Shown in pieces: positions 1 through 54,778 of a stretch of 54,778 nt of DNA (its first letter is position 1; each line of letters starts with the position of its first letter). Origin of the DNA: a virus (lineage: Duplodnaviria; Caudoviricetes); the IMG/VR virus record IMGVR_UViG_3300032092_000040, positions 1 to 54,778 of that record; one strand, 5' to 3'. The notes below the pieces were generated by a model, which worked only from the letters and a program-made list of their open reading frames with translations, did not search any database and had not been told where the DNA came from. The position numbers were made by a program, and so were the translations under genes.

Positions 1-101
1 GAAACTTTGTGGGAACTGAACTGAATCCCGAATACATTCAGTTGGCAGAGAACAGAATCAAAGAAGAGATCCCATCAACTCTTGCATCTCTGATGCAATG
101 A
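1..101 (+). CDS. C-terminal fragment of a probable N4/N6 (amino) DNA methyltransferase, truncated by the window edge
   Basis: Frame from nt 3 reads NFVGTELNPEYIQLAENRIKEEIPSTLASLMQ*, matching the (R)xFIGxELNxEY..A..RI ending of beta-class amino-methyltransferases. Not in the ORF track. Confidence 0.65.
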   Translation, partial: NFVGTELNPEYIQLAENRIKEEIPSTLASLMQ

Positions 102-109
102 GATATACT
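82..109 (+). promoter_or_regulatory. sigma70-like promoter of gp43 (probably leaderless transcript)
   Basis: TTGCAT (82-87), 16 bp spacer, TATACT (104-109); ATG at 117 with no Shine-Dalgarno. Confidence 0.55.
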
Positions 110-116
110 TACCTCC

Positions 117-2654
117 ATGAAGAAGTTCTACACGAATGTTGCCATTCGCGGCAATCGCATTCTGCATCGCGGCTATGAGAATGGGGTTCCCTTTGCCGAG
201 GAGCAGTCTTTTCAACCAACCCTGTTTGTATTAGGAAAGAAGGGGTCTGCATGGCACACGCTTGATGGCAAGAGTGTTGAGCCTATAGTATTCGATGACA
301 TCGACTCAGCGCGGGAGTTTGTGGAGAAGTACAGGGATGTCCATGCATATCCCATCTACGGGAACACAGACTATCTCTATCAATTCATCGGTGACGAATA
401 CAAGTCCGAGATCAACTATGACATGCAATTGATGCGGATTGCCTACCTCGACATCGAAACTGAGTCGGAAGAAGGCTTTCCCAACATCGATACTGCAAAC
501 GAGCGCATCAATGTCATCACGCTGATCGTTGGCGAGAAAAAGTACACCTACGCATTGGGGAGTGTCGATCTTACGAAGATGCCGACAGATTTCCATGTGA
601 ATGTGTATGACAACGAAGAGCAGATGCTTGGTGACTTCATGCTCACATGGCAGACTCTTGGGATTGACATCATCACAGGATGGAATGTTCAGTTCTTCGA
701 CATTCCATATCTTGTGAACAGAATGACTCGTCTGTTTGGTGAGAAGTTTGCCAAGAAGTTTTCTCCTTGGGGCAAACTCAAGGAGCGCAAAGTTGAGATC
801 ATGGGTAAGGAAAGTATTTCTTATGAGATCGTGGGCATCAACACGCTCGACTACTTTGATCTCTACAAGAAGTTCACCTATGTGACGCGAGAGTCCTACA
901 AGTTGGGTCACATCACCTCTGTTGAACTTGGAGAGACGAAGGTTGCGTATGTAGAGTACGACAACTTCTCTGATTTCTACAAGAACGATTTCACCAAGTT
1001 CGTTCAATACAACATTCAGGATACCATTCTTGTTCAGAAACTTGAGGCAAAACTCAGGCTTCTTGAACTTGCAGTATCGTTGGCTTACTCTGCAAAGGTA
1101 AATCTCAATGATGTTTTCTCACAGGTCAGAACGTGGGAGCAGATCATTTATCACCATTTGCATGGCAAGAACATAGTCATTCCCCCGAAGAAGAAAGGAA
1201 AGAAAGATGCGTCATTTGAAGGTGCGTATGTCAAAGATCCGCAAGTTGGACAGCATAAATGGGTTGTCTCATTCGACCTCGACTCACTATATCCCCATCT
1301 CATCATGCAGTACAACCTATCTCCCGAGACTAAGACAGCAGATGGGATTCGAAGGATGGTTACGCCCGATTCCTTCATCAAGGGTTCGCCTCTTGCCATA
1401 TCGGAGCGAGAGAAAGCCGTCCGCAGAGGAGTCTGTCTTGCTGCCAATGGTACGACTTATCGAAGGGATGTTCGGGGATTTCTTCCTGAACTCATGGGGA
1501 GAATGTACGAGGAGCGGAAGAACTATAAAAATCTCATGCTCGACGCAAAGGCTTCTCTCAAACGACTTCCTGTGGATGCGTCTGAGGAATGCAGAGAGAG
1601 TTTACGACTCTCCATATCGAAGTACCACAACTTCCAACTCGTTCGCAAGATCCAACTCAATTCCGCCTTCGGTGCCATTGGAAACGAATGGTTTCGGTAC
1701 TATGATGAGGCGATTGCTGAGGCAATCACGCTATCGGGGCAGTTGTCGGTGCAGTGGGTCGAAAAAGATCTGAATCAGTATCTCAACAAGGCAAACGGCA
1801 CAGAAGATGTCGATTATGTGATTGCAATCGACACAGACTCCGTCTATCTAAATCTTGGTCCGCTTGTGTCCAAGGTAATGCCAAACGAGAAGGACGAACA
1901 GAAGATCACGCAGTTCATTGACAAGGCATCCAATGAGGCAATTCAGAAGGTCATCAATAAGTCTTATGATCGTCTTGCTGAATACACAAATGCGTATGAG
2001 AACAAGATGCGTATGAAGCGGGAATCCATTGCTTCATCGGGAATTTGGACTGCGAAGAAGCGATACATGCTAAATGTTCGCATGGGCGAAGAGAATGTTT
2101 ATCTAAAGGTTCCCGAACTCAAGATCATGGGTATTGAGACTGCTCGTTCTTCCACACCAGAGGTTGTCCGCAATGCCCTCAAGGAAGCCATCTCAATCGT
2201 TATGAATAAGGACGAGCATCATGTGCATGAGTTTGTTTCGACCTTTAGGAATGTTTTTAAGAGCCTTCCGCCAGAGAAGATCGCATTCCCAAGAAGTTGC
2301 AATGGGCTGAAGGAGTATGGTGATTCAAGTACGATCTACAAGAAGGGAACGCCAATCGCAACAAAGGGTTCCCTGCTATTCAACTACAACCTCAAGAAGA
2401 ACAAGTTGGGCGGGAAGTATCAGGAGATACGCGAGGGTGACAAGATAAAGTTCTTGTATCTCAAGACACCCAATCCATTACATGAGAAGGTAATCGCATT
2501 CACATCAAAGATTCCAGATGAGTTCAACCTTGATGGGTTCGTAGATTACGATTTGCAGTTTGAGAAGACATTCCTTGAGCCTATTAGAAACATTCTTGGC
2601 GTTCTTGGGTGGAAGGAAGAGCCTGTTCACACATTGGAAGGATTGTTTAGATAA
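117..2654 (+). CDS. gp43: T4-like family B DNA polymerase
   Basis: Exonuclease motif DIETE, GWNVQFFDIPY; polymerase motifs SFDLDSLYPHLI, KIQLNSAFG, DTDS, KKRY. Confidence 0.97.
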   Translation: MKKFYTNVAIRGNRILHRGYENGVPFAEEQSFQPTLFVLGKKGSAWHTLDGKSVEPIVFDDIDSAREFVEKYRDVHAYPIYGNTDYLYQFIGDEYKSEINYDMQLMRIAYLDIETESEEGFPNIDTANERINVITLIVGEKKYTYALGSVDLTKMPTDFHVNVYDNEEQMLGDFMLTWQTLGIDIITGWNVQFFDIPYLVNRMTRLFGEKFAKKFSPWGKLKERKVEIMGKESISYEIVGINTLDYFDLYKKFTYVTRESYKLGHITSVELGETKVAYVEYDNFSDFYKNDFTKFVQYNIQDTILVQKLEAKLRLLELAVSLAYSAKVNLNDVFSQVRTWEQIIYHHLHGKNIVIPPKKKGKKDASFEGAYVKDPQVGQHKWVVSFDLDSLYPHLIMQYNLSPETKTADGIRRMVTPDSFIKGSPLAISEREKAVRRGVCLAANGTTYRRDVRGFLPELMGRMYEERKNYKNLMLDAKASLKRLPVDASEECRESLRLSISKYHNFQLVRKIQLNSAFGAIGNEWFRYYDEAIAEAITLSGQLSVQWVEKDLNQYLNKANGTEDVDYVIAIDTDSVYLNLGPLVSKVMPNEKDEQKITQFIDKASNEAIQKVINKSYDRLAEYTNAYENKMRMKRESIASSGIWTAKKRYMLNVRMGEENVYLKVPELKIMGIETARSSTPEVVRNALKEAISIVMNKDEHHVHEFVSTFRNVFKSLPPEKIAFPRSCNGLKEYGDSSTIYKKGTPIATKGSLLFNYNLKKNKLGGKYQEIREGDKIKFLYLKTPNPLHEKVIAFTSKIPDEFNLDGFVDYDLQFEKTFLEPIRNILGVLGWKEEPVHTLEGLFR

Positions 2655-3331
2655 TGGCTTATCTGATAGCAAACATACCCCCTATTGAAGTATTTGTCCG
2701 TAAGGAATTTCTATACGATTTTCTTACAGATCAAAGTGGAAAATCTCTTGGCAAAGACGAGTATGAATCGGCACATTGGCTGACAGTCAAGTCGATTCCA
2801 AATCAGGCACTCTATTTTGAATCATTGATTCATGACTATGGAGCGGTGTATGACAAGTTGCCTCTTCATGCTTTTGTGTGGAGAAAAGATGTTGATGCGA
2901 GAAAACTATATCCCTTGGATTGGTTGCAACTTTGGGATTGTATGTCATACAATATTTCTGTGATTCGTAAGGAGCGTCTGCGAAACGCAAGATGTGAAGT
3001 TATGATGAAAGACAAGTCTCGCGCACCTGGCTACTATCTGTTTACAGTAGACCCATGTGCATCTGATCCAAACGAAGTAGATGTTGGATGGTCTGAGACT
3101 CCGAATGAACACAAATCTTTCAACATCATAAAGTTGGACAATGGTCAGTTTGCAGCACAGCCCAACAATAGAATCATATGGAGACATCAATCACAAACTC
3201 CATCATCTGATCTCAAGATTCCATACTTTAAATTTTCTACGCGCAAGTGGTTCTGCGAGAACCAAGATCGTTGGAGTGCATCGGGTGCAACAAATTTTAA
3301 CTACGACACAAATACTGACGAAGAGTATTGA
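2654..3331 (+). CDS. conserved hypothetical phage protein
   Basis: 225-aa ORF coupled to the gp43 stop; motifs AYLIANIPP, LQLWDC, EHKSFN, FAAQPNNRI recall proteins of aquatic phages; function unknown. Confidence 0.75.
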   Translation: MAYLIANIPPIEVFVRKEFLYDFLTDQSGKSLGKDEYESAHWLTVKSIPNQALYFESLIHDYGAVYDKLPLHAFVWRKDVDARKLYPLDWLQLWDCMSYNISVIRKERLRNARCEVMMKDKSRAPGYYLFTVDPCASDPNEVDVGWSETPNEHKSFNIIKLDNGQFAAQPNNRIIWRHQSQTPSSDLKIPYFKFSTRKWFCENQDRWSASGATNFNYDTNTDEEY

Positions 3332-3355
3332 CAGTGTGTATACCTATAGTACAAT
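3328..3355 (+). promoter_or_regulatory. sigma70-like promoter upstream of the 101-aa gene and uvsX
   Basis: TTGACA (3328-3333), 16 bp, TACAAT (3350-3355); AAGGAG RBS follows. Confidence 0.65.
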
Positions 3356-3384
3356 GAAGTGAAGCCTAACATAAGGAGAATATC

Positions 3385-3690
3385 ATGGCTACAAAATTGG
3401 TTAGATTGGTTACGGGTGAAAATCTTCTCGCAAGCGTTACCGACAATGGAAGCACACTCACGCTGAAGAAGCCAGCGATGCTTGTGATGATTAACAAGGG
3501 AGAAGTCGGTCTTGTTCCTTGGATTCCATTTGCTAAGGAAGAAAGCGTTACGATTGCAACAGACAAGGTTCTGTACTGCGTCGATCCAGAAGAGAATACA
3601 GCAAACGAATATAGCACAGGCTTTGGCTCAGGTCTTGTCATGCCAACTGGTGGCGTGAAGCCCGTTTCGCTCAAACTCTCTGGAGAATAA
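3385..3690 (+). CDS. small conserved T4-like phage protein (possibly Sm-like fold)
   Basis: Strong RBS AAGGAG; KLVRLVTGENLLA...LKKP...PWIPF pattern seen in small proteins near gp43 in T4-like phages. Confidence 0.75.
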   Translation: MATKLVRLVTGENLLASVTDNGSTLTLKKPAMLVMINKGEVGLVPWIPFAKEESVTIATDKVLYCVDPEENTANEYSTGFGSGLVMPTGGVKPVSLKLSGE

Positions 3691-3693
3691 ACC

Positions 3694-4719
3694 TTGAATT
3701 TCTTAAAGCAGATTGTGAAAGAGTCTGGCAATAAGTTTGCCAGCATCGTTGAGGATGGAATCGACGGAGCAGATGTCGCGGGATTTGTTGACACTGGTTC
3801 GTATGCTTTCAATGCGCTTCTTTCTGGTTCCTTGTACGGAGGAGTAGCGGACAACAAGATCATTGCCCTTGCGGGTGAATCTGCCACGGGAAAGACTTAC
3901 TTTACCCTTGGGATTGTAGCGCAGTTCCTCAAGAACAATCCCGAGGGTATGGTTCTCTACTTCGACTCAGAACAAGCGGTCACATCCGACATGTTCGAAG
4001 GTCGCGGTGTTGACTCCAAGAGAGTCGCTGTGTTTCCAGTTGCCACCATTGAGGAATTCAAGACTCAATGCGTGTCGATTGTTGACAAGATCCTTGAGAT
4101 GGACGAGTCTGAGCGCAAGCCCATGATGATCGTTCTTGATTCTCTTGGAATGTTGTCAACCGAGAAGGAAATGAACGATTCGGCAGAGGGCAAGAATGTC
4201 AGAGACATGACACGGGCGCAGGGAGTGAAGGCGACATTCCGAGTCCTCACGATGAAGTTGGGCAAGGCAAGGATTCCCCTTGTGATGACGAACCACACAT
4301 ATGATGTTGTGGGCGCGTATGTCCCAACGAAGGAGATGGGTGGTGGTAGCGGTCTGAAGTATGCCGCATCCACCATCGTCTACCTTTCTAAGAAGAAGGA
4401 AAAGAATGCGGATGGCGATGTCATCGGAAACATCATTCATTGCAAGTTGTATAAGTCTCGTCTGACCAAAGAGAATCAGATGGTCGATGTTCAGTTGAAC
4501 TACGACAGTGGTCTGAATCGATACTATGGTCTTGTGGAGATTGCATTGACTCATGGCATCTTCAAGAAGGTATCGACTCGCATCGAACTTCCCGATGGCA
4601 CAACGGCATTTGAGAAGAACATTAATGAGAATCCCGAGAAGTACTTCACGACAGATGTGATGAAGCGTCTTGAGGAAGCGGTTGCAAAGGAGTTCAAGTA
4701 TGGAACAGCAAGTTCATAA
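3694..4719 (+). CDS. uvsX: UvsX RecA-like recombinase
   Basis: DTGSY, Walker [36 protein letters not shown]; TTG start after GGAG. Confidence 0.95.
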
Positions 4720-5365
4720 GTTGGCAGTGGTTATTCCCTATAGGGATAGAGAAGAGAATTTAAAAATTCTTCTCCCCGAACTAAACGAATATCTTGACAA
4801 GCAAAACATAGTTCGAAAGATCTATGTTATTGAACAAGAATCTGGTAAGACATTTCATCGTGGTCTTATGCGGAACATTGGTTTTCTTGAAGCCGATTCG
4901 GACTGTGATTATTTTGTATTCCATGATGTTGATATGGTTCCAAAGACAACAGATTATTCATACGAACCAAATCCAACGCATCTTGCAGTCGCTGCGAGTC
5001 AATTCAACTATGGTCTTCCATATGAGGGATATTTTGGTGGTGTTGTTATGTTCACCAGAGAAGATTTCACAAAGATAAATGGGTATAGCAATGAGTATGT
5101 TGGGTGGGGTGGGGAAGACGACGATCTTCTTTACAGATGCCATCTTGCAAAATTGAAGGTTCAGCGCAAGTCGCCTGGAATATTCAAGTCTCTTGACCAC
5201 CCAAGAGGTATTAACAATGTTGCGTATGATGGCAACATAAAGCGTATACAAGCAATGTGGCGTGGTGAAATTGATTGGAAATCGGAAGGTCTTAATACAT
5301 CAAAGTATTCTGTGGTTGACAGAAATGAAACCGCAGATAGAACAATCATAAAGGTGAGCATATGA
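4700..5365 (+). CDS. glycosyltransferase family 7 (beta-1,4-galactosyltransferase-like)
   Basis: [33 protein letters not shown] are GT7 hallmarks; ATG at 4700 preferred over the track start at 4670. Confidence 0.9.
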
Positions 5366-6042
5366 AAATAACAGCACATTCTCTTCACTGGCAAAACGTG
5401 GATCCCCGAGTTGTTGATGCACAAAAGAAAGTATTTGATAGATTTGAATTGCCAATAAATTACACAAAAGCAAATTATCCCCACGGTGCGTGGATGGATC
5501 AGATTTGCAGAGGTTTGGACTCTGATGTTTTTATTTTCTTTGATGCAGATTGTGTTCCTCTCGACAGAGAAATTGTTGATGAGTCTGTAGCATATGCTGT
5601 TGAAAACAACACATTTGTTGGTCTTGCACAAGCATCAAATCACATTCCACCATTCACACATATCTTTGCGGCTCCATCATTCTTTGTAATAACAAAGGCT
5701 TGTTACGAACAACTTGGTCAACCTTCTTTTTCCGAAACAAAGCGATCTGATGTTGCTCAAGAAGTGAGTTATATTGCTGAAGAAAAAAGAAAGAGATATA
5801 AGTGTCTCTACCCAACTAGATTTGATAGTGTACCTGTGGAGGGGGTGTGGAGACTTTCTAATTATGGCTTGTATGGTATAGGCACTCTATTTCAAGATAG
5901 AGTGTATCATTTGTATCAGGGTAGATTTAATCATAATGTTGAATTGTTTGTTCGTAGATGTGAACAAATATGCAACGGAAAATTTGATATGCAGGGAATG
6001 CATGATTCTTTGAAGAATTTTAGTGGAAGGATAGTTCCTTGA
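5362..6042 (+). CDS. putative GT-A fold glycosyltransferase
   Basis: DxD motif in FIFFDADCVP; ATGA overlap; glycan island context. Confidence 0.55.
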   Translation: MKITAHSLHWQNVDPRVVDAQKKVFDRFELPINYTKANYPHGAWMDQICRGLDSDVFIFFDADCVPLDREIVDESVAYAVENNTFVGLAQASNHIPPFTHIFAAPSFFVITKACYEQLGQPSFSETKRSDVAQEVSYIAEEKRKRYKCLYPTRFDSVPVEGVWRLSNYGLYGIGTLFQDRVYHLYQGRFNHNVELFVRRCEQICNGKFDMQGMHDSLKNFSGRIVP

Positions 6043-6989
6043 AAGTGTTGTTTCATGAGAATCAACTCTGTCTGCGAGGGACCAGTGTTGCTTTATTTGA
6101 CTACGCGCGTTTTAACGAAGACCTGTTAGGAAACAATAGTTTTATTGCTTTCGATGCAAATTCTAGATTCAATGATGAGCAAGCAATTGAAAAGTTTGTT
6201 CGTAGATTTCCCGACAAGGTCTACTCTTATAGTAGTAGAGAACAATTCAAATCACTTTGCGATCATCTTGATGTCGATTGCTGCTACATGATTAAGAGTG
6301 GGGAGTTTGATGGTTTATTGTCAAATAAAAGAAATCTAATCCATGCAGTTTTTCAAGCATATCAGCCGCATGGAGATGTTTATGCTTATGTCTCACAATG
6401 GTTATCTGAGAAGATGACGGGCGGAAAGGCTCCGTTTGTTCCGCACATAGTCAGTCTTCCCGACCCAGTAGAAAACATGAGGGAAAAACTAGGAATTCCC
6501 ACAGAAGCATTTGTGTTCGGTAGATATGGTGGAGAGGATCAGTTCGATATTCCTTTTGTCAAGGAAGCCATAGTTGAGTTCGTTGATGCCAACGAGACTG
6601 CTTGGTTCGTGTTTTTCAACACAAATCCGTTCACAGAACACCCAAGAATAAAGTTTTACAAGGGGTTTTCTGACATGCAGTTGAAGGCAAATGTGGTTGA
6701 CTCTTGCGATGCCATGATTCATGCGCGGTCAATGGGAGAGTCGTTCGGTCTTGCAATATGTGAATTCCTCTATGGAAACAGACCAGTTCTTGCGTGGAAT
6801 GGCGGTAATGATAAGCATCATCTTGACATTCTTCAAGACGCCGATATGCTGTACGCAGACAAGAAGGATCTCTTGAACAAGATGGATTCCCTTATGCGTT
6901 CAGAGAAAAAAACATATAGGCATTTGGTTGACAAGTTCAGCCCAAAAACCGTGATGGAAAAATTCAATAAAGTGTTTCTGGAGGTATAA
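6039..6989 (+). CDS. putative GT-B fold glycosyltransferase (GT4-like)
   Basis: RGTSVALFDYA N-terminus, FGRYGG, CDAMIHARSMGESFGLAICE (E-x7-E type motif). Confidence 0.75.
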   Translation: MKVLFHENQLCLRGTSVALFDYARFNEDLLGNNSFIAFDANSRFNDEQAIEKFVRRFPDKVYSYSSREQFKSLCDHLDVDCCYMIKSGEFDGLLSNKRNLIHAVFQAYQPHGDVYAYVSQWLSEKMTGGKAPFVPHIVSLPDPVENMREKLGIPTEAFVFGRYGGEDQFDIPFVKEAIVEFVDANETAWFVFFNTNPFTEHPRIKFYKGFSDMQLKANVVDSCDAMIHARSMGESFGLAICEFLYGNRPVLAWNGGNDKHHLDILQDADMLYADKKDLLNKMDSLMRSEKKTYRHLVDKFSPKTVMEKFNKVFLEV

Positions 6990-7597
6990 TGATAAGCAAT
7001 AGAATGGGCGTGATAAATCATCTAATATCTAAGTTTGGGTATTCAAGTTATCTTGAGATTGGTGTTCGGTATGGAGAATGTATTCGTGCAATAAACTGTC
7101 AATTGAAACATGGAGTTGATCCTACACCAGCATGTCCTGAAGTAACTTATTCGATTACAAGCGATGAGTTTTTTGCCAATCATTGTAATAGAACATATGA
7201 TATTATTTTCATCGATGGACACCATGATTCTGAATATGTCTGTAGAGATCTAAACAATGCACTCAAGGTTTTGAATCCGAATGGCACCATCTTTATGCAT
7301 GATTGCTATCCTGGCGAAAAACAATTTTCTGTAAAGATGAAAGATATGTCTCCTGGTATGATGACATGGAATGGCGATGGCTTTAAGGTTGTCCATGCTG
7401 TTGTTGAAAAATATTGTGACGAATTGACCACTTGTGTAGTCGATATTGATCATGGTGTGGGTGTTATCAGAAAGAATAAGAATGCACCCATGGAAATTGT
7501 CTATGATGATGGCTATGATTTTGAAACTCTAAAGGCATTTCCCGAAGAAGAAATAAACTTGATTTCAGTTCAAGATTTTCTTGAGATATTTTCTTGA
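6989..7597 (+). CDS. class I SAM-dependent methyltransferase (Methyltransf_24-like)
   Basis: SYLEIGV, GVDP, TSDEFF, DIIFIDGHH, GTIFMHDC. Confidence 0.85.
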   Translation: MISNRMGVINHLISKFGYSSYLEIGVRYGECIRAINCQLKHGVDPTPACPEVTYSITSDEFFANHCNRTYDIIFIDGHHDSEYVCRDLNNALKVLNPNGTIFMHDCYPGEKQFSVKMKDMSPGMMTWNGDGFKVVHAVVEKYCDELTTCVVDIDHGVGVIRKNKNAPMEIVYDDGYDFETLKAFPEEEINLISVQDFLEIFS

Positions 7598-7612
7598 CTG
7601 AGGAGATTATAA

Positions 7613-8365
7613 ATGAAGTTTGATGATTTTGAATGCTATGTTGTGCATTACACACCTCTCGTAGAGCGTAAGAAATTTTTGCTGCGTCAATTTGATAAAG
7701 AAGGAATTATTGCTACTTTCGTTGAAAATTTTGATAGAGAACAACTATCATATCAGCAGGTTTATGACAATTTTAAGATGAATCTATGGGAGTATCAACG
7801 CAGGAGTCCAACTGGATATTCTCCTTACTTGTATCCTATGAAGCCAGCGGATGTGTCGAATTGCATGAAGCACAAAGAGGCTTTCAGGCGATTTTTGACA
7901 GAATCTAAAAAAGAGTACATGTTCTTGATGGAAGATGATGTTATTTTATGTGAGAATTTTGTTTCTATTTTGAATGAATATTTGCGATGTATTCCTTCAG
8001 ACTGGTCTGCGGCTTTCATAGGGCAGGGTGCAGGGAAACACATTTCTTCTGCGGAATTACGAGAGGGTGTATATTGGTATCACAAAGATCACCCAGCCGA
8101 TAGATGTGCGGACTCAGTTCTTTTGAAGCGAAGTTCTGTACAAGAAATCTATAATGGAATGGTTTCACACGGAATTGCGTTTCCACCCGATCATGAACTA
8201 TCGTTCTGGTTTAGGTGTTATGGAATGAAGGTATATTGGCTTGAGCCACCAATAGTGGCTCAAGGATCGCAGACTGGATATTTTGAGAGTTATCAAGATG
8301 CTTTGTCCGGAAAGTACGAAGATAAATCTATCAGAGTTCGTTCGGACATGGGAGAACTCCTGTGA
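7613..8365 (+). CDS. glycosyltransferase family 25-like
   Basis: YVVHY...ERK, CMKH, LMEDDV, PPD, EPPIVAQGS; RBS GAGGAG. Confidence 0.75.
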   Translation: MKFDDFECYVVHYTPLVERKKFLLRQFDKEGIIATFVENFDREQLSYQQVYDNFKMNLWEYQRRSPTGYSPYLYPMKPADVSNCMKHKEAFRRFLTESKKEYMFLMEDDVILCENFVSILNEYLRCIPSDWSAAFIGQGAGKHISSAELREGVYWYHKDHPADRCADSVLLKRSSVQEIYNGMVSHGIAFPPDHELSFWFRCYGMKVYWLEPPIVAQGSQTGYFESYQDALSGKYEDKSIRVRSDMGELL

Positions 8366-9357
8366 ATGTTCTACTAGTTGATGTTGAACGAAGATATCAG
8401 TATCTCTATGAAAATTTTTTTCCATCCACTTGGAAGATAGACTACAACAACATCGGTAGGCAGACTTACGATCTTGTTCTCATGGATTGTGATGTTTGCA
8501 AACTAGATGATGAAATTGCGTGGAGTCATTGGGTTAGATTGAGTGATGGTGGTGTTCCCAAAAAAGAATTGAAAGATGAGTATCTTCAGCCTAGAACTTG
8601 GGGGTCTTCAGAAAAATACTCATCGTTGTATAAGTCTATTTTTGATCAGTTGAAACTCATAAGTTATGGAAAACTAGTAATAATAGATGTTGGTGATCGC
8701 GCATTTGCGATGAGTGGGCTAAACTGGTTGCAGAAAAATGAATGCGGTGTTGATTTGATTTTGAAGCGAGAATACAGAAGAACTCATATCTGGGATTATA
8801 TGGCAAAAGTAAAGCCGTTTCCGTTTTTGACTTTTGACGGAAAGGCTTGTAATGTTTTGTATGGATCCCCACCGAAGCACAACGATATTACTGGAAAGGG
8901 GTGTTTCTTTATAGGGGATCCACTTCTTAGAGTTGAACTTGGATTGCCCGATGAGTGGGTTAATCGATATGACATGCTTATAGCAATGGAACGATTAAAC
9001 TGTATCAATTGGTATAAAGAGAGGCTACAAAAAGAAGAGTATTTGTCTTTGTTCAAAAAGCACAGATCGTTTTTGCATCTGAATGGTACAGGACATCTTT
9101 GTAGTCGTCTCTTCGAAGGATTTGGTATGGGGTGTCTTTGTGTCATGCAGGAGACAGATTTAGTATTCCCGATGGGAAATCCAATTCACCCTTCGTTAAT
9201 ATTCAAGGTTCCTGAGCAAGCAAAGATAATAATTGAACGGATAGATTGCGATGATGATTATTATAATATGTGCATGGAATATCAAATGAATATGATAACC
9301 TCCTGTTTTAATCGGGACAAAGTTGGGGAGTACATATTGGGGTGTTTAAATGTATGA
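8362..9357 (+). CDS. hypothetical protein, possibly a glycosyltransferase
   Basis: ILKRE and EYLSLF...FLHLNGTG..CSRLFE resemble GT-B C-terminal motifs; GTGA overlap in the island. Confidence 0.5.
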   Translation: MNVLLVDVERRYQYLYENFFPSTWKIDYNNIGRQTYDLVLMDCDVCKLDDEIAWSHWVRLSDGGVPKKELKDEYLQPRTWGSSEKYSSLYKSIFDQLKLISYGKLVIIDVGDRAFAMSGLNWLQKNECGVDLILKREYRRTHIWDYMAKVKPFPFLTFDGKACNVLYGSPPKHNDITGKGCFFIGDPLLRVELGLPDEWVNRYDMLIAMERLNCINWYKERLQKEEYLSLFKKHRSFLHLNGTGHLCSRLFEGFGMGCLCVMQETDLVFPMGNPIHPSLIFKVPEQAKIIIERIDCDDDYYNMCMEYQMNMITSCFNRDKVGEYILGCLNV

Positions 9358-10438
9358 TTATTTGATAGTCGGTGCTGGTATCTTTGGTTCAGTATTCGCG
9401 CGGGAAATGACTGATCGCGGTGCCAAGTGTCTAGTCATCGATAAAAGAAACCATATTGGTGGAAACTGTTTCACCCGCAATGAGGGGGGGATTCATGTTC
9501 ATGAATATGGACCCCATATATTTCATACTGACAGCAAGCGTATTTGGGATTACATGAATCGATGGTCGGAGTTCAATCACTTCGTTCTGCGTCCCAAGGT
9601 ACTCCACGATGGATCTCTCTATTCATTTCCTATCAACATGATGACTCTTTACCAACTATGGGGAACTAAGACACCACAGGAGGCAGAACGCAAGTTGAAT
9701 GAAGTGCGAGTCGATATTCAAAACCCACAGAATCTAAAAGAATGGATATTGACTCAAGTTGGGGAGGAGATATACAAGAAGTTCATCTGCGGCTATACAA
9801 CCAAGCAATGGAACAGAGATCCCAAGGATCTTCCTTCGTTTATCATTAAGCGTCTTCCGATTCGACTGACCTATGATGACAATTATTTCAATGACAGATA
9901 TCAAGGTATACCCGTAAATGGATACACAGCCATTTTCGAAAGACTACTTGACGGCATTCCTATTGAGTTGGGAGTCGATTATCTCAAGGAACGAGACAGG
10001 TGGAATTCGGTTGCAAAAAAGATTGTGTATACCGGAGCAATTGATGAGTTCTTTGACTATGATTTGGGGACTCTTGAGTGGCGTAGTCTTCGCTTTGAAC
10101 ATGAGACTTTGCACATTCCTGACTATCAAGGGGTGGCAATAGTGAACTATACTAATGTAGACATTCCTTTTACACGCATATGTGAACACAAACACTTCAA
10201 CTTCGGCAAGCAAAACTATACGATCATCACCCGAGAGTATCCACAGGATTGGGATACATCTAAAGAAAAATTCTACCCAATCAATGACGAAAAGAACAAC
10301 ACCTTGTTCCGCCGTTATCAGGAGAGGATAAATAATGATAAGTATATCTTTGGTGGTCGTCTAGCAGACTACAAATACTATGACATGCATCAAGTTGTTG
10401 GATCAGCACTAGCAAAAAGTGAAAGAGAACTGTTATGA
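9350..10438 (+). CDS. glf: UDP-galactopyranose mutase
   Basis: YLIVGAG FAD motif, HIGGNC, HEYGPHIFHT, YTTKQW, YFNDRYQGIP, GRLADYKYYDMHQV. Confidence 0.96.
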   Translation: MYDYLIVGAGIFGSVFAREMTDRGAKCLVIDKRNHIGGNCFTRNEGGIHVHEYGPHIFHTDSKRIWDYMNRWSEFNHFVLRPKVLHDGSLYSFPINMMTLYQLWGTKTPQEAERKLNEVRVDIQNPQNLKEWILTQVGEEIYKKFICGYTTKQWNRDPKDLPSFIIKRLPIRLTYDDNYFNDRYQGIPVNGYTAIFERLLDGIPIELGVDYLKERDRWNSVAKKIVYTGAIDEFFDYDLGTLEWRSLRFEHETLHIPDYQGVAIVNYTNVDIPFTRICEHKHFNFGKQNYTIITREYPQDWDTSKEKFYPINDEKNNTLFRRYQERINNDKYIFGGRLADYKYYDMHQVVGSALAKSERELL

Positions 10439-11169
10439 ACTTAATAAAGTATGAAAACAAAGATGGAATATTTTATCTATTCCCAAATGATGCTATTTCA
10501 CAACATATGATGCGTGGCGATTGTTGGGAGGAACATTTCAGGGTTGTTGTAGAAAGTTTACTTAACAGAAACAGTATTTCTATCGACTGTGGTGCTAATT
10601 TTGGATACAACTCTGTTGTTATGGGAAAACTGCTTGATTCTGATGGTAAACTTATTTGTTTTGAACCACAAAAACTAGTTTATGATCAACTTGTAAAAAA
10701 TTTGAATGCCAACGGCATAATGAACTGCGATACTTATTGTCGGTGTGTTGGTGAAAGATCTGGAGATGTTGTTCAGTTAAATCAAGTTGATTACAATGCA
10801 TCTTGGGTAAATATCGGGGATACATCGGTTGGTTTTGGTGGGGAGACTACAGAAACTATTTCGATTGATGATTTAAATTTGCCGAGTGTTGGATTCATTA
10901 AAATAGATGTGCAGGGATATGAACTCCATGTTTTGCGTGGTGCAAGAAAAACTCTAGAAAAAAACCTACCCCCAATCTTCATAGAATTAGAAGCACACCA
11001 ATTGATAAAATTTGGATTTACAGTAAATGATGTTGTTAGTTTTTTGAAAACTCTAGGATATTTTGTATTTCAAATAGTTTTGCCATCATATAAAGATGAT
11101 TATATTTGTGTTCGGGATCCTAAATCCATAGAAAAGTTAGCATTGAGTCTAGTACTTAAGGAAGTGTAA
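10435..11169 (+). CDS. FkbM-family methyltransferase
   Basis: IDCGANFG, FEPQ, FIKIDVQGYELHVLRGA. Confidence 0.9.
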   Translation: MNLIKYENKDGIFYLFPNDAISQHMMRGDCWEEHFRVVVESLLNRNSISIDCGANFGYNSVVMGKLLDSDGKLICFEPQKLVYDQLVKNLNANGIMNCDTYCRCVGERSGDVVQLNQVDYNASWVNIGDTSVGFGGETTETISIDDLNLPSVGFIKIDVQGYELHVLRGARKTLEKNLPPIFIELEAHQLIKFGFTVNDVVSFLKTLGYFVFQIVLPSYKDDYICVRDPKSIEKLALSLVLKEV

Positions 11170-11823
11170 ATGCCATATCCCCTTATAAAATATTCTATTT
11201 GTGAACTTGTCAATATACTTGATGTTAAAACCGTTCTTGATATAGGATGCAATCAGGGACACTGGGCGGAAATTGTCACCAACTGTGTTCCTAAAACCAA
11301 TATTGTTTGTGTTGATGGAAATTGCAATCACAAAAATGCTATTGATAGTAAAGGGTTTCGCTTTGTCTGTGCTTGTTTATCAGATAAAGAAAAAGAGGTT
11401 AGTTTTTATAGCAACCCCCATGGAGATTCTTTTTCTACGGGGAGATCATATTATCTAGAAACTACGCAGCATTTTAATGCTGACTGTTATGAAACAATAG
11501 TCACACAAACGCTAGACAAAATATTTTCTGATGATATTTTTGACATGATAAAAATGGATATTCAGGGGGCAGAGTTAGATGCATTAATAGGCGGAAAGAC
11601 TTTGATTTCCAAATCTAAATGTTTAGTTTTGGAAACTGCAACTGGACTATATGATTACAATAAAGGATCTCCAACCCAAGATATGGTGGTTGAGTGGTTG
11701 AAGCATAATTCGTTTACACCAATTTGTTCTATAGACGATCTCCCCTATAATGGTGTTGTTGCACACCAAGATGTTCTATTTGTTGCAAACGATTATTTAA
11801 ACTTGTTTGATAAGCAACCTTGA
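11170..11823 (+). CDS. FkbM-family methyltransferase
   Basis: VLDIGCNQG, TLD, MIKMDIQGAELDALIGG, QDVLF. Confidence 0.88.
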   Translation: MPYPLIKYSICELVNILDVKTVLDIGCNQGHWAEIVTNCVPKTNIVCVDGNCNHKNAIDSKGFRFVCACLSDKEKEVSFYSNPHGDSFSTGRSYYLETTQHFNADCYETIVTQTLDKIFSDDIFDMIKMDIQGAELDALIGGKTLISKSKCLVLETATGLYDYNKGSPTQDMVVEWLKHNSFTPICSIDDLPYNGVVAHQDVLFVANDYLNLFDKQP

Positions 11824-11847
11824 CATCACCTGATCCGACACTATACT
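11820..11847 (+). promoter_or_regulatory. sigma70-like promoter of gp41 (probably leaderless transcript)
   Basis: TTGACA (11820-11825), 16 bp, TATACT (11842-11847); ATG at 11855. Confidence 0.7.
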
Positions 11848-11854
11848 TACCTAC

Positions 11855-13249
11855 ATGATTGAACTGACCATCCTGCGTGAACTCACACGCAACGACCAGT
11901 ACTTCCGAAAAGTCCTCCCCTTCCTCAAGGAGGACTATTTCGCTGATAGGGACACCAAGATTATCTTCAGAATGGTGTCTGACTATCTCGACAAGTACAA
12001 CTCCATGCCCACTCGCGGTGCCTTGGAAATCATTCTTGATGCCAAGACGAATGTCGAACCAGAGGTGATGAAGCAATGCATTCAGAACCTTGACAAGATG
12101 TTCGATGACAGCAAGAGTCCTGATCTTGAGTGGCTTATTGACCACACAGAAAAGTTCTGCAAGGACAAGGCAATCTACAATGCCATCCTTGAGTCGATCC
12201 ACATCATCGATGGAAAGTCCAAAGACAAGGATGTTGGATCTTTGCCCAAGATGCTTTCTGATGCGCTTGCCGTTTCATTCGACACGAACATCGGTCACGA
12301 CTACATCGAAGACTACGGAAAGCGATACGAGTTCTACCACAGGGTGGAGAACAAGATTCCATTCGATATTGAGCAGTTCAACACCATCACGAACGGTGGT
12401 GTTCCCCGCAAGACCCTCAACATCATCATGGCGGGTACGGGTGTGGGTAAGTCCTTGTTCATGTGTCACCATGCATCGGCTTGCCTGACACAGAACCTTG
12501 ATGTCCTCTACATCACTTGTGAGATGGCAGAGGAACGAATTGCAGAACGCATCGATGCCAACCTTATGGATCTTCCGATGGAGGATCTGAAGAAACTTCC
12601 TGCCGATCTGTACAACAAGAAGATGCAGCAGATTCGGAAGAAGTACACGGGTAGGCTCATCATCAAGGAGTATCCTACGGCAACTGCCAATGCGAACCAT
12701 TTCCGTGCATTGCTGAACGACTTGAAGATGAAGAAGAACTTTCAGCCAGACATCATCTTCATCGACTATCTGAACATCTGTGCCTCTGCTCGACTGAAGA
12801 TGAATGCATCGGTAAACTCCTATACATTCGTCAAGGCAATCGCTGAGGAACTTCGTGGTCTTGCAGTTGAGTTTGAGGTTCCGATCTTCTCAGCGACTCA
12901 GGTCAACCGAGGTGGATTCAACAATACCGATGTGGGGCTTGAGAATACATCCGAATCGTTCGGACTTCCCGCGACTGCCGATCTCATGTTTGCCCTGATC
13001 TCCACCGAGGAACTTGAGGAGCAGGGTCAGGTCATGGTCAAGCAGTTGAAGAATCGCTACAACGATATCTCTCGTAGCAAGAAGTTTGTTGTTGGGATCG
13101 ATAGATCGAAGATGAAGTTGTTTGATGTAGATAGCCCAATCGTCGGGGACGAGGGCTTTGGGAAGAGTGAAGATGGTGTTAAGAACAACGGAAAGGGAAA
13201 CGGAGTACCTTCCGCAAACGATAAATATGATGACTGGAATTTCGACTAA
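11855..13249 (+). CDS. gp41: T4-like DnaB-family replicative helicase
   Basis: Walker A AGTGVGKS, ITCEMAEERIAERIDAN, IDYLNIC, SATQVNR, SESFGLPATAD, KQLKNRY. Confidence 0.96.
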   Translation: MIELTILRELTRNDQYFRKVLPFLKEDYFADRDTKIIFRMVSDYLDKYNSMPTRGALEIILDAKTNVEPEVMKQCIQNLDKMFDDSKSPDLEWLIDHTEKFCKDKAIYNAILESIHIIDGKSKDKDVGSLPKMLSDALAVSFDTNIGHDYIEDYGKRYEFYHRVENKIPFDIEQFNTITNGGVPRKTLNIIMAGTGVGKSLFMCHHASACLTQNLDVLYITCEMAEERIAERIDANLMDLPMEDLKKLPADLYNKKMQQIRKKYTGRLIIKEYPTATANANHFRALLNDLKMKKNFQPDIIFIDYLNICASARLKMNASVNSYTFVKAIAEELRGLAVEFEVPIFSATQVNRGGFNNTDVGLENTSESFGLPATADLMFALISTEELEEQGQVMVKQLKNRYNDISRSKKFVVGIDRSKMKLFDVDSPIVGDEGFGKSEDGVKNNGKGNGVPSANDKYDDWNFD

Positions 13250-14307
13250 TGTCACTTTTCATCGACAAGAAGTACATAAATCTTCTCTCACCGCGTCTTG
13301 ATAGATTCGCTTGGAAGAAGCAGGATCTAGCCAATTTTCGTTGTCCTCTTTGCGGAGACTCAAAGAAGAACAAGGCAAAGGCGCGTGGATATTTCTACCA
13401 AAAGCAAAATGACATGTTTTTCAGATGTCATAACTGTGGTGCAAGTCACACGATGTATAAGTTTCTTGAACTCTTTGCACCAGCGATGTGCAAAGAGTAC
13501 TCCCTTGAACGGTGGAGAAACGGTGAGATGGGGCATTCAAACTACACCAAACCAAAGGAGGAAGAGATGTTCGGGCTTTTCAAGAAGCCTTTTGAAGCAA
13601 AGGAAGGCACACCACTCGACAAACTGAAGAAAGTTTCTGATCTTCCAGACAATCATGTCTGTAGGCAGTTTGTAGAGTTGAGGCAGATACCAAGAAAGCA
13701 TTGGGACATACTCTACTATTCAAGTGACTTTGCAAAATGGGCAAAACTTGTAGATCCTGAAGCAGCAGTTGAATCTGTTCCAAGACTTGTCATTCCAATC
13801 TTTGACAAGCATGGCAGCATGGTTGCTGCTCAAGGAAGAGCATTGTCGATTGTTGATGATCGGAATGCACGAAGAACAGCACGATACATCACTCTCAAGG
13901 GAGACAAGACCATTGAGAAGTTGTGGTATGGGATGGAACGTCTAGACTCCGATGGAGATGTCTATGTCTTCGAAGGTCCACTCGACTCACTCTTTATTCC
14001 AAATGCTGTGGCAATGATTGGAATCAATGATGGTTCAAATATTCCAAAGCCTTTGTTAGGAAGAAGATTGATATTCGCACTAGATAATGAGCCTAGAAAC
14101 ATCGCTGTTGTTTCTCAGTTGAAGAAACACATCGACCTTGGGCATGAAGTTGTGGTGTGGGATAGTGGAATCACACAAAAAGATATAAACGACATGGTTG
14201 TCGCTGGCATGAGCGTGTCTAGCATACAGAAAGCCATGAAGAGCAGCATATGCAGTGGCGCAGAAGCCAAATTGAGGTTTTCCCGATGGAAGAAAGTGAC
14301 AACCTAA
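13249..14307 (+). CDS. gp61: T4-like DNA primase
   Basis: Zinc finger RCPLCGDS...RCHNCG; TOPRIM motifs FEGPLDS, DNEPRN, KDINDM. Confidence 0.95.
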   Translation: MSLFIDKKYINLLSPRLDRFAWKKQDLANFRCPLCGDSKKNKAKARGYFYQKQNDMFFRCHNCGASHTMYKFLELFAPAMCKEYSLERWRNGEMGHSNYTKPKEEEMFGLFKKPFEAKEGTPLDKLKKVSDLPDNHVCRQFVELRQIPRKHWDILYYSSDFAKWAKLVDPEAAVESVPRLVIPIFDKHGSMVAAQGRALSIVDDRNARRTARYITLKGDKTIEKLWYGMERLDSDGDVYVFEGPLDSLFIPNAVAMIGINDGSNIPKPLLGRRLIFALDNEPRNIAVVSQLKKHIDLGHEVVVWDSGITQKDINDMVVAGMSVSSIQKAMKSSICSGAEAKLRFSRWKKVTT

Positions 14308-14507
14308 ACGACGATGAACGAGAAGAAGCCGAAATGCTGACACAAGCATTTCTTCAGTTCACACATCATTTTCAGGAATACATCAAAGAAATAAATCCTG
14401 AACTTTGGAAACGAGCAGTTGATTACGCAAAGACATTTACTGATGTAGAAGGAGTGGAGTTTACATATGTTGATCTTTCAGGGAATACAGCAGAACAAGC
14501 CGAATGA
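14286..14507 (+). CDS. small acidic hypothetical protein
   Basis: ATG at 14286 (MEESDNL...), fills the gap between primase and thyX. Confidence 0.55.
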   Translation: MEESDNLNDDEREEAEMLTQAFLQFTHHFQEYIKEINPELWKRAVDYAKTFTDVEGVEFTYVDLSGNTAEQAE

Positions 14508-15165
14508 TCCGAAAAAGATAAATGTTCTCGACAAGGGTTTCGTCAGATACATTGATCATATGGGGAATGACCTCATGGTGGTTAATGCTGCCCGTGTGTC
14601 TTTTGCAAAAGAAGTTTCTAAATTCCGTGAGAAGGAAGATGGAAATCTAATCAATTATCTTGCAAGAAATAAACATTGGACTCCATTCGCACATCCACAG
14701 ATCTGTCTTCACATCAAAGCACCAATCTCCATTCGAACACAACTTTTCAAACACAAGGTTGGATTCGTGGAGAATGAGGTTTCTCGTCGCTATGTCAAAG
14801 AAGAACCTGAGTACTACACACCGTTTTGGCGTGGTGCGCCCACCAATGGTGCCAAGCAAGGTAGTTCAGAATTTATGACTGGTACCACGATGCAGGACGA
14901 ATCGTACAAGAATCTCTGTGATGATGCCCTTGACACCTACAAGGAACTCCTAGCCGCTGGTGTGGCACCAGAACAGGCTAGATTTGCTCTTCCTCAATCC
15001 ATGTACACAGAATGGTGGTGGACGGGTTCTCTTGCAGGATACGCAAGAGTTTGTTCATTACGATCCGATGATCATGCACAATGGGAAGTTAGGGAATACG
15101 CAGCAGCCATTGCTAAACTCATCGAACCTCTGTTCCCGTATTCGTGGAAGGCAATCTACAAGTAA
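14467..15165 (+). CDS. thyX: FAD-dependent thymidylate synthase ThyX
   Basis: VVNAARVS, HWTPF, variant signature QLFKHKVGFVENEVSRRY, PEQARFALP, HAQWEVR; exact start uncertain. Confidence 0.92.
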   Translation: MLIFQGIQQNKPNDPKKINVLDKGFVRYIDHMGNDLMVVNAARVSFAKEVSKFREKEDGNLINYLARNKHWTPFAHPQICLHIKAPISIRTQLFKHKVGFVENEVSRRYVKEEPEYYTPFWRGAPTNGAKQGSSEFMTGTTMQDESYKNLCDDALDTYKELLAAGVAPEQARFALPQSMYTEWWWTGSLAGYARVCSLRSDDHAQWEVREYAAAIAKLIEPLFPYSWKAIYK

Positions 15166-15168
15166 ACC

Positions 15169-15174
15169 TAAATA
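15169..15174 (+). promoter_or_regulatory. T4-type late promoter
   Basis: TAAATA in the intergenic gap before the fibre genes. Confidence 0.55.
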
Positions 15175-15204
15175 CAGGTGTATTGTAGATGAGGATTCCA
15201 CAGG

Positions 15205-16800
15205 ATGGTTGACAACTTTAGCGGCTTCATTGGCTCAGGAAGCATCTCTAAGGGAAACCTTGGTGATGTTTTCTCGTTGAAGTCGAACCTAAAGGATGTC
15301 CCCCGTGGAATAAACTTCAGTGTGGTTTCGGAATCCGAAGTCATACACCCATTCATCTACCGAAAAGGCGAAGGCAATCATAGAATTTGTCTCTTCAATG
15401 AAGATGTCGGACATGTTGTTCTTGTCGGAGATCCGCTCAAGATAGACATGATGTTCTCACTTGTGGAGAGAAGCATTCCAAAGGAGATACCCCTTGAGAA
15501 AACTCGGAAAGAAAAGCCTAAAGCGATTACGGAACAAAGTAAAGCAATTGGTGGAATACCGGGTCCAAAAGGGGAAAAAGGTGAGCGCGGAGAGCGAGGC
15601 TATACTGGCTTTCCTGGAGAAAGAGGTGCAGTTGGGGCGCAGGGACAGCAGGGGGAGAAGGGAGAACGCGGCGAGAAAGGCGAAAAGGGAGATATTGGCG
15701 AACCTGGTCCAAGAGGTGAACGGGGAGAGCAAGGAATCCAAGGAGATCGCGGAGAGCAAGGATCAAAAGGCGACCAAGGTCAAAAAGGTGAAAAAGGCGA
15801 CCAAGGAGCGCAAGGAGAAATCGGTCTTCAAGGACCGCAAGGAATCCAAGGAGAGCGTGGAGAGCAAGGAGCAAGAGGCGAGCGCGGAATCAAAGGTCAA
15901 AAAGGAGAAAGGGGTCCGCAGGGACTCCAAGGTTCAAAGGGCGAGAAAGGCGAGAGGGGCGAGGTAGGATCGCAAGGACCGAAGGGTGATCGTGGTGAAC
16001 AGGGAATCCAAGGTCCAAAGGGAGATAAGGGTGAGAAGGGAGATGCTGGTGAGGACGCCATCATCGATGTTCAGTATCCACTTGTCTACGACAAGACCAA
16101 GAAGATAGTCACGCTCGACAGCAAGAACCTTCTTGATAAGATGGAGAAGATCTTTGCTCCTCTTGCAAACAAGAACTTCGATCTCTCCAAACTTGATTGG
16201 CTTGCTGCATCGGGTGGTGGTGTCGGTGTAAAGTTGAATGGCAAGTACATTCGATCCACCATCAATGACATAGACTTCCGTGGAAGTGGAGTCAGCGTCA
16301 CACAGGCTGGTGGCGGTGTCATTGTCAACATCACTGGTGGCGGTGGTGGATCAGGTACGGTTCGATTCTACGAGCAGGACAATGCTCCAACGGGAATGTC
16401 CGCTGGAGACATGTGGTTCGATACCGATGCTGGTGTTCTGTACCATGCCGTGACTGATGACTCAGGAATCATTTGGGTTGATTTCATCGGCACTGGTGCA
16501 TTGAACGCAGTTTATAACACAACTGCCGTCACGGGAAATACCTATTATGCCACGGGAAATGATTATTACATTGGTGTTAGTTACAATGGTCCTGTGACCG
16601 TCATACTTCCCTACAACATCGTCAATGGCAAGGAAATGGTTGTGAAGGACGAGAGCGGTCATGCTGGCGATGGAGTCCACAGGCAGATCACCATACAGGG
16701 ATCCTGTGGTGCAATGATAGACAACAAGAGCAGTGCTGTGCTGAACCTGAACAACGGAGCCATTCAGATGATCTACAGGAATGGATGGAGAATCATATGA
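15205..16800 (+). CDS. collagen-like fibre protein
   Basis: Long uninterrupted Gly-X-Y tract (GEKGERGEQ...), then GDMWFDTD motif and fibre-type C-terminus (VVKDESG...IYRNGWRII). Confidence 0.85.
   Translation: MVDNFSGFIGSGSISKGNLGDVFSLKSNLKDVPRGINFSVVSESEVIHPFIYRKGEGNHRICLFNEDVGHVVLVGDPLKIDMMFSLVERSIPKEIPLEKTRKEKPKAITEQSKAIGGIPGPKGEKGERGERGYTGFPGERGAVGAQGQQGEKGERGEKGEKGDIGEPGPRGERGEQGIQGDRGEQGSKGDQGQKGEKGDQGAQGEIGLQGPQGIQGERGEQGARGERGIKGQKGERGPQGLQGSKGEKGERGEVGSQGPKGDRGEQGIQGPKGDKGEKGDAGEDAIIDVQYPLVYDKTKKIVTLDSKNLLDKMEKIFAPLANKNFDLSKLDWLAASGGGVGVKLNGKYIRSTINDIDFRGSGVSVTQAGGGVIVNITGGGGGSGTVRFYEQDNAPTGMSAGDMWFDTDAGVLYHAVTDDSGIIWVDFIGTGALNAVYNTTAVTGNTYYATGNDYYIGVSYNGPVTVILPYNIVNGKEMVVKDESGHAGDGVHRQITIQGSCGAMIDNKSSAVLNLNNGAIQMIYRNGWRII
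15553..16055 (+). repeat. Gly-X-Y collagen repeat (charged, E/K/R/Q-rich)
   Basis: Gly at every third codon across the tract. Confidence 0.9.
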
Positions 16801-18032
16801 GTTATCTTTTCAACAACGAGGTTGGGTTTGTTGGCAATGCTGTGGATGGTTTCAACCGCCTCAAGGTTTCCCAACCATACACTTTGTTCGACAGTCAGCA
16901 CAGATATCAGATGAACGACAAGTGGGATACATTCGGTGTCACTGGTGGGACTGCGACATTTGCCATAAACGAGAGTGCCGTCCACATGGTAGTAGGAGTT
17001 ACGGCAGGAAGCAAGGTAACTCGGGAAACCAAGAGAGTATTTGCATATCAGCCAGGAAAGTCCCTTTTGATAATCAACACGTTCACAATGAATACGCCAA
17101 AGGATGGGCTGTTGCAGCGAGTTGGATATTTTGGAATCTCTGGTGGTGCTACATTCGGTGTTCCCGCAAACGGAGTCTATCTGCAACAAGATGGATTGAC
17201 CCTATCCATATGCCTTGCAAGTCAGTCGTTGAATACAATCACGAAGATCGAACAGTCTTCATGGAACGGAGATAAGTTCGATGGAAGTGGTGCTTCTGGA
17301 AGAACATTCGATGTCACCAAGGGAAACATCTTCTGGACTGACATAGAATGGCTTGGTGTTGGAGATGTCAGGACTGGCTTCTTTGTGGATGGCAGACCAG
17401 TCATAGCGCATACATTTCACAATGACAATGTTCACCCAACGACATACATGACAACAGCAGTTCTTCCATGTCGATATGAACTTGAGAATAAGACTGCCCA
17501 AGCAAGTGGAAGCACAATGCATCAGATATGCTCAACGGTCATGAGCGAAGGTGGATATGAAGGATTCAGCAGAAGATACAATATCACTAAATCCGGTTCA
17601 ACTCTAGCCACACTCACCACAGCAGGAGTTCAATATCCCATTGTTGCACTTCGATTGAATTCACAAAGATTGGATAGTGTCATTATTCCATCCAACATAT
17701 CTGCTGTTATTGAGCCAGGACAAAACAACAAGCCGCAAACTGTGCAATATAGAATTCTGTTGAATCCAACCCTAACAGGAAATACATGGACAACTCATTT
17801 CAACGGAAATGTCGATTACAACATAACTGCCACAGCAGTCTCCGGTGGAACCGACATCATCGGTGGCTACATCAGTAGCAGTGGATCATTGGATATTTCC
17901 AACATCAATGACTTCAACTTCCAACTCGGAAGAACACAGACGGGGATCAGCGATACTTTTGTATTGACTATGACTCCACTAGTGGATGGAACTCAAATTA
18001 CCGCAGATATGTCATGGTTTGAACTAGTCTAA
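16797..18032 (+). CDS. probable virion structural protein
   Basis: ATGA overlap at 16797; DGFNRLKVSQP, YQPGKS, DIEWLGVG motifs recall structural proteins of aquatic phages. Confidence 0.7.
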   Translation: MSYLFNNEVGFVGNAVDGFNRLKVSQPYTLFDSQHRYQMNDKWDTFGVTGGTATFAINESAVHMVVGVTAGSKVTRETKRVFAYQPGKSLLIINTFTMNTPKDGLLQRVGYFGISGGATFGVPANGVYLQQDGLTLSICLASQSLNTITKIEQSSWNGDKFDGSGASGRTFDVTKGNIFWTDIEWLGVGDVRTGFFVDGRPVIAHTFHNDNVHPTTYMTTAVLPCRYELENKTAQASGSTMHQICSTVMSEGGYEGFSRRYNITKSGSTLATLTTAGVQYPIVALRLNSQRLDSVIIPSNISAVIEPGQNNKPQTVQYRILLNPTLTGNTWTTHFNGNVDYNITATAVSGGTDIIGGYISSSGSLDISNINDFNFQLGRTQTGISDTFVLTMTPLVDGTQITADMSWFELV

Positions 18033-18033
18033 A

Positions 18034-18243
18034 ATGTCTATAAATTTCCCAAACAGCCCCTCTCTCAATCAGACCTATGTGTTCGGAAACATCACATGGG
18101 TTTGGAATGGTTCTGCTTGGGATAAAGTTTCAACCGCCACGGGATATCTTGGGGCAACTGGACCGCAAGGACCAACGGGTGCTACAGGAGCAACTGGTGC
18201 CACAGGATCAATGCCATCTTTGATTGATGGTGGTGTCTTCTAG
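18034..18243 (+). CDS. small fibre-associated protein
   Basis: INFPNSPSLNQTY...WVWNGSAW module, short GAT collagen tract, IDGG end. Confidence 0.7.
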   Translation: MSINFPNSPSLNQTYVFGNITWVWNGSAWDKVSTATGYLGATGPQGPTGATGATGATGSMPSLIDGGVF

Positions 18244-18249
18244 AAGAAA

Positions 18250-18263
18250 TAAATATGTAAATA
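18250..18263 (+). promoter_or_regulatory. tandem T4-type late promoter motifs
   Basis: TAAATA at 18250-18255 and 18258-18263, just before ATG 18274. Confidence 0.55.
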
Positions 18264-18264
18264 A

Positions 18265-20451
<2,187 letters not shown>

Positions 20452-20461
20452 AGGAGAAACA

Positions 20462-21958
20462 ATGGGCGTTAATATTAAGGGTGGAAATAATACTGCTGGT
20501 CTTGCAAATGTGAGTTCAACATATGAATTGCAAGTGGTAACTCCTCAGACTGAGGAGAACGCAGGATTTGTCCAGTTGAGTACGGAAGTGGATTCCGGTG
20601 ATGTATTGGGAACGCGCACCGTGATTCCTCCTGAATGCTCCGATGACTATCGTCTTCGTGTCGGTATTGATCAGACAATGTTCAATACAACCTTTGAAGG
20701 TGCCACCATTCTCACGACCACATGGTCGCAGTCGCTCTCATCGATGACAACTGCACAAAGCAACGGATTTATGTTGCTAAACAATGGATCATCGACCACA
20801 TCAGGACAGGCTGCTTATATTCGTTCACACAGACATTTCTCAACATTCGGAACCTATCCCACCTATGTGGACATGTGGATTCGCGAAACGGCTCCCACTG
20901 CCGCGAACGTCATCAGCGAATGGGGATTGTTGTATCTTACCGCACAAGCCACAGCGCAACCCATTGACGGTATTTTCTTCCGTCGTACTTCTGGTGGTAC
21001 TTTAAAGGCAATCGTTACTAATAACTCTACAGATGTTGCTGATGTCACCATCACCACGACAAATGTTCCTGCGCGTGACGGTGTTGGTACATTCGATCCA
21101 ACCGAATCCAATCACTATCTGCTTGTATTCCACAATGACATAGTCCGCTTCTGGATCAACGATGTGCTTGTTGCTGAAATTCCATGTCCTGCTGCACAGG
21201 CACAGTTCTCTGCATCATCTGGTAATCCTGTTGGATTCCGTGTGGTCAACACTGGTACGGCATCTCCTGCTCGCCAACTTTCGGTTGGTTATGTGAATGT
21301 TGGATTTGGTGATCAGAATACAAACAAGCCTTGGTCGCATGTTCTGTGTGGTTTGGGTAACGGATCATATCAGTTCGCAAATGGTAATACGCCAGGACCA
21401 ACAGTAACCCGCGCTGGTGCAACATTTGGACACCCTGCAAGCGGAACTGCTCGTGCTGCTGGTACATGGACTGCAACAACTGCTCCTGCTGTCAATAACC
21501 TTGGTGGTCTATGGACATCTCCTGCGATATCCACACTTACTTCAGATGCTGACTATCCAGTGTTTGCATTTCAGAATCCAGCAGGAACTGCCACACTTCC
21601 TGGAAAAACTTTATACATCACAGGTATTCGTGTTGGAGAAGCATATGTTTCTACTGCACCTGCAACTAACCCCATTTTACTATCGTATATCGTCATGGTT
21701 GGCAGCAGTGCGGTTGCCACAAGTACAGCAGATGCTGCATCAACCGTTTCGGGAAAATCCATCACGGTGGGCGGACATGGATTTTTAGCAACTGAAGCAA
21801 CAGGAAGTTATAAGCCTGGATTCGAAGTGCAATTTAATTCGCCATTGATGGTTCCATCAGGACACTACTTCCACTTTGTAGTGCGTCCATTCGGAACAGT
21901 GACAGCCAACACTCTTGTAGTCACAAGCAGCCTTGCAGTAAACGGATATTTTGAATAA
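20462..21958 (+). CDS. probable virion structural protein with lectin-like (ConA-like) segment, paralog 1
   Basis: RBS AAGGAG; HYLLVFHNDIVRFWINDVLVAEI beta-sandwich motif; colinear with 22260..23765. Confidence 0.7.
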   Translation: MGVNIKGGNNTAGLANVSSTYELQVVTPQTEENAGFVQLSTEVDSGDVLGTRTVIPPECSDDYRLRVGIDQTMFNTTFEGATILTTTWSQSLSSMTTAQSNGFMLLNNGSSTTSGQAAYIRSHRHFSTFGTYPTYVDMWIRETAPTAANVISEWGLLYLTAQATAQPIDGIFFRRTSGGTLKAIVTNNSTDVADVTITTTNVPARDGVGTFDPTESNHYLLVFHNDIVRFWINDVLVAEIPCPAAQAQFSASSGNPVGFRVVNTGTASPARQLSVGYVNVGFGDQNTNKPWSHVLCGLGNGSYQFANGNTPGPTVTRAGATFGHPASGTARAAGTWTATTAPAVNNLGGLWTSPAISTLTSDADYPVFAFQNPAGTATLPGKTLYITGIRVGEAYVSTAPATNPILLSYIVMVGSSAVATSTADAASTVSGKSITVGGHGFLATEATGSYKPGFEVQFNSPLMVPSGHYFHFVVRPFGTVTANTLVVTSSLAVNGYFE

Positions 21959-22242
21959 TGGCACTCATACAAATTGTACAAACTCCCCATGGTGTTCCTG
22001 CGCTATACTGGAAAATTGCTACCGTTACTTTTAACACAAACGGATCTTGCGCCATAAGACTAGATGGATATTATGATGAAACTGCCCGTGGGCGAGAGTG
22101 TGAAGTGTTACGACAGATTACATACACAGTGCAACCCACAGATATGCCAACAGTTTTCCCATCGGGATTTACCATTGCTGATGCATATGCGTATGTAAAG
22201 ACCCAAGTTGAGTTTTCTTTTGCTGCTATTGATGTACTCTGA
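21958..22242 (+). CDS. small hypothetical protein (possible fibre chaperone or accessory)
   Basis: Coupled to the upstream stop; ends AYAYVKT..EF..AIDV like small phage tail-associated proteins. Confidence 0.6.
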   Translation: MALIQIVQTPHGVPALYWKIATVTFNTNGSCAIRLDGYYDETARGRECEVLRQITYTVQPTDMPTVFPSGFTIADAYAYVKTQVEFSFAAIDVL

Positions 22243-22259
22243 TTGGAAGGAACTATAAG

Positions 22260-23765
22260 ATGGGCGTAAAGATTACAGGTGGAAACAGTTCGGTTGACTT
22301 GATGGATATAGATGCATATCACCAACTCAAGGTGGTGACACCACAGACTGGAATAAGTGCTGGATTTGCCAAATTGAGTACAGAAAAAGATGCGGGAAGC
22401 ATTCTTGGTTCGCGGAGTTTAAAAGGCTTTGATTCTTCTGATGATTATCGCGTTCGTGTGGGGTATGACCAAACTATCTTCAATGCAACATTTGAAGGAA
22501 CCACCCCGCTCACCACACAGTTCTATGCTTTTGCAACAACCACAGGCTCTGTACAGGCTAACGGAGTTCTCACAGTCAATTCTGCTGCGATTGCTGCGAT
22601 GATAACAAGCGGTGCTGCGGCTTATGTCAGAACATGGAGAACTTTTCCTACATTCGGAACCTATCCTCTCTATGTGGATATGTGGATTTCCGAAGGTGGT
22701 CCTCTAGCGGTGAATGCAATAAGCGAATGGGGATTGTTATATCTTATCAATCAAGCCACACAACAACCGCTTGATGGAATCTTTTTCAGACGCATTTCGG
22801 GTGGTCAACTGAAGGGCATCATCACAAGCAACACAATTGATATTACAGAAATAACATTAGACACACGCAATGTTCCTTCCCGAGATGGTTACGGCTCGTA
22901 TGAGCCAGAAGAAATGAACCACTACCTCATCACGGTTGACAACAATATTGTGAACTTCTGGATCAATGATGTACTCGTAGGAAGCATTCGGTGTCCATCA
23001 TCGCAGTCACAGTTTGCCAATGCGTCGAGTTTGCCTGTCGGATTCCGAGTGGTGAATATAGCAGTTCCATCGGCTGTTCGACAAATCAATGTGGGGTGTA
23101 TGAATGTTGGCTTTGGCGATCAGAACACAGATAAGCCTTGGTCAGATACAATGGTAGGAAGTGGTGCTGGAGCATACCAACTACAGATTGGAAACACGCC
23201 AGGACCAACGGTGACTCGCGCTTCTGCTTCCACGGGACACCCCGCAAGTGCAACCGCTCGTACCGCTGGTACATGGACTGCCACATCTGCTCCAGCATTG
23301 AACAACTTGGGTGGGTTGTGGACATCTCCTGCCATCTCCACTCTGGCATCTGATGCAGATTATCCAGTATTTGCATTTCAGAATCCAACAGCATTAGTTA
23401 CGCGACCAGGCAAAACTCTATACATCACGGGTGTTCGCATTGGAGATACTGTTCCATCAGTTGCAGCCTCAACCAACCCTATTTTCATATCATACATTGT
23501 CACTGTCGGCTCAAGTGCTGCCGCAACCAACACGGGAGATGCGGCAACAACTGTATCGGGAAAATCCATTGTAATCGGTGGTCATGGATTTTTGGCAACT
23601 GAAGCGGCTGGTAGTATGAAACCGGGATTTAGTATGTCATTTGAATCTCCGCTCATGGTTCCTACGGGTCACTTCATTAATTTGATAGTGCGTCCGTTTG
23701 GAACCGTGACTGGCAACACGATGGTGTTGCGCGGAAGCGTTTTTTTCAATGGATATTTTGAGTGA
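22260..23765 (+). CDS. probable virion structural protein, paralog 2
   Basis: Shares SDDYR.RVG.DQT.FN.TFEG, TFGTYP.YVDMWI, NNLGGLWTSPAISTL.SDADYPVFAFQNP and NGYFE with 20462..21958. Confidence 0.75.
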   Translation: MGVKITGGNSSVDLMDIDAYHQLKVVTPQTGISAGFAKLSTEKDAGSILGSRSLKGFDSSDDYRVRVGYDQTIFNATFEGTTPLTTQFYAFATTTGSVQANGVLTVNSAAIAAMITSGAAAYVRTWRTFPTFGTYPLYVDMWISEGGPLAVNAISEWGLLYLINQATQQPLDGIFFRRISGGQLKGIITSNTIDITEITLDTRNVPSRDGYGSYEPEEMNHYLITVDNNIVNFWINDVLVGSIRCPSSQSQFANASSLPVGFRVVNIAVPSAVRQINVGCMNVGFGDQNTDKPWSDTMVGSGAGAYQLQIGNTPGPTVTRASASTGHPASATARTAGTWTATSAPALNNLGGLWTSPAISTLASDADYPVFAFQNPTALVTRPGKTLYITGVRIGDTVPSVAASTNPIFISYIVTVGSSAAATNTGDAATTVSGKSIVIGGHGFLATEAAGSMKPGFSMSFESPLMVPTGHFINLIVRPFGTVTGNTMVLRGSVFFNGYFE

Positions 23766-23929
23766 CACAACACCACAAAAATCAAACACAATAAGCGTTT
23801 GAAGTATCCTAAAAACAATCTATAAAACAATATTTTAGTATGCTTGAATCCAAATAGATTCGGTGTACGATATCCATCGCTCGACGCTAAATAGACAGCA
23901 CAACAAAAACACAAGGAGTACAGTTTCAC

Positions 23930-25861
23930 ATGAGTTCTTTCCAAATGCTTCCTACCCCATATCAACACTTCATTTTCATCTCACGATATTCAAGATGGCT
24001 AGAAAAGGAGGGTAGGCGAGAGACATGGGAAGAGACTGTGGAACGCTACTTCAAGTTCTTTGATGAACACCTTGCGAACAATAGGAAATACAATCTTGAT
24101 CCTGCACTTCGTCAGGAACTCAAGACTGCTGTCCTCAACCTTGAGATCATGCCTTCCATGCGTTCTCTTATGACCGCAGGAGAGGCACTTAAGCGAGACA
24201 ATACCGCTGGCTACAACTGTTCATATGTTGCCATAAACCGTGTCCGTGCATTCGATGAAATTCTCTACATATTGATGTGCGGCACAGGCGTAGGCTTTTC
24301 TGTGGAGAGGCAATATGTCGAGAAACTTCCTACAATCGCTGAAGCATTCACTGATTCGGATACCACGATTGTGGTACAGGATTCGAAGGCGGGTTGGGCA
24401 AAGGCTTTCAGGGAACTCGTCTCTCTTCTTATTGGAGGTCAAGTACCCCAATGGGATTTGTCAAAGGTTCGCCCTGCGGGAGCAAGACTTAAAACTTTTG
24501 GAGGTCGTGCGAGCGGACCAAAGCCATTGGAAGATCTGTTTAGATTCACCGTTGACACCTTTAGACGAGCCTCAGGACGAAAACTTACTAGTATCGAATG
24601 CCATGATATCGTCTGTAAGATTGCGGAGATTGTCGTTGTCGGAGGAGTCCGACGTTCTGCTCTCATCTCCCTTTCAAATCTCACAGATGAGCGAATGAGG
24701 GATGCAAAGACAGGTGCATGGTGGAATGATAATCCACAACGCGCACTTGCAAACAACTCAGTTGCATACAAGGAGAAGCCAGAGATCGGCGTGTTCATGG
24801 ACGAGTGGGTTTCACTCTACAAGTCCAAGAGCGGAGAGCGCGGAATCTTCAATCGTGCAGCAGCACAGAAGACTGTGGCAAAGTTGGGTGATCGCCGCGA
24901 TCCGAACTATGAGTTTGGAACGAATCCATGCAGTGAAATCATTCTTCGTGATTGCGAATTCTGCAACCTCACTGAAGTTGTTGTTCGTCCCGAAGACACG
25001 CTTGAGTCATTGCGTCGCAAGGTCGAACTTGCATCTATTCTTGGAACATGGCAAGCATCGCTCACCCATTTCCCATATCTTTCATCATCATGGCAGAAGA
25101 ACTGCGAGGAAGAGGCACTCCTTGGTGTGTCGCTCACAGGCATTCTCGACAACAAGATGATGCGTGGCGAAGAAGGTTCCTTGGAAAACATTCTCACAAC
25201 ATTGCGGAATCAAGCACAAGAGACAAACAAGACATGGGCAGCAAACATTGGAATCAATCCTGCTGCGGCAATCACTTGTGTCAAGCCAAGTGGAACTGTT
25301 TCGCAGTTGACCGATTCGGCATCAGGTATTCATCCTCGTCACAGTGAGTACTACATTCGTACTGTTCGTGCGGATCGCAAGGATCCACTATGTCAGATGA
25401 TGATCGACATGGGATTCCCCGCAGAGCCTTGCGTGATGAAGCCAGACCACACAATGGTCTTCTCGTTCCCGATGAAGGCAGAGGGTTCTATCACCCGCAA
25501 TGATCTTACTGCAATTCAACATCTTCAGTTGTGGCTTGAGTATCAGCGTCACTGGTGTGAACACAAGCCATCGATCACCATCACCGTGCGTGAGCATGAG
25601 TGGATGGATGTTGGGGCATTCGTGTATAAGCACTTCGATGAGATCAGTGGCATTTCCTTCTTACCGCACTCTGACCACAACTATAGACAAGCCCCCTACC
25701 AAGACTGCACCAAGATTGCATATACTGCTTTGCTTGTAGAAATGCCTAAAAATGTAGATTGGTCACTGCTGAAGAATTATGAAAAGACCGACACTACAGC
25801 AAGTTCGCAGACCTTTGCTTGCTCTGGTGACAAGTGTGAAATTGTTGATCTTACCACTTGA
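23930..25861 (+). CDS. nrdJ: class II (adenosylcobalamin-dependent) ribonucleotide reductase
   Basis: MPSMR, YNCSY, GTGVGFS, VVVGGVRRSA, TNPCSEI, CNLTEV, TCVKPSGT, C-terminal CSGDKC; RBS AAGGAG; no beta subunit gene adjacent. Confidence 0.93.
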   Translation: MSSFQMLPTPYQHFIFISRYSRWLEKEGRRETWEETVERYFKFFDEHLANNRKYNLDPALRQELKTAVLNLEIMPSMRSLMTAGEALKRDNTAGYNCSYVAINRVRAFDEILYILMCGTGVGFSVERQYVEKLPTIAEAFTDSDTTIVVQDSKAGWAKAFRELVSLLIGGQVPQWDLSKVRPAGARLKTFGGRASGPKPLEDLFRFTVDTFRRASGRKLTSIECHDIVCKIAEIVVVGGVRRSALISLSNLTDERMRDAKTGAWWNDNPQRALANNSVAYKEKPEIGVFMDEWVSLYKSKSGERGIFNRAAAQKTVAKLGDRRDPNYEFGTNPCSEIILRDCEFCNLTEVVVRPEDTLESLRRKVELASILGTWQASLTHFPYLSSSWQKNCEEEALLGVSLTGILDNKMMRGEEGSLENILTTLRNQAQETNKTWAANIGINPAAAITCVKPSGTVSQLTDSASGIHPRHSEYYIRTVRADRKDPLCQMMIDMGFPAEPCVMKPDHTMVFSFPMKAEGSITRNDLTAIQHLQLWLEYQRHWCEHKPSITITVREHEWMDVGAFVYKHFDEISGISFLPHSDHNYRQAPYQDCTKIAYTALLVEMPKNVDWSLLKNYEKTDTTASSQTFACSGDKCEIVDLTT

Positions 25862-25884
25862 CATTGACATAAGTATGATACAAT
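25858..25884 (+). promoter_or_regulatory. sigma70-like promoter of the PEP-CTERM-like gene
   Basis: Tandem TTGACA (25858, 25864) and extended -10 TGnTACAAT (25876-25884). Confidence 0.6.
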
Positions 25885-25935
25885 GTTCATATCAGACACC
25901 ATGGTGGTGACTGTGATATCTAAAAAGGAGACAGA

Positions 25936-26601
25936 ATGAGAAACTTTATCGTTGGTTTGGTTGCAGCCGTGTCGTGTGGCTCAGTAGCAAATGCAGATTT
26001 CATTGTAGTAAACAATCCAGTTGTTGACACGGTTGGCTTCTACTCCGATGCATATGATTCAAAGGGTGCATACACTTATGCACAAAGTGGAGCGCAAGGT
26101 TTTGATCTTGAGGATTCGTACACAACTTCTTCATTGAAGTGGTGGGGTTCATCCAACGGATTCAATGATCAAGGTATTGAGAACTTTAGCGGATTTCAAG
26201 TTGTTGTGTGGAATTCTGATTTTAGTGGTCAGGCATTTACCACTAACATCGATATCAACAGTATCTCTGTTGTTGATACTGGCGAATTCAACTTCTTTGG
26301 TCAGCCAGTTTATGAATTCTATGTGCCATTTGTTGCACAACTCGCCGCTGGTTCATACTATATGAACATTGGTGCGATTCTCAATGATGCAGCGGGAGAT
26401 CAGTTTGTTTGGTCACAAGGTCAGAATGTTCAAGACTTCTGGTTCACCGATGATAATGGACAGTATAATTGGGGAGATTGGCGACAACTTCCTACATTCA
26501 TTGGCAACACAGCGGGTGGAGCATTTGTGCTTTCTGCTCCTGCTCCTGGAGCAATTGCTCTTCTTGGCATGGCTGGCTTGATTGGTCGCCGTCGCCGCTA
26601 A
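25936..26601 (+). CDS. secreted protein with PEP-CTERM-like (PAPG) exosortase sorting signal
   Basis: Signal peptide MRNFIVGLVAAVSCGSVANA; C-terminus PAPGAIALLGMAGLIGRRRR (motif, TM helix, Arg cluster); RBS AAGGAG. Confidence 0.88.
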   Translation: MRNFIVGLVAAVSCGSVANADFIVVNNPVVDTVGFYSDAYDSKGAYTYAQSGAQGFDLEDSYTTSSLKWWGSSNGFNDQGIENFSGFQVVVWNSDFSGQAFTTNIDINSISVVDTGEFNFFGQPVYEFYVPFVAQLAAGSYYMNIGAILNDAAGDQFVWSQGQNVQDFWFTDDNGQYNWGDWRQLPTFIGNTAGGAFVLSAPAPGAIALLGMAGLIGRRRR

Positions 26602-26641
26602 ATACATTTAGTACCCCGCTTGAGATAGCATCTCTTGCCCG

Positions 26642-26670
26642 ACAACCCCCGAAAGGGGGTTGTTTCTTTT
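26642..26670 (+). terminator. intrinsic terminator
   Basis: ACAACCCCC-GAAA-GGGGGTTGT followed by TTCTTTT. Confidence 0.9.
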
Positions 26671-26699
26671 AGATGGCATTAAATGTAAAAAATCATTAT

Positions 26700-26707
26700 T
26701 ATAAATA
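26700..26707 (+). promoter_or_regulatory. T4-type late promoter
   Basis: Perfect TATAAATA upstream of RBS AAGGAG and ATG 26751. Confidence 0.75.
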
Positions 26708-26750
26708 ACTTTTGACTATACCGGTATAATCAAACCAAGGAGAAATAAAG

Positions 26751-28607
26751 ATGGCAACTTATCGATGGGTTGGATCTGGAAATACTGGATCTACTTCAGC
26801 AAATATATTCAATTGGAATCATGCATCAAACTGGCGAATAAAAACTCAAATTACCCCCAATACATTTCTGTGGACCGGTACAACATTATGTCCCGGTTCT
26901 GTTGATAGAGTATTTTTCGGCTATAGTGATGGACTACTACCGGGAAATACAGCGTATATCGAAAAGGTAAAATCTCCATGTTTATTTGGCGGATTTATTG
27001 GAAATGCTGCCGGTGGCACATGGACCAATTCAGCAAATCCAACGGGAACCACGCTCAACAGTTCACTATACGAAATCGTTTTCTCAAATCAGGGAAATGT
27101 GAACGCGGCTGACGATAATTTTATTCATCTATACTCAGAAACCGAATATAATTTCGATGAAATGCCTTTTGGTGGTGGTCTAACAGCATCGATATCTTGC
27201 ATCGAAAATCTTCAGTGGATTAAGAAATATTATCCAAATATGGGTGTTGATGTTTCTTTCACTGGTGGAAGTTTTACAGCAACAATTCCTACTGGATACA
27301 ACTCGACTTGGGACAAACTAACCCTTAAATCATTGGTAAATAATTACTACAATTGGGGTTATAGCAATAAAGTTGGAACCATCAATGTTAAGTATGTTCC
27401 CAGTTATTCAACATTCGGTGCGTCTGGTGAGATTGCAGCGTTCAATACTTTAACTGTATCCTCGCAAAAGGATGTATACATTTCTGGTGGAGCATTTCAT
27501 TCAATTACAACATATAAGCATTTGGATGGTCCATCAGGCTTGCAAGCACCAGGCAATAATCAATATCCTAGATATCCATCATTCACATTTGATGATTTAA
27601 CTGTCGAGACATTTGACCTCAATGGTTGGGGTAAGAATCTTTTGACCAGTACCGTAAGATTTGCTGATCTTATTATAAACAATGAAGAAACAGCAAAGAA
27701 CTGGACACCACTAGGACTTCAAAATAATGGAAAGGGATATACTGTAAAAAGTCCTCCAATTACTCATGTTCTTGGTAGCGGATCTATAACATCGGTTCTA
27801 TCTTCCATTTATCCAGGAAATACTGGCAATATCAATAATAGAAAATCAACTATTGTTTTTAAACGAGATCATGCGCCGATGTATGATACGAGCAAGGCTG
27901 GGGCAACTTATGCTGATCGTTCTGTAAAGCATTGGAATGAACTAAGCCTTGCACATGAGCAGTTGTATTGGGCCAATCAACAAGAATTTTCTGTTCCATA
28001 CTTTACCACAATACAAGGATTGCTTGGACAGTTTGTTACACCATTGTTAAATCCCGGTGTATCTGATCCTATAAGTGGATCTGCGCTGAATCCCTATACA
28101 ACACAACTTCTTCTTGGAGAAATTCAAGGAACCACATCAGTCGATGTTGGTCAAATCATAATGAAGAATCGTGTGGATAAATCGGACTATCATGTATGTG
28201 TGCTAAAGATGGAAGGTCTAGTCAATGTAAATGAAGTATATCTTGGAAATTACACTATGATGGAATGCGTTGATAGAGGCGCACCATCATCTGGTTCCAA
28301 AATTAATATTGGTGAACTACGGCTTGCACCACTATCCACATTGAATCTTCGGGGTTCACGGGACTTCTATAATTTTGGGTCAAGAGGAGCAACTGGTGTT
28401 TCTGGTGGAATCATGGCAGCACAGCCAGGAGATTATATCGATGAGGGAAATCACCTATCAAATCCTGTTGGGAAAATAGTGTATCCACAGAACGGAAGTA
28501 TAAGACTGTTCAATGTGAACACAGCCAAGGCTGGTTCGATTCAAATATCATCATCATTGGCTGTTTCTGAAGTTGCTCAGATAGCAAATACCAATAAGAA
28601 GGGATAA
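26751..28607 (+). CDS. probable virion or adhesin-like protein
   Basis: N-terminal YRWVG...WNHASNW...P..VDRVFF motif of extracellular beta-rich proteins; Gly/Asn/Thr-rich; own late promoter and terminator. Confidence 0.65.
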   Translation: MATYRWVGSGNTGSTSANIFNWNHASNWRIKTQITPNTFLWTGTTLCPGSVDRVFFGYSDGLLPGNTAYIEKVKSPCLFGGFIGNAAGGTWTNSANPTGTTLNSSLYEIVFSNQGNVNAADDNFIHLYSETEYNFDEMPFGGGLTASISCIENLQWIKKYYPNMGVDVSFTGGSFTATIPTGYNSTWDKLTLKSLVNNYYNWGYSNKVGTINVKYVPSYSTFGASGEIAAFNTLTVSSQKDVYISGGAFHSITTYKHLDGPSGLQAPGNNQYPRYPSFTFDDLTVETFDLNGWGKNLLTSTVRFADLIINNEETAKNWTPLGLQNNGKGYTVKSPPITHVLGSGSITSVLSSIYPGNTGNINNRKSTIVFKRDHAPMYDTSKAGATYADRSVKHWNELSLAHEQLYWANQQEFSVPYFTTIQGLLGQFVTPLLNPGVSDPISGSALNPYTTQLLLGEIQGTTSVDVGQIIMKNRVDKSDYHVCVLKMEGLVNVNEVYLGNYTMMECVDRGAPSSGSKINIGELRLAPLSTLNLRGSRDFYNFGSRGATGVSGGIMAAQPGDYIDEGNHLSNPVGKIVYPQNGSIRLFNVNTAKAGSIQISSSLAVSEVAQIANTNKKG

Positions 28608-28632
28608 AATCCCAACAACATCTCAAACAACG

Positions 28633-28666
28633 AACAACCCCCGATCTCTCGGGGGTTGTTTCTTTT
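28633..28666 (+). terminator. intrinsic terminator
   Basis: AACAACCCCCGA-TCTC-TCGGGGGTTGTT then TCTTTT. Confidence 0.88.
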
Positions 28667-28710
28667 CATAAATACTGTCGAGTGGGTTATGATTTGACAC
28701 CCACATGTGC

Positions 28711-28740
28711 AAACCCCCCGCTCTTCACACGGGGGGTTTT
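28711..28740. terminator. probable bidirectional intrinsic terminator
   Basis: AAACCCCCCG-loop-CGGGGGGTTTT, 3 nt beyond the stop of the minus-strand giant gene. Confidence 0.8.
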
Positions 28741-28743
28741 GCT

Positions 28744-30215
28744 TTAAACTGGTATTCTATACTTGATATGAAGTATAGGAAGATGCGAGACATTTTCTAT
28801 CTTTATATTACTACCCTGTTCTTCAGGCACTATTGCTCGACTTAACTCAAGGTATTGGTATTCAGTAGATCCGTTTGTTTTGGTGTTTGAAGCCGTATCG
28901 CCTTCAATACCATCTGCAACCGAAAGAACCTGATAGATTCCATTATTGGATGTGGAGTTACTAATCCTTATATAAGAACCAGCAGTGATGCCTATGTTTG
29001 GTGTAGCACCAAACAATCTTGTTCCGCCAACAGGTACTTTGTATGCAAGAAGATTTTTAGTACCAACTGAAACAGGATTTAAGAATCTGAAATTGATTGT
29101 TGCTGGTGGTAACACAGTTCCATCTAGATCAATTCCCGATGGTGGTATGGTGTAGTGTGGTGTTGTTTGGTCAACTAGATTTCGTTGATATGCCTGATTA
29201 AATGATCCTATTGAACCATTATGTTCATATCTCGGTGATGTCGAATCAAAAATGGAACTAGTTCCACTTACAGCAATACCTTGAAGAACAATCTTGTTTC
29301 CATTTTCTATCAAACCTACAAACTTTCTTGTCTTATTTGTGCATGTGATTATGTTTGGATTTGTACCAGACGCATTTGATTTGGTTGCACTTGTAAACTC
29401 GCTGTATGAATTTATGCTACAAGTTATACCCAAGGGCAGTGCTTGTAGTTTACTAATCTTTTCTGCTACTGTGGGTATCCCTGTGACCAGATCAACGTAA
29501 GAAAGACCTGTAGCACCATTCGATAATGAAAGCCCATCCATTTCTGTTTGAGCAAAATTGATATAAACATGATGAGGTGATTTGCGGAATGAGATCTGAT
29601 TACTTGGAGTTAGTTGTGAAGTTATTGGTGATTCTTTGCTATTGAATGCAATGTATGCAAACTCTTTATAGAAATTTTCATAATGCTGCCCCTCAACGTT
29701 GACATTTGACGGAAAATCTGCATTTATCCATTCTTGTTGAGTCATGGATTGTGGTGCAACATACTTGTACTCACCCAAAAATGCGTTTGGTATAGTCTTG
29801 CCGTGCATGATCACGGCAAAGGTATTTCCATTAGCAGTTCGGACTGATGTTTGAAACTTTGTTGCAAGGTTCTTTACGTCAATTGAATTTACAGCACCGA
29901 TAGTTGTATTCAATGTTATATCAACTGTTCCGCCTGTAACATAAACACCACCCTGATTTAGCGTTGTTGTACTATTTCCAGATGTTTCATTGCTTCTACT
30001 AGGACCAATACTCGGATCATCCGCTGGGTCTGTAATATCTTGAATTCTTTCTAAGTAGTTTGGTATCTGAAGAACCGAAGAGTAGAAAGAATCTTTTCCG
30101 TGTGTTACCCCATTGAACGTATCTTTGCTTGCCCAACTAATATCCTTTTTGATATCGGTTGTGGTAAGACTTATGGTGATAGGGTGGTTAGAGATCGGTG
30201 TTGGATTTGTTATGT
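28744..30215 (-). repeat. conserved C-terminal module, copy A
   Basis: NHPITISLTTTDIKKD...ENVSHLPILHIKYRIP, highly similar at DNA level to 33945-35405 and 38675-40130. Confidence 0.92.
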
Positions 30216-33200
30216 CTCCACCACCACCTTCCTCTTCTCCCTGCAACAAGGGAAGTGTTTCTGGAGTTAGAACTTCACCAAACTCAGATCTGCTTGCATC
30301 ATAATCGAAGTTAGTATATGAGAATACTACAGTTTCTCTAAATCCTCTTTGATTTGGATTGTAACCAGGATCTGTAGGTTGTGGATTTAGTTTTCCTGTT
30401 CCTAAAGTTGGATCCCAACCAGTTCCAAGAGCGACCTTAGAATCAAAAATTGTTTTTGGCGTTCCCGCAGTCTCCCCTTCTGCAAAATAGAAGAACATGA
30501 ATGGGTTTTCTGCCTGTCTATCAGCATTGTTTATGAGGGAACTGGGTCTGGTGCCATTTGGGTGTGGCAATCTACCATAGCGGAAATTTTCGTGGGGTAC
30601 ATTAGAATAAATCCACCCATAAGGAGCATCGCCGTTTGTTGTGTTTGCGGGAATAGTTTTGTGGAAAGTAAACCATTCGCCTCTTGTGCTACTATTTGGA
30701 TTTAATGTTCTTCGGCTTATTCCTGATGGTTGTGTTGCCAAGAAAGAAAGCATTGCATTCCGATATCTGCTAGAAAACACGGGGAACCCTATTTTTGATG
30801 TTGGTCCTACAATTTGATTTGGACCAGCATTACCATTTGCGTCTCTCTCAAAGGGATATCGTAAATCAGAAATTATAGTGCGTAATTCTTTGAGGTTGCG
30901 TGGATTCCCGTATAAGGGATGTCCAATTGGGCGTATTCTGGTTTTACCACGAATACCAGTTTTAACTGAGTTGGTGCCGCCATCATCTATCCACACAAAG
31001 AAGTCTAATGGTTCAATATATGTTCCAATTCGCGCATCTTTACCCGTGGCAGGATTTATATCAACTTTAGTTTTATACTGTTGAACATTGTCAACTAAAG
31101 CATGATCAAATGCCGCTACCTCTGTTTCTAGCGCAGTATTGTTGGTAGAATTTATAGTTGAATGGTTTGGAACAGCACTTATGTATCTAGTTACATGCCC
31201 ACCAAACGCAGGAGATGGGCTGCTGATGTTATAATCGATTCCATTTGCAAAATTACTATTATTGAAATTTTCAGTTCCGTGCATGTATGTGTTTCGCACA
31301 ATCAGATTTTCATGTAAACATGTAAAATCAAGTTGTTGTGTGGCTGTTTCTGTAAAGATTAAGCAATCTTCAAATGTGAGATCTTTTACATGTCTTGTGA
31401 TATAGTGTTGATATGTTTTACCATCAGCACAAGATCCGGGCCAATTTTTGCTGGGATCGTAGAAAAACAAAGGTATATTTCCATCAGATCTACCAGAAAT
31501 ATTCCACTGTGATGTAAACACGATATCTTTTAGTGGTCCAGACCCACCAAGTCCAAGTCTTGCGTTGATATCGGAATATCTCTTACTTCGTGGACTTGGA
31601 TTGTTAAATCTATAGAAAATAAAATTCTGAACTCCAATATGATCTTTTACAAAACTCAATGCTCCTTGCACCGTTTGGAAAATGTCTGAATGTACAGCAA
31701 ATAAAGGCGCACTGGTGGTGTTGACATAATTTCTAGAGACAAAGCAATCATATATCAATGGTTGGTATACTAGACTGCTTGGATATCTAAACACATCGGC
31801 TTCATATCTACTCAAATTACTATTGATAAATGAATCAATATCAATATCCGCTGGTTGTTCTATCACACTCAGTGTGCTATCCGTCACAAAAGAAGTTATT
31901 ACCTGATTTGTGGTCATGTTTCCTCTACTGTTAGCAAACTCAGGGTGTGCCCAGCAAAAGTCAAACGTATATCCAGCATTGGTTAGTGTGAACCCAAGAT
32001 TATTTGTGAGTTCCAAAGTTCTTTGTGTCGGTTGTATAAAAATTCTTGGGGTGGTGAGCGTAAGACCACCGCTATTTGGGTCATCAATTGGTATTTCTAG
32101 GCTAGCAACAGGTCTAAAATTATTACCCGCTAAAACATCTATAGAAGAATTCAACCCCTTTTTAATATTAGAGGGCCAGACTGCTCCAAGTATATCTTGT
32201 TCTCCTTTAATATCTGGCGCACCAACATAAGAAATATTATACGTCATACCAAGACTATCTGCCCACTTGATGAGTTCCTTAGTATCTCGTACAGTTCCAT
32301 CAACTGCTGTATCATCTATCCACAATCTTGGACTTACAATAGGTCCGCAATTGGCTTTTGCTGTTGTATTTGTGTATTCATAGGTATTAGCATTTACCGA
32401 TGATGTTCCAAGTACAGGATGATTTTGCCTTTCTTCTGGAATATTGGAAGTAATATTTTTACCCAAAACACCCTTTTTTACTTTCCATCTACTAAGTCTA
32501 ACTAATGTTTGTCCGTTACCGGGATCGGGGGGGTTTAGTCCTTCAAGTTCTGGACCAATGCCAAATATATACTCGCTATAGGGCCAGTCCCCCTCAATGT
32601 AGCAATTCTTATATCTCATTAAGTGAGTTGCAATATTACCTCTAAATGCTTTCTTTATAGGGTGATCACTCAGCGCATCATCTGTTGTTGGTCTTGTATT
32701 AAAATTTTGAAGATGGTAGCCTCTTAGTTTGGCTTTATATTTTGCAGCAGAAGTTCCTATGAAACCGCTTGGGTCTGTGATAGGTTCATTTTGAATTTCG
32801 GGATCCGTGGTGATTATTACCCAACGCATTTTAGAGAAAACTTTATACTCAATTGCATTGGAATCCTTGAATCCCATCTTATGACCAAGTGCTTTACTTT
32901 CAGGAGTTGTTAATTCCATCAGAAAAATCGTCCCGCCGCCAACCTCTCCCTCATTATCAATTGCAACTTCATTCGCTAGAGTATTACAAAATGCGTGCTT
33001 AAGACGCATAAGTTTTCTATAGGCAAAGTCAATAGACTTCATTGGCTGAGTTTTGGAACCAGAGCGAGTTAAATCGTCAACTCCAGTCTCGGCATTTACA
33101 TATACAGATCCAGTAAACAAAGAATTGTTAAAATTGCTAGAAAAATAGAATGAACGAATGCCGCTATCGTTTCTTCTTATAATTTTCATCTGTTCGGGGG

Positions 33201-33930
33201 TTTCCCAATATGGTGGAATAGAATTTACGGCAAATATATCTGTACTTGAGTTATTGTGCTTCCCTGCGATAATTCTGGGTTTTCCAAACTTTGGGTAGAC
33301 AACGGCTTGTAATTCATGATGCGGTGTAAAAGTTACATTATTTGGTGTTCTAAAACCGTCGCTATTTGTAAACAGGGTGTTTGTTTGACAAACATCACCG
33401 CTATCGATAAGACCAGATGAAGCATCAATTCTAATCCAATATGCAGTTACATCTTTGACTGGGTGGTGTGATGGTTCTCTTACAATCACTCTTTTCGAGG
33501 AACCATTGAGGAAAAATTCCACGCGATCTATATCACCGGCACCGTGAAATGCTATGACACCAACATCAAGATGTGTTGGATTATCGATGTTGTTGTTACC
33601 ACCAACTGTTTGATATGGAACCGTGACCCACCTACAAATAACATTCTTCTTTGCAAAAACATTGTCTGAAGTTGCAGGATAACTCTGTAACGTGTGTCCA
33701 ATTTCAATGCCTGTAGTTGGATCAATGAAAAACAAAGGGACTTCTGCTTGAAGCCCTTGTTCATTTCTATTCAGATCGGTTTGCCATATATTTACACTAG
33801 CAACCTGATCTGCTGTAGCAATACCCGCAGTATCTTGTGGCAGTAATGTTGTGGGAAATGGCTGTGTTAGAGTTGTAAAGGTATTTCTACCAGAATGTGC
33901 TTGAATTTTTGGTGGGTTGAATAATTGCAT
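28744..33930 (-). CDS. giant modular protein A (beta-helix/depolymerase-like N-region plus conserved C-terminal module)
   Basis: 1728 aa; IDRVEFFLNG, VYVNAETGVDD...GSKTQPMKSIDFA (pectin-lyase-like N-cap), HSDIFQ; last ~480 aa shared with the two neighbours. Confidence 0.8.
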   Translation of the reverse strand: MQLFNPPKIQAHSGRNTFTTLTQPFPTTLLPQDTAGIATADQVASVNIWQTDLNRNEQGLQAEVPLFFIDPTTGIEIGHTLQSYPATSDNVFAKKNVICRWVTVPYQTVGGNNNIDNPTHLDVGVIAFHGAGDIDRVEFFLNGSSKRVIVREPSHHPVKDVTAYWIRIDASSGLIDSGDVCQTNTLFTNSDGFRTPNNVTFTPHHELQAVVYPKFGKPRIIAGKHNNSSTDIFAVNSIPPYWETPEQMKIIRRNDSGIRSFYFSSNFNNSLFTGSVYVNAETGVDDLTRSGSKTQPMKSIDFAYRKLMRLKHAFCNTLANEVAIDNEGEVGGGTIFLMELTTPESKALGHKMGFKDSNAIEYKVFSKMRWVIITTDPEIQNEPITDPSGFIGTSAAKYKAKLRGYHLQNFNTRPTTDDALSDHPIKKAFRGNIATHLMRYKNCYIEGDWPYSEYIFGIGPELEGLNPPDPGNGQTLVRLSRWKVKKGVLGKNITSNIPEERQNHPVLGTSSVNANTYEYTNTTAKANCGPIVSPRLWIDDTAVDGTVRDTKELIKWADSLGMTYNISYVGAPDIKGEQDILGAVWPSNIKKGLNSSIDVLAGNNFRPVASLEIPIDDPNSGGLTLTTPRIFIQPTQRTLELTNNLGFTLTNAGYTFDFCWAHPEFANSRGNMTTNQVITSFVTDSTLSVIEQPADIDIDSFINSNLSRYEADVFRYPSSLVYQPLIYDCFVSRNYVNTTSAPLFAVHSDIFQTVQGALSFVKDHIGVQNFIFYRFNNPSPRSKRYSDINARLGLGGSGPLKDIVFTSQWNISGRSDGNIPLFFYDPSKNWPGSCADGKTYQHYITRHVKDLTFEDCLIFTETATQQLDFTCLHENLIVRNTYMHGTENFNNSNFANGIDYNISSPSPAFGGHVTRYISAVPNHSTINSTNNTALETEVAAFDHALVDNVQQYKTKVDINPATGKDARIGTYIEPLDFFVWIDDGGTNSVKTGIRGKTRIRPIGHPLYGNPRNLKELRTIISDLRYPFERDANGNAGPNQIVGPTSKIGFPVFSSRYRNAMLSFLATQPSGISRRTLNPNSSTRGEWFTFHKTIPANTTNGDAPYGWIYSNVPHENFRYGRLPHPNGTRPSSLINNADRQAENPFMFFYFAEGETAGTPKTIFDSKVALGTGWDPTLGTGKLNPQPTDPGYNPNQRGFRETVVFSYTNFDYDASRSEFGEVLTPETLPLLQGEEEGGGGDITNPTPISNHPITISLTTTDIKKDISWASKDTFNGVTHGKDSFYSSVLQIPNYLERIQDITDPADDPSIGPSRSNETSGNSTTTLNQGGVYVTGGTVDITLNTTIGAVNSIDVKNLATKFQTSVRTANGNTFAVIMHGKTIPNAFLGEYKYVAPQSMTQQEWINADFPSNVNVEGQHYENFYKEFAYIAFNSKESPITSQLTPSNQISFRKSPHHVYINFAQTEMDGLSLSNGATGLSYVDLVTGIPTVAEKISKLQALPLGITCSINSYSEFTSATKSNASGTNPNIITCTNKTRKFVGLIENGNKIVLQGIAVSGTSSIFDSTSPRYEHNGSIGSFNQAYQRNLVDQTTPHYTIPPSGIDLDGTVLPPATINFRFLNPVSVGTKNLLAYKVPVGGTRLFGATPNIGITAGSYIRISNSTSNNGIYQVLSVADGIEGDTASNTKTNGSTEYQYLELSRAIVPEEQGSNIKIENVSHLPILHIKYRIPV

Positions 33931-33944
33931 AATTTTCTACTCTT

Positions 33945-35405
33945 TTAATTTGGTATTCTATACTTGATATGAAGTATAGGAAGGTGTGATACATTTTCTA
34001 TCGTTATGTTTTTGCCAACAGCCTGTTCTTCAGGCACTATTGCTCGACTCAACTCAAGGTATTGGTATTCAGTAGACCCGCTTGTTTTAGTGTTTGAAGC
34101 AGTATCACCTTCAATACCATCTGCAACCGAAAGAACTTCATAGATTCCATTGTTGTTGGACGCGGAACCACTTATTCTTACATAAGATCCAGCAGTGATA
34201 CCTATGTTTGGTGCTTCACCAAACAATCTTGTACCACCAACAGGTACTTTGTATGCAAGAAGATTCTTGTTGCCTATTCCTATAGGATTCAAGAATCTAA
34301 AGTGTATTGTTTGTACTGGTCCTGTTGTTGGTGCTGGAATAACATAGTGTGGAGAAGTTGGATCATCTATTGCAATTCGTTGATAAGTTGTATTTACAGA
34401 TCCAATTCCACCATTATGTTCGTATCGGTTAGCACCGCTGAAAATAGAATTAAATCCACTTGCAGCAATTCCTTGAAGAACAATCTTATTTCCATTTTCC
34501 ACAACTCCAACGAATTTTCTTATCTTGTTATTGCAAGTCACATCCGATGGGTTTGTACCAGACGTATTTGATTTGTTTGCACTTGTAAACTCGCTGTATG
34601 AATTTATGCTACAAGTTATACCAGGGGACAGTGCTTGTAGTTTACTAATCTTTGTTGCTACTGCGGGTGTTCCTGTGACCAGATCAACGTAAGAAAGACC
34701 TGTAGCACCACTTGACAATGAAAGTCCATCCATTTCAGGTTGAGTAAAGAAAATATAAGTGTGGTGAGGCGATTTGCGGAATGAGATTTGATTGTTTGTT
34801 ATTTGTGAAACGACTGGCGATTCTTTGCTATTGAATGCAATGTACGCAAACTCTCTATAGAAATTTTGATAGTGAAGACCTTCTGGATCTATGTTATTTG
34901 GACTACCCAAAGCCTCCCACTCCTCCCTTGACAGGGATTGCGGTGCAACATATTTGTACTCACCAAACTGTGTACTTGGTATAGTCTTACCATGAAGAAT
35001 GACTGCAAAAGTATTTCCATTAGCAGTTCTAACTACAGACTGAAACTTTGTTGCAAGGTTCTTTACGTCAATTGAATTGACAGCACCAATAGTTGCATTC
35101 AACTGCACATCAACTGTTCCGCCTGTAATATAAACACCGCCTTGATTGGGTATCAGTACACTGTTTCCTGATGTTTCATTGCTTCTACTCGGTCCAATAC
35201 TCGGATCATTCGCTGGATCTGTAATATCTTCTATTTTCTCTAAGTAGTTTGGTATTTGTACTATGTCGGAATAGAAAGAATCTGCGCCGTGAGTTGTTGC
35301 ATTGAACGTATCTTTACTTGCCCAAGTAATATCCTTTTTAATATCGGTTGTGGTAAGACTGATAGTGATGGGGTGGTTAGAGATCGGTGCTGGATTTGTT
35401 ATAGT
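33945..35405 (-). repeat. conserved C-terminal module, copy B
   Basis: Same module as copies A and C. Confidence 0.92.
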
Positions 35406-38400
35406 TCCTGTTTGATCTTCTTGAAATGTACTTCTGGGCAGAACTTCACCAAACTCGGATCTAGTTGCATCATAATCAAAGTTTGTGAATCTATATTGTA
35501 GATTGTTCTTGAATCCTCTTTGATTGGGATTTTCTTGCCAACCAAGTTTTTGTTTATTTAAAAATTGATTGTTTGGATCTATATTCAGTATTCGTGCATT
35601 TGTTTGAGATAGAGTTAGTCCAGTGCTTGGGTTTTTTGGAAGAATGAAGTTTTCGTAAGTTATTGCTGATGGCATCCACCCATAATTTGCCCCAACAAAA
35701 TCTCCCTCTAATGTATTTTGATACCAAATACCTCTTGTAGTACTATTTGGTTGGTTTTCAACCAATCCAATATTATTTGCTATTGCATGATCTTTATCTG
35801 TTGCTAGAACGGGGAAAAATATATTCGAATTTGTTCCTATTCGCTGATTTTCTCCAGCCTGACCATTTACTTTTTCAAATGGATAATTTAAATCTGAAAG
35901 GAGGGTTCTAGCCTCTCGCATATAGTTCGGTCTACTACCATCCGGTCTACCTCTAAAATCTATACTCACCTTTTTCAACCCATCTGGGCTTGCTGTACCA
36001 TCGCCAACAAATATAATCAGTTGTTTTTCATAGGGATCTAAAAGACTTTCATCGTTGTCAGACATACAGTATTGCTGAACATTGTCAAAAACAACCATGT
36101 CATAGTGGAGACAGTCATCGTTATTTAAATTGTTTCCCCCACTTGGATAATTCAAGGATGGTGCTGATGGAACGGCATCTTTATAACGATATACGCTACC
36201 TCCAAAGGTGCTTTGTCCGAGAAAACTGTTGTTAGGTATTGGTCGATTTGATACACCGGATACAATCTGTGTGTTGTAAAATAGAACATTTTCCTGAGGA
36301 CACGTTAGAACTATTTGTTGAGATCCATCTGGTGTCTTCAAAAGACAATCAGAAAACACTATATCTCTAACATATCTACCCCCGAAAAATTCATAAGTGA
36401 GTCCATCACCACCTTCGGTTATAGAATAGTTGTGCAATCTGTCTGCCAGCGCATTTATTATTCTTCCTGAAATAGACCATTGCCCTTCTTGTCTGACATC
36501 GACTAATGGTCCTTCTCCGGAAACTCCGTGTCTTGCATCTATATCGTAATATCTTTTGCTTCTTGGGCTTGGATTGTTGAATCTGTGAATTATTAGATTG
36601 TTTATACCAGCAACTTTTGATTTGAAAGAATAAAAACCACTATTAGTTTGAAATAAATCTGAGTGTATTCTAAAAAGGGGCGCATTAGAAGCATTAACAT
36701 AGTTGTGAGATCTAAATCCGTTTATGGTAAACAGTTGATAGTAAACTCCACTAGATCTAATGATATCTGCTTCCCATTGATCTAAAGTGGAGTTTACTAA
36801 GATATCAATCGAGAACTTTGCTGGTTCTTGCACATGCCTAATCACCGAGTTTGTTACAAATGCCTTTAGAGCAGTATTGTTCCATATCTGAGCATTTGGG
36901 CTTGATCCTTCTGGATCTGTCCACGGAAATTCAAATGTATATCCCATAGATGTTGTGAAGCCAACCCTATTTAATTGAGCCTTTACAAATATGGCTGGAA
37001 CACTACTAAGAGATAAACCACTTGGAACCGGAGTTATACCATCTGAAGCAAATACACCTTTCTTATCATCTGAAAATTGAACCGAAAGATTGCTTTTAAA
37101 ATCTGGTACTGGCACCATGGTGGTGGAATAGGTCATTCCATTTGCTTCAGCCCACTCATATATTTTGTACCTATTTCTCTCCCCACCATCAACTACTGTG
37201 TTGTTCAACCATTGATATGGTGGCACAAACCCCAATGCTGTTGATACCAATGATTCAAGTGATGTTCCATATTCATATGAACCTACTGATGTTTCATTGA
37301 ATGAGAGTGCTGGAAATTCTTGATCCGTTGCAGTTATAGTTGAGGTATTGAAATTTGTTGTTCCCGTTTTTACCTTCCATATTTTGTAATTATTCTGTAA
37401 TTTGGCATCTGGTGCCACGCCTTGATTTATCTGAGAATAATCTAGTTCCGGACCCATACCAAAAGCATATTCAGACCAGGGCCAGTCCATCTCCACAACG
37501 CAGTTGTTTAGTTTTATTAGTTGTACACAAATGCCTTTGCCCATATTTTCTTTTGTGAGTTTCCCTGTGCTTTGAAGATGACATCCTTTTATTTTGGCTC
37601 GTCTACCATCAGCAACTATTGGATCTCGTTCAATAGTCAACCAGCGCATTCTCGCAAAAGATTCATATTGTCGTAATCCCGTCCAAGAAACCGCACCCCA
37701 TTTGTGACCATTGTACAATTCTGGTCCTTCGCCAAGATCTTTGAGGTATATTGTTCCCCCACCAACATCTCCCTGATCTTTAATTTCTATCGTTGAAAAT
37801 GGGTTGTAGTGTTTGTGCTTGAAAGCCATCAATCTATTGATAGCAAATTCAATTGTTTTAAATGGTTGCTCAGATGAACCAGATCTAGAAATATCATCAA
37901 CACCATTTGAAGTTGCATCCACATAAACGGCTGTATTAAACAATGTGTTTGATGTGTTTGTTGAAAAATAGAAAGATCGTATTCCCGTATTTTCTGATGT
38001 TCCCACCATCAACCCAGTATCGGGATCTGTATATACAGCAGTTGCATTATATGCTAGGGTGTTTTTATCATTGTTGTGCTTTCCAACAAGTATTCTTGGT
38101 TTTCCATTTTTTGGATATATAACGGCTTGCAATTCGTGATGTGGTTTTATTTCTATTGATGTTGGCTTTGGCAAACCAGAGGTAGTCTCCCCCCTAGAAA
38201 CTATATCACCACTATCAATTGGGAACAAAGAAGAATCTAATCGCACCCAATAGGCACTCACATCCTGCTCTGGATTATATGTGACTTCTGTGACTGTTAT
38301 TGGATTTGATATCCCGTTGAGATAAAAAACAACTCTATCTATTCCACTATGATGAAACGCGATAACTCCAATATCAAGATATGATGGATTTCTTTCCCCG

Positions 38401-38660
38401 CCAATAGTTTGGTATGATGGTGTTAGCCATCTGCAAACTACATTTTTTTCCGAACCCGACAAACGAAGGGGATAGTGAATTGGATCTATATCACCAATCA
38501 TATCTGGCAATATACCATTTTCCGTCAATTTATCTGCTATGAGAGGCTCAGTGACTCCTCTCCAAACACCAGCATCATTTACCGCATATGGTTGTGATAT
38601 TGTGCTAAACTGATTGATAGAATTTGATGGAACTATCACGGGGGGCTTGAATAATTGCAT
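33945..38660 (-). CDS. giant modular protein B, full-length paralog of A
   Basis: 1571 aa; same MQLF.PP start, IDRVVFYLNG, VYVDATSNGVDD...GSSEQPFKTIEFA, HSDLFQ, RFNNPSPRSKRY; shared C-terminal module. Confidence 0.8.
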   Translation of the reverse strand: MQLFKPPVIVPSNSINQFSTISQPYAVNDAGVWRGVTEPLIADKLTENGILPDMIGDIDPIHYPLRLSGSEKNVVCRWLTPSYQTIGGERNPSYLDIGVIAFHHSGIDRVVFYLNGISNPITVTEVTYNPEQDVSAYWVRLDSSLFPIDSGDIVSRGETTSGLPKPTSIEIKPHHELQAVIYPKNGKPRILVGKHNNDKNTLAYNATAVYTDPDTGLMVGTSENTGIRSFYFSTNTSNTLFNTAVYVDATSNGVDDISRSGSSEQPFKTIEFAINRLMAFKHKHYNPFSTIEIKDQGDVGGGTIYLKDLGEGPELYNGHKWGAVSWTGLRQYESFARMRWLTIERDPIVADGRRAKIKGCHLQSTGKLTKENMGKGICVQLIKLNNCVVEMDWPWSEYAFGMGPELDYSQINQGVAPDAKLQNNYKIWKVKTGTTNFNTSTITATDQEFPALSFNETSVGSYEYGTSLESLVSTALGFVPPYQWLNNTVVDGGERNRYKIYEWAEANGMTYSTTMVPVPDFKSNLSVQFSDDKKGVFASDGITPVPSGLSLSSVPAIFVKAQLNRVGFTTSMGYTFEFPWTDPEGSSPNAQIWNNTALKAFVTNSVIRHVQEPAKFSIDILVNSTLDQWEADIIRSSGVYYQLFTINGFRSHNYVNASNAPLFRIHSDLFQTNSGFYSFKSKVAGINNLIIHRFNNPSPRSKRYYDIDARHGVSGEGPLVDVRQEGQWSISGRIINALADRLHNYSITEGGDGLTYEFFGGRYVRDIVFSDCLLKTPDGSQQIVLTCPQENVLFYNTQIVSGVSNRPIPNNSFLGQSTFGGSVYRYKDAVPSAPSLNYPSGGNNLNNDDCLHYDMVVFDNVQQYCMSDNDESLLDPYEKQLIIFVGDGTASPDGLKKVSIDFRGRPDGSRPNYMREARTLLSDLNYPFEKVNGQAGENQRIGTNSNIFFPVLATDKDHAIANNIGLVENQPNSTTRGIWYQNTLEGDFVGANYGWMPSAITYENFILPKNPSTGLTLSQTNARILNIDPNNQFLNKQKLGWQENPNQRGFKNNLQYRFTNFDYDATRSEFGEVLPRSTFQEDQTGTITNPAPISNHPITISLTTTDIKKDITWASKDTFNATTHGADSFYSDIVQIPNYLEKIEDITDPANDPSIGPSRSNETSGNSVLIPNQGGVYITGGTVDVQLNATIGAVNSIDVKNLATKFQSVVRTANGNTFAVILHGKTIPSTQFGEYKYVAPQSLSREEWEALGSPNNIDPEGLHYQNFYREFAYIAFNSKESPVVSQITNNQISFRKSPHHTYIFFTQPEMDGLSLSSGATGLSYVDLVTGTPAVATKISKLQALSPGITCSINSYSEFTSANKSNTSGTNPSDVTCNNKIRKFVGVVENGNKIVLQGIAASGFNSIFSGANRYEHNGGIGSVNTTYQRIAIDDPTSPHYVIPAPTTGPVQTIHFRFLNPIGIGNKNLLAYKVPVGGTRLFGEAPNIGITAGSYVRISGSASNNNGIYEVLSVADGIEGDTASNTKTSGSTEYQYLELSRAIVPEEQAVGKNITIENVSHLPILHIKYRIPN

Positions 38661-38674
38661 AATTTTCTACTCTT

Positions 38675-40130
38675 TTAATTTGGTATTCTATACTTGATAT
38701 GAAGTATAGGAAGATGCGAGACATTTTCTATCTTTATGTTTTTGCCAACAGCCTGTTCTTCAGGCACTATTGCTCGACTCAACTCAAGGTATTGGTACTC
38801 GGTTGAACCACCTGTCCTAGTATTTGAAGCAGTATCACCTTCAATACCATCAATGGTTGCAAGAACTTGATAGATTCCATTGTTGGAGGCGGAACCACTT
38901 ATTCTTACATAAGAACCAGCAGTGATACCTATGTTTGGTGAAGCACCAAACAATCTTGTACCACCATTTGGTACTACTTTGTATGCAAGTAAGTTTTTAC
39001 TACCTGTTGCTATTAAATTACTGAACCTTAAGTGAATTGTTGCTGGTGGTAAGATATTACCATCTAGATCAATTCCCGATGGTGGTATGGTGTAGTGTGG
39101 TGTTGTTTGGTCAACTGGATTTCGTTGGTATGCCTGATTAAATGATCCTATTGAACCATTGTGTTCATATCTTGGGGACGCCGAATTAAAAATGGAACTA
39201 GTTCCACTTACAGCAATACCTTGAAGAACAATCTTGTCATTTCCTATCAAACCTACAAACTTTCTTGTCTTATTTGTGCATGTGATTATGTTTGGATTTG
39301 TGCCAGATGTATTTGATTTGGTTGCACTTGTAAACTCGCTGTATGAATTTATGCTACAAGTTATACCCAAGGGCAGTGCTTGTAGTTTACTGATCTTTTC
39401 TAGTACAGCAGAAGTTCCTGTTACCAGATCAACGTAAGAAAGACCTGTAGCACCATTCGATAATGAAAGCCCATCCATTTCAGGTTGAGTGAAGGAAATA
39501 TAAGTGTGGTGGGGCGATTTGCGGAATGAGATCTGATTGTTCGTTATTTGTGAAACGACTGGTGATTCTTTGCTATTGAATGCAATGTATGCAAACTCTT
39601 TATAGAAATTATCATAGTGAAGACCTTCTGGATCTATATCACTTGGTCTGCCCAAATTTTCCCACTCTTCCCTTGGCATAGATTGTGGTGCAACATATTT
39701 GTACTCACCAAACTGTGTACTTGGTATGGTCTTGCCATGAAGAATGACTGCAAAGGTATTTCCATTAGCAGTTCGGACTGATGTTTGGAACTTTGTTGCA
39801 AGGTTCTTTACGTCGATTGAGTTTACAGCACCGATAGTTGTATTCAGCGTTATGTCAACCGTTCCACCTGTGACAAAGACACCACCTTGATTTGGCGTTG
39901 TTGTACTATTTCCTGATGTTTCGTTGCTTCTACTAGGACCAATACTCGGATCATTCGCTGGATCTGTAACATCCTCAATTCTTTCTAAGTAGTTTGGTAT
40001 TTGTACTATGTCGGAATAGAAAGAATCTACACCATGAGTTGTTGCATTGAACGTATCTTTACTTGCCCAACTAATATCCTTTTTAATATCGGTTGTGGTG
40101 AGACTTATGGTGATAGGATGATTAGAGGTT
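38675..40130 (-). repeat. conserved C-terminal module, copy C
   Basis: Same module as copies A and B. Confidence 0.92.
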
Positions 40131-42646
40131 GGTTGTGTGGTTGTGTTGGCAGTTTCTTCAGTTATAATTTGATCATAGTTGTATAGCCACCAATCGTATA
40201 AATTGTTGGTCATGAATTCAGCATATGAGTTTCCTTTAAAACTAGGACCAACCCAATCTATTCCAATTCCTGCTGTCGTTACTGTATCACTTTTATGATC
40301 AAATATTGTCGGCTTGACTCGGAAATCATATTTTCCAGTATTTTCAGCAGTTGGATCTATTAAGTAAGTTTGTAACGTAGACCCGTTCGCTGATTGGAAA
40401 TAAAATCCTGTGCTGAAAATTGAAGTGTCGTTGGTAAATGTTTTGTCCAACAACAATTTAGAATTTGTTGCTGAGTCGGTGTAATCAAAATCTGAAGTTA
40501 GACCAACAGCAGAAATTGATGCGGATATTTGACTGTCTGTTGATTTACACAGCCATATATTGTTGTATAAACATGTGACTCCATCTAAATTCTTGTTGTA
40601 AGCCCACCATCTATAAATTGCTTTGGAATCCGGAATCATCACCCCACCAACAGTTATGCCTGGTAACCAAGAATGATTCCATGCAGATCCCGAAAATTTT
40701 CCATTGTAAATGGCATAACCTAATCCAGATTGATAAAAATCATCGATGTATTCTTGTGGGGCATTTACTATGAACGGTGTACTTCCACCGCAAAATTCCG
40801 CTGTTGTTCCCAAAATGTACGAACCGCTTGACCCACTAGACAAAGAACTTGTCGGCAATAAATGATTTGTGCTTAACTCAGTTTTTACTAAGTTTTTTAC
40901 TACATGAAGTGGTCCTGTTAAAAAATTATTTCTTATAGCAAAGTTATTAAATTTCCACCACGGCATAGTCAAAGTTTCTTCTTTGTCTATCTCCACACTA
41001 CCGACGTTATTGAGTATCTTAAAATTGGCTAGATCTCCCCGCATACCACAATTTCTTTGTTCCACCTCATATATTTTCAAACCTCTATCGGAGAACAACA
41101 CATTATTTTTAATAGTAAAACCAGGATTGCCGCTTATTCCGTTATACTCTTGAATTGCCACACCGATATTGGTTGGGGTGTAGATAAAATTCTTTTCAAT
41201 ATTAATGTCGGCACACCTGTCATAGAATGCCATTCCATTCCCGTGTTGTGTTGCTATTGTAAAAATATTATTACCATAAACATTGTTTCCAGAACTACCA
41301 GACATGTAAATGCCGGTTTTAGTTCTCCACCCAACAACGGTGTTATATTTAATATTTACTCCGGTGCAGCCAGAGAAATGCAATCCTCTATAGAAAGATT
41401 TATAACATAGATTTCCTAAAACAAGAGAGTTGCTAAAGTTGCCATGGAAAGCAGCATTGTCTGCGTGGTGAAATGCATTATACTTAAATACTATATTTGA
41501 ACTTATTTTAAAATTGTCTGCATTAGAAGAGTAGCCGACATTCTCTTCACGGAATTCAAAAATATCAAATCCTATAAATTGAATATTTTTAACTCTACAG
41601 AGATTAATACCAATTCTTAAGACTGGAATTCGTGGGGCTATTGTGCTATCTGATCTCACATAAAAATATTTTTCTTCGCCATCAAGTTCAAAAGCATATT
41701 CGTAGGTATTTCCGAGCCAAGATTTATTGCCAATAAAAGCAATATTTCTTACGGGTGAGTATGATGGTTTATCTAGGATATTAATCTTGCGTTCGGCATA
41801 ACTAATGCCAACCACTTTATGGAATGACAAATTGTTATTTCCGCCTTGCATAACAAGCGTGGTATTGGTCCAGTCTGTGGAAATTCCCGAACCGTCTCTG
41901 GCAAAGACCAAATCCATCAATTGATTTGTTCCAACGCCAGTTATCCCATGTAAAATCCCATCAGTTGTTGAACCATACGGGACGAATCTGGAACCAGATA
42001 TGTTTACAGAGGGAAAAGTAAATGACTCTGGGTACGAAAGATATAATTCTGGGTATTCAGAACCAGTTTCACCTCTATTCAATAAACACGGAGACAGCGT
42101 TGATGGAGATGTTAAAGATACATTGTGTGGAAGATTATAATCATAATCATACAATGAAAAATCTATCTTTTTTAGATCGGTTGTAAATGGTAAATGTTCT
42201 GGTTTAAATTTGTATCGTTTTATTCCCGAGAATATACCATTAACTCCATATGACGTATCTAATACAAGATCAATGGATCCCTTAATTTTACAGCCATGCA
42301 ATTTTTCGGATACGACCACAATGTTTTTTTCTCTAAAGGTTTCATCACCAAAAAATAAAACTTTGTCTGTGGCAAATGCTAGAGCAGAGCCAGGAGTATT
42401 TGTGATATTGTCTAAATCATAGACACCTTCTTTTGCGATGATGTATCTTATCTCAGCATCAGCACCGGTAGAACCTATCATCGAATAGGCTTTTTGTGGC
42501 GTGTGATAGGGATTTGAACTGTCCCCATTCCCCGTAATATCACTGCCGTTTGGAGAAATGTAAATATATGTTCCTGGTGACTTTAGAATGTTTGCGATAA
42601 ACAAATCATAGTCTTCAAGAAAATTCAAGAAATTTTGATCCGACAT
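38675..42646 (-). CDS. giant modular protein C (right-handed beta-helix N-region plus conserved C-terminal module)
   Basis: 1323 aa; YISPNGSD..GNGDSSNPYHT N-cap, Asn-ladder repeats (IKYNTV, VYGNNI, HGNGM, IEKNFI, IKNNVL); N-region otherwise unlike A and B. Confidence 0.8.
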   Translation of the reverse strand: MSDQNFLNFLEDYDLFIANILKSPGTYIYISPNGSDITGNGDSSNPYHTPQKAYSMIGSTGADAEIRYIIAKEGVYDLDNITNTPGSALAFATDKVLFFGDETFREKNIVVVSEKLHGCKIKGSIDLVLDTSYGVNGIFSGIKRYKFKPEHLPFTTDLKKIDFSLYDYDYNLPHNVSLTSPSTLSPCLLNRGETGSEYPELYLSYPESFTFPSVNISGSRFVPYGSTTDGILHGITGVGTNQLMDLVFARDGSGISTDWTNTTLVMQGGNNNLSFHKVVGISYAERKINILDKPSYSPVRNIAFIGNKSWLGNTYEYAFELDGEEKYFYVRSDSTIAPRIPVLRIGINLCRVKNIQFIGFDIFEFREENVGYSSNADNFKISSNIVFKYNAFHHADNAAFHGNFSNSLVLGNLCYKSFYRGLHFSGCTGVNIKYNTVVGWRTKTGIYMSGSSGNNVYGNNIFTIATQHGNGMAFYDRCADINIEKNFIYTPTNIGVAIQEYNGISGNPGFTIKNNVLFSDRGLKIYEVEQRNCGMRGDLANFKILNNVGSVEIDKEETLTMPWWKFNNFAIRNNFLTGPLHVVKNLVKTELSTNHLLPTSSLSSGSSGSYILGTTAEFCGGSTPFIVNAPQEYIDDFYQSGLGYAIYNGKFSGSAWNHSWLPGITVGGVMIPDSKAIYRWWAYNKNLDGVTCLYNNIWLCKSTDSQISASISAVGLTSDFDYTDSATNSKLLLDKTFTNDTSIFSTGFYFQSANGSTLQTYLIDPTAENTGKYDFRVKPTIFDHKSDTVTTAGIGIDWVGPSFKGNSYAEFMTNNLYDWWLYNYDQIITEETANTTTQPTSNHPITISLTTTDIKKDISWASKDTFNATTHGVDSFYSDIVQIPNYLERIEDVTDPANDPSIGPSRSNETSGNSTTTPNQGGVFVTGGTVDITLNTTIGAVNSIDVKNLATKFQTSVRTANGNTFAVILHGKTIPSTQFGEYKYVAPQSMPREEWENLGRPSDIDPEGLHYDNFYKEFAYIAFNSKESPVVSQITNNQISFRKSPHHTYISFTQPEMDGLSLSNGATGLSYVDLVTGTSAVLEKISKLQALPLGITCSINSYSEFTSATKSNTSGTNPNIITCTNKTRKFVGLIGNDKIVLQGIAVSGTSSIFNSASPRYEHNGSIGSFNQAYQRNPVDQTTPHYTIPPSGIDLDGNILPPATIHLRFSNLIATGSKNLLAYKVVPNGGTRLFGASPNIGITAGSYVRISGSASNNGIYQVLATIDGIEGDTASNTRTGGSTEYQYLELSRAIVPEEQAVGKNIKIENVSHLPILHIKYRIPN

Positions 42647-42656
42647 TTAAAATCCC

Positions 42657-43067
42657 TTAATCCCAATCTCTCTTACTGGACACGGTTAGTTTAAGTTTTG
42701 CATCAGTTATCTGTGCGTTTGCTGGAAGCGATGACAAGTTAAAAGCCATTGCTGTTCTTGTCGGTGTTCTCGCTTGAATGACTGTGCCGAATCCGGGAAA
42801 TCCATCAGAACCATCTGATGGAGCATCATCTCCATCATTCCACGGATTCAATAGTCCGATTGGAATTTGTGTTGCTTCTTCAAGATTTCCACTGTTCGGC
42901 AATACTACAGTTCCAGCCCACCTATCATCTCCAAAGGCTGATGATGGATTGTGGTAATAGAAAGTATCAAACTCTGGTATGACTATGATCTCAGTATCAG
43001 TAAAATTTGTTTGAGATAATAGTCTTTTATTGCTAATGAATCGTTTGTTTATAAAGTCACTACGCAT
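42657..43067 (-). CDS. small protein ending in an N-terminal DNRLRE-like half-domain
   Basis: RTAMAFNLSSLPANAQITDAKLKLTV matches the R.LL.FDLS.LP..A.I..A.L.L opening of DNRLRE domains, then the protein stops. Confidence 0.6.
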   Translation of the reverse strand: MRSDFINKRFISNKRLLSQTNFTDTEIIVIPEFDTFYYHNPSSAFGDDRWAGTVVLPNSGNLEEATQIPIGLLNPWNDGDDAPSDGSDGFPGFGTVIQARTPTRTAMAFNLSSLPANAQITDAKLKLTVSSKRDWD

Positions 43068-43070
43068 GTA

Positions 43071-44645
43071 TTAGGTTCCTATGTAATAGAGAGTGGCACC
43101 ATTGATGGTTGACCATGCATGAATTCTATTCAAGTTGTCTGTTTCGATGAATATCTGATCTCCGTTGTACAATGGGAATCCCCCTTGCGAAGAAACTGCG
43201 GTTGAGAAGCCAATGAATATGGTTCCTGTATTGTTCAGATCACTTCGGAAATGTACACCGCTGCTTAGAGCCACAGATGAGAATATGGTTGATGTGCCAG
43301 CACCACCAGATGCTATAGCAACCTTATTTGCAGTTCCACCTGTTGGTTGTACTATTGCCTTGATATCAACTTTCAATCCGTTTGCTGTGACAAGACTGTT
43401 GGTAACAGATGTGCTGGTGAGTATGTCTTCTATGGTACCGATATTGGTATTAATTGTGCTAACTGCACTGTTTATGGCAACTGTGCTTGCATCTTGAGTC
43501 TGTAGATTGTTTCCAGTGAATTTCAGTGAGTTCAGTGCAGTGAGTGCCTCACCCGTCAATCCAACATAGTCTCCACAGGCTCCAAGCACACGCAGTGTGT
43601 TTGTTGCAATGTTTGAAAGGTGCGTGAGACCAGTTCCACCAATATTCACGGTTCCTGTCACTTCAACTGGAATTACACCGGTGCCAGTATAGCCATGAAT
43701 TTGTACTACTTGACTTGCGGCGGTAGCGTTTCCTAATGATATTCCGCTGATGGTCACACTTCCCAAACTTAGTCCGGTGACATTTGCCGTCACTCCTATA
43801 GAACCAGCCGCAAGATTCACAAACAAAGCACCAGTGCTGTCTACACTGAATGGGACTTTGGTGCTGTAGTTGTTGATGTTGGTAAGACCGTGCGAGAAGA
43901 CTGAAACGGGCCAGGCACCAGAAAGACCAACAACACGGACGGTGTCTTCTGCGTTCGTTGCTGTATCAGTTCTTAGGCTAATTCCATTGGCATAAGGTGA
44001 TGCACCAGTGGATGCCCGCATCAATCTAATTGGGAATCCAGAGGTTGAATCTGCAACGGGACTAGTTAATGACTCAACGGTAACGGTATTAAACACAGAC
44101 ACGCTATCAGAACCATAAGTCAATGAACGAATGTCGAGATCTGTTGCAGTAACTCCAACTGCCCATCCGCCAGAGTAGCCAACGATTCTCACAACATCTT
44201 GACCCGCAGCACCAGCCGTCGCTGGATCTCCCGCAGTCAATGCACGAATACCAAAGTTGGTTGCAGTTACTCCAACTGCCCAACCACCAGAATATCCAAC
44301 CACACGAACGACATCTTGAGTGATTGCGCCAGCAGTTGTGGGATCTCCCGCGGTCAATGATCGAATATCAAGATCTGTTGCGGTAACTGCATGAGTGTTT
44401 ACATTTACTGTTCCCGTTACAGTAACCGGTCCACCGACACTTGATACAGCAACTGAAGGAGTATTTACCACAGCAACGGGTAAACCGTTTGATGATGTAA
44501 CTCTGGTTCCACCTTCTGCAACACCACCGTAAGCAATCTTCATTACTTGAAAATGATTACCCTCTGCTGCGGAGTAGTCTGTTGCTATTACTGCTTCTCC
44601 AGAAAATCCTGATACTGCCACATTGTTGTCCGTGTCGTAAGCCAT
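43071..44645 (-). CDS. probable virion structural protein with internal 39-aa repeats
   Basis: Thr/Gly/Val-rich; repeats ATDLDIRSLTAGDP...QDVVR.VGYSGGWAVGVT; C-terminal NTGTIFIG...GFPL domain; RBS AAGGA and late promoter upstream. Confidence 0.7.
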   Translation of the reverse strand: MAYDTDNNVAVSGFSGEAVIATDYSAAEGNHFQVMKIAYGGVAEGGTRVTSSNGLPVAVVNTPSVAVSSVGGPVTVTGTVNVNTHAVTATDLDIRSLTAGDPTTAGAITQDVVRVVGYSGGWAVGVTATNFGIRALTAGDPATAGAAGQDVVRIVGYSGGWAVGVTATDLDIRSLTYGSDSVSVFNTVTVESLTSPVADSTSGFPIRLMRASTGASPYANGISLRTDTATNAEDTVRVVGLSGAWPVSVFSHGLTNINNYSTKVPFSVDSTGALFVNLAAGSIGVTANVTGLSLGSVTISGISLGNATAASQVVQIHGYTGTGVIPVEVTGTVNIGGTGLTHLSNIATNTLRVLGACGDYVGLTGEALTALNSLKFTGNNLQTQDASTVAINSAVSTINTNIGTIEDILTSTSVTNSLVTANGLKVDIKAIVQPTGGTANKVAIASGGAGTSTIFSSVALSSGVHFRSDLNNTGTIFIGFSTAVSSQGGFPLYNGDQIFIETDNLNRIHAWSTINGATLYYIGT

Positions 44646-44678
44646 TTTGATTCCTTTTTATGATTCTGTGATCTTGAT

Positions 44679-44686
44679 TATTTATA
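44679..44686 (-). promoter_or_regulatory. T4-type late promoter for the minus-strand structural operon
   Basis: TATTTATA on + strand, i.e. TATAAATA on - strand, 33 nt upstream of ATG 44645. Confidence 0.75.
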
Positions 44687-44690
44687 CTCC

Positions 44691-44717
44691 TTGACACCAC
44701 AATACATAGAGTATAAT
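44691..44717 (+). promoter_or_regulatory. sigma70-like promoter of gp33 (probably leaderless transcript)
   Basis: TTGACA (44691-44696), 15 bp, TATAAT (44712-44717); ATG at 44725. Confidence 0.65.
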
Positions 44718-44724
44718 CCTCATC

Positions 44725-44940
44725 ATGATTGACCCCACACAGATATCCAACCTCATCGAACGAATGGTTTCCAACAGAAAGATCTCCTACATGGAGGCTG
44801 TTTTGGAAATTTGCGAAGAGCATTCAGTTGATGCATCGCTTGTGGCAAAGCACTTGTCTCGTCCCATCATTGAAAACATTGAGAACGAAGCACGACAAGT
44901 GAATCTATTGCCGCGTAAGAAATCATTACCATTCGCTTGA
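44725..44940 (+). CDS. gp33: late transcription coactivator
   Basis: IERMV...ISYMEAVLEICEE......VAK.LS..I.E.IE.EA..VNLL pattern; directly upstream of gp32. Confidence 0.85.
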   Translation: MIDPTQISNLIERMVSNRKISYMEAVLEICEEHSVDASLVAKHLSRPIIENIENEARQVNLLPRKKSLPFA

Positions 44941-44964
44941 CACACACCGCACACGCTGTATACT
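44937..44964 (+). promoter_or_regulatory. sigma70-like promoter of gp32
   Basis: TTGACA (44937-44942), 16 bp, TATACT (44959-44964); RBS AAGGAG before ATG 45012. Confidence 0.7.
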
Positions 44965-45011
44965 CAGCACATTGTCAGATACTCAGTACACCCAGTAAAA
45001 GGAGCAATACG

Positions 45012-45953
45012 ATGTCAGATTTCGCAAGTTTTAAGAAGAGTTCAAAGAACAACCTTGGCAAGATTGCCAAGGAACTAGAGAAAGTCACTAAAGGCGGGGG
45101 AGAGAATTCCTACAAGGATGATCGTCTCTGGCAGCCCGAAGTTGACAAGACGGGAAACGGGTATGCAGTCATCCGTTTCCTCCCCGCTCCTCCAAGTGAG
45201 GATCTTCCTTGGGTTCGTGTCTTCAGCCACGGATTCCAAGCAAAGGGTGGTTGGTACATTGAGAACTGCCCCACCACAATCGGACAGAAGTGTCCCGTTT
45301 GTGAAGCAAACAACGAGTTGTGGAACAGCGGAAACGACGATGACAAGAACATTGCGCGTGATCGGAAGCGCAAGTTGTCATACATCAGCAATGTCCTTGT
45401 GATTGAAGATCCTGTCAATCCTGCCAACAACGGTAAGATCTTCCTCTATCGCTATGGTAAGAAGATCTTTGATAAGATCAACGACAAGATGAATCCTCAG
45501 TACAAGGATGAGGATGTTGTGAATCCGTTCGACTTCTGGCAGGGAGCGAACTTCAAGATCAAGATTCGTAATGTCGATGGATACCGCAACTACGACAAGT
45601 CAGAGTTCTCTGCATCGTCACCTCTCCTCGACGGAGATGACAAGGCACTTGAGGCTCTGTGGCGCAAGGAATACTCATTGCTTGACTTCGTGAAGCCTGA
45701 TCAATTCAAGGCATACGGAGAACTCAAGACAAAGTTCCAATCCGTCATCAATGGTTCTCAGTCTCAGAAGGCAGAGGAAATGGATATTTCAGAGGAAGAA
45801 GAGGATGCTTCGGAGAAGAAGTTCACCCCGAAGTTCCCAACTGCTGAAGCGAAGGCACCTGGTCGGGAAACAAAGCCAAAGACTAGCAAGGTGAGTGAAG
45901 ATGATGACGAGGATGATGCCTTGTCATACTTCAAGAAGTTGGCAAATGAGTGA
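45012..45953 (+). CDS. gp32: single-stranded DNA-binding protein
   Basis: DDRLW, GNGYAVIRFLP, WYIENCPTT..CPVCE, YGKKIFDKI, NYDKSEF, acidic tail ending YFKKLA; true start is ATG 45012. Confidence 0.96.
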   Translation: MSDFASFKKSSKNNLGKIAKELEKVTKGGGENSYKDDRLWQPEVDKTGNGYAVIRFLPAPPSEDLPWVRVFSHGFQAKGGWYIENCPTTIGQKCPVCEANNELWNSGNDDDKNIARDRKRKLSYISNVLVIEDPVNPANNGKIFLYRYGKKIFDKINDKMNPQYKDEDVVNPFDFWQGANFKIKIRNVDGYRNYDKSEFSASSPLLDGDDKALEALWRKEYSLLDFVKPDQFKAYGELKTKFQSVINGSQSQKAEEMDISEEEEDASEKKFTPKFPTAEAKAPGRETKPKTSKVSEDDDEDDALSYFKKLANE

Positions 45954-45965
45954 GTTTTATACATA

Positions 45966-46112
45966 TTGTTGTTCGCCCCAGTCTTCTCACTGAGTCGGCG
46001 TGGGGACAGTGCAAGCGTCTCATTACGCTATTCACTGCGCGTCGGGGAGTAACTTAACCCGCACAAGGAACTTCGCTACCGAACACCCCTCAGAAATGAG
46101 GGGTGTTTTATT
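45966..46112 (+). ncRNA. candidate structured non-coding RNA
   Basis: GC-rich ORF-free stretch between TATACATA (45958) and a terminator; nested stems GTTCG/CGAAC, CCCCA/TGGGG, CAGTG/CACTG with AGCGT/ACGCT. Confidence 0.5.
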
Positions 46113-46114
46113 TT
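46082..46114 (+). terminator. intrinsic terminator
   Basis: AACACCCCTCA-GAAA-TGAGGGGTGTT then TTATTTT. Confidence 0.9.
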
Positions 46115-46141
46115 CAGAACACAGCAAGAATAAATAGTGGT

Positions 46142-46348
46142 ATGAAGAAGAGCAATAAAGCATTAATTGAATCTTTAAAAACAATCCTATCTTCCGATGA
46201 TGAGTTGAAGAAGGATAGGGTAAAGATGCTTATTGATATTGGATTTTTTGGTTTGAATGAAAAGGAAAAAGAATCTTTGTTCAATCCAAAACCCACAAAA
46301 AGGAAGAATGCAAATGGCACAAAAGAAGAAATTGACCGAGAAGCATGA
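46142..46348 (+). CDS. small hypothetical protein
   Basis: ATG 46142 just after TAAATA (46131-46136). Confidence 0.5.
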   Translation: MKKSNKALIESLKTILSSDDELKKDRVKMLIDIGFFGLNEKEKESLFNPKPTKRKNANGTKEEIDREA

Positions 46349-46616
46349 GTCGGACTATCAGTTTGCTCGTCGTTGTGCCGATAGAATGAATCTTCCATGG
46401 CAAGCAATAGTTTCTAATCAGAAGTATGTTGACATCATCAGAGAAGCACGTTATACTAATATGAGTGTGAGTGAAACCGTGGCTTACTTCAAGGAAGTTA
46501 TTTCCGAGAAGAAAGATATTGAAAAGAAGACCAAGGTAAAGACACCTGGTCAAACCATGGATATATCAAAGAGGAGCAAGGATTTTCCAACTCCTCCCTG
46601 TGAAATGGATAGATGA
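46314..46616 (+). CDS. hypothetical protein
   Basis: AAGGA upstream of ATG 46308/46314; abuts the next gene. Confidence 0.55.
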   Translation: MAQKKKLTEKHESDYQFARRCADRMNLPWQAIVSNQKYVDIIREARYTNMSVSETVAYFKEVISEKKDIEKKTKVKTPGQTMDISKRSKDFPTPPCEMDR

Positions 46617-47294
46617 TTGAAAACATACAACTACCAACCCGTACAACTAGACCTTCCCGATCTCCGTGTGCTTGAGAGCAAGCATGGGAGAGTCTACATC
46701 ACGCCTTCGGGAAAGCATCTGCCGTCTGTCACGACGGTCACTGGCTTCGAAGGCAAGGACGGGATAGAGATTTGGCGCAGGGCAAATCCACGCGAGGCAC
46801 AACGAGTCTGTGATCGTGGAAACACGATCCATTCCATGATGGAACATCTCCTCAAGAACGAGGATGTTGTTCTTTGCGAACATTCTGATGTCAATGAACT
46901 CTACGAAATGCTGAAGAGCCACGTCGAGACAAAGATCGACAATGTCTATGCACTTGAGCAACACATGTGGAGCGAGAGCGTAGGACTCGCTGGCAGAGTT
47001 GACTGCATCTGCGACTACGATGGGAAACTTTCAGTTGTGGACTTCAAGGGTTCGACTCGCGAAAAGCACACAAGTGGAATCAAGAATTACTTTCAGCAAG
47101 CCACGGCATACTCTTTGATGTTCCAAGAACTCACGGGTCGAAAGGTCGAGCAGATCGTGATTCTTGTGGCTTGCGAGACGGGTGTCCTACAAGAGTTCGT
47201 AAAAAAGCCCGTGGAATATGTCCCCGGGCTTCTTAGTTCTCTTCAGTTGTACAATCAGTGGTATCAGTTGAATCCGATTACTGTCGAATTGTGA
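46617..47294 (+). CDS. PD-(D/E)XK exonuclease (lambda-exo/Cas4-like fold)
   Basis: PSVTTV, RGNTIH, LAGRVDCI, VVDFKGS, YFQQATAY. Confidence 0.88.
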   Translation: MKTYNYQPVQLDLPDLRVLESKHGRVYITPSGKHLPSVTTVTGFEGKDGIEIWRRANPREAQRVCDRGNTIHSMMEHLLKNEDVVLCEHSDVNELYEMLKSHVETKIDNVYALEQHMWSESVGLAGRVDCICDYDGKLSVVDFKGSTREKHTSGIKNYFQQATAYSLMFQELTGRKVEQIVILVACETGVLQEFVKKPVEYVPGLLSSLQLYNQWYQLNPITVEL

Positions 47295-47488
47295 TTGATG
47301 TAACGAACCTTGAGTGGTAGGATCTCTCCTGGTGCCATGACAATGCGCGTGGTTGCGCTATCTCTCCACAATTTGACATCTGCGGTTACACCTGTTGTTA
47401 GAGCAGTTGCTGTACACATGATTGCATTTGCTCCACCTGTCCACCCACCTGTTGGGATGGTAAATGACTCTGAATATTGTCTGTCCAT
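47264..47488 (-). CDS. small late protein
   Basis: RBS AGGAGG and minus-strand TAAATA (47505-47510); ends GEILPLKVRYI. Confidence 0.65.
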   Translation of the reverse strand: MDRQYSESFTIPTGGWTGGANAIMCTATALTTGVTADVKLWRDSATTRIVMAPGEILPLKVRYINHNSTVIGFN

Positions 47489-47588
47489 GGTAATCCTCCT
47501 GTCATATTTAGCAAAACAGTGATTTGGGAAATCTCAGAGTGGGTCTATACATAGAGGTACATGGTTTCATTTTATAAAGGAGAACCAA

Positions 47589-47702
47589 ATGGCAGATTTT
47601 CTAGGTACGGCTTGGTGGAGCATTCTCATGTTTGTCGCTGGTGCTGCAATCGGCACCCCACTTTGGAATTGGGTTTCCAAGAAACTTCCTTGGAATAAGT
47701 GA
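47589..47702 (+). CDS. 37-aa single-pass membrane protein (below the ORF-track cutoff)
   Basis: RBS AAGGAG; MADFLGTAWWSILMFVAGAAIGTPLWNWVSKKLPWNK*; own TATACATA (47546) and terminator. Confidence 0.75.
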   Translation: MADFLGTAWWSILMFVAGAAIGTPLWNWVSKKLPWNK

Positions 47703-47729
47703 CAGACAACCAAGTCTTCTCTAAAGAAC

Positions 47730-47757
47730 ACAGCGGCTTTTTGCCGCTGTTTTCCTT
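47730..47757 (+). terminator. intrinsic terminator
   Basis: ACAGCGGC-TTTTT-GCCGCTGT followed by TTTCCTT. Confidence 0.7.
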
Positions 47758-47789
47758 TATACATATTTTACGAAATCACGGAGATTCAA

Positions 47790-48308
47790 ATGAACCCATT
47801 CACTCGCAGAGACTCGCTTTCCGATATTGCCGCAAACACTCTTGACAAGAGCAAGAATCAGACTCTTGTCGAGGCACTATTGGAATCAACATACAACACA
47901 AACCACCGCTCTGCGTTGGATGACAGGGCATTGTTCTACGTCGAGAAGCCAGAGAACATGCAAGTTATCAATGCATTCATCAAAAGGTTTCTCACAGGTC
48001 AACATCTTGATCCAATGGATCGTTTGAATCGTCTATTCCTACAGTTGCAAACAATCGGTCTTCATGTGGATGATGGTGACATGAATTTCGGTGTCAAGGA
48101 TGCCACAAATGGCACATTCAATGTCTATCAGTATGGAAGACGCGCTAGTGATCACCCAATCTCTGGTGACGAATATATTGATGACGAAATCTTTCTTCGT
48201 TCCCGTATGCACGGTAAGTTGAAGATTCGAACATCTATGGTTCCTGGCGGACTCTACATGATCGATGCAGAACTCTACATGACATCTGAAAAGAAGAACC
48301 ACGACTAA
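47790..48308 (+). CDS. hypothetical late protein
   Basis: TATACATA at 47758 and RBS GGAG upstream. Confidence 0.65.
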   Translation: MNPFTRRDSLSDIAANTLDKSKNQTLVEALLESTYNTNHRSALDDRALFYVEKPENMQVINAFIKRFLTGQHLDPMDRLNRLFLQLQTIGLHVDDGDMNFGVKDATNGTFNVYQYGRRASDHPISGDEYIDDEIFLRSRMHGKLKIRTSMVPGGLYMIDAELYMTSEKKNHD

Positions 48309-48315
48309 GTTTCTA

Positions 48316-48693
48316 ATGTCAGACAATCGTATTCGTGATGAAGACTTTTTGACCTTCGCACTTGAAAACTATGATAACCCACAATGCTCCTCTCTTGAGG
48401 AGTTCTATGAGGATATAGACAGAATCAAGTATCTGAAGAGATTAATGAATCGCGACGATGGGGACACGGCACAGCGAAACAGATTGATCATAAACCATCT
48501 CATTGTTATAACCAATGTGTTTGGAATAGAAATTGGAAACCGAATACTGTTTCACAGAATGGAAGAAAAGTTCCATTCAAGACTCAAGACATTCCTTTAT
48601 TATCTCAATGTGCTTCGCCACGAAATACCAGAGGCTGATCTTGCAGTAATACCAATGGAAGATTCTCTTTTGCAAGAACTGAGGAAGATATGA
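48316..48693 (+). CDS. conserved T4-like phage hypothetical protein
   Basis: FALENYDNPQC...EFYED..RIKYLKRL...RLIINHLIVITNVFG...LKTFL, recalled from aquatic T4-like phages. Confidence 0.8.
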   Translation: MSDNRIRDEDFLTFALENYDNPQCSSLEEFYEDIDRIKYLKRLMNRDDGDTAQRNRLIINHLIVITNVFGIEIGNRILFHRMEEKFHSRLKTFLYYLNVLRHEIPEADLAVIPMEDSLLQELRKI

Positions 48694-49322
48694 AAGACAC
48701 TCCTGAAAACTTTAGCAAACACTTGGATGAAGAAGCCGAAAGACTAATTCTTGAGGCACTTGAGGATCAAGATAAGATGGACATCCTTGAGATTATGCTT
48801 GGAGAAGAAGTTGCAAATACTGCCTCTGCACCTGGTCTTGCCATGGTTTCAGACGGAGAACCCGTTTCTCCACGATACAAGCAACGCGAGTTTGGTAAGG
48901 GAATCTGGCGAAGGAAGAAAAAGAAAGAGCCAGTGTTCGAAACCTCAGATATAAAACTATCACTTGATATTGCAAACACATCATTGATGGAAACTCACTA
49001 TGTTGTGTATGGTGTAGATGACATCAATGTCGATCAAGTTCTCTCACTCATTCCATCAGAAGAACTTGAGATGCTTGCTGAAGGAGCAAAGCGCAAGATT
49101 GTCATTCGTGGTGGAAAGAAGAGAATCGTCTTCAAGTGTCCAGCGGGACAGAAACTTGCCAAGAAGGGTGGAAAGGCTTGTGTGAAGATGGGTGGAGCAG
49201 AGAAGGCTCGCCGTTCCAAGCAAGCCAAGAAAGCCGCACGAAAGTCCAAGAAGAGCAGAGCAGCAGCAAATCGCAAGAGAGCAAAGTCTATGAAAAAAAG
49301 AAAGTCGATGGTGCGAAGATGA
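48690..49322 (+). CDS. prohead core protein-like (gp68-like basic C-terminus)
   Basis: Acidic N-half with L-x-E motifs; basic end KIVIRGGKK...EKARR...KAARK...ANRKRAKSMKKRK. Confidence 0.55.
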   Translation: MKDTPENFSKHLDEEAERLILEALEDQDKMDILEIMLGEEVANTASAPGLAMVSDGEPVSPRYKQREFGKGIWRRKKKKEPVFETSDIKLSLDIANTSLMETHYVVYGVDDINVDQVLSLIPSEELEMLAEGAKRKIVIRGGKKRIVFKCPAGQKLAKKGGKACVKMGGAEKARRSKQAKKAARKSKKSRAAANRKRAKSMKKRKSMVRR

Positions 49323-50188
49323 ATAGTGTTATGACTAGAATTGCAGCAATTCTTTCAATGGGAGTTATGATGATTGGTGCAAAATGCACCTCGACTCCAT
49401 CTATCATAAAACCAGAAACTCCTGTAGCCACAGTTGTGTATGATGATGTCAAGAAAGTTACAGAATCAAATGAGGTTGTAAAAGCAAATGCAGAAGAGAT
49501 TCAGCAGTCTGCTACTGCCATTACTCAATCTGCTATTGCTATAAAGGACAAGACCGAAGATCCTGTTGTTGCTGAAGAAGCAAGTAAGATTGTTATTGAA
49601 AGTAACAAGGTGGAGAATGCTTCCATCTCAATACAGAAAGAAGTTGATATCGTGCAGAAGGATCTTTCTGCCGAGAATGTTCAGCCACTTCTTGAGCAAA
49701 TTGAGCAACTTGAGAACACCAACAGCGATTGGAAGAAGAAGTACGATGATCTTGTTGCCGCATCGACCGCAGAGATTCAGAAGATTGTAAGAATCTTTTG
49801 GATGGTTGGTTTTGCAATGATTGTTGCGGGAATGATCGTAGCATACTTTCACAAGGTCATCGGTGGAATCATTCTCTGTGCAGGATTTGTTTCTGTTGGT
49901 CTTGCAGCAGCAAACCAATACTACTATCAAGAGATTGCCACAGTTGGTCTTGTAGTATTCATAATCGGATTCCTTGCATCTGCCATTTCAGTTGGCTACT
50001 TCATCTTCAGAAACAAGAAGACAGAAGAAGCAGTTGCAGACAATGTCAAGTTGCTTGAGGACATCAAGACCGAGATTCCCGAAGAGGCAAAGGTCAAGAT
50101 CTTTGGTGATGGTGGTCTTGCAACAAAAGTGCAGAAGCAATCGACGCAGAGACTCGTCAAGGAAATCCGCTCTAAGTTAGTCAAATAG
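49319..50188 (+). CDS. putative lipoprotein with coiled coil and three C-terminal TM helices
   Basis: ATGA overlap at 49319; signal-like RIAAILSMGVMMIGAK-C; heptad-like helical middle; three hydrophobic segments near the C-end. Confidence 0.65.
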   Translation: MNSVMTRIAAILSMGVMMIGAKCTSTPSIIKPETPVATVVYDDVKKVTESNEVVKANAEEIQQSATAITQSAIAIKDKTEDPVVAEEASKIVIESNKVENASISIQKEVDIVQKDLSAENVQPLLEQIEQLENTNSDWKKKYDDLVAASTAEIQKIVRIFWMVGFAMIVAGMIVAYFHKVIGGIILCAGFVSVGLAAANQYYYQEIATVGLVVFIIGFLASAISVGYFIFRNKKTEEAVADNVKLLEDIKTEIPEEAKVKIFGDGGLATKVQKQSTQRLVKEIRSKLVK

Positions 50189-50756
50189 CGGAGAGAAGAA
50201 TCTCACCATGCATCTTCTTGCAGATGTAATAGGCATCTATCACATCCGATACGGGTGATGTGATGTCCTTCTTGTCTGGTGTCATGATTGACTTGAGATC
50301 TATGCCAGTTTCCTTGAGAAACGCTTCGTGCATAGCAGTCTTGTCTGCGTTGCCCTTACCACAACCAAACTTCTTCACCTCTGTGGGTGGAATGATGGTA
50401 ACGGGAATGCCCTCTTGAAATAGTTTGTACTTCAGTACACCTGTATTCTCAGCAATGTGAAACACTTTGCCTGTAGCGGAGTATGCATATCCTTCAAGAG
50501 CCACTTGCTTTACATCCTTTAGAATGTCTATTGCCCAATCAGCAATGCTCTGATACCGCTCCATATCTTCTTCCCATTCGGAGAACAACTCTCCATGAAT
50601 GTTTCCCATGAAGATCTTGGCATACTTCTTGGTATCGGTCAGAAAGTAGAAGCAGCAGTCATCGAACGTGAATTTGCCACCACCTTCAAAGACGCAAATG
50701 CAAGGACCACAAAGAGAGTAGTCGATTCCTGCGATCTTGTGGAGTGTATGAGTCAT
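50181..50756 (-). CDS. RuvC-like Holliday junction resolvase
   Basis: IAGIDYSL, VALEGY, PTEVKK..GKGNADK, DVIDAY carry the RuvC acidic residues. Confidence 0.8.
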   Translation of the reverse strand: MTHTLHKIAGIDYSLCGPCICVFEGGGKFTFDDCCFYFLTDTKKYAKIFMGNIHGELFSEWEEDMERYQSIADWAIDILKDVKQVALEGYAYSATGKVFHIAENTGVLKYKLFQEGIPVTIIPPTEVKKFGCGKGNADKTAMHEAFLKETGIDLKSIMTPDKKDITSPVSDVIDAYYICKKMHGEILLSAI

Positions 50757-50782
50757 ATCATAGATATTTATGAGGAGATTTC

Positions 50783-51700
50783 ATGCCAACAAATACAGAC
50801 CTAGCAGATGTAAACGAAATCTATGTGGGGTATCTACTCGCCGGTGGTAAGTGGTGGGACGAAGCAGCAAAGACACAGTTCAATCGCAAGTCCCGCCAGA
50901 TCGGAACAGAGAATACCTCCATACAGATGGAAAGGGCAAAAGTCATGATGGAAGAGTTCTTGAAGTGGGCAAAGAGCCACAAATATTCTGGTAAAGTGTC
51001 GCAAGTATGGTGGACGGCACGACCAGGAGATTTATCCCGTGCGGTGGGACAAGAAGTAGACTCTCGCAAGAATCCTACAGACATACTTGCGAAGTTTACC
51101 TCCGGACCAGCACAGGGATTTCTTGGACTATCTGCAAAGTCTACATCTGGTTCGGGTGACATTAGTTTCAAAAATCCAGGCATAGGAACTGTGGAAGCAT
51201 CACTGAAAATTGATTTGAATAGAGTGTTGAGCGAAAGTGTTAACTCTGCCATCCGCAAGTTCAAACTACCGGAATCCATAAAGGAACGAAAGGAAGCCAT
51301 ACGAAAGTCAGCACGGATTCAGGCACAGACTCAAGAGATGGGTTCGGCGGTTCTAAGAAAAATACGGGACATCATGTACGGCAAACTAAACTCCATGTCC
51401 AACACCAAACTCCGAGACTACATTATAGAAAATTGGCTTGATGCTTCCAACGACTTGTATCCGCCGTATGTGAAAGTGACTGGAATGGGTAAGATCGGAA
51501 TGATGACCGCGAAGGTGGAAGACCCCCTAAAGAACGAAAAACTATCTGCCATCATGAACGGTCGGATAACGCTACAAAAAATAGGCAACGATAGTATCGG
51601 TGTAAGCGCAGGGGGAAAGAATATACTGAAGATGCGCGCAAAGTTTGAGTCAGAAAAACTTGCATCTTCCATCAAGTTTTCTGGTGATTCATGGAACTGA
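50783..51700 (+). CDS. putative PD-(D/E)XK restriction-endonuclease-like nuclease
   Basis: ADVNE helix, NPTDIL, FLGLSAK (S-x-K variant); RBS GAGGAG; opposite strand to both neighbours. Confidence 0.55.
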   Translation: MPTNTDLADVNEIYVGYLLAGGKWWDEAAKTQFNRKSRQIGTENTSIQMERAKVMMEEFLKWAKSHKYSGKVSQVWWTARPGDLSRAVGQEVDSRKNPTDILAKFTSGPAQGFLGLSAKSTSGSGDISFKNPGIGTVEASLKIDLNRVLSESVNSAIRKFKLPESIKERKEAIRKSARIQAQTQEMGSAVLRKIRDIMYGKLNSMSNTKLRDYIIENWLDASNDLYPPYVKVTGMGKIGMMTAKVEDPLKNEKLSAIMNGRITLQKIGNDSIGVSAGGKNILKMRAKFESEKLASSIKFSGDSWN

Positions 51701-51714
51701 TCAACAAATGTTCA

Positions 51715-52179
51715 TTACTTCTTTCTACGAAGTTTTCTTTTTGGGGATCTTGAACTTTTACGGCTCTTTGGATTCTTTATTTGAATCTTGATTCTTTCTG
51801 GTTCTCCACCACCAGCGGTGATGAGTTTATCGCCTGTTCCGCGCATTATTTCTCGCGTCATCTGCTTACGAATCTGCGACACAGTCCCTGCCTTTGCATT
51901 GACGGGTGTCTTTGCATAAGCATGGCAAACTTTTCCTGCACATCTTGCGGCAAACTGCCCCACACGTTTGGCAAAATCAAGAACATTTTCATCAAGTTCT
52001 TTTGGACCACCAACGATCTCTGCGCTTGGTATAGTTGCAATCGCAGTCTTCTTTGCATCGGACTGATTCACTGCTTGAATCACAACCTTGCGTGGAGTTC
52101 TTCCCTTTTCTCCAGGAAGCCTATATCGAACAAGGTATGTCTTTTCATTTGATGATTTTGGTTCTTTCTTTTCTGCCAT
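51715..52179 (-). CDS. basic hypothetical protein
   Basis: RBS AGGA; Lys/Arg-rich; ELDE motif. Confidence 0.6.
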   Translation of the reverse strand: MAEKKEPKSSNEKTYLVRYRLPGEKGRTPRKVVIQAVNQSDAKKTAIATIPSAEIVGGPKELDENVLDFAKRVGQFAARCAGKVCHAYAKTPVNAKAGTVSQIRKQMTREIMRGTGDKLITAGGGEPERIKIQIKNPKSRKSSRSPKRKLRRKK

Positions 52180-52183
52180 ATGG

Positions 52184-52744
52184 TCATCCTAGCAATGGTC
52201 TATCACCATTGTTGAGTTTTGATAGGTCAATCTTTTGATTCGTTGCAGGGCGGAAGGAGTTGATGGTAGGCTCCGTTCTCTCTGGTTGTGCCATTGGCAT
52301 CCCTTGCGTTGGTTGGTTTCTGAATCTTTCTCTGCCGTTCAGAACACCCTCTAGAACTGAGCCACTCTTTGGTGCCTTCTGCTTGGGCTTTGGAGCGGTC
52401 GGCATTTCATTCACAACCTGTCTAGGCTGTGGTTCCTCTCGTCTTGCGGGATCATGTGTGCGTACTGAGATTGTTTCTCTTGGCACGTTGAACTTGCGCT
52501 CTATTGATTCTGAAAGTTTCTTGAAAGTAGTGTTCTCTGGTAGTTTCGATGCGCCAAGACGCTTGATATCGTCATTTGATGTAAACTTGTGTTTCATGGC
52601 TTCAAAGGTTTCCCTATCCTCAAAGATGTGCAATACAGAAGTGTTGTCTGTGTATAAAGTAAACAATGTATACTTCCCCGATAGATCGGGGTCATTGCTT
52701 TCCAAAAGAACGCGAGTGATGCTTGATGTTAAAGAGTCTGCCAT
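52184..52744 (-). CDS. hypothetical late protein
   Basis: RBS GGAGG and minus-strand TAAATA (52764-52769). Confidence 0.65.
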   Translation of the reverse strand: MADSLTSSITRVLLESNDPDLSGKYTLFTLYTDNTSVLHIFEDRETFEAMKHKFTSNDDIKRLGASKLPENTTFKKLSESIERKFNVPRETISVRTHDPARREEPQPRQVVNEMPTAPKPKQKAPKSGSVLEGVLNGRERFRNQPTQGMPMAQPERTEPTINSFRPATNQKIDLSKLNNGDRPLLG

Positions 52745-52770
52745 CTCAAATAAACCTCCGATTTATTTAT

Positions 52771-52804
52771 GAAACAACAAAGGAGAGGTTTCCCTCTCCC
52801 TTGT
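52771..52804 (-). terminator. intrinsic terminator
   Basis: GGAGAGG-TTTC-CCTCTCC stem; the A-rich left flank gives a U-tract on the minus strand. Confidence 0.7.
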
Positions 52805-52830
52805 GTGCATGCCACCTTGTAGCCTAAGGT

Positions 52831-53877
52831 TTATTCGTCGCTGAGAAGAAGTGCGAGTTCGTCTGAGATCTCGCCAGTCTCTGCGAAATCAGCAAGGATT
52901 TCTGCAAGACCGTCTTCGCCATAGAGTTCGATTCCCTCTTCAAGGATCTCGTCAAGGATATCCCAATCTTCGGACATGGTATCAATACCACCTCCTAGAG
53001 TTGGTTTAGGTGCTTTTGGAGCAGTGGTTCCAGAGCCAGGTCTACGATTTGAGAGTTGGTTTCCTCTAGAACGTACACCACCCTTAGAAGCACCAGTCGA
53101 TGCAGATGGTCCACTGTTTTGCATTCTGTTTAGTTGGTATGAGAGTGCTTCACCAGATGCCCATTTACTTTCGTTTAGTTCTTCAAGAATATCCAATGCC
53201 TCTTGAACGTCAGCAACAGAAACTGTTGCTGGTCTTTTTGCTGCTGGCTTGGAAGATGATGAAGCAGATGAAGTTCTATTAGATGCTGATGACTTTCTGC
53301 TACGCATTTTATCCTTGCCGCTTGTTGATGCTGAAGGACCATCATATGACATTTGGCTAAGAATACGGGCAAGGTCTTCTGCATTCTTTGCCCCAAAGAC
53401 ACCCGATCCACCCCAAGAATTATCGTTTGATGAGGTTGAACGCTGTGCTGCTACAGAAGACGAAGACTTCTTAGCACCACCAGTTGATTGTGCAAAAGAG
53501 CCAGCCCTTGAACCACTAACAACACCAGCAGCGTCAGTAGCAAATGGAAGCGTAGACTTCTTTACACCAGCAGGAGTTGATCTTTGTGTAAAGTTTGCTG
53601 CCTTTCTTACTGATGCAACGCCAGCACCGTCAGCGACGCTAGGGGTTGGAGATGATTTTCCTTGCTGTGATGCGAGAAATGCTGCAAGTTCAGATGCATT
53701 CATTGCACCACCGATAGATGGATCTCCCCATTGAACTTGACCAGTTCGTGTGTTTGAAGTTGCTGCTGCTCTACCCCCACGAATTCGTGAAACACCACCC
53801 TTTGATGATGGTGCCGTGGAAGTTGCCTCTTGAATTGATTCAATGAGTGATGAGTATCCTTTGCGATTGATTGCCAT
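52831..53877 (-). CDS. low-complexity Ser/Gly/Ala-rich protein, possible internal head protein
   Basis: Disordered basic tracts separated by acidic L/I-x-E segments; minus-strand TAAATA at 53951-53956. Confidence 0.6.
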   Translation of the reverse strand: MAINRKGYSSLIESIQEATSTAPSSKGGVSRIRGGRAAATSNTRTGQVQWGDPSIGGAMNASELAAFLASQQGKSSPTPSVADGAGVASVRKAANFTQRSTPAGVKKSTLPFATDAAGVVSGSRAGSFAQSTGGAKKSSSSVAAQRSTSSNDNSWGGSGVFGAKNAEDLARILSQMSYDGPSASTSGKDKMRSRKSSASNRTSSASSSSKPAAKRPATVSVADVQEALDILEELNESKWASGEALSYQLNRMQNSGPSASTGASKGGVRSRGNQLSNRRPGSGTTAPKAPKPTLGGGIDTMSEDWDILDEILEEGIELYGEDGLAEILADFAETGEISDELALLLSDE

Positions 53878-54083
53878 TGTTCTTACCTTTCGTAGTTTCG
53901 AAACTGTGTGAATGTGCTGATAGGTTCTAGAATATCAACACTTGTTTGAATATTTAGCATTTCTTAAAGTGCAACCCTCAAGGTTCTTCTTTCGGTTCAG
54001 TGTCTTGATGAACAACTGATGCTTGAGGTCACGGATTCTTGGTCTTGCTGGTGTCTTCACTTTTGCCATGATATAGTCTCCTT

Positions 54084-54778
54084 TTACTTGTATGTCTTGA
54101 GTTTACCAGTTCTCTTGAGATAGTTATAGCGTGGACGCATACCCTCTTGGTTGTTCTGTCCGAAGTCACCGCTACGAGCGCGGTTGCTGAATTCAGCCTG
54201 AGCCTGTTGACGCTTTCTCTTTTCAGGACCAGGTGCATTGAATACTTCTGCTCCTGCGGCTCTGCCACGGAACTTTCTAAATGCACGGTCGCGCTGATTG
54301 GCAAGTTGTCCTGCCTTCTGAGTGTACTTGCCACTCTTGCCAATGCGACTTCCACCAGCCCTGATTGCATCAGCAGATGCTCCACCACGTCTAGCCATGT
54401 TTGCGGCAACCTTGGCTTCTAGTTCTGCTGTTGCTCTTACGACTTTTGGATTCCTTGTGTTGTATGCCTTCTTCTTGAGACGCATCAACTTCTTGTAACC
54501 AGCCTCATCCAACTGCTCGGCTTCAGCAAGACCCTTTGCCTTCATAGCAGAGTGCTTGAGTCTTGCTCTTCCAAGAACTGCTGATGTTGCTCCACCAAAC
54601 TTTTCCTTGTCCTTGTAGAACTTCTTCTTGAAGGAACGCTGCATGAAGTCTGCGACTTCGCCTTTGATGGGCTTCCCCGAAACATTGTGCTTGCGAATGA
54701 TTCGCATACGCTTTGCACTGACTCCCTCTGCGAGGTCGAGTTCGGCTTCCTCATTCACACCCAACTCCTTCTCCTTCT
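54084..54778 (-). CDS. basic protein, possible internal head protein (5' end outside the window)
   Basis: Frame open to the window edge; VNE, LAE and LDE motifs each followed by Lys/Arg-rich blocks. Confidence 0.55.
   Translation of the reverse strand, partial: KEKELGVNEEAELDLAEGVSAKRMRIIRKHNVSGKPIKGEVADFMQRSFKKKFYKDKEKFGGATSAVLGRARLKHSAMKAKGLAEAEQLDEAGYKKLMRLKKKAYNTRNPKVVRATAELEAKVAANMARRGGASADAIRAGGSRIGKSGKYTQKAGQLANQRDRAFRKFRGRAAGAEVFNAPGPEKRKRQQAQAEFSNRARSGDFGQNNQEGMRPRYNYLKRTGKLKTYK

Follow-up and report, generated by a model that had tools for sequence, protein, structure and literature searches.

In an uncultured T4-like phage, a small protein and a module shared by three giant proteins probably make up a single folded unit

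We analysed a 54,778-nucleotide stretch of viral DNA (the whole of IMG/VR record IMGVR_UViG_3300032092_000040, hereafter the window), in which one small gene lies ahead of three genes for giant proteins. Judged from its genes, the source is an uncultured, T4-like phage; comparison with PHROG recovers T4-type replication genes for DNA polymerase, a UvsX-like recombinase, a DnaB-like helicase, primase and SSB, and the DNA polymerase shares 50% identity with its counterpart in Synechococcus phage S-RIM8. The cluster is positioned between the gp32 SSB gene and the ribonucleotide reductase genes, outside the structural block, and has the following layout.

44679..44686, minus strand: TATAAATA, T4 late-promoter consensus motif, 34 nt ahead of the start codon of P0005 on the upstream side
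43071..44645, minus strand: P0005, repeat-rich conserved gene, 524 aa, directly upstream of the SP gene
42657..43067, minus strand: open reading frame of the small protein (SP, P0001), 136 aa
38675..42646, minus strand: giant 1 (P0002, 1323 aa), payload residues 1-838, shared module 839-1323
33945..38660, minus strand: giant 2 (P0003, 1571 aa), module at 33948-35387
28744..33930, minus strand: giant 3 (P0004, 1728 aa), module at about 28747-30198

The window thus holds one SP gene and three modules. The payloads ahead of the module measure ~838, 1090 and 1245 aa in giants 1, 2 and 3, those of P0003 and P0004 being related to each other and that of P0002 being different. Between the SP gene and ATG 42646 of P0002 there is a 10-nt gap with a TAA directly before the ATG, as the first-pass annotation had described, and the two genes are in different frames. 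The same annotation had SP stop at RTAMAFNLSSLPANAQITDAKLKLTV; this sequence is present, but seven further residues, SSKRDWD, follow ...LKLTV before the TAA.

The module common to the three giants spans ~485 aa, and compared with the P0002 copy, those in the other two giants show 86% and 83% identity. All three copies contain, in the order first reported, ITISLTTTDIKKDI(S/T)W, SIDVKNLATKFQ..VRTANGNTFAVI, FNSKES and the terminal LPILHIKY. The parts of the module in giant 1, together with two parts of SP, are referred to throughout the text below.

38678..40132, minus strand: module of giant 1 (485 aa), shared sequence
40043..40132, minus strand: module segment 1, P0002 839-868 (PTSNHPITISLTTTDIKKDISW...), with interface residues 839-850; directly follows SP in a natural fusion
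39728..39841, minus strand: module segment 2, P0002 936-973 (...NSIDVKNLATKFQTSVRTANGNTFAVILHG); 942-947 predicted antiparallel with SP 123-127, and 965 with SP 109
39557..39607, minus strand: module segment 3, P0002 1014-1030 (FYKEFAYIAFNSKESPV), with interface residues 1016-1029; aligns to DNRLRE F.S.E
38732..39556, minus strand: beta-rich insert of ~275 aa, P0002 about 1031-1305, modelled confidently by itself
38678..38731, minus strand: module segment 4, P0002 1306-1323 (IENVSHLPILHIKYRIPN); strand 1314-1318 predicted between SP 121-127 and SP 28-29; aligns to DNRLRE P.L.I.Y
43008..43067, minus strand: SP residues 1-20, with M1 R2 S3 D4 F5 N7 K8 R9 invariant; outside the predicted interface
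42678..42770, minus strand: SP residues 100-130 (RTPTRTAMAFNLSSLPANAQITDAKLKLTVS), a beta-hairpin matching the first hairpin of the DNRLRE/CBM96 domain

SP belongs to a conserved family: of 59 candidates, 47 are relatives at E <= 1e-3. Nearly all of these end ...W(D), and the N-terminal peptide MRSDFINKR is common to the family. Since length and end are kept in these 47 relatives, we rule out that SP is a pseudogene or remnant. Comparison with PHROG gave no family, tail-fibre chaperone families included, Pfam gave none except a faint TGFb_propeptide match, and a search of the SP profile against PDB sequences gave no relative; membership in the tail-fibre assembly chaperones was not indicated by a match to any known family.

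What SP does resemble is the beginning of a DNRLRE domain. Its hairpin aligns with positions 28-58 of the 164-column NCBIfam profile NF033679 (DNRLRE_dom; E 3.8e-5, 23.8 bits), and it carries the first beta-hairpin motif of that domain (R.L..F.L..LP..A.V..A.L.L), here as R..M.FNLS.LP.NA.I.DA.L.LT. All scores lie under the curated cut-off of 34 bits (SP, 23.8; its fused relative P0084, described below, 23.2; best of five related records, 18.6), and no match to Pfam CBM96 (PF24517) was found as judged by the Pfam gathering score. Aligned by hhalign to 11 true DNRLRE domains from three Chloroflexota genomes, the SP family gives a probability of 91.7% (E 7.8e-7), with SP 101-131 on template residues 44-74. 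A phage BUCT551 protein named 'DNRLRE domain-containing protein' was dropped as a reference because it is a collagen-like Gly-X-Y protein. We conclude from these alignments that the DNRLRE likeness of the SP hairpin is real, though below the family cut-off. In an Atlas feature search CBM96 clusters came out on top at 0.80-0.85, which we treat as a lead only.

For the module the likeness is much fainter. Neither the giants nor the module alone match NF033679 by HMMER, hhalign of the whole module against DNRLRE gives no match (probability 0.1%), and an Atlas search with the N-terminal part of the module returned no usable match and no DNRLRE signal. When the four module segments, which were picked with knowledge of the motifs first reported, are aligned to DNRLRE in register, they cover 73 columns with a score of 22.8 (E 0.0037, probability only 8.9%), a score that none of 150 randomly drawn segment sets attains. 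It comes from segments 3 and 4 alone, since it is unchanged in 3 of 23 permutations; in these segments FNSKES and LPILHIKY fall, in order and in register, on the final two motifs of DNRLRE (F.S.E and P.L.I.Y). The DNRLRE likeness of the module half is therefore weak and confined to these two motifs. The split DNRLRE-like domain originally proposed is thus supported by profile comparison in the SP hairpin, at a score below the cut-off, and in the module in FNSKES and LPILHIKY only. According to the report on the CBM96 structure 7VBO (PMC9971899), the sandwich requires its N-terminal strand as well as its C-terminal ones. Compared with DNRLRE/CBM96 domains, the chain here is broken after the first hairpin, with the remainder in another gene, and the module half has two large insertions (~80 aa and ~275 aa).

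Structure prediction links the two proteins far more strongly. Models of SP with the module, predicted from unpaired alignments, reach ipSAE values of 0.76, 0.81 and 0.79 (median 0.79), against 0.00 for the best of three controls; 58 of 80 solved complexes attain that mark, as do 2 of 110 mismatched pairs. The runs share at least 68% of contacts, with partner pLDDT of at least 61. The predicted interface takes in P0002 residues 839-850, 934-971, 1016-1029 and 1309-1323 on the module side and residues 21-34, 49, 53-55, 64-74 and 101-136 of SP, so that the confident interface sought by the first-pass annotation falls on the same four segments that it had named. Contact pairs show constant index sums (944+125 and 946+123; 1315+125 and 1316+124), which indicates that SP 121-127 pairs with an antiparallel strand on each of its two sides. 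Many invariant module residues fall in the interface segments, and PDB sequence searches found no solved complex of like kind.

The module had been proposed not to form a complete fold by itself, and its interface segments are indeed poorly modelled without SP. AF2 of the module alone (31 rows) gives pLDDT below 50 at module residues 1-37, 39-90, 133-139, 143-148, 173-181, 183-188 and 477-485, stretches that largely coincide with the interface segments, and mostly above 80 at residues 190-476. A fold search of the PDB with this model gave no match at E <= 1e-3 (TM at most 0.16), and the same search of BFVD gave 11 matches at E <= 1e-3, with TM at most 0.20 and most targets unnamed; neither search of the module model yielded a convincing structural relative of the ~275-aa insert.

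Related genomes keep the two pieces together, as anticipated. Each of five related records examined, one of them 86% complete, has one SP match and one module match, and of the 9 related viral loci, 8 have the SP gene next to a giant that bears the module, while the remaining one is cut off by the contig end. Spacing and gene order vary among these relatives, the SP gene following the giant in one locus (L004). A P0005-like gene lies directly upstream of the SP gene in all 12 related loci read; P0005 has no family match and nothing meaningful among PDB sequences, and SP, module and P0005 have no match in cultured phage records.

The pieces occur in three architectures. The window shows, three times, SP separate from a payload-module protein. 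Three relatives (L021, L022 and L023) show the reverse, with the order P0005-like gene, SP domain with a C-terminal extension, and module-only gene; the SP-plus-extension proteins have 632, 633 and 981 aa, and the module-only genes encode 458 aa, 451 aa and, in L023, a product ended by the contig end. In L022 and L023 the start of the module-only gene lies 4-7 residues ahead of NHPITI, and in L021 it is more divergent (MAGSPIIVNLSTTD); further module-only proteins are P0087, P0089 and P0101. The third architecture is the single-gene homolog with both halves fused that the first-pass annotation had suggested looking for, found once, in P0084 (650 aa). Its residues 1-134 match SP 1-135 (41% identity, E 2e-30) and its residues 141-649 match P0002 842-1322 (28% identity, E 6e-34), with a 6-residue linker joining the SP end to the module start and no payload. 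P0084 is a singleton on one 3418-bp contig, and no second fused form was found among 51 matches or in viral or metagenome contigs. From an alignment of 16 rows, AF2 models the fusion poorly, with a mean pLDDT of 52.9 and pTM of 0.49, the junction being mostly below 50; P0084, like P0002 and P0004, has nothing meaningful among PDB sequences. The breakpoint is common to the three architectures within a few residues.

On this evidence we consider it very probable that SP and the module make up one unit as obligate partners. In the mechanism we propose, the two would be encoded by separate genes and become one folded unit by strand interleaving, with the terminal hairpin of SP (101-131) and an earlier strand (26-30) slotting between module strands in the sheet order module 942-947, SP 121-127, module 1314-1318, SP 28-29. 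The SP strands would thereby complete a DNRLRE/CBM96-like beta-sandwich to which the module gives the other strands and the ~275-aa insert; the sandwich fold of the whole composite and obligate co-folding in vivo are what we infer from the model and the fusions. The payload would always sit at one junction, between the SP C-terminus and the module N-terminus, so that the chain could be broken on either side of it and the payload carried by either piece. The idea of SP as a common adapter for giant payloads thus survives as two halves of one unit, though not as an adapter role only, SP carrying the payload itself in three loci. The fuller reading, in which this constant joint is the most likely means by which the virion carries depolymerase-like beta-helix payloads, is the one we favour as reasonably probable, with payload activity and docking as its putative parts. 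Attachment points may be the invariant free N-terminal peptide of SP, the module insert or both; the invariant residues among SP 1-20 fall outside the predicted interface, which makes them a candidate site for a third partner, possibly the P0005-like protein that is always encoded next to SP. We give somewhat less than an even chance to the more general proposal that this is a portable two-piece connector, a sandwich split after its first hairpin whose halves co-fold and accept cargo on either half.

Part of the evidence could also be accommodated if SP were a folding or assembly chaperone of the module, acting transiently or as a tip protein and sharing no domain with it. Tail-fibre assembly proteins or tip adhesins such as T4 gp38/gp57A and Mu Tfa are small proteins encoded beside a fibre gene that act on the C-terminal part of the fibre; SP is likewise small, it is predicted to bind the C-terminal part of the large fibre-like proteins encoded next to it, and the module interface segments are poorly modelled in its absence. 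SP differs from them in lacking any family match, PHROG chaperones included, and in the position of its gene, which is upstream of the giants in most loci, not downstream. Moreover, its covalent fusion to the module N-terminus at the exact boundary and its fusions to payloads point to a permanent structural partner, and in the predicted complex the strands of the two proteins alternate within one sheet in place of a surface grip. We therefore regard a chaperone as unlikely.

Slightly less likely again is that the SP-module unit is not part of the virion and that the giants are soluble enzymes, released at lysis or acting in or on the infected cell. The location of the cluster outside the structural block and the lack of a confident structural-family match would fit such enzymes. 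Against this, residues 28-81 of P0002 match the tail protein family phrog_4577 weakly (E 6.5e-5), which, with a para_beta_helix repeat at E 0.48, suggests that its payload may begin with a beta-helix-like cap, and the size and architecture of the giants presumably resemble those of tailspikes. These beta-helix and tail matches are limited to P0002, and the payloads have no matches in Pfam and no relatives among PDB sequences. A T4-type late-promoter motif upstream also speaks for the virion; TATAAATA, which we take to be the T4 late-promoter consensus, has two copies in the window, one of them ahead of the first gene of the operon. The late-promoter motif counts do not exceed chance (2 found for 1.63 expected; 11 found for 8.7 expected), and it is the positions, not the counts, that are suggestive. 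Virion association is thus read from a weak PHROG tail match and from a single promoter-like motif that is no more frequent than chance predicts.

It is very improbable that SP and the module are independent and that coincidence or artefact accounts for the likeness of the hairpin, the interface in the model and the one fusion; sub-threshold DNRLRE scores, the singleton status of P0084 and the lack of a confident AF2 composite would allow it, but the complex score of 0.79 against 0.00 in three controls, three architectures sharing a breakpoint within a few residues, and strict, adjacent co-occurrence oppose it. Finally, programmed readthrough or frameshifting that fuses SP to the first giant, making the split only apparent, is suggested by nothing but the short gap between the genes and can be rejected, since the frames differ and a second in-frame TAA precedes the ATG, gene order and spacing vary among relatives, the natural fusion joins SP to the module and not to the payload, and the 3' end of SP is not repeated before giants 2 and 3, no SP-end cassette recurring in the window.

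The preferred two-gene unit has partial counterparts in known systems. Conserved docking parts are known to allow phages to swap receptor-binding or depolymerase modules, and in branched or modular tailspike systems (Ackermannviridae TSP1-4, phage G7C gp63.1/gp66, the SP6/K1-5 adapter) several alternative large enzymatic spikes per phage dock, via N-terminal domains of folded proteins, on a conserved part, with recombination swapping parts. The present system would be similar in placing alternative large proteins on a conserved docking part and in exchanging variable and constant parts, and different in that docking is predicted to occur by two-chain completion of a beta-sandwich via a C-terminal module, with the payload on either partner. 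In chaperone-usher pili, donor-strand complementation likewise completes an incomplete beta-sandwich with a strand from another polypeptide, but there one strand is donated between like subunits and builds a polymer, whereas here a hairpin and a further strand of a dedicated small protein would interleave with a large module; the pilus proteins have no sequence relation to SP or the module. Among the matches listed for literature on phage tailspike strand complementation, phage CBM96 or DNRLRE/CBM96, we found no description of docking by two-gene completion of one domain; the same literature yielded none of cargo allowed on either half.

If the connector reading is true, a single small gene would be enough for a phage to carry three different giant enzymes, and cargo could be exchanged in evolution through a chain break on one side of it or the other; this would be a new principle for the building of phage appendages and would offer protein engineering a ready-made split-domain docking pair. 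The three natural architectures predict that the halves bind tightly and fold only together, and they mark the exact permissive junction. The group consists of uncultured T4-like phages whose genes described here are without a cultured relative, and the finding also points to new biology of virions or enzymes in metagenomes of freshwater and marine origin.

By sequence, the source of the window record (54,778 nt, viral, ~30% complete) is a T4-like phage, and PHROG matches identify a T4-type DNA polymerase, a UvsX-like recombinase, a DnaB-like helicase, a primase, SSB and a ribonucleotide reductase; the polymerase shares 50% identity with its counterpart in Synechococcus phage S-RIM8. On the minus strand, five genes lie head to tail, with the SSB gene on one side and the reductase region on the other:

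44645..43071, minus strand: P0005, a 524-aa neighbour of the small protein
43067..42657, minus strand: P0001, the small protein (SP), 136 aa
minus strand: P0002, giant 1, 1323 aa
minus strand: P0003, giant 2, 1571 aa
minus strand: P0004, giant 3, 1728 aa

All three giants share a C-terminal module of ~485 aa (P0002 839–1323); relative to the P0002 copy, the other two show 86% and 83% identity. The payloads preceding it are related to each other in P0003 and P0004, and the P0002 payload is unrelated to them. The giant 1/giant 2 and giant 2/giant 3 junctions (window 38640–38700 and 33910–33970, minus strand) share a stretch of at least 50 identical nt that takes in the module end, 14 nt of spacer (AAGAGTAGAAAATT) and the start ATGCAATTATTCAA, an identity that marks a tandem duplication of the giant 2/3 type unit. 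As the first-pass annotation had stated, a 10-nt gap separates the SP and P0002 genes, with a TAA before the P0002 start codon, and the four motif blocks it named all lie inside the common module; its description of the SP end held in part, as ...LKLTV is present and is followed by SSKRDWD rather than being terminal. The SP and P0002 genes are in different frames, and an SP-giant fusion made by readthrough or frameshift is ruled out by the frames, the stop codons and the variable gene order.

The T4 late-promoter consensus, TATAAATA, occurs in exact form 34 nt ahead of the P0005 start codon, on the correct strand; the motif is no more frequent in the window than expected by chance, and only its place upstream of P0005 is suggestive. 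The only other exact copy (26700–26707, plus strand) lies 44 nt upstream of a 618-aa ORF (26751–28607) that has no family match and converges on the giants. Elsewhere in the window, two collagen-like tail-fibre genes (15205–16800 and 18274–20451, plus strand; many PHROG tail-fibre matches) enclose a virion structural protein gene (phrog_1645), and the ORF that begins at 18274 has ATAAATA 19 nt upstream of it. The closest genome-contig relative of the window ribonucleotide reductase (67% identity) is on a 3096-nt contig of a Melainabacteria MAG (L025), possibly phage DNA binned with that genome.

SP belongs to a conserved family: of 59 candidates, 47 are relatives at E <= 1e-3, with lengths of 87–221 aa and mostly 127–146 aa. 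The N-terminus is invariant (M1 R2 S3 D4 F5 N7 K8 R9) and nearly all relatives terminate in ...W(D), so that SP is not a gene remnant. In nine related loci from viruses, comprising five distinct variants, the SP gene lies downstream of a P0005-like gene, and in eight it adjoins a module-bearing giant, the ninth being cut by the contig end; in one related locus (L004), the giant precedes SP. SP and giants were expected to co-occur, and five related records (86% complete in one case) each contain a single match to SP and a single match to the module; the window contains one and three. At L005 (10001–11317), the 438-aa P0006 carries an SP domain with a Pro/Trp-rich extension of ~300 aa and the adjoining 1410-aa giant retains payload and module, so extras are possible on both partners. 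A 1610-aa giant ORF in L007 (10460–15292) corresponds to ORFs of 107 and 1509 aa in the near-identical L009 (10460–15251), a split that is a frameshift or sequencing error.

The first-pass annotation had envisaged a homologue with both halves in one gene, and a search for longer SP relatives found one, P0084 (650 aa), a singleton on one 3418-bp contig. Its residues 1–134 correspond to SP 1–135 (41% identity, E 2e-30) and 141–649 to P0002 842–1322 (28% identity, E 6e-34), with six residues between the last conserved Trp of SP and the NHP(I/L)TI start of the module, and no payload. The two halves have diverged from the window genes to a similar extent, and they are joined in frame at the domain boundary; both points argue against a chimera. 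No second SP-module fusion was present among 51 matches of an exhaustive profile-free search, or in viral and metagenome contigs.

The reverse split is seen in three loci syntenic with the window locus (L021, L022 and L023), the first of which likewise lies between SSB and reductase genes. Here a P0005-like gene is followed by an SP domain extended at its C-terminus (protein lengths 632, 633 and 981 aa) and then by a stand-alone module gene. The module gene begins a few residues ahead of NHPITI in L022 and L023 and has a more divergent start in L021 (MAGSPIIVNLSTTD); it encodes 458 aa in L021 and 451 aa in L022, the L023 copy being cut by the contig end. Further module-only proteins are P0087, P0089 and P0101; further SP-plus-extension proteins are P0085, P0099, P0105, P0111 and P0006. 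The SP-fused extension is part of the following genes and proteins:

L021, 3584–5482: SP-fused extension
L022, 4084–5985: SP-fused extension
L023, 3043–5988: SP-fused extension
Proteins with the extension: P0085, P0095, P0099, P0105

This extension is a conserved ~480-aa domain with motifs such as RWY.WGQRNF.LH.PFGRP and NQYPRWNALF; neither Pfam nor NCBIfam gives a match for P0085, and the domain may represent a new enzyme family. The proposal that SP is a common adapter is too simple, as these three loci have the cargo on SP and a separate module gene. Because the module is retained as a ~450-aa gene even with the cargo on SP, it must serve some function itself. Together, the P0084 fusion and the reverse split indicate that the variable part always sits at one junction, with the chain cut before it, after it, or nowhere. 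Full-text literature searches brought up no description of the SP-module system; its fused and reverse-split forms come from the present analysis.

Complex prediction with SP (49-row alignment) and P0002 839–1323 (31 rows), using unpaired alignments built by us, gave ipSAE values of 0.76, 0.81 and 0.79, and none of three controls scored above 0.00. The ipSAE mark is attained by 58 of 80 solved complexes and also by 2 of 110 mismatched pairs, a calibration that is only a rough guide with unpaired alignments. Contact agreement between runs was at least 68% and partner pLDDT at least 61, and since no SP-module-like complex is among solved structures, a pass through memorised structures is unlikely. 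The predicted interface comprises SP 21–34, 49, 53–55, 64–74 and 101–136 and, apart from a few additional single residues, module stretches 839–850, 934–971, 1016–1029 and 1309–1323, which are the four motif blocks picked out in the first pass. Index sums are constant among the lowest-error contact pairs (942+127, 944+125, 946+123; 1314+126, 1315+125, 1316+124; 1315+29, 1316+28), a pattern that we read as antiparallel strands in the order module 942–947, SP 121–127, module 1314–1318, SP 28–29; from this contact list, rather than from coordinates, we infer a single sheet woven from both chains. In an AF2 model of the module alone (31 rows), pLDDT was below 50 at residues 1–37, 39–90, 133–139, 143–148, 173–181, 183–188 and 477–485 and mostly above 80 at 190–476, so that in the model the ~275-aa beta-rich insert folds alone and the interface segments do not, although low pLDDT in these segments can have other causes. 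For the P0084 fusion, AF2 with 16 rows gave a model of low quality along its whole length (mean pLDDT 52.9).

The joint had been proposed to be a DNRLRE/CBM96-like domain split between SP and the giants. SP 100–130 matches positions 28–58 of 164 of the NCBIfam profile NF033679 (E 3.8e-5; 23.8 bits, below the cut-off of 34), and six of seven further SP-domain proteins give an equivalent partial match (E 5.8e-5 to 0.012). In six frames of five related records, the SP hairpin was the sole NF033679 match, never reaching past profile position 61. Aligned by hhalign with 11 true DNRLRE domains, all above the cut-off and from three Chloroflexota genomes, SP 101–131 scored a probability of 91.7% (E 7.8e-7). 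We consider the hairpin DNRLRE-like, though below family thresholds. An Aeromonas phage BUCT551 protein annotated as 'DNRLRE domain-containing' (L024 292–945, NC_052986) consists of collagen-like Gly-X-Y repeats with no visible DNRLRE domain, and that annotation looks spurious.

For the module, neither HMMER nor hhalign with the whole module (probability 0.1%) found a DNRLRE match, and an Atlas feature search with its N-terminal part found nothing; CBM96 clusters ranked top (0.80–0.85) in an Atlas search with P0084 95–340, which is a lead only. When module residues 1–30, 98–135, 176–192 and 468–485 were kept and two insertions omitted, the four segments gave a 73-column alignment with the DNRLRE profile, in register as expected (score 22.8, E 0.0037, probability 8.9%), a score reached by 0 of 150 random ordered segment sets from the remaining module (mean 11.7, sd 2.3, max 21.8). 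This support is modest, since the choice of segments was guided by the motifs of the first-pass annotation. Three of 23 segment permutations retained the score, with just 19–21 columns, and in each of them segment 4 still follows segment 3, so the signal lies only in FNSKES and LPILHIKY. Sequence evidence for the rest of the domain in the module is thin.

The P0002 payload has a weak PHROG tail-protein match (E 6.5e-5) and a parallel beta-helix repeat match (E 0.48), the only matches found for the payloads, and all three window cargoes start with what we presume to be a beta-helix cap motif typical of pectate-lyase-like tailspikes. Alternatively, the giants and SP could be soluble enzymes that are not part of the virion. 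SP could also act as a chaperone, a role against which the covalent fusions, the predicted woven sheet and the lack of a chaperone family match argue. A coincidental association of SP and module is made unlikely by the complex-prediction controls, the common breakpoint and the strict co-occurrence.

SP residues 1–20 are invariant yet outside the predicted interface. P0005 (window 43071–44645, minus strand) contains internal repeats ...VRVVGYSGGWAVGVTAT..(D/G)IR.LTAGDP... and has no family or structure match; a P0005-like gene lies directly upstream of the SP gene in 12 of 12 related loci read. In the arrangement we favour, the SP-module joint would be the constant part and the cargo the variable part, and the joint would be mounted on the phage particle through SP 1–20 or a P0005-like protein.
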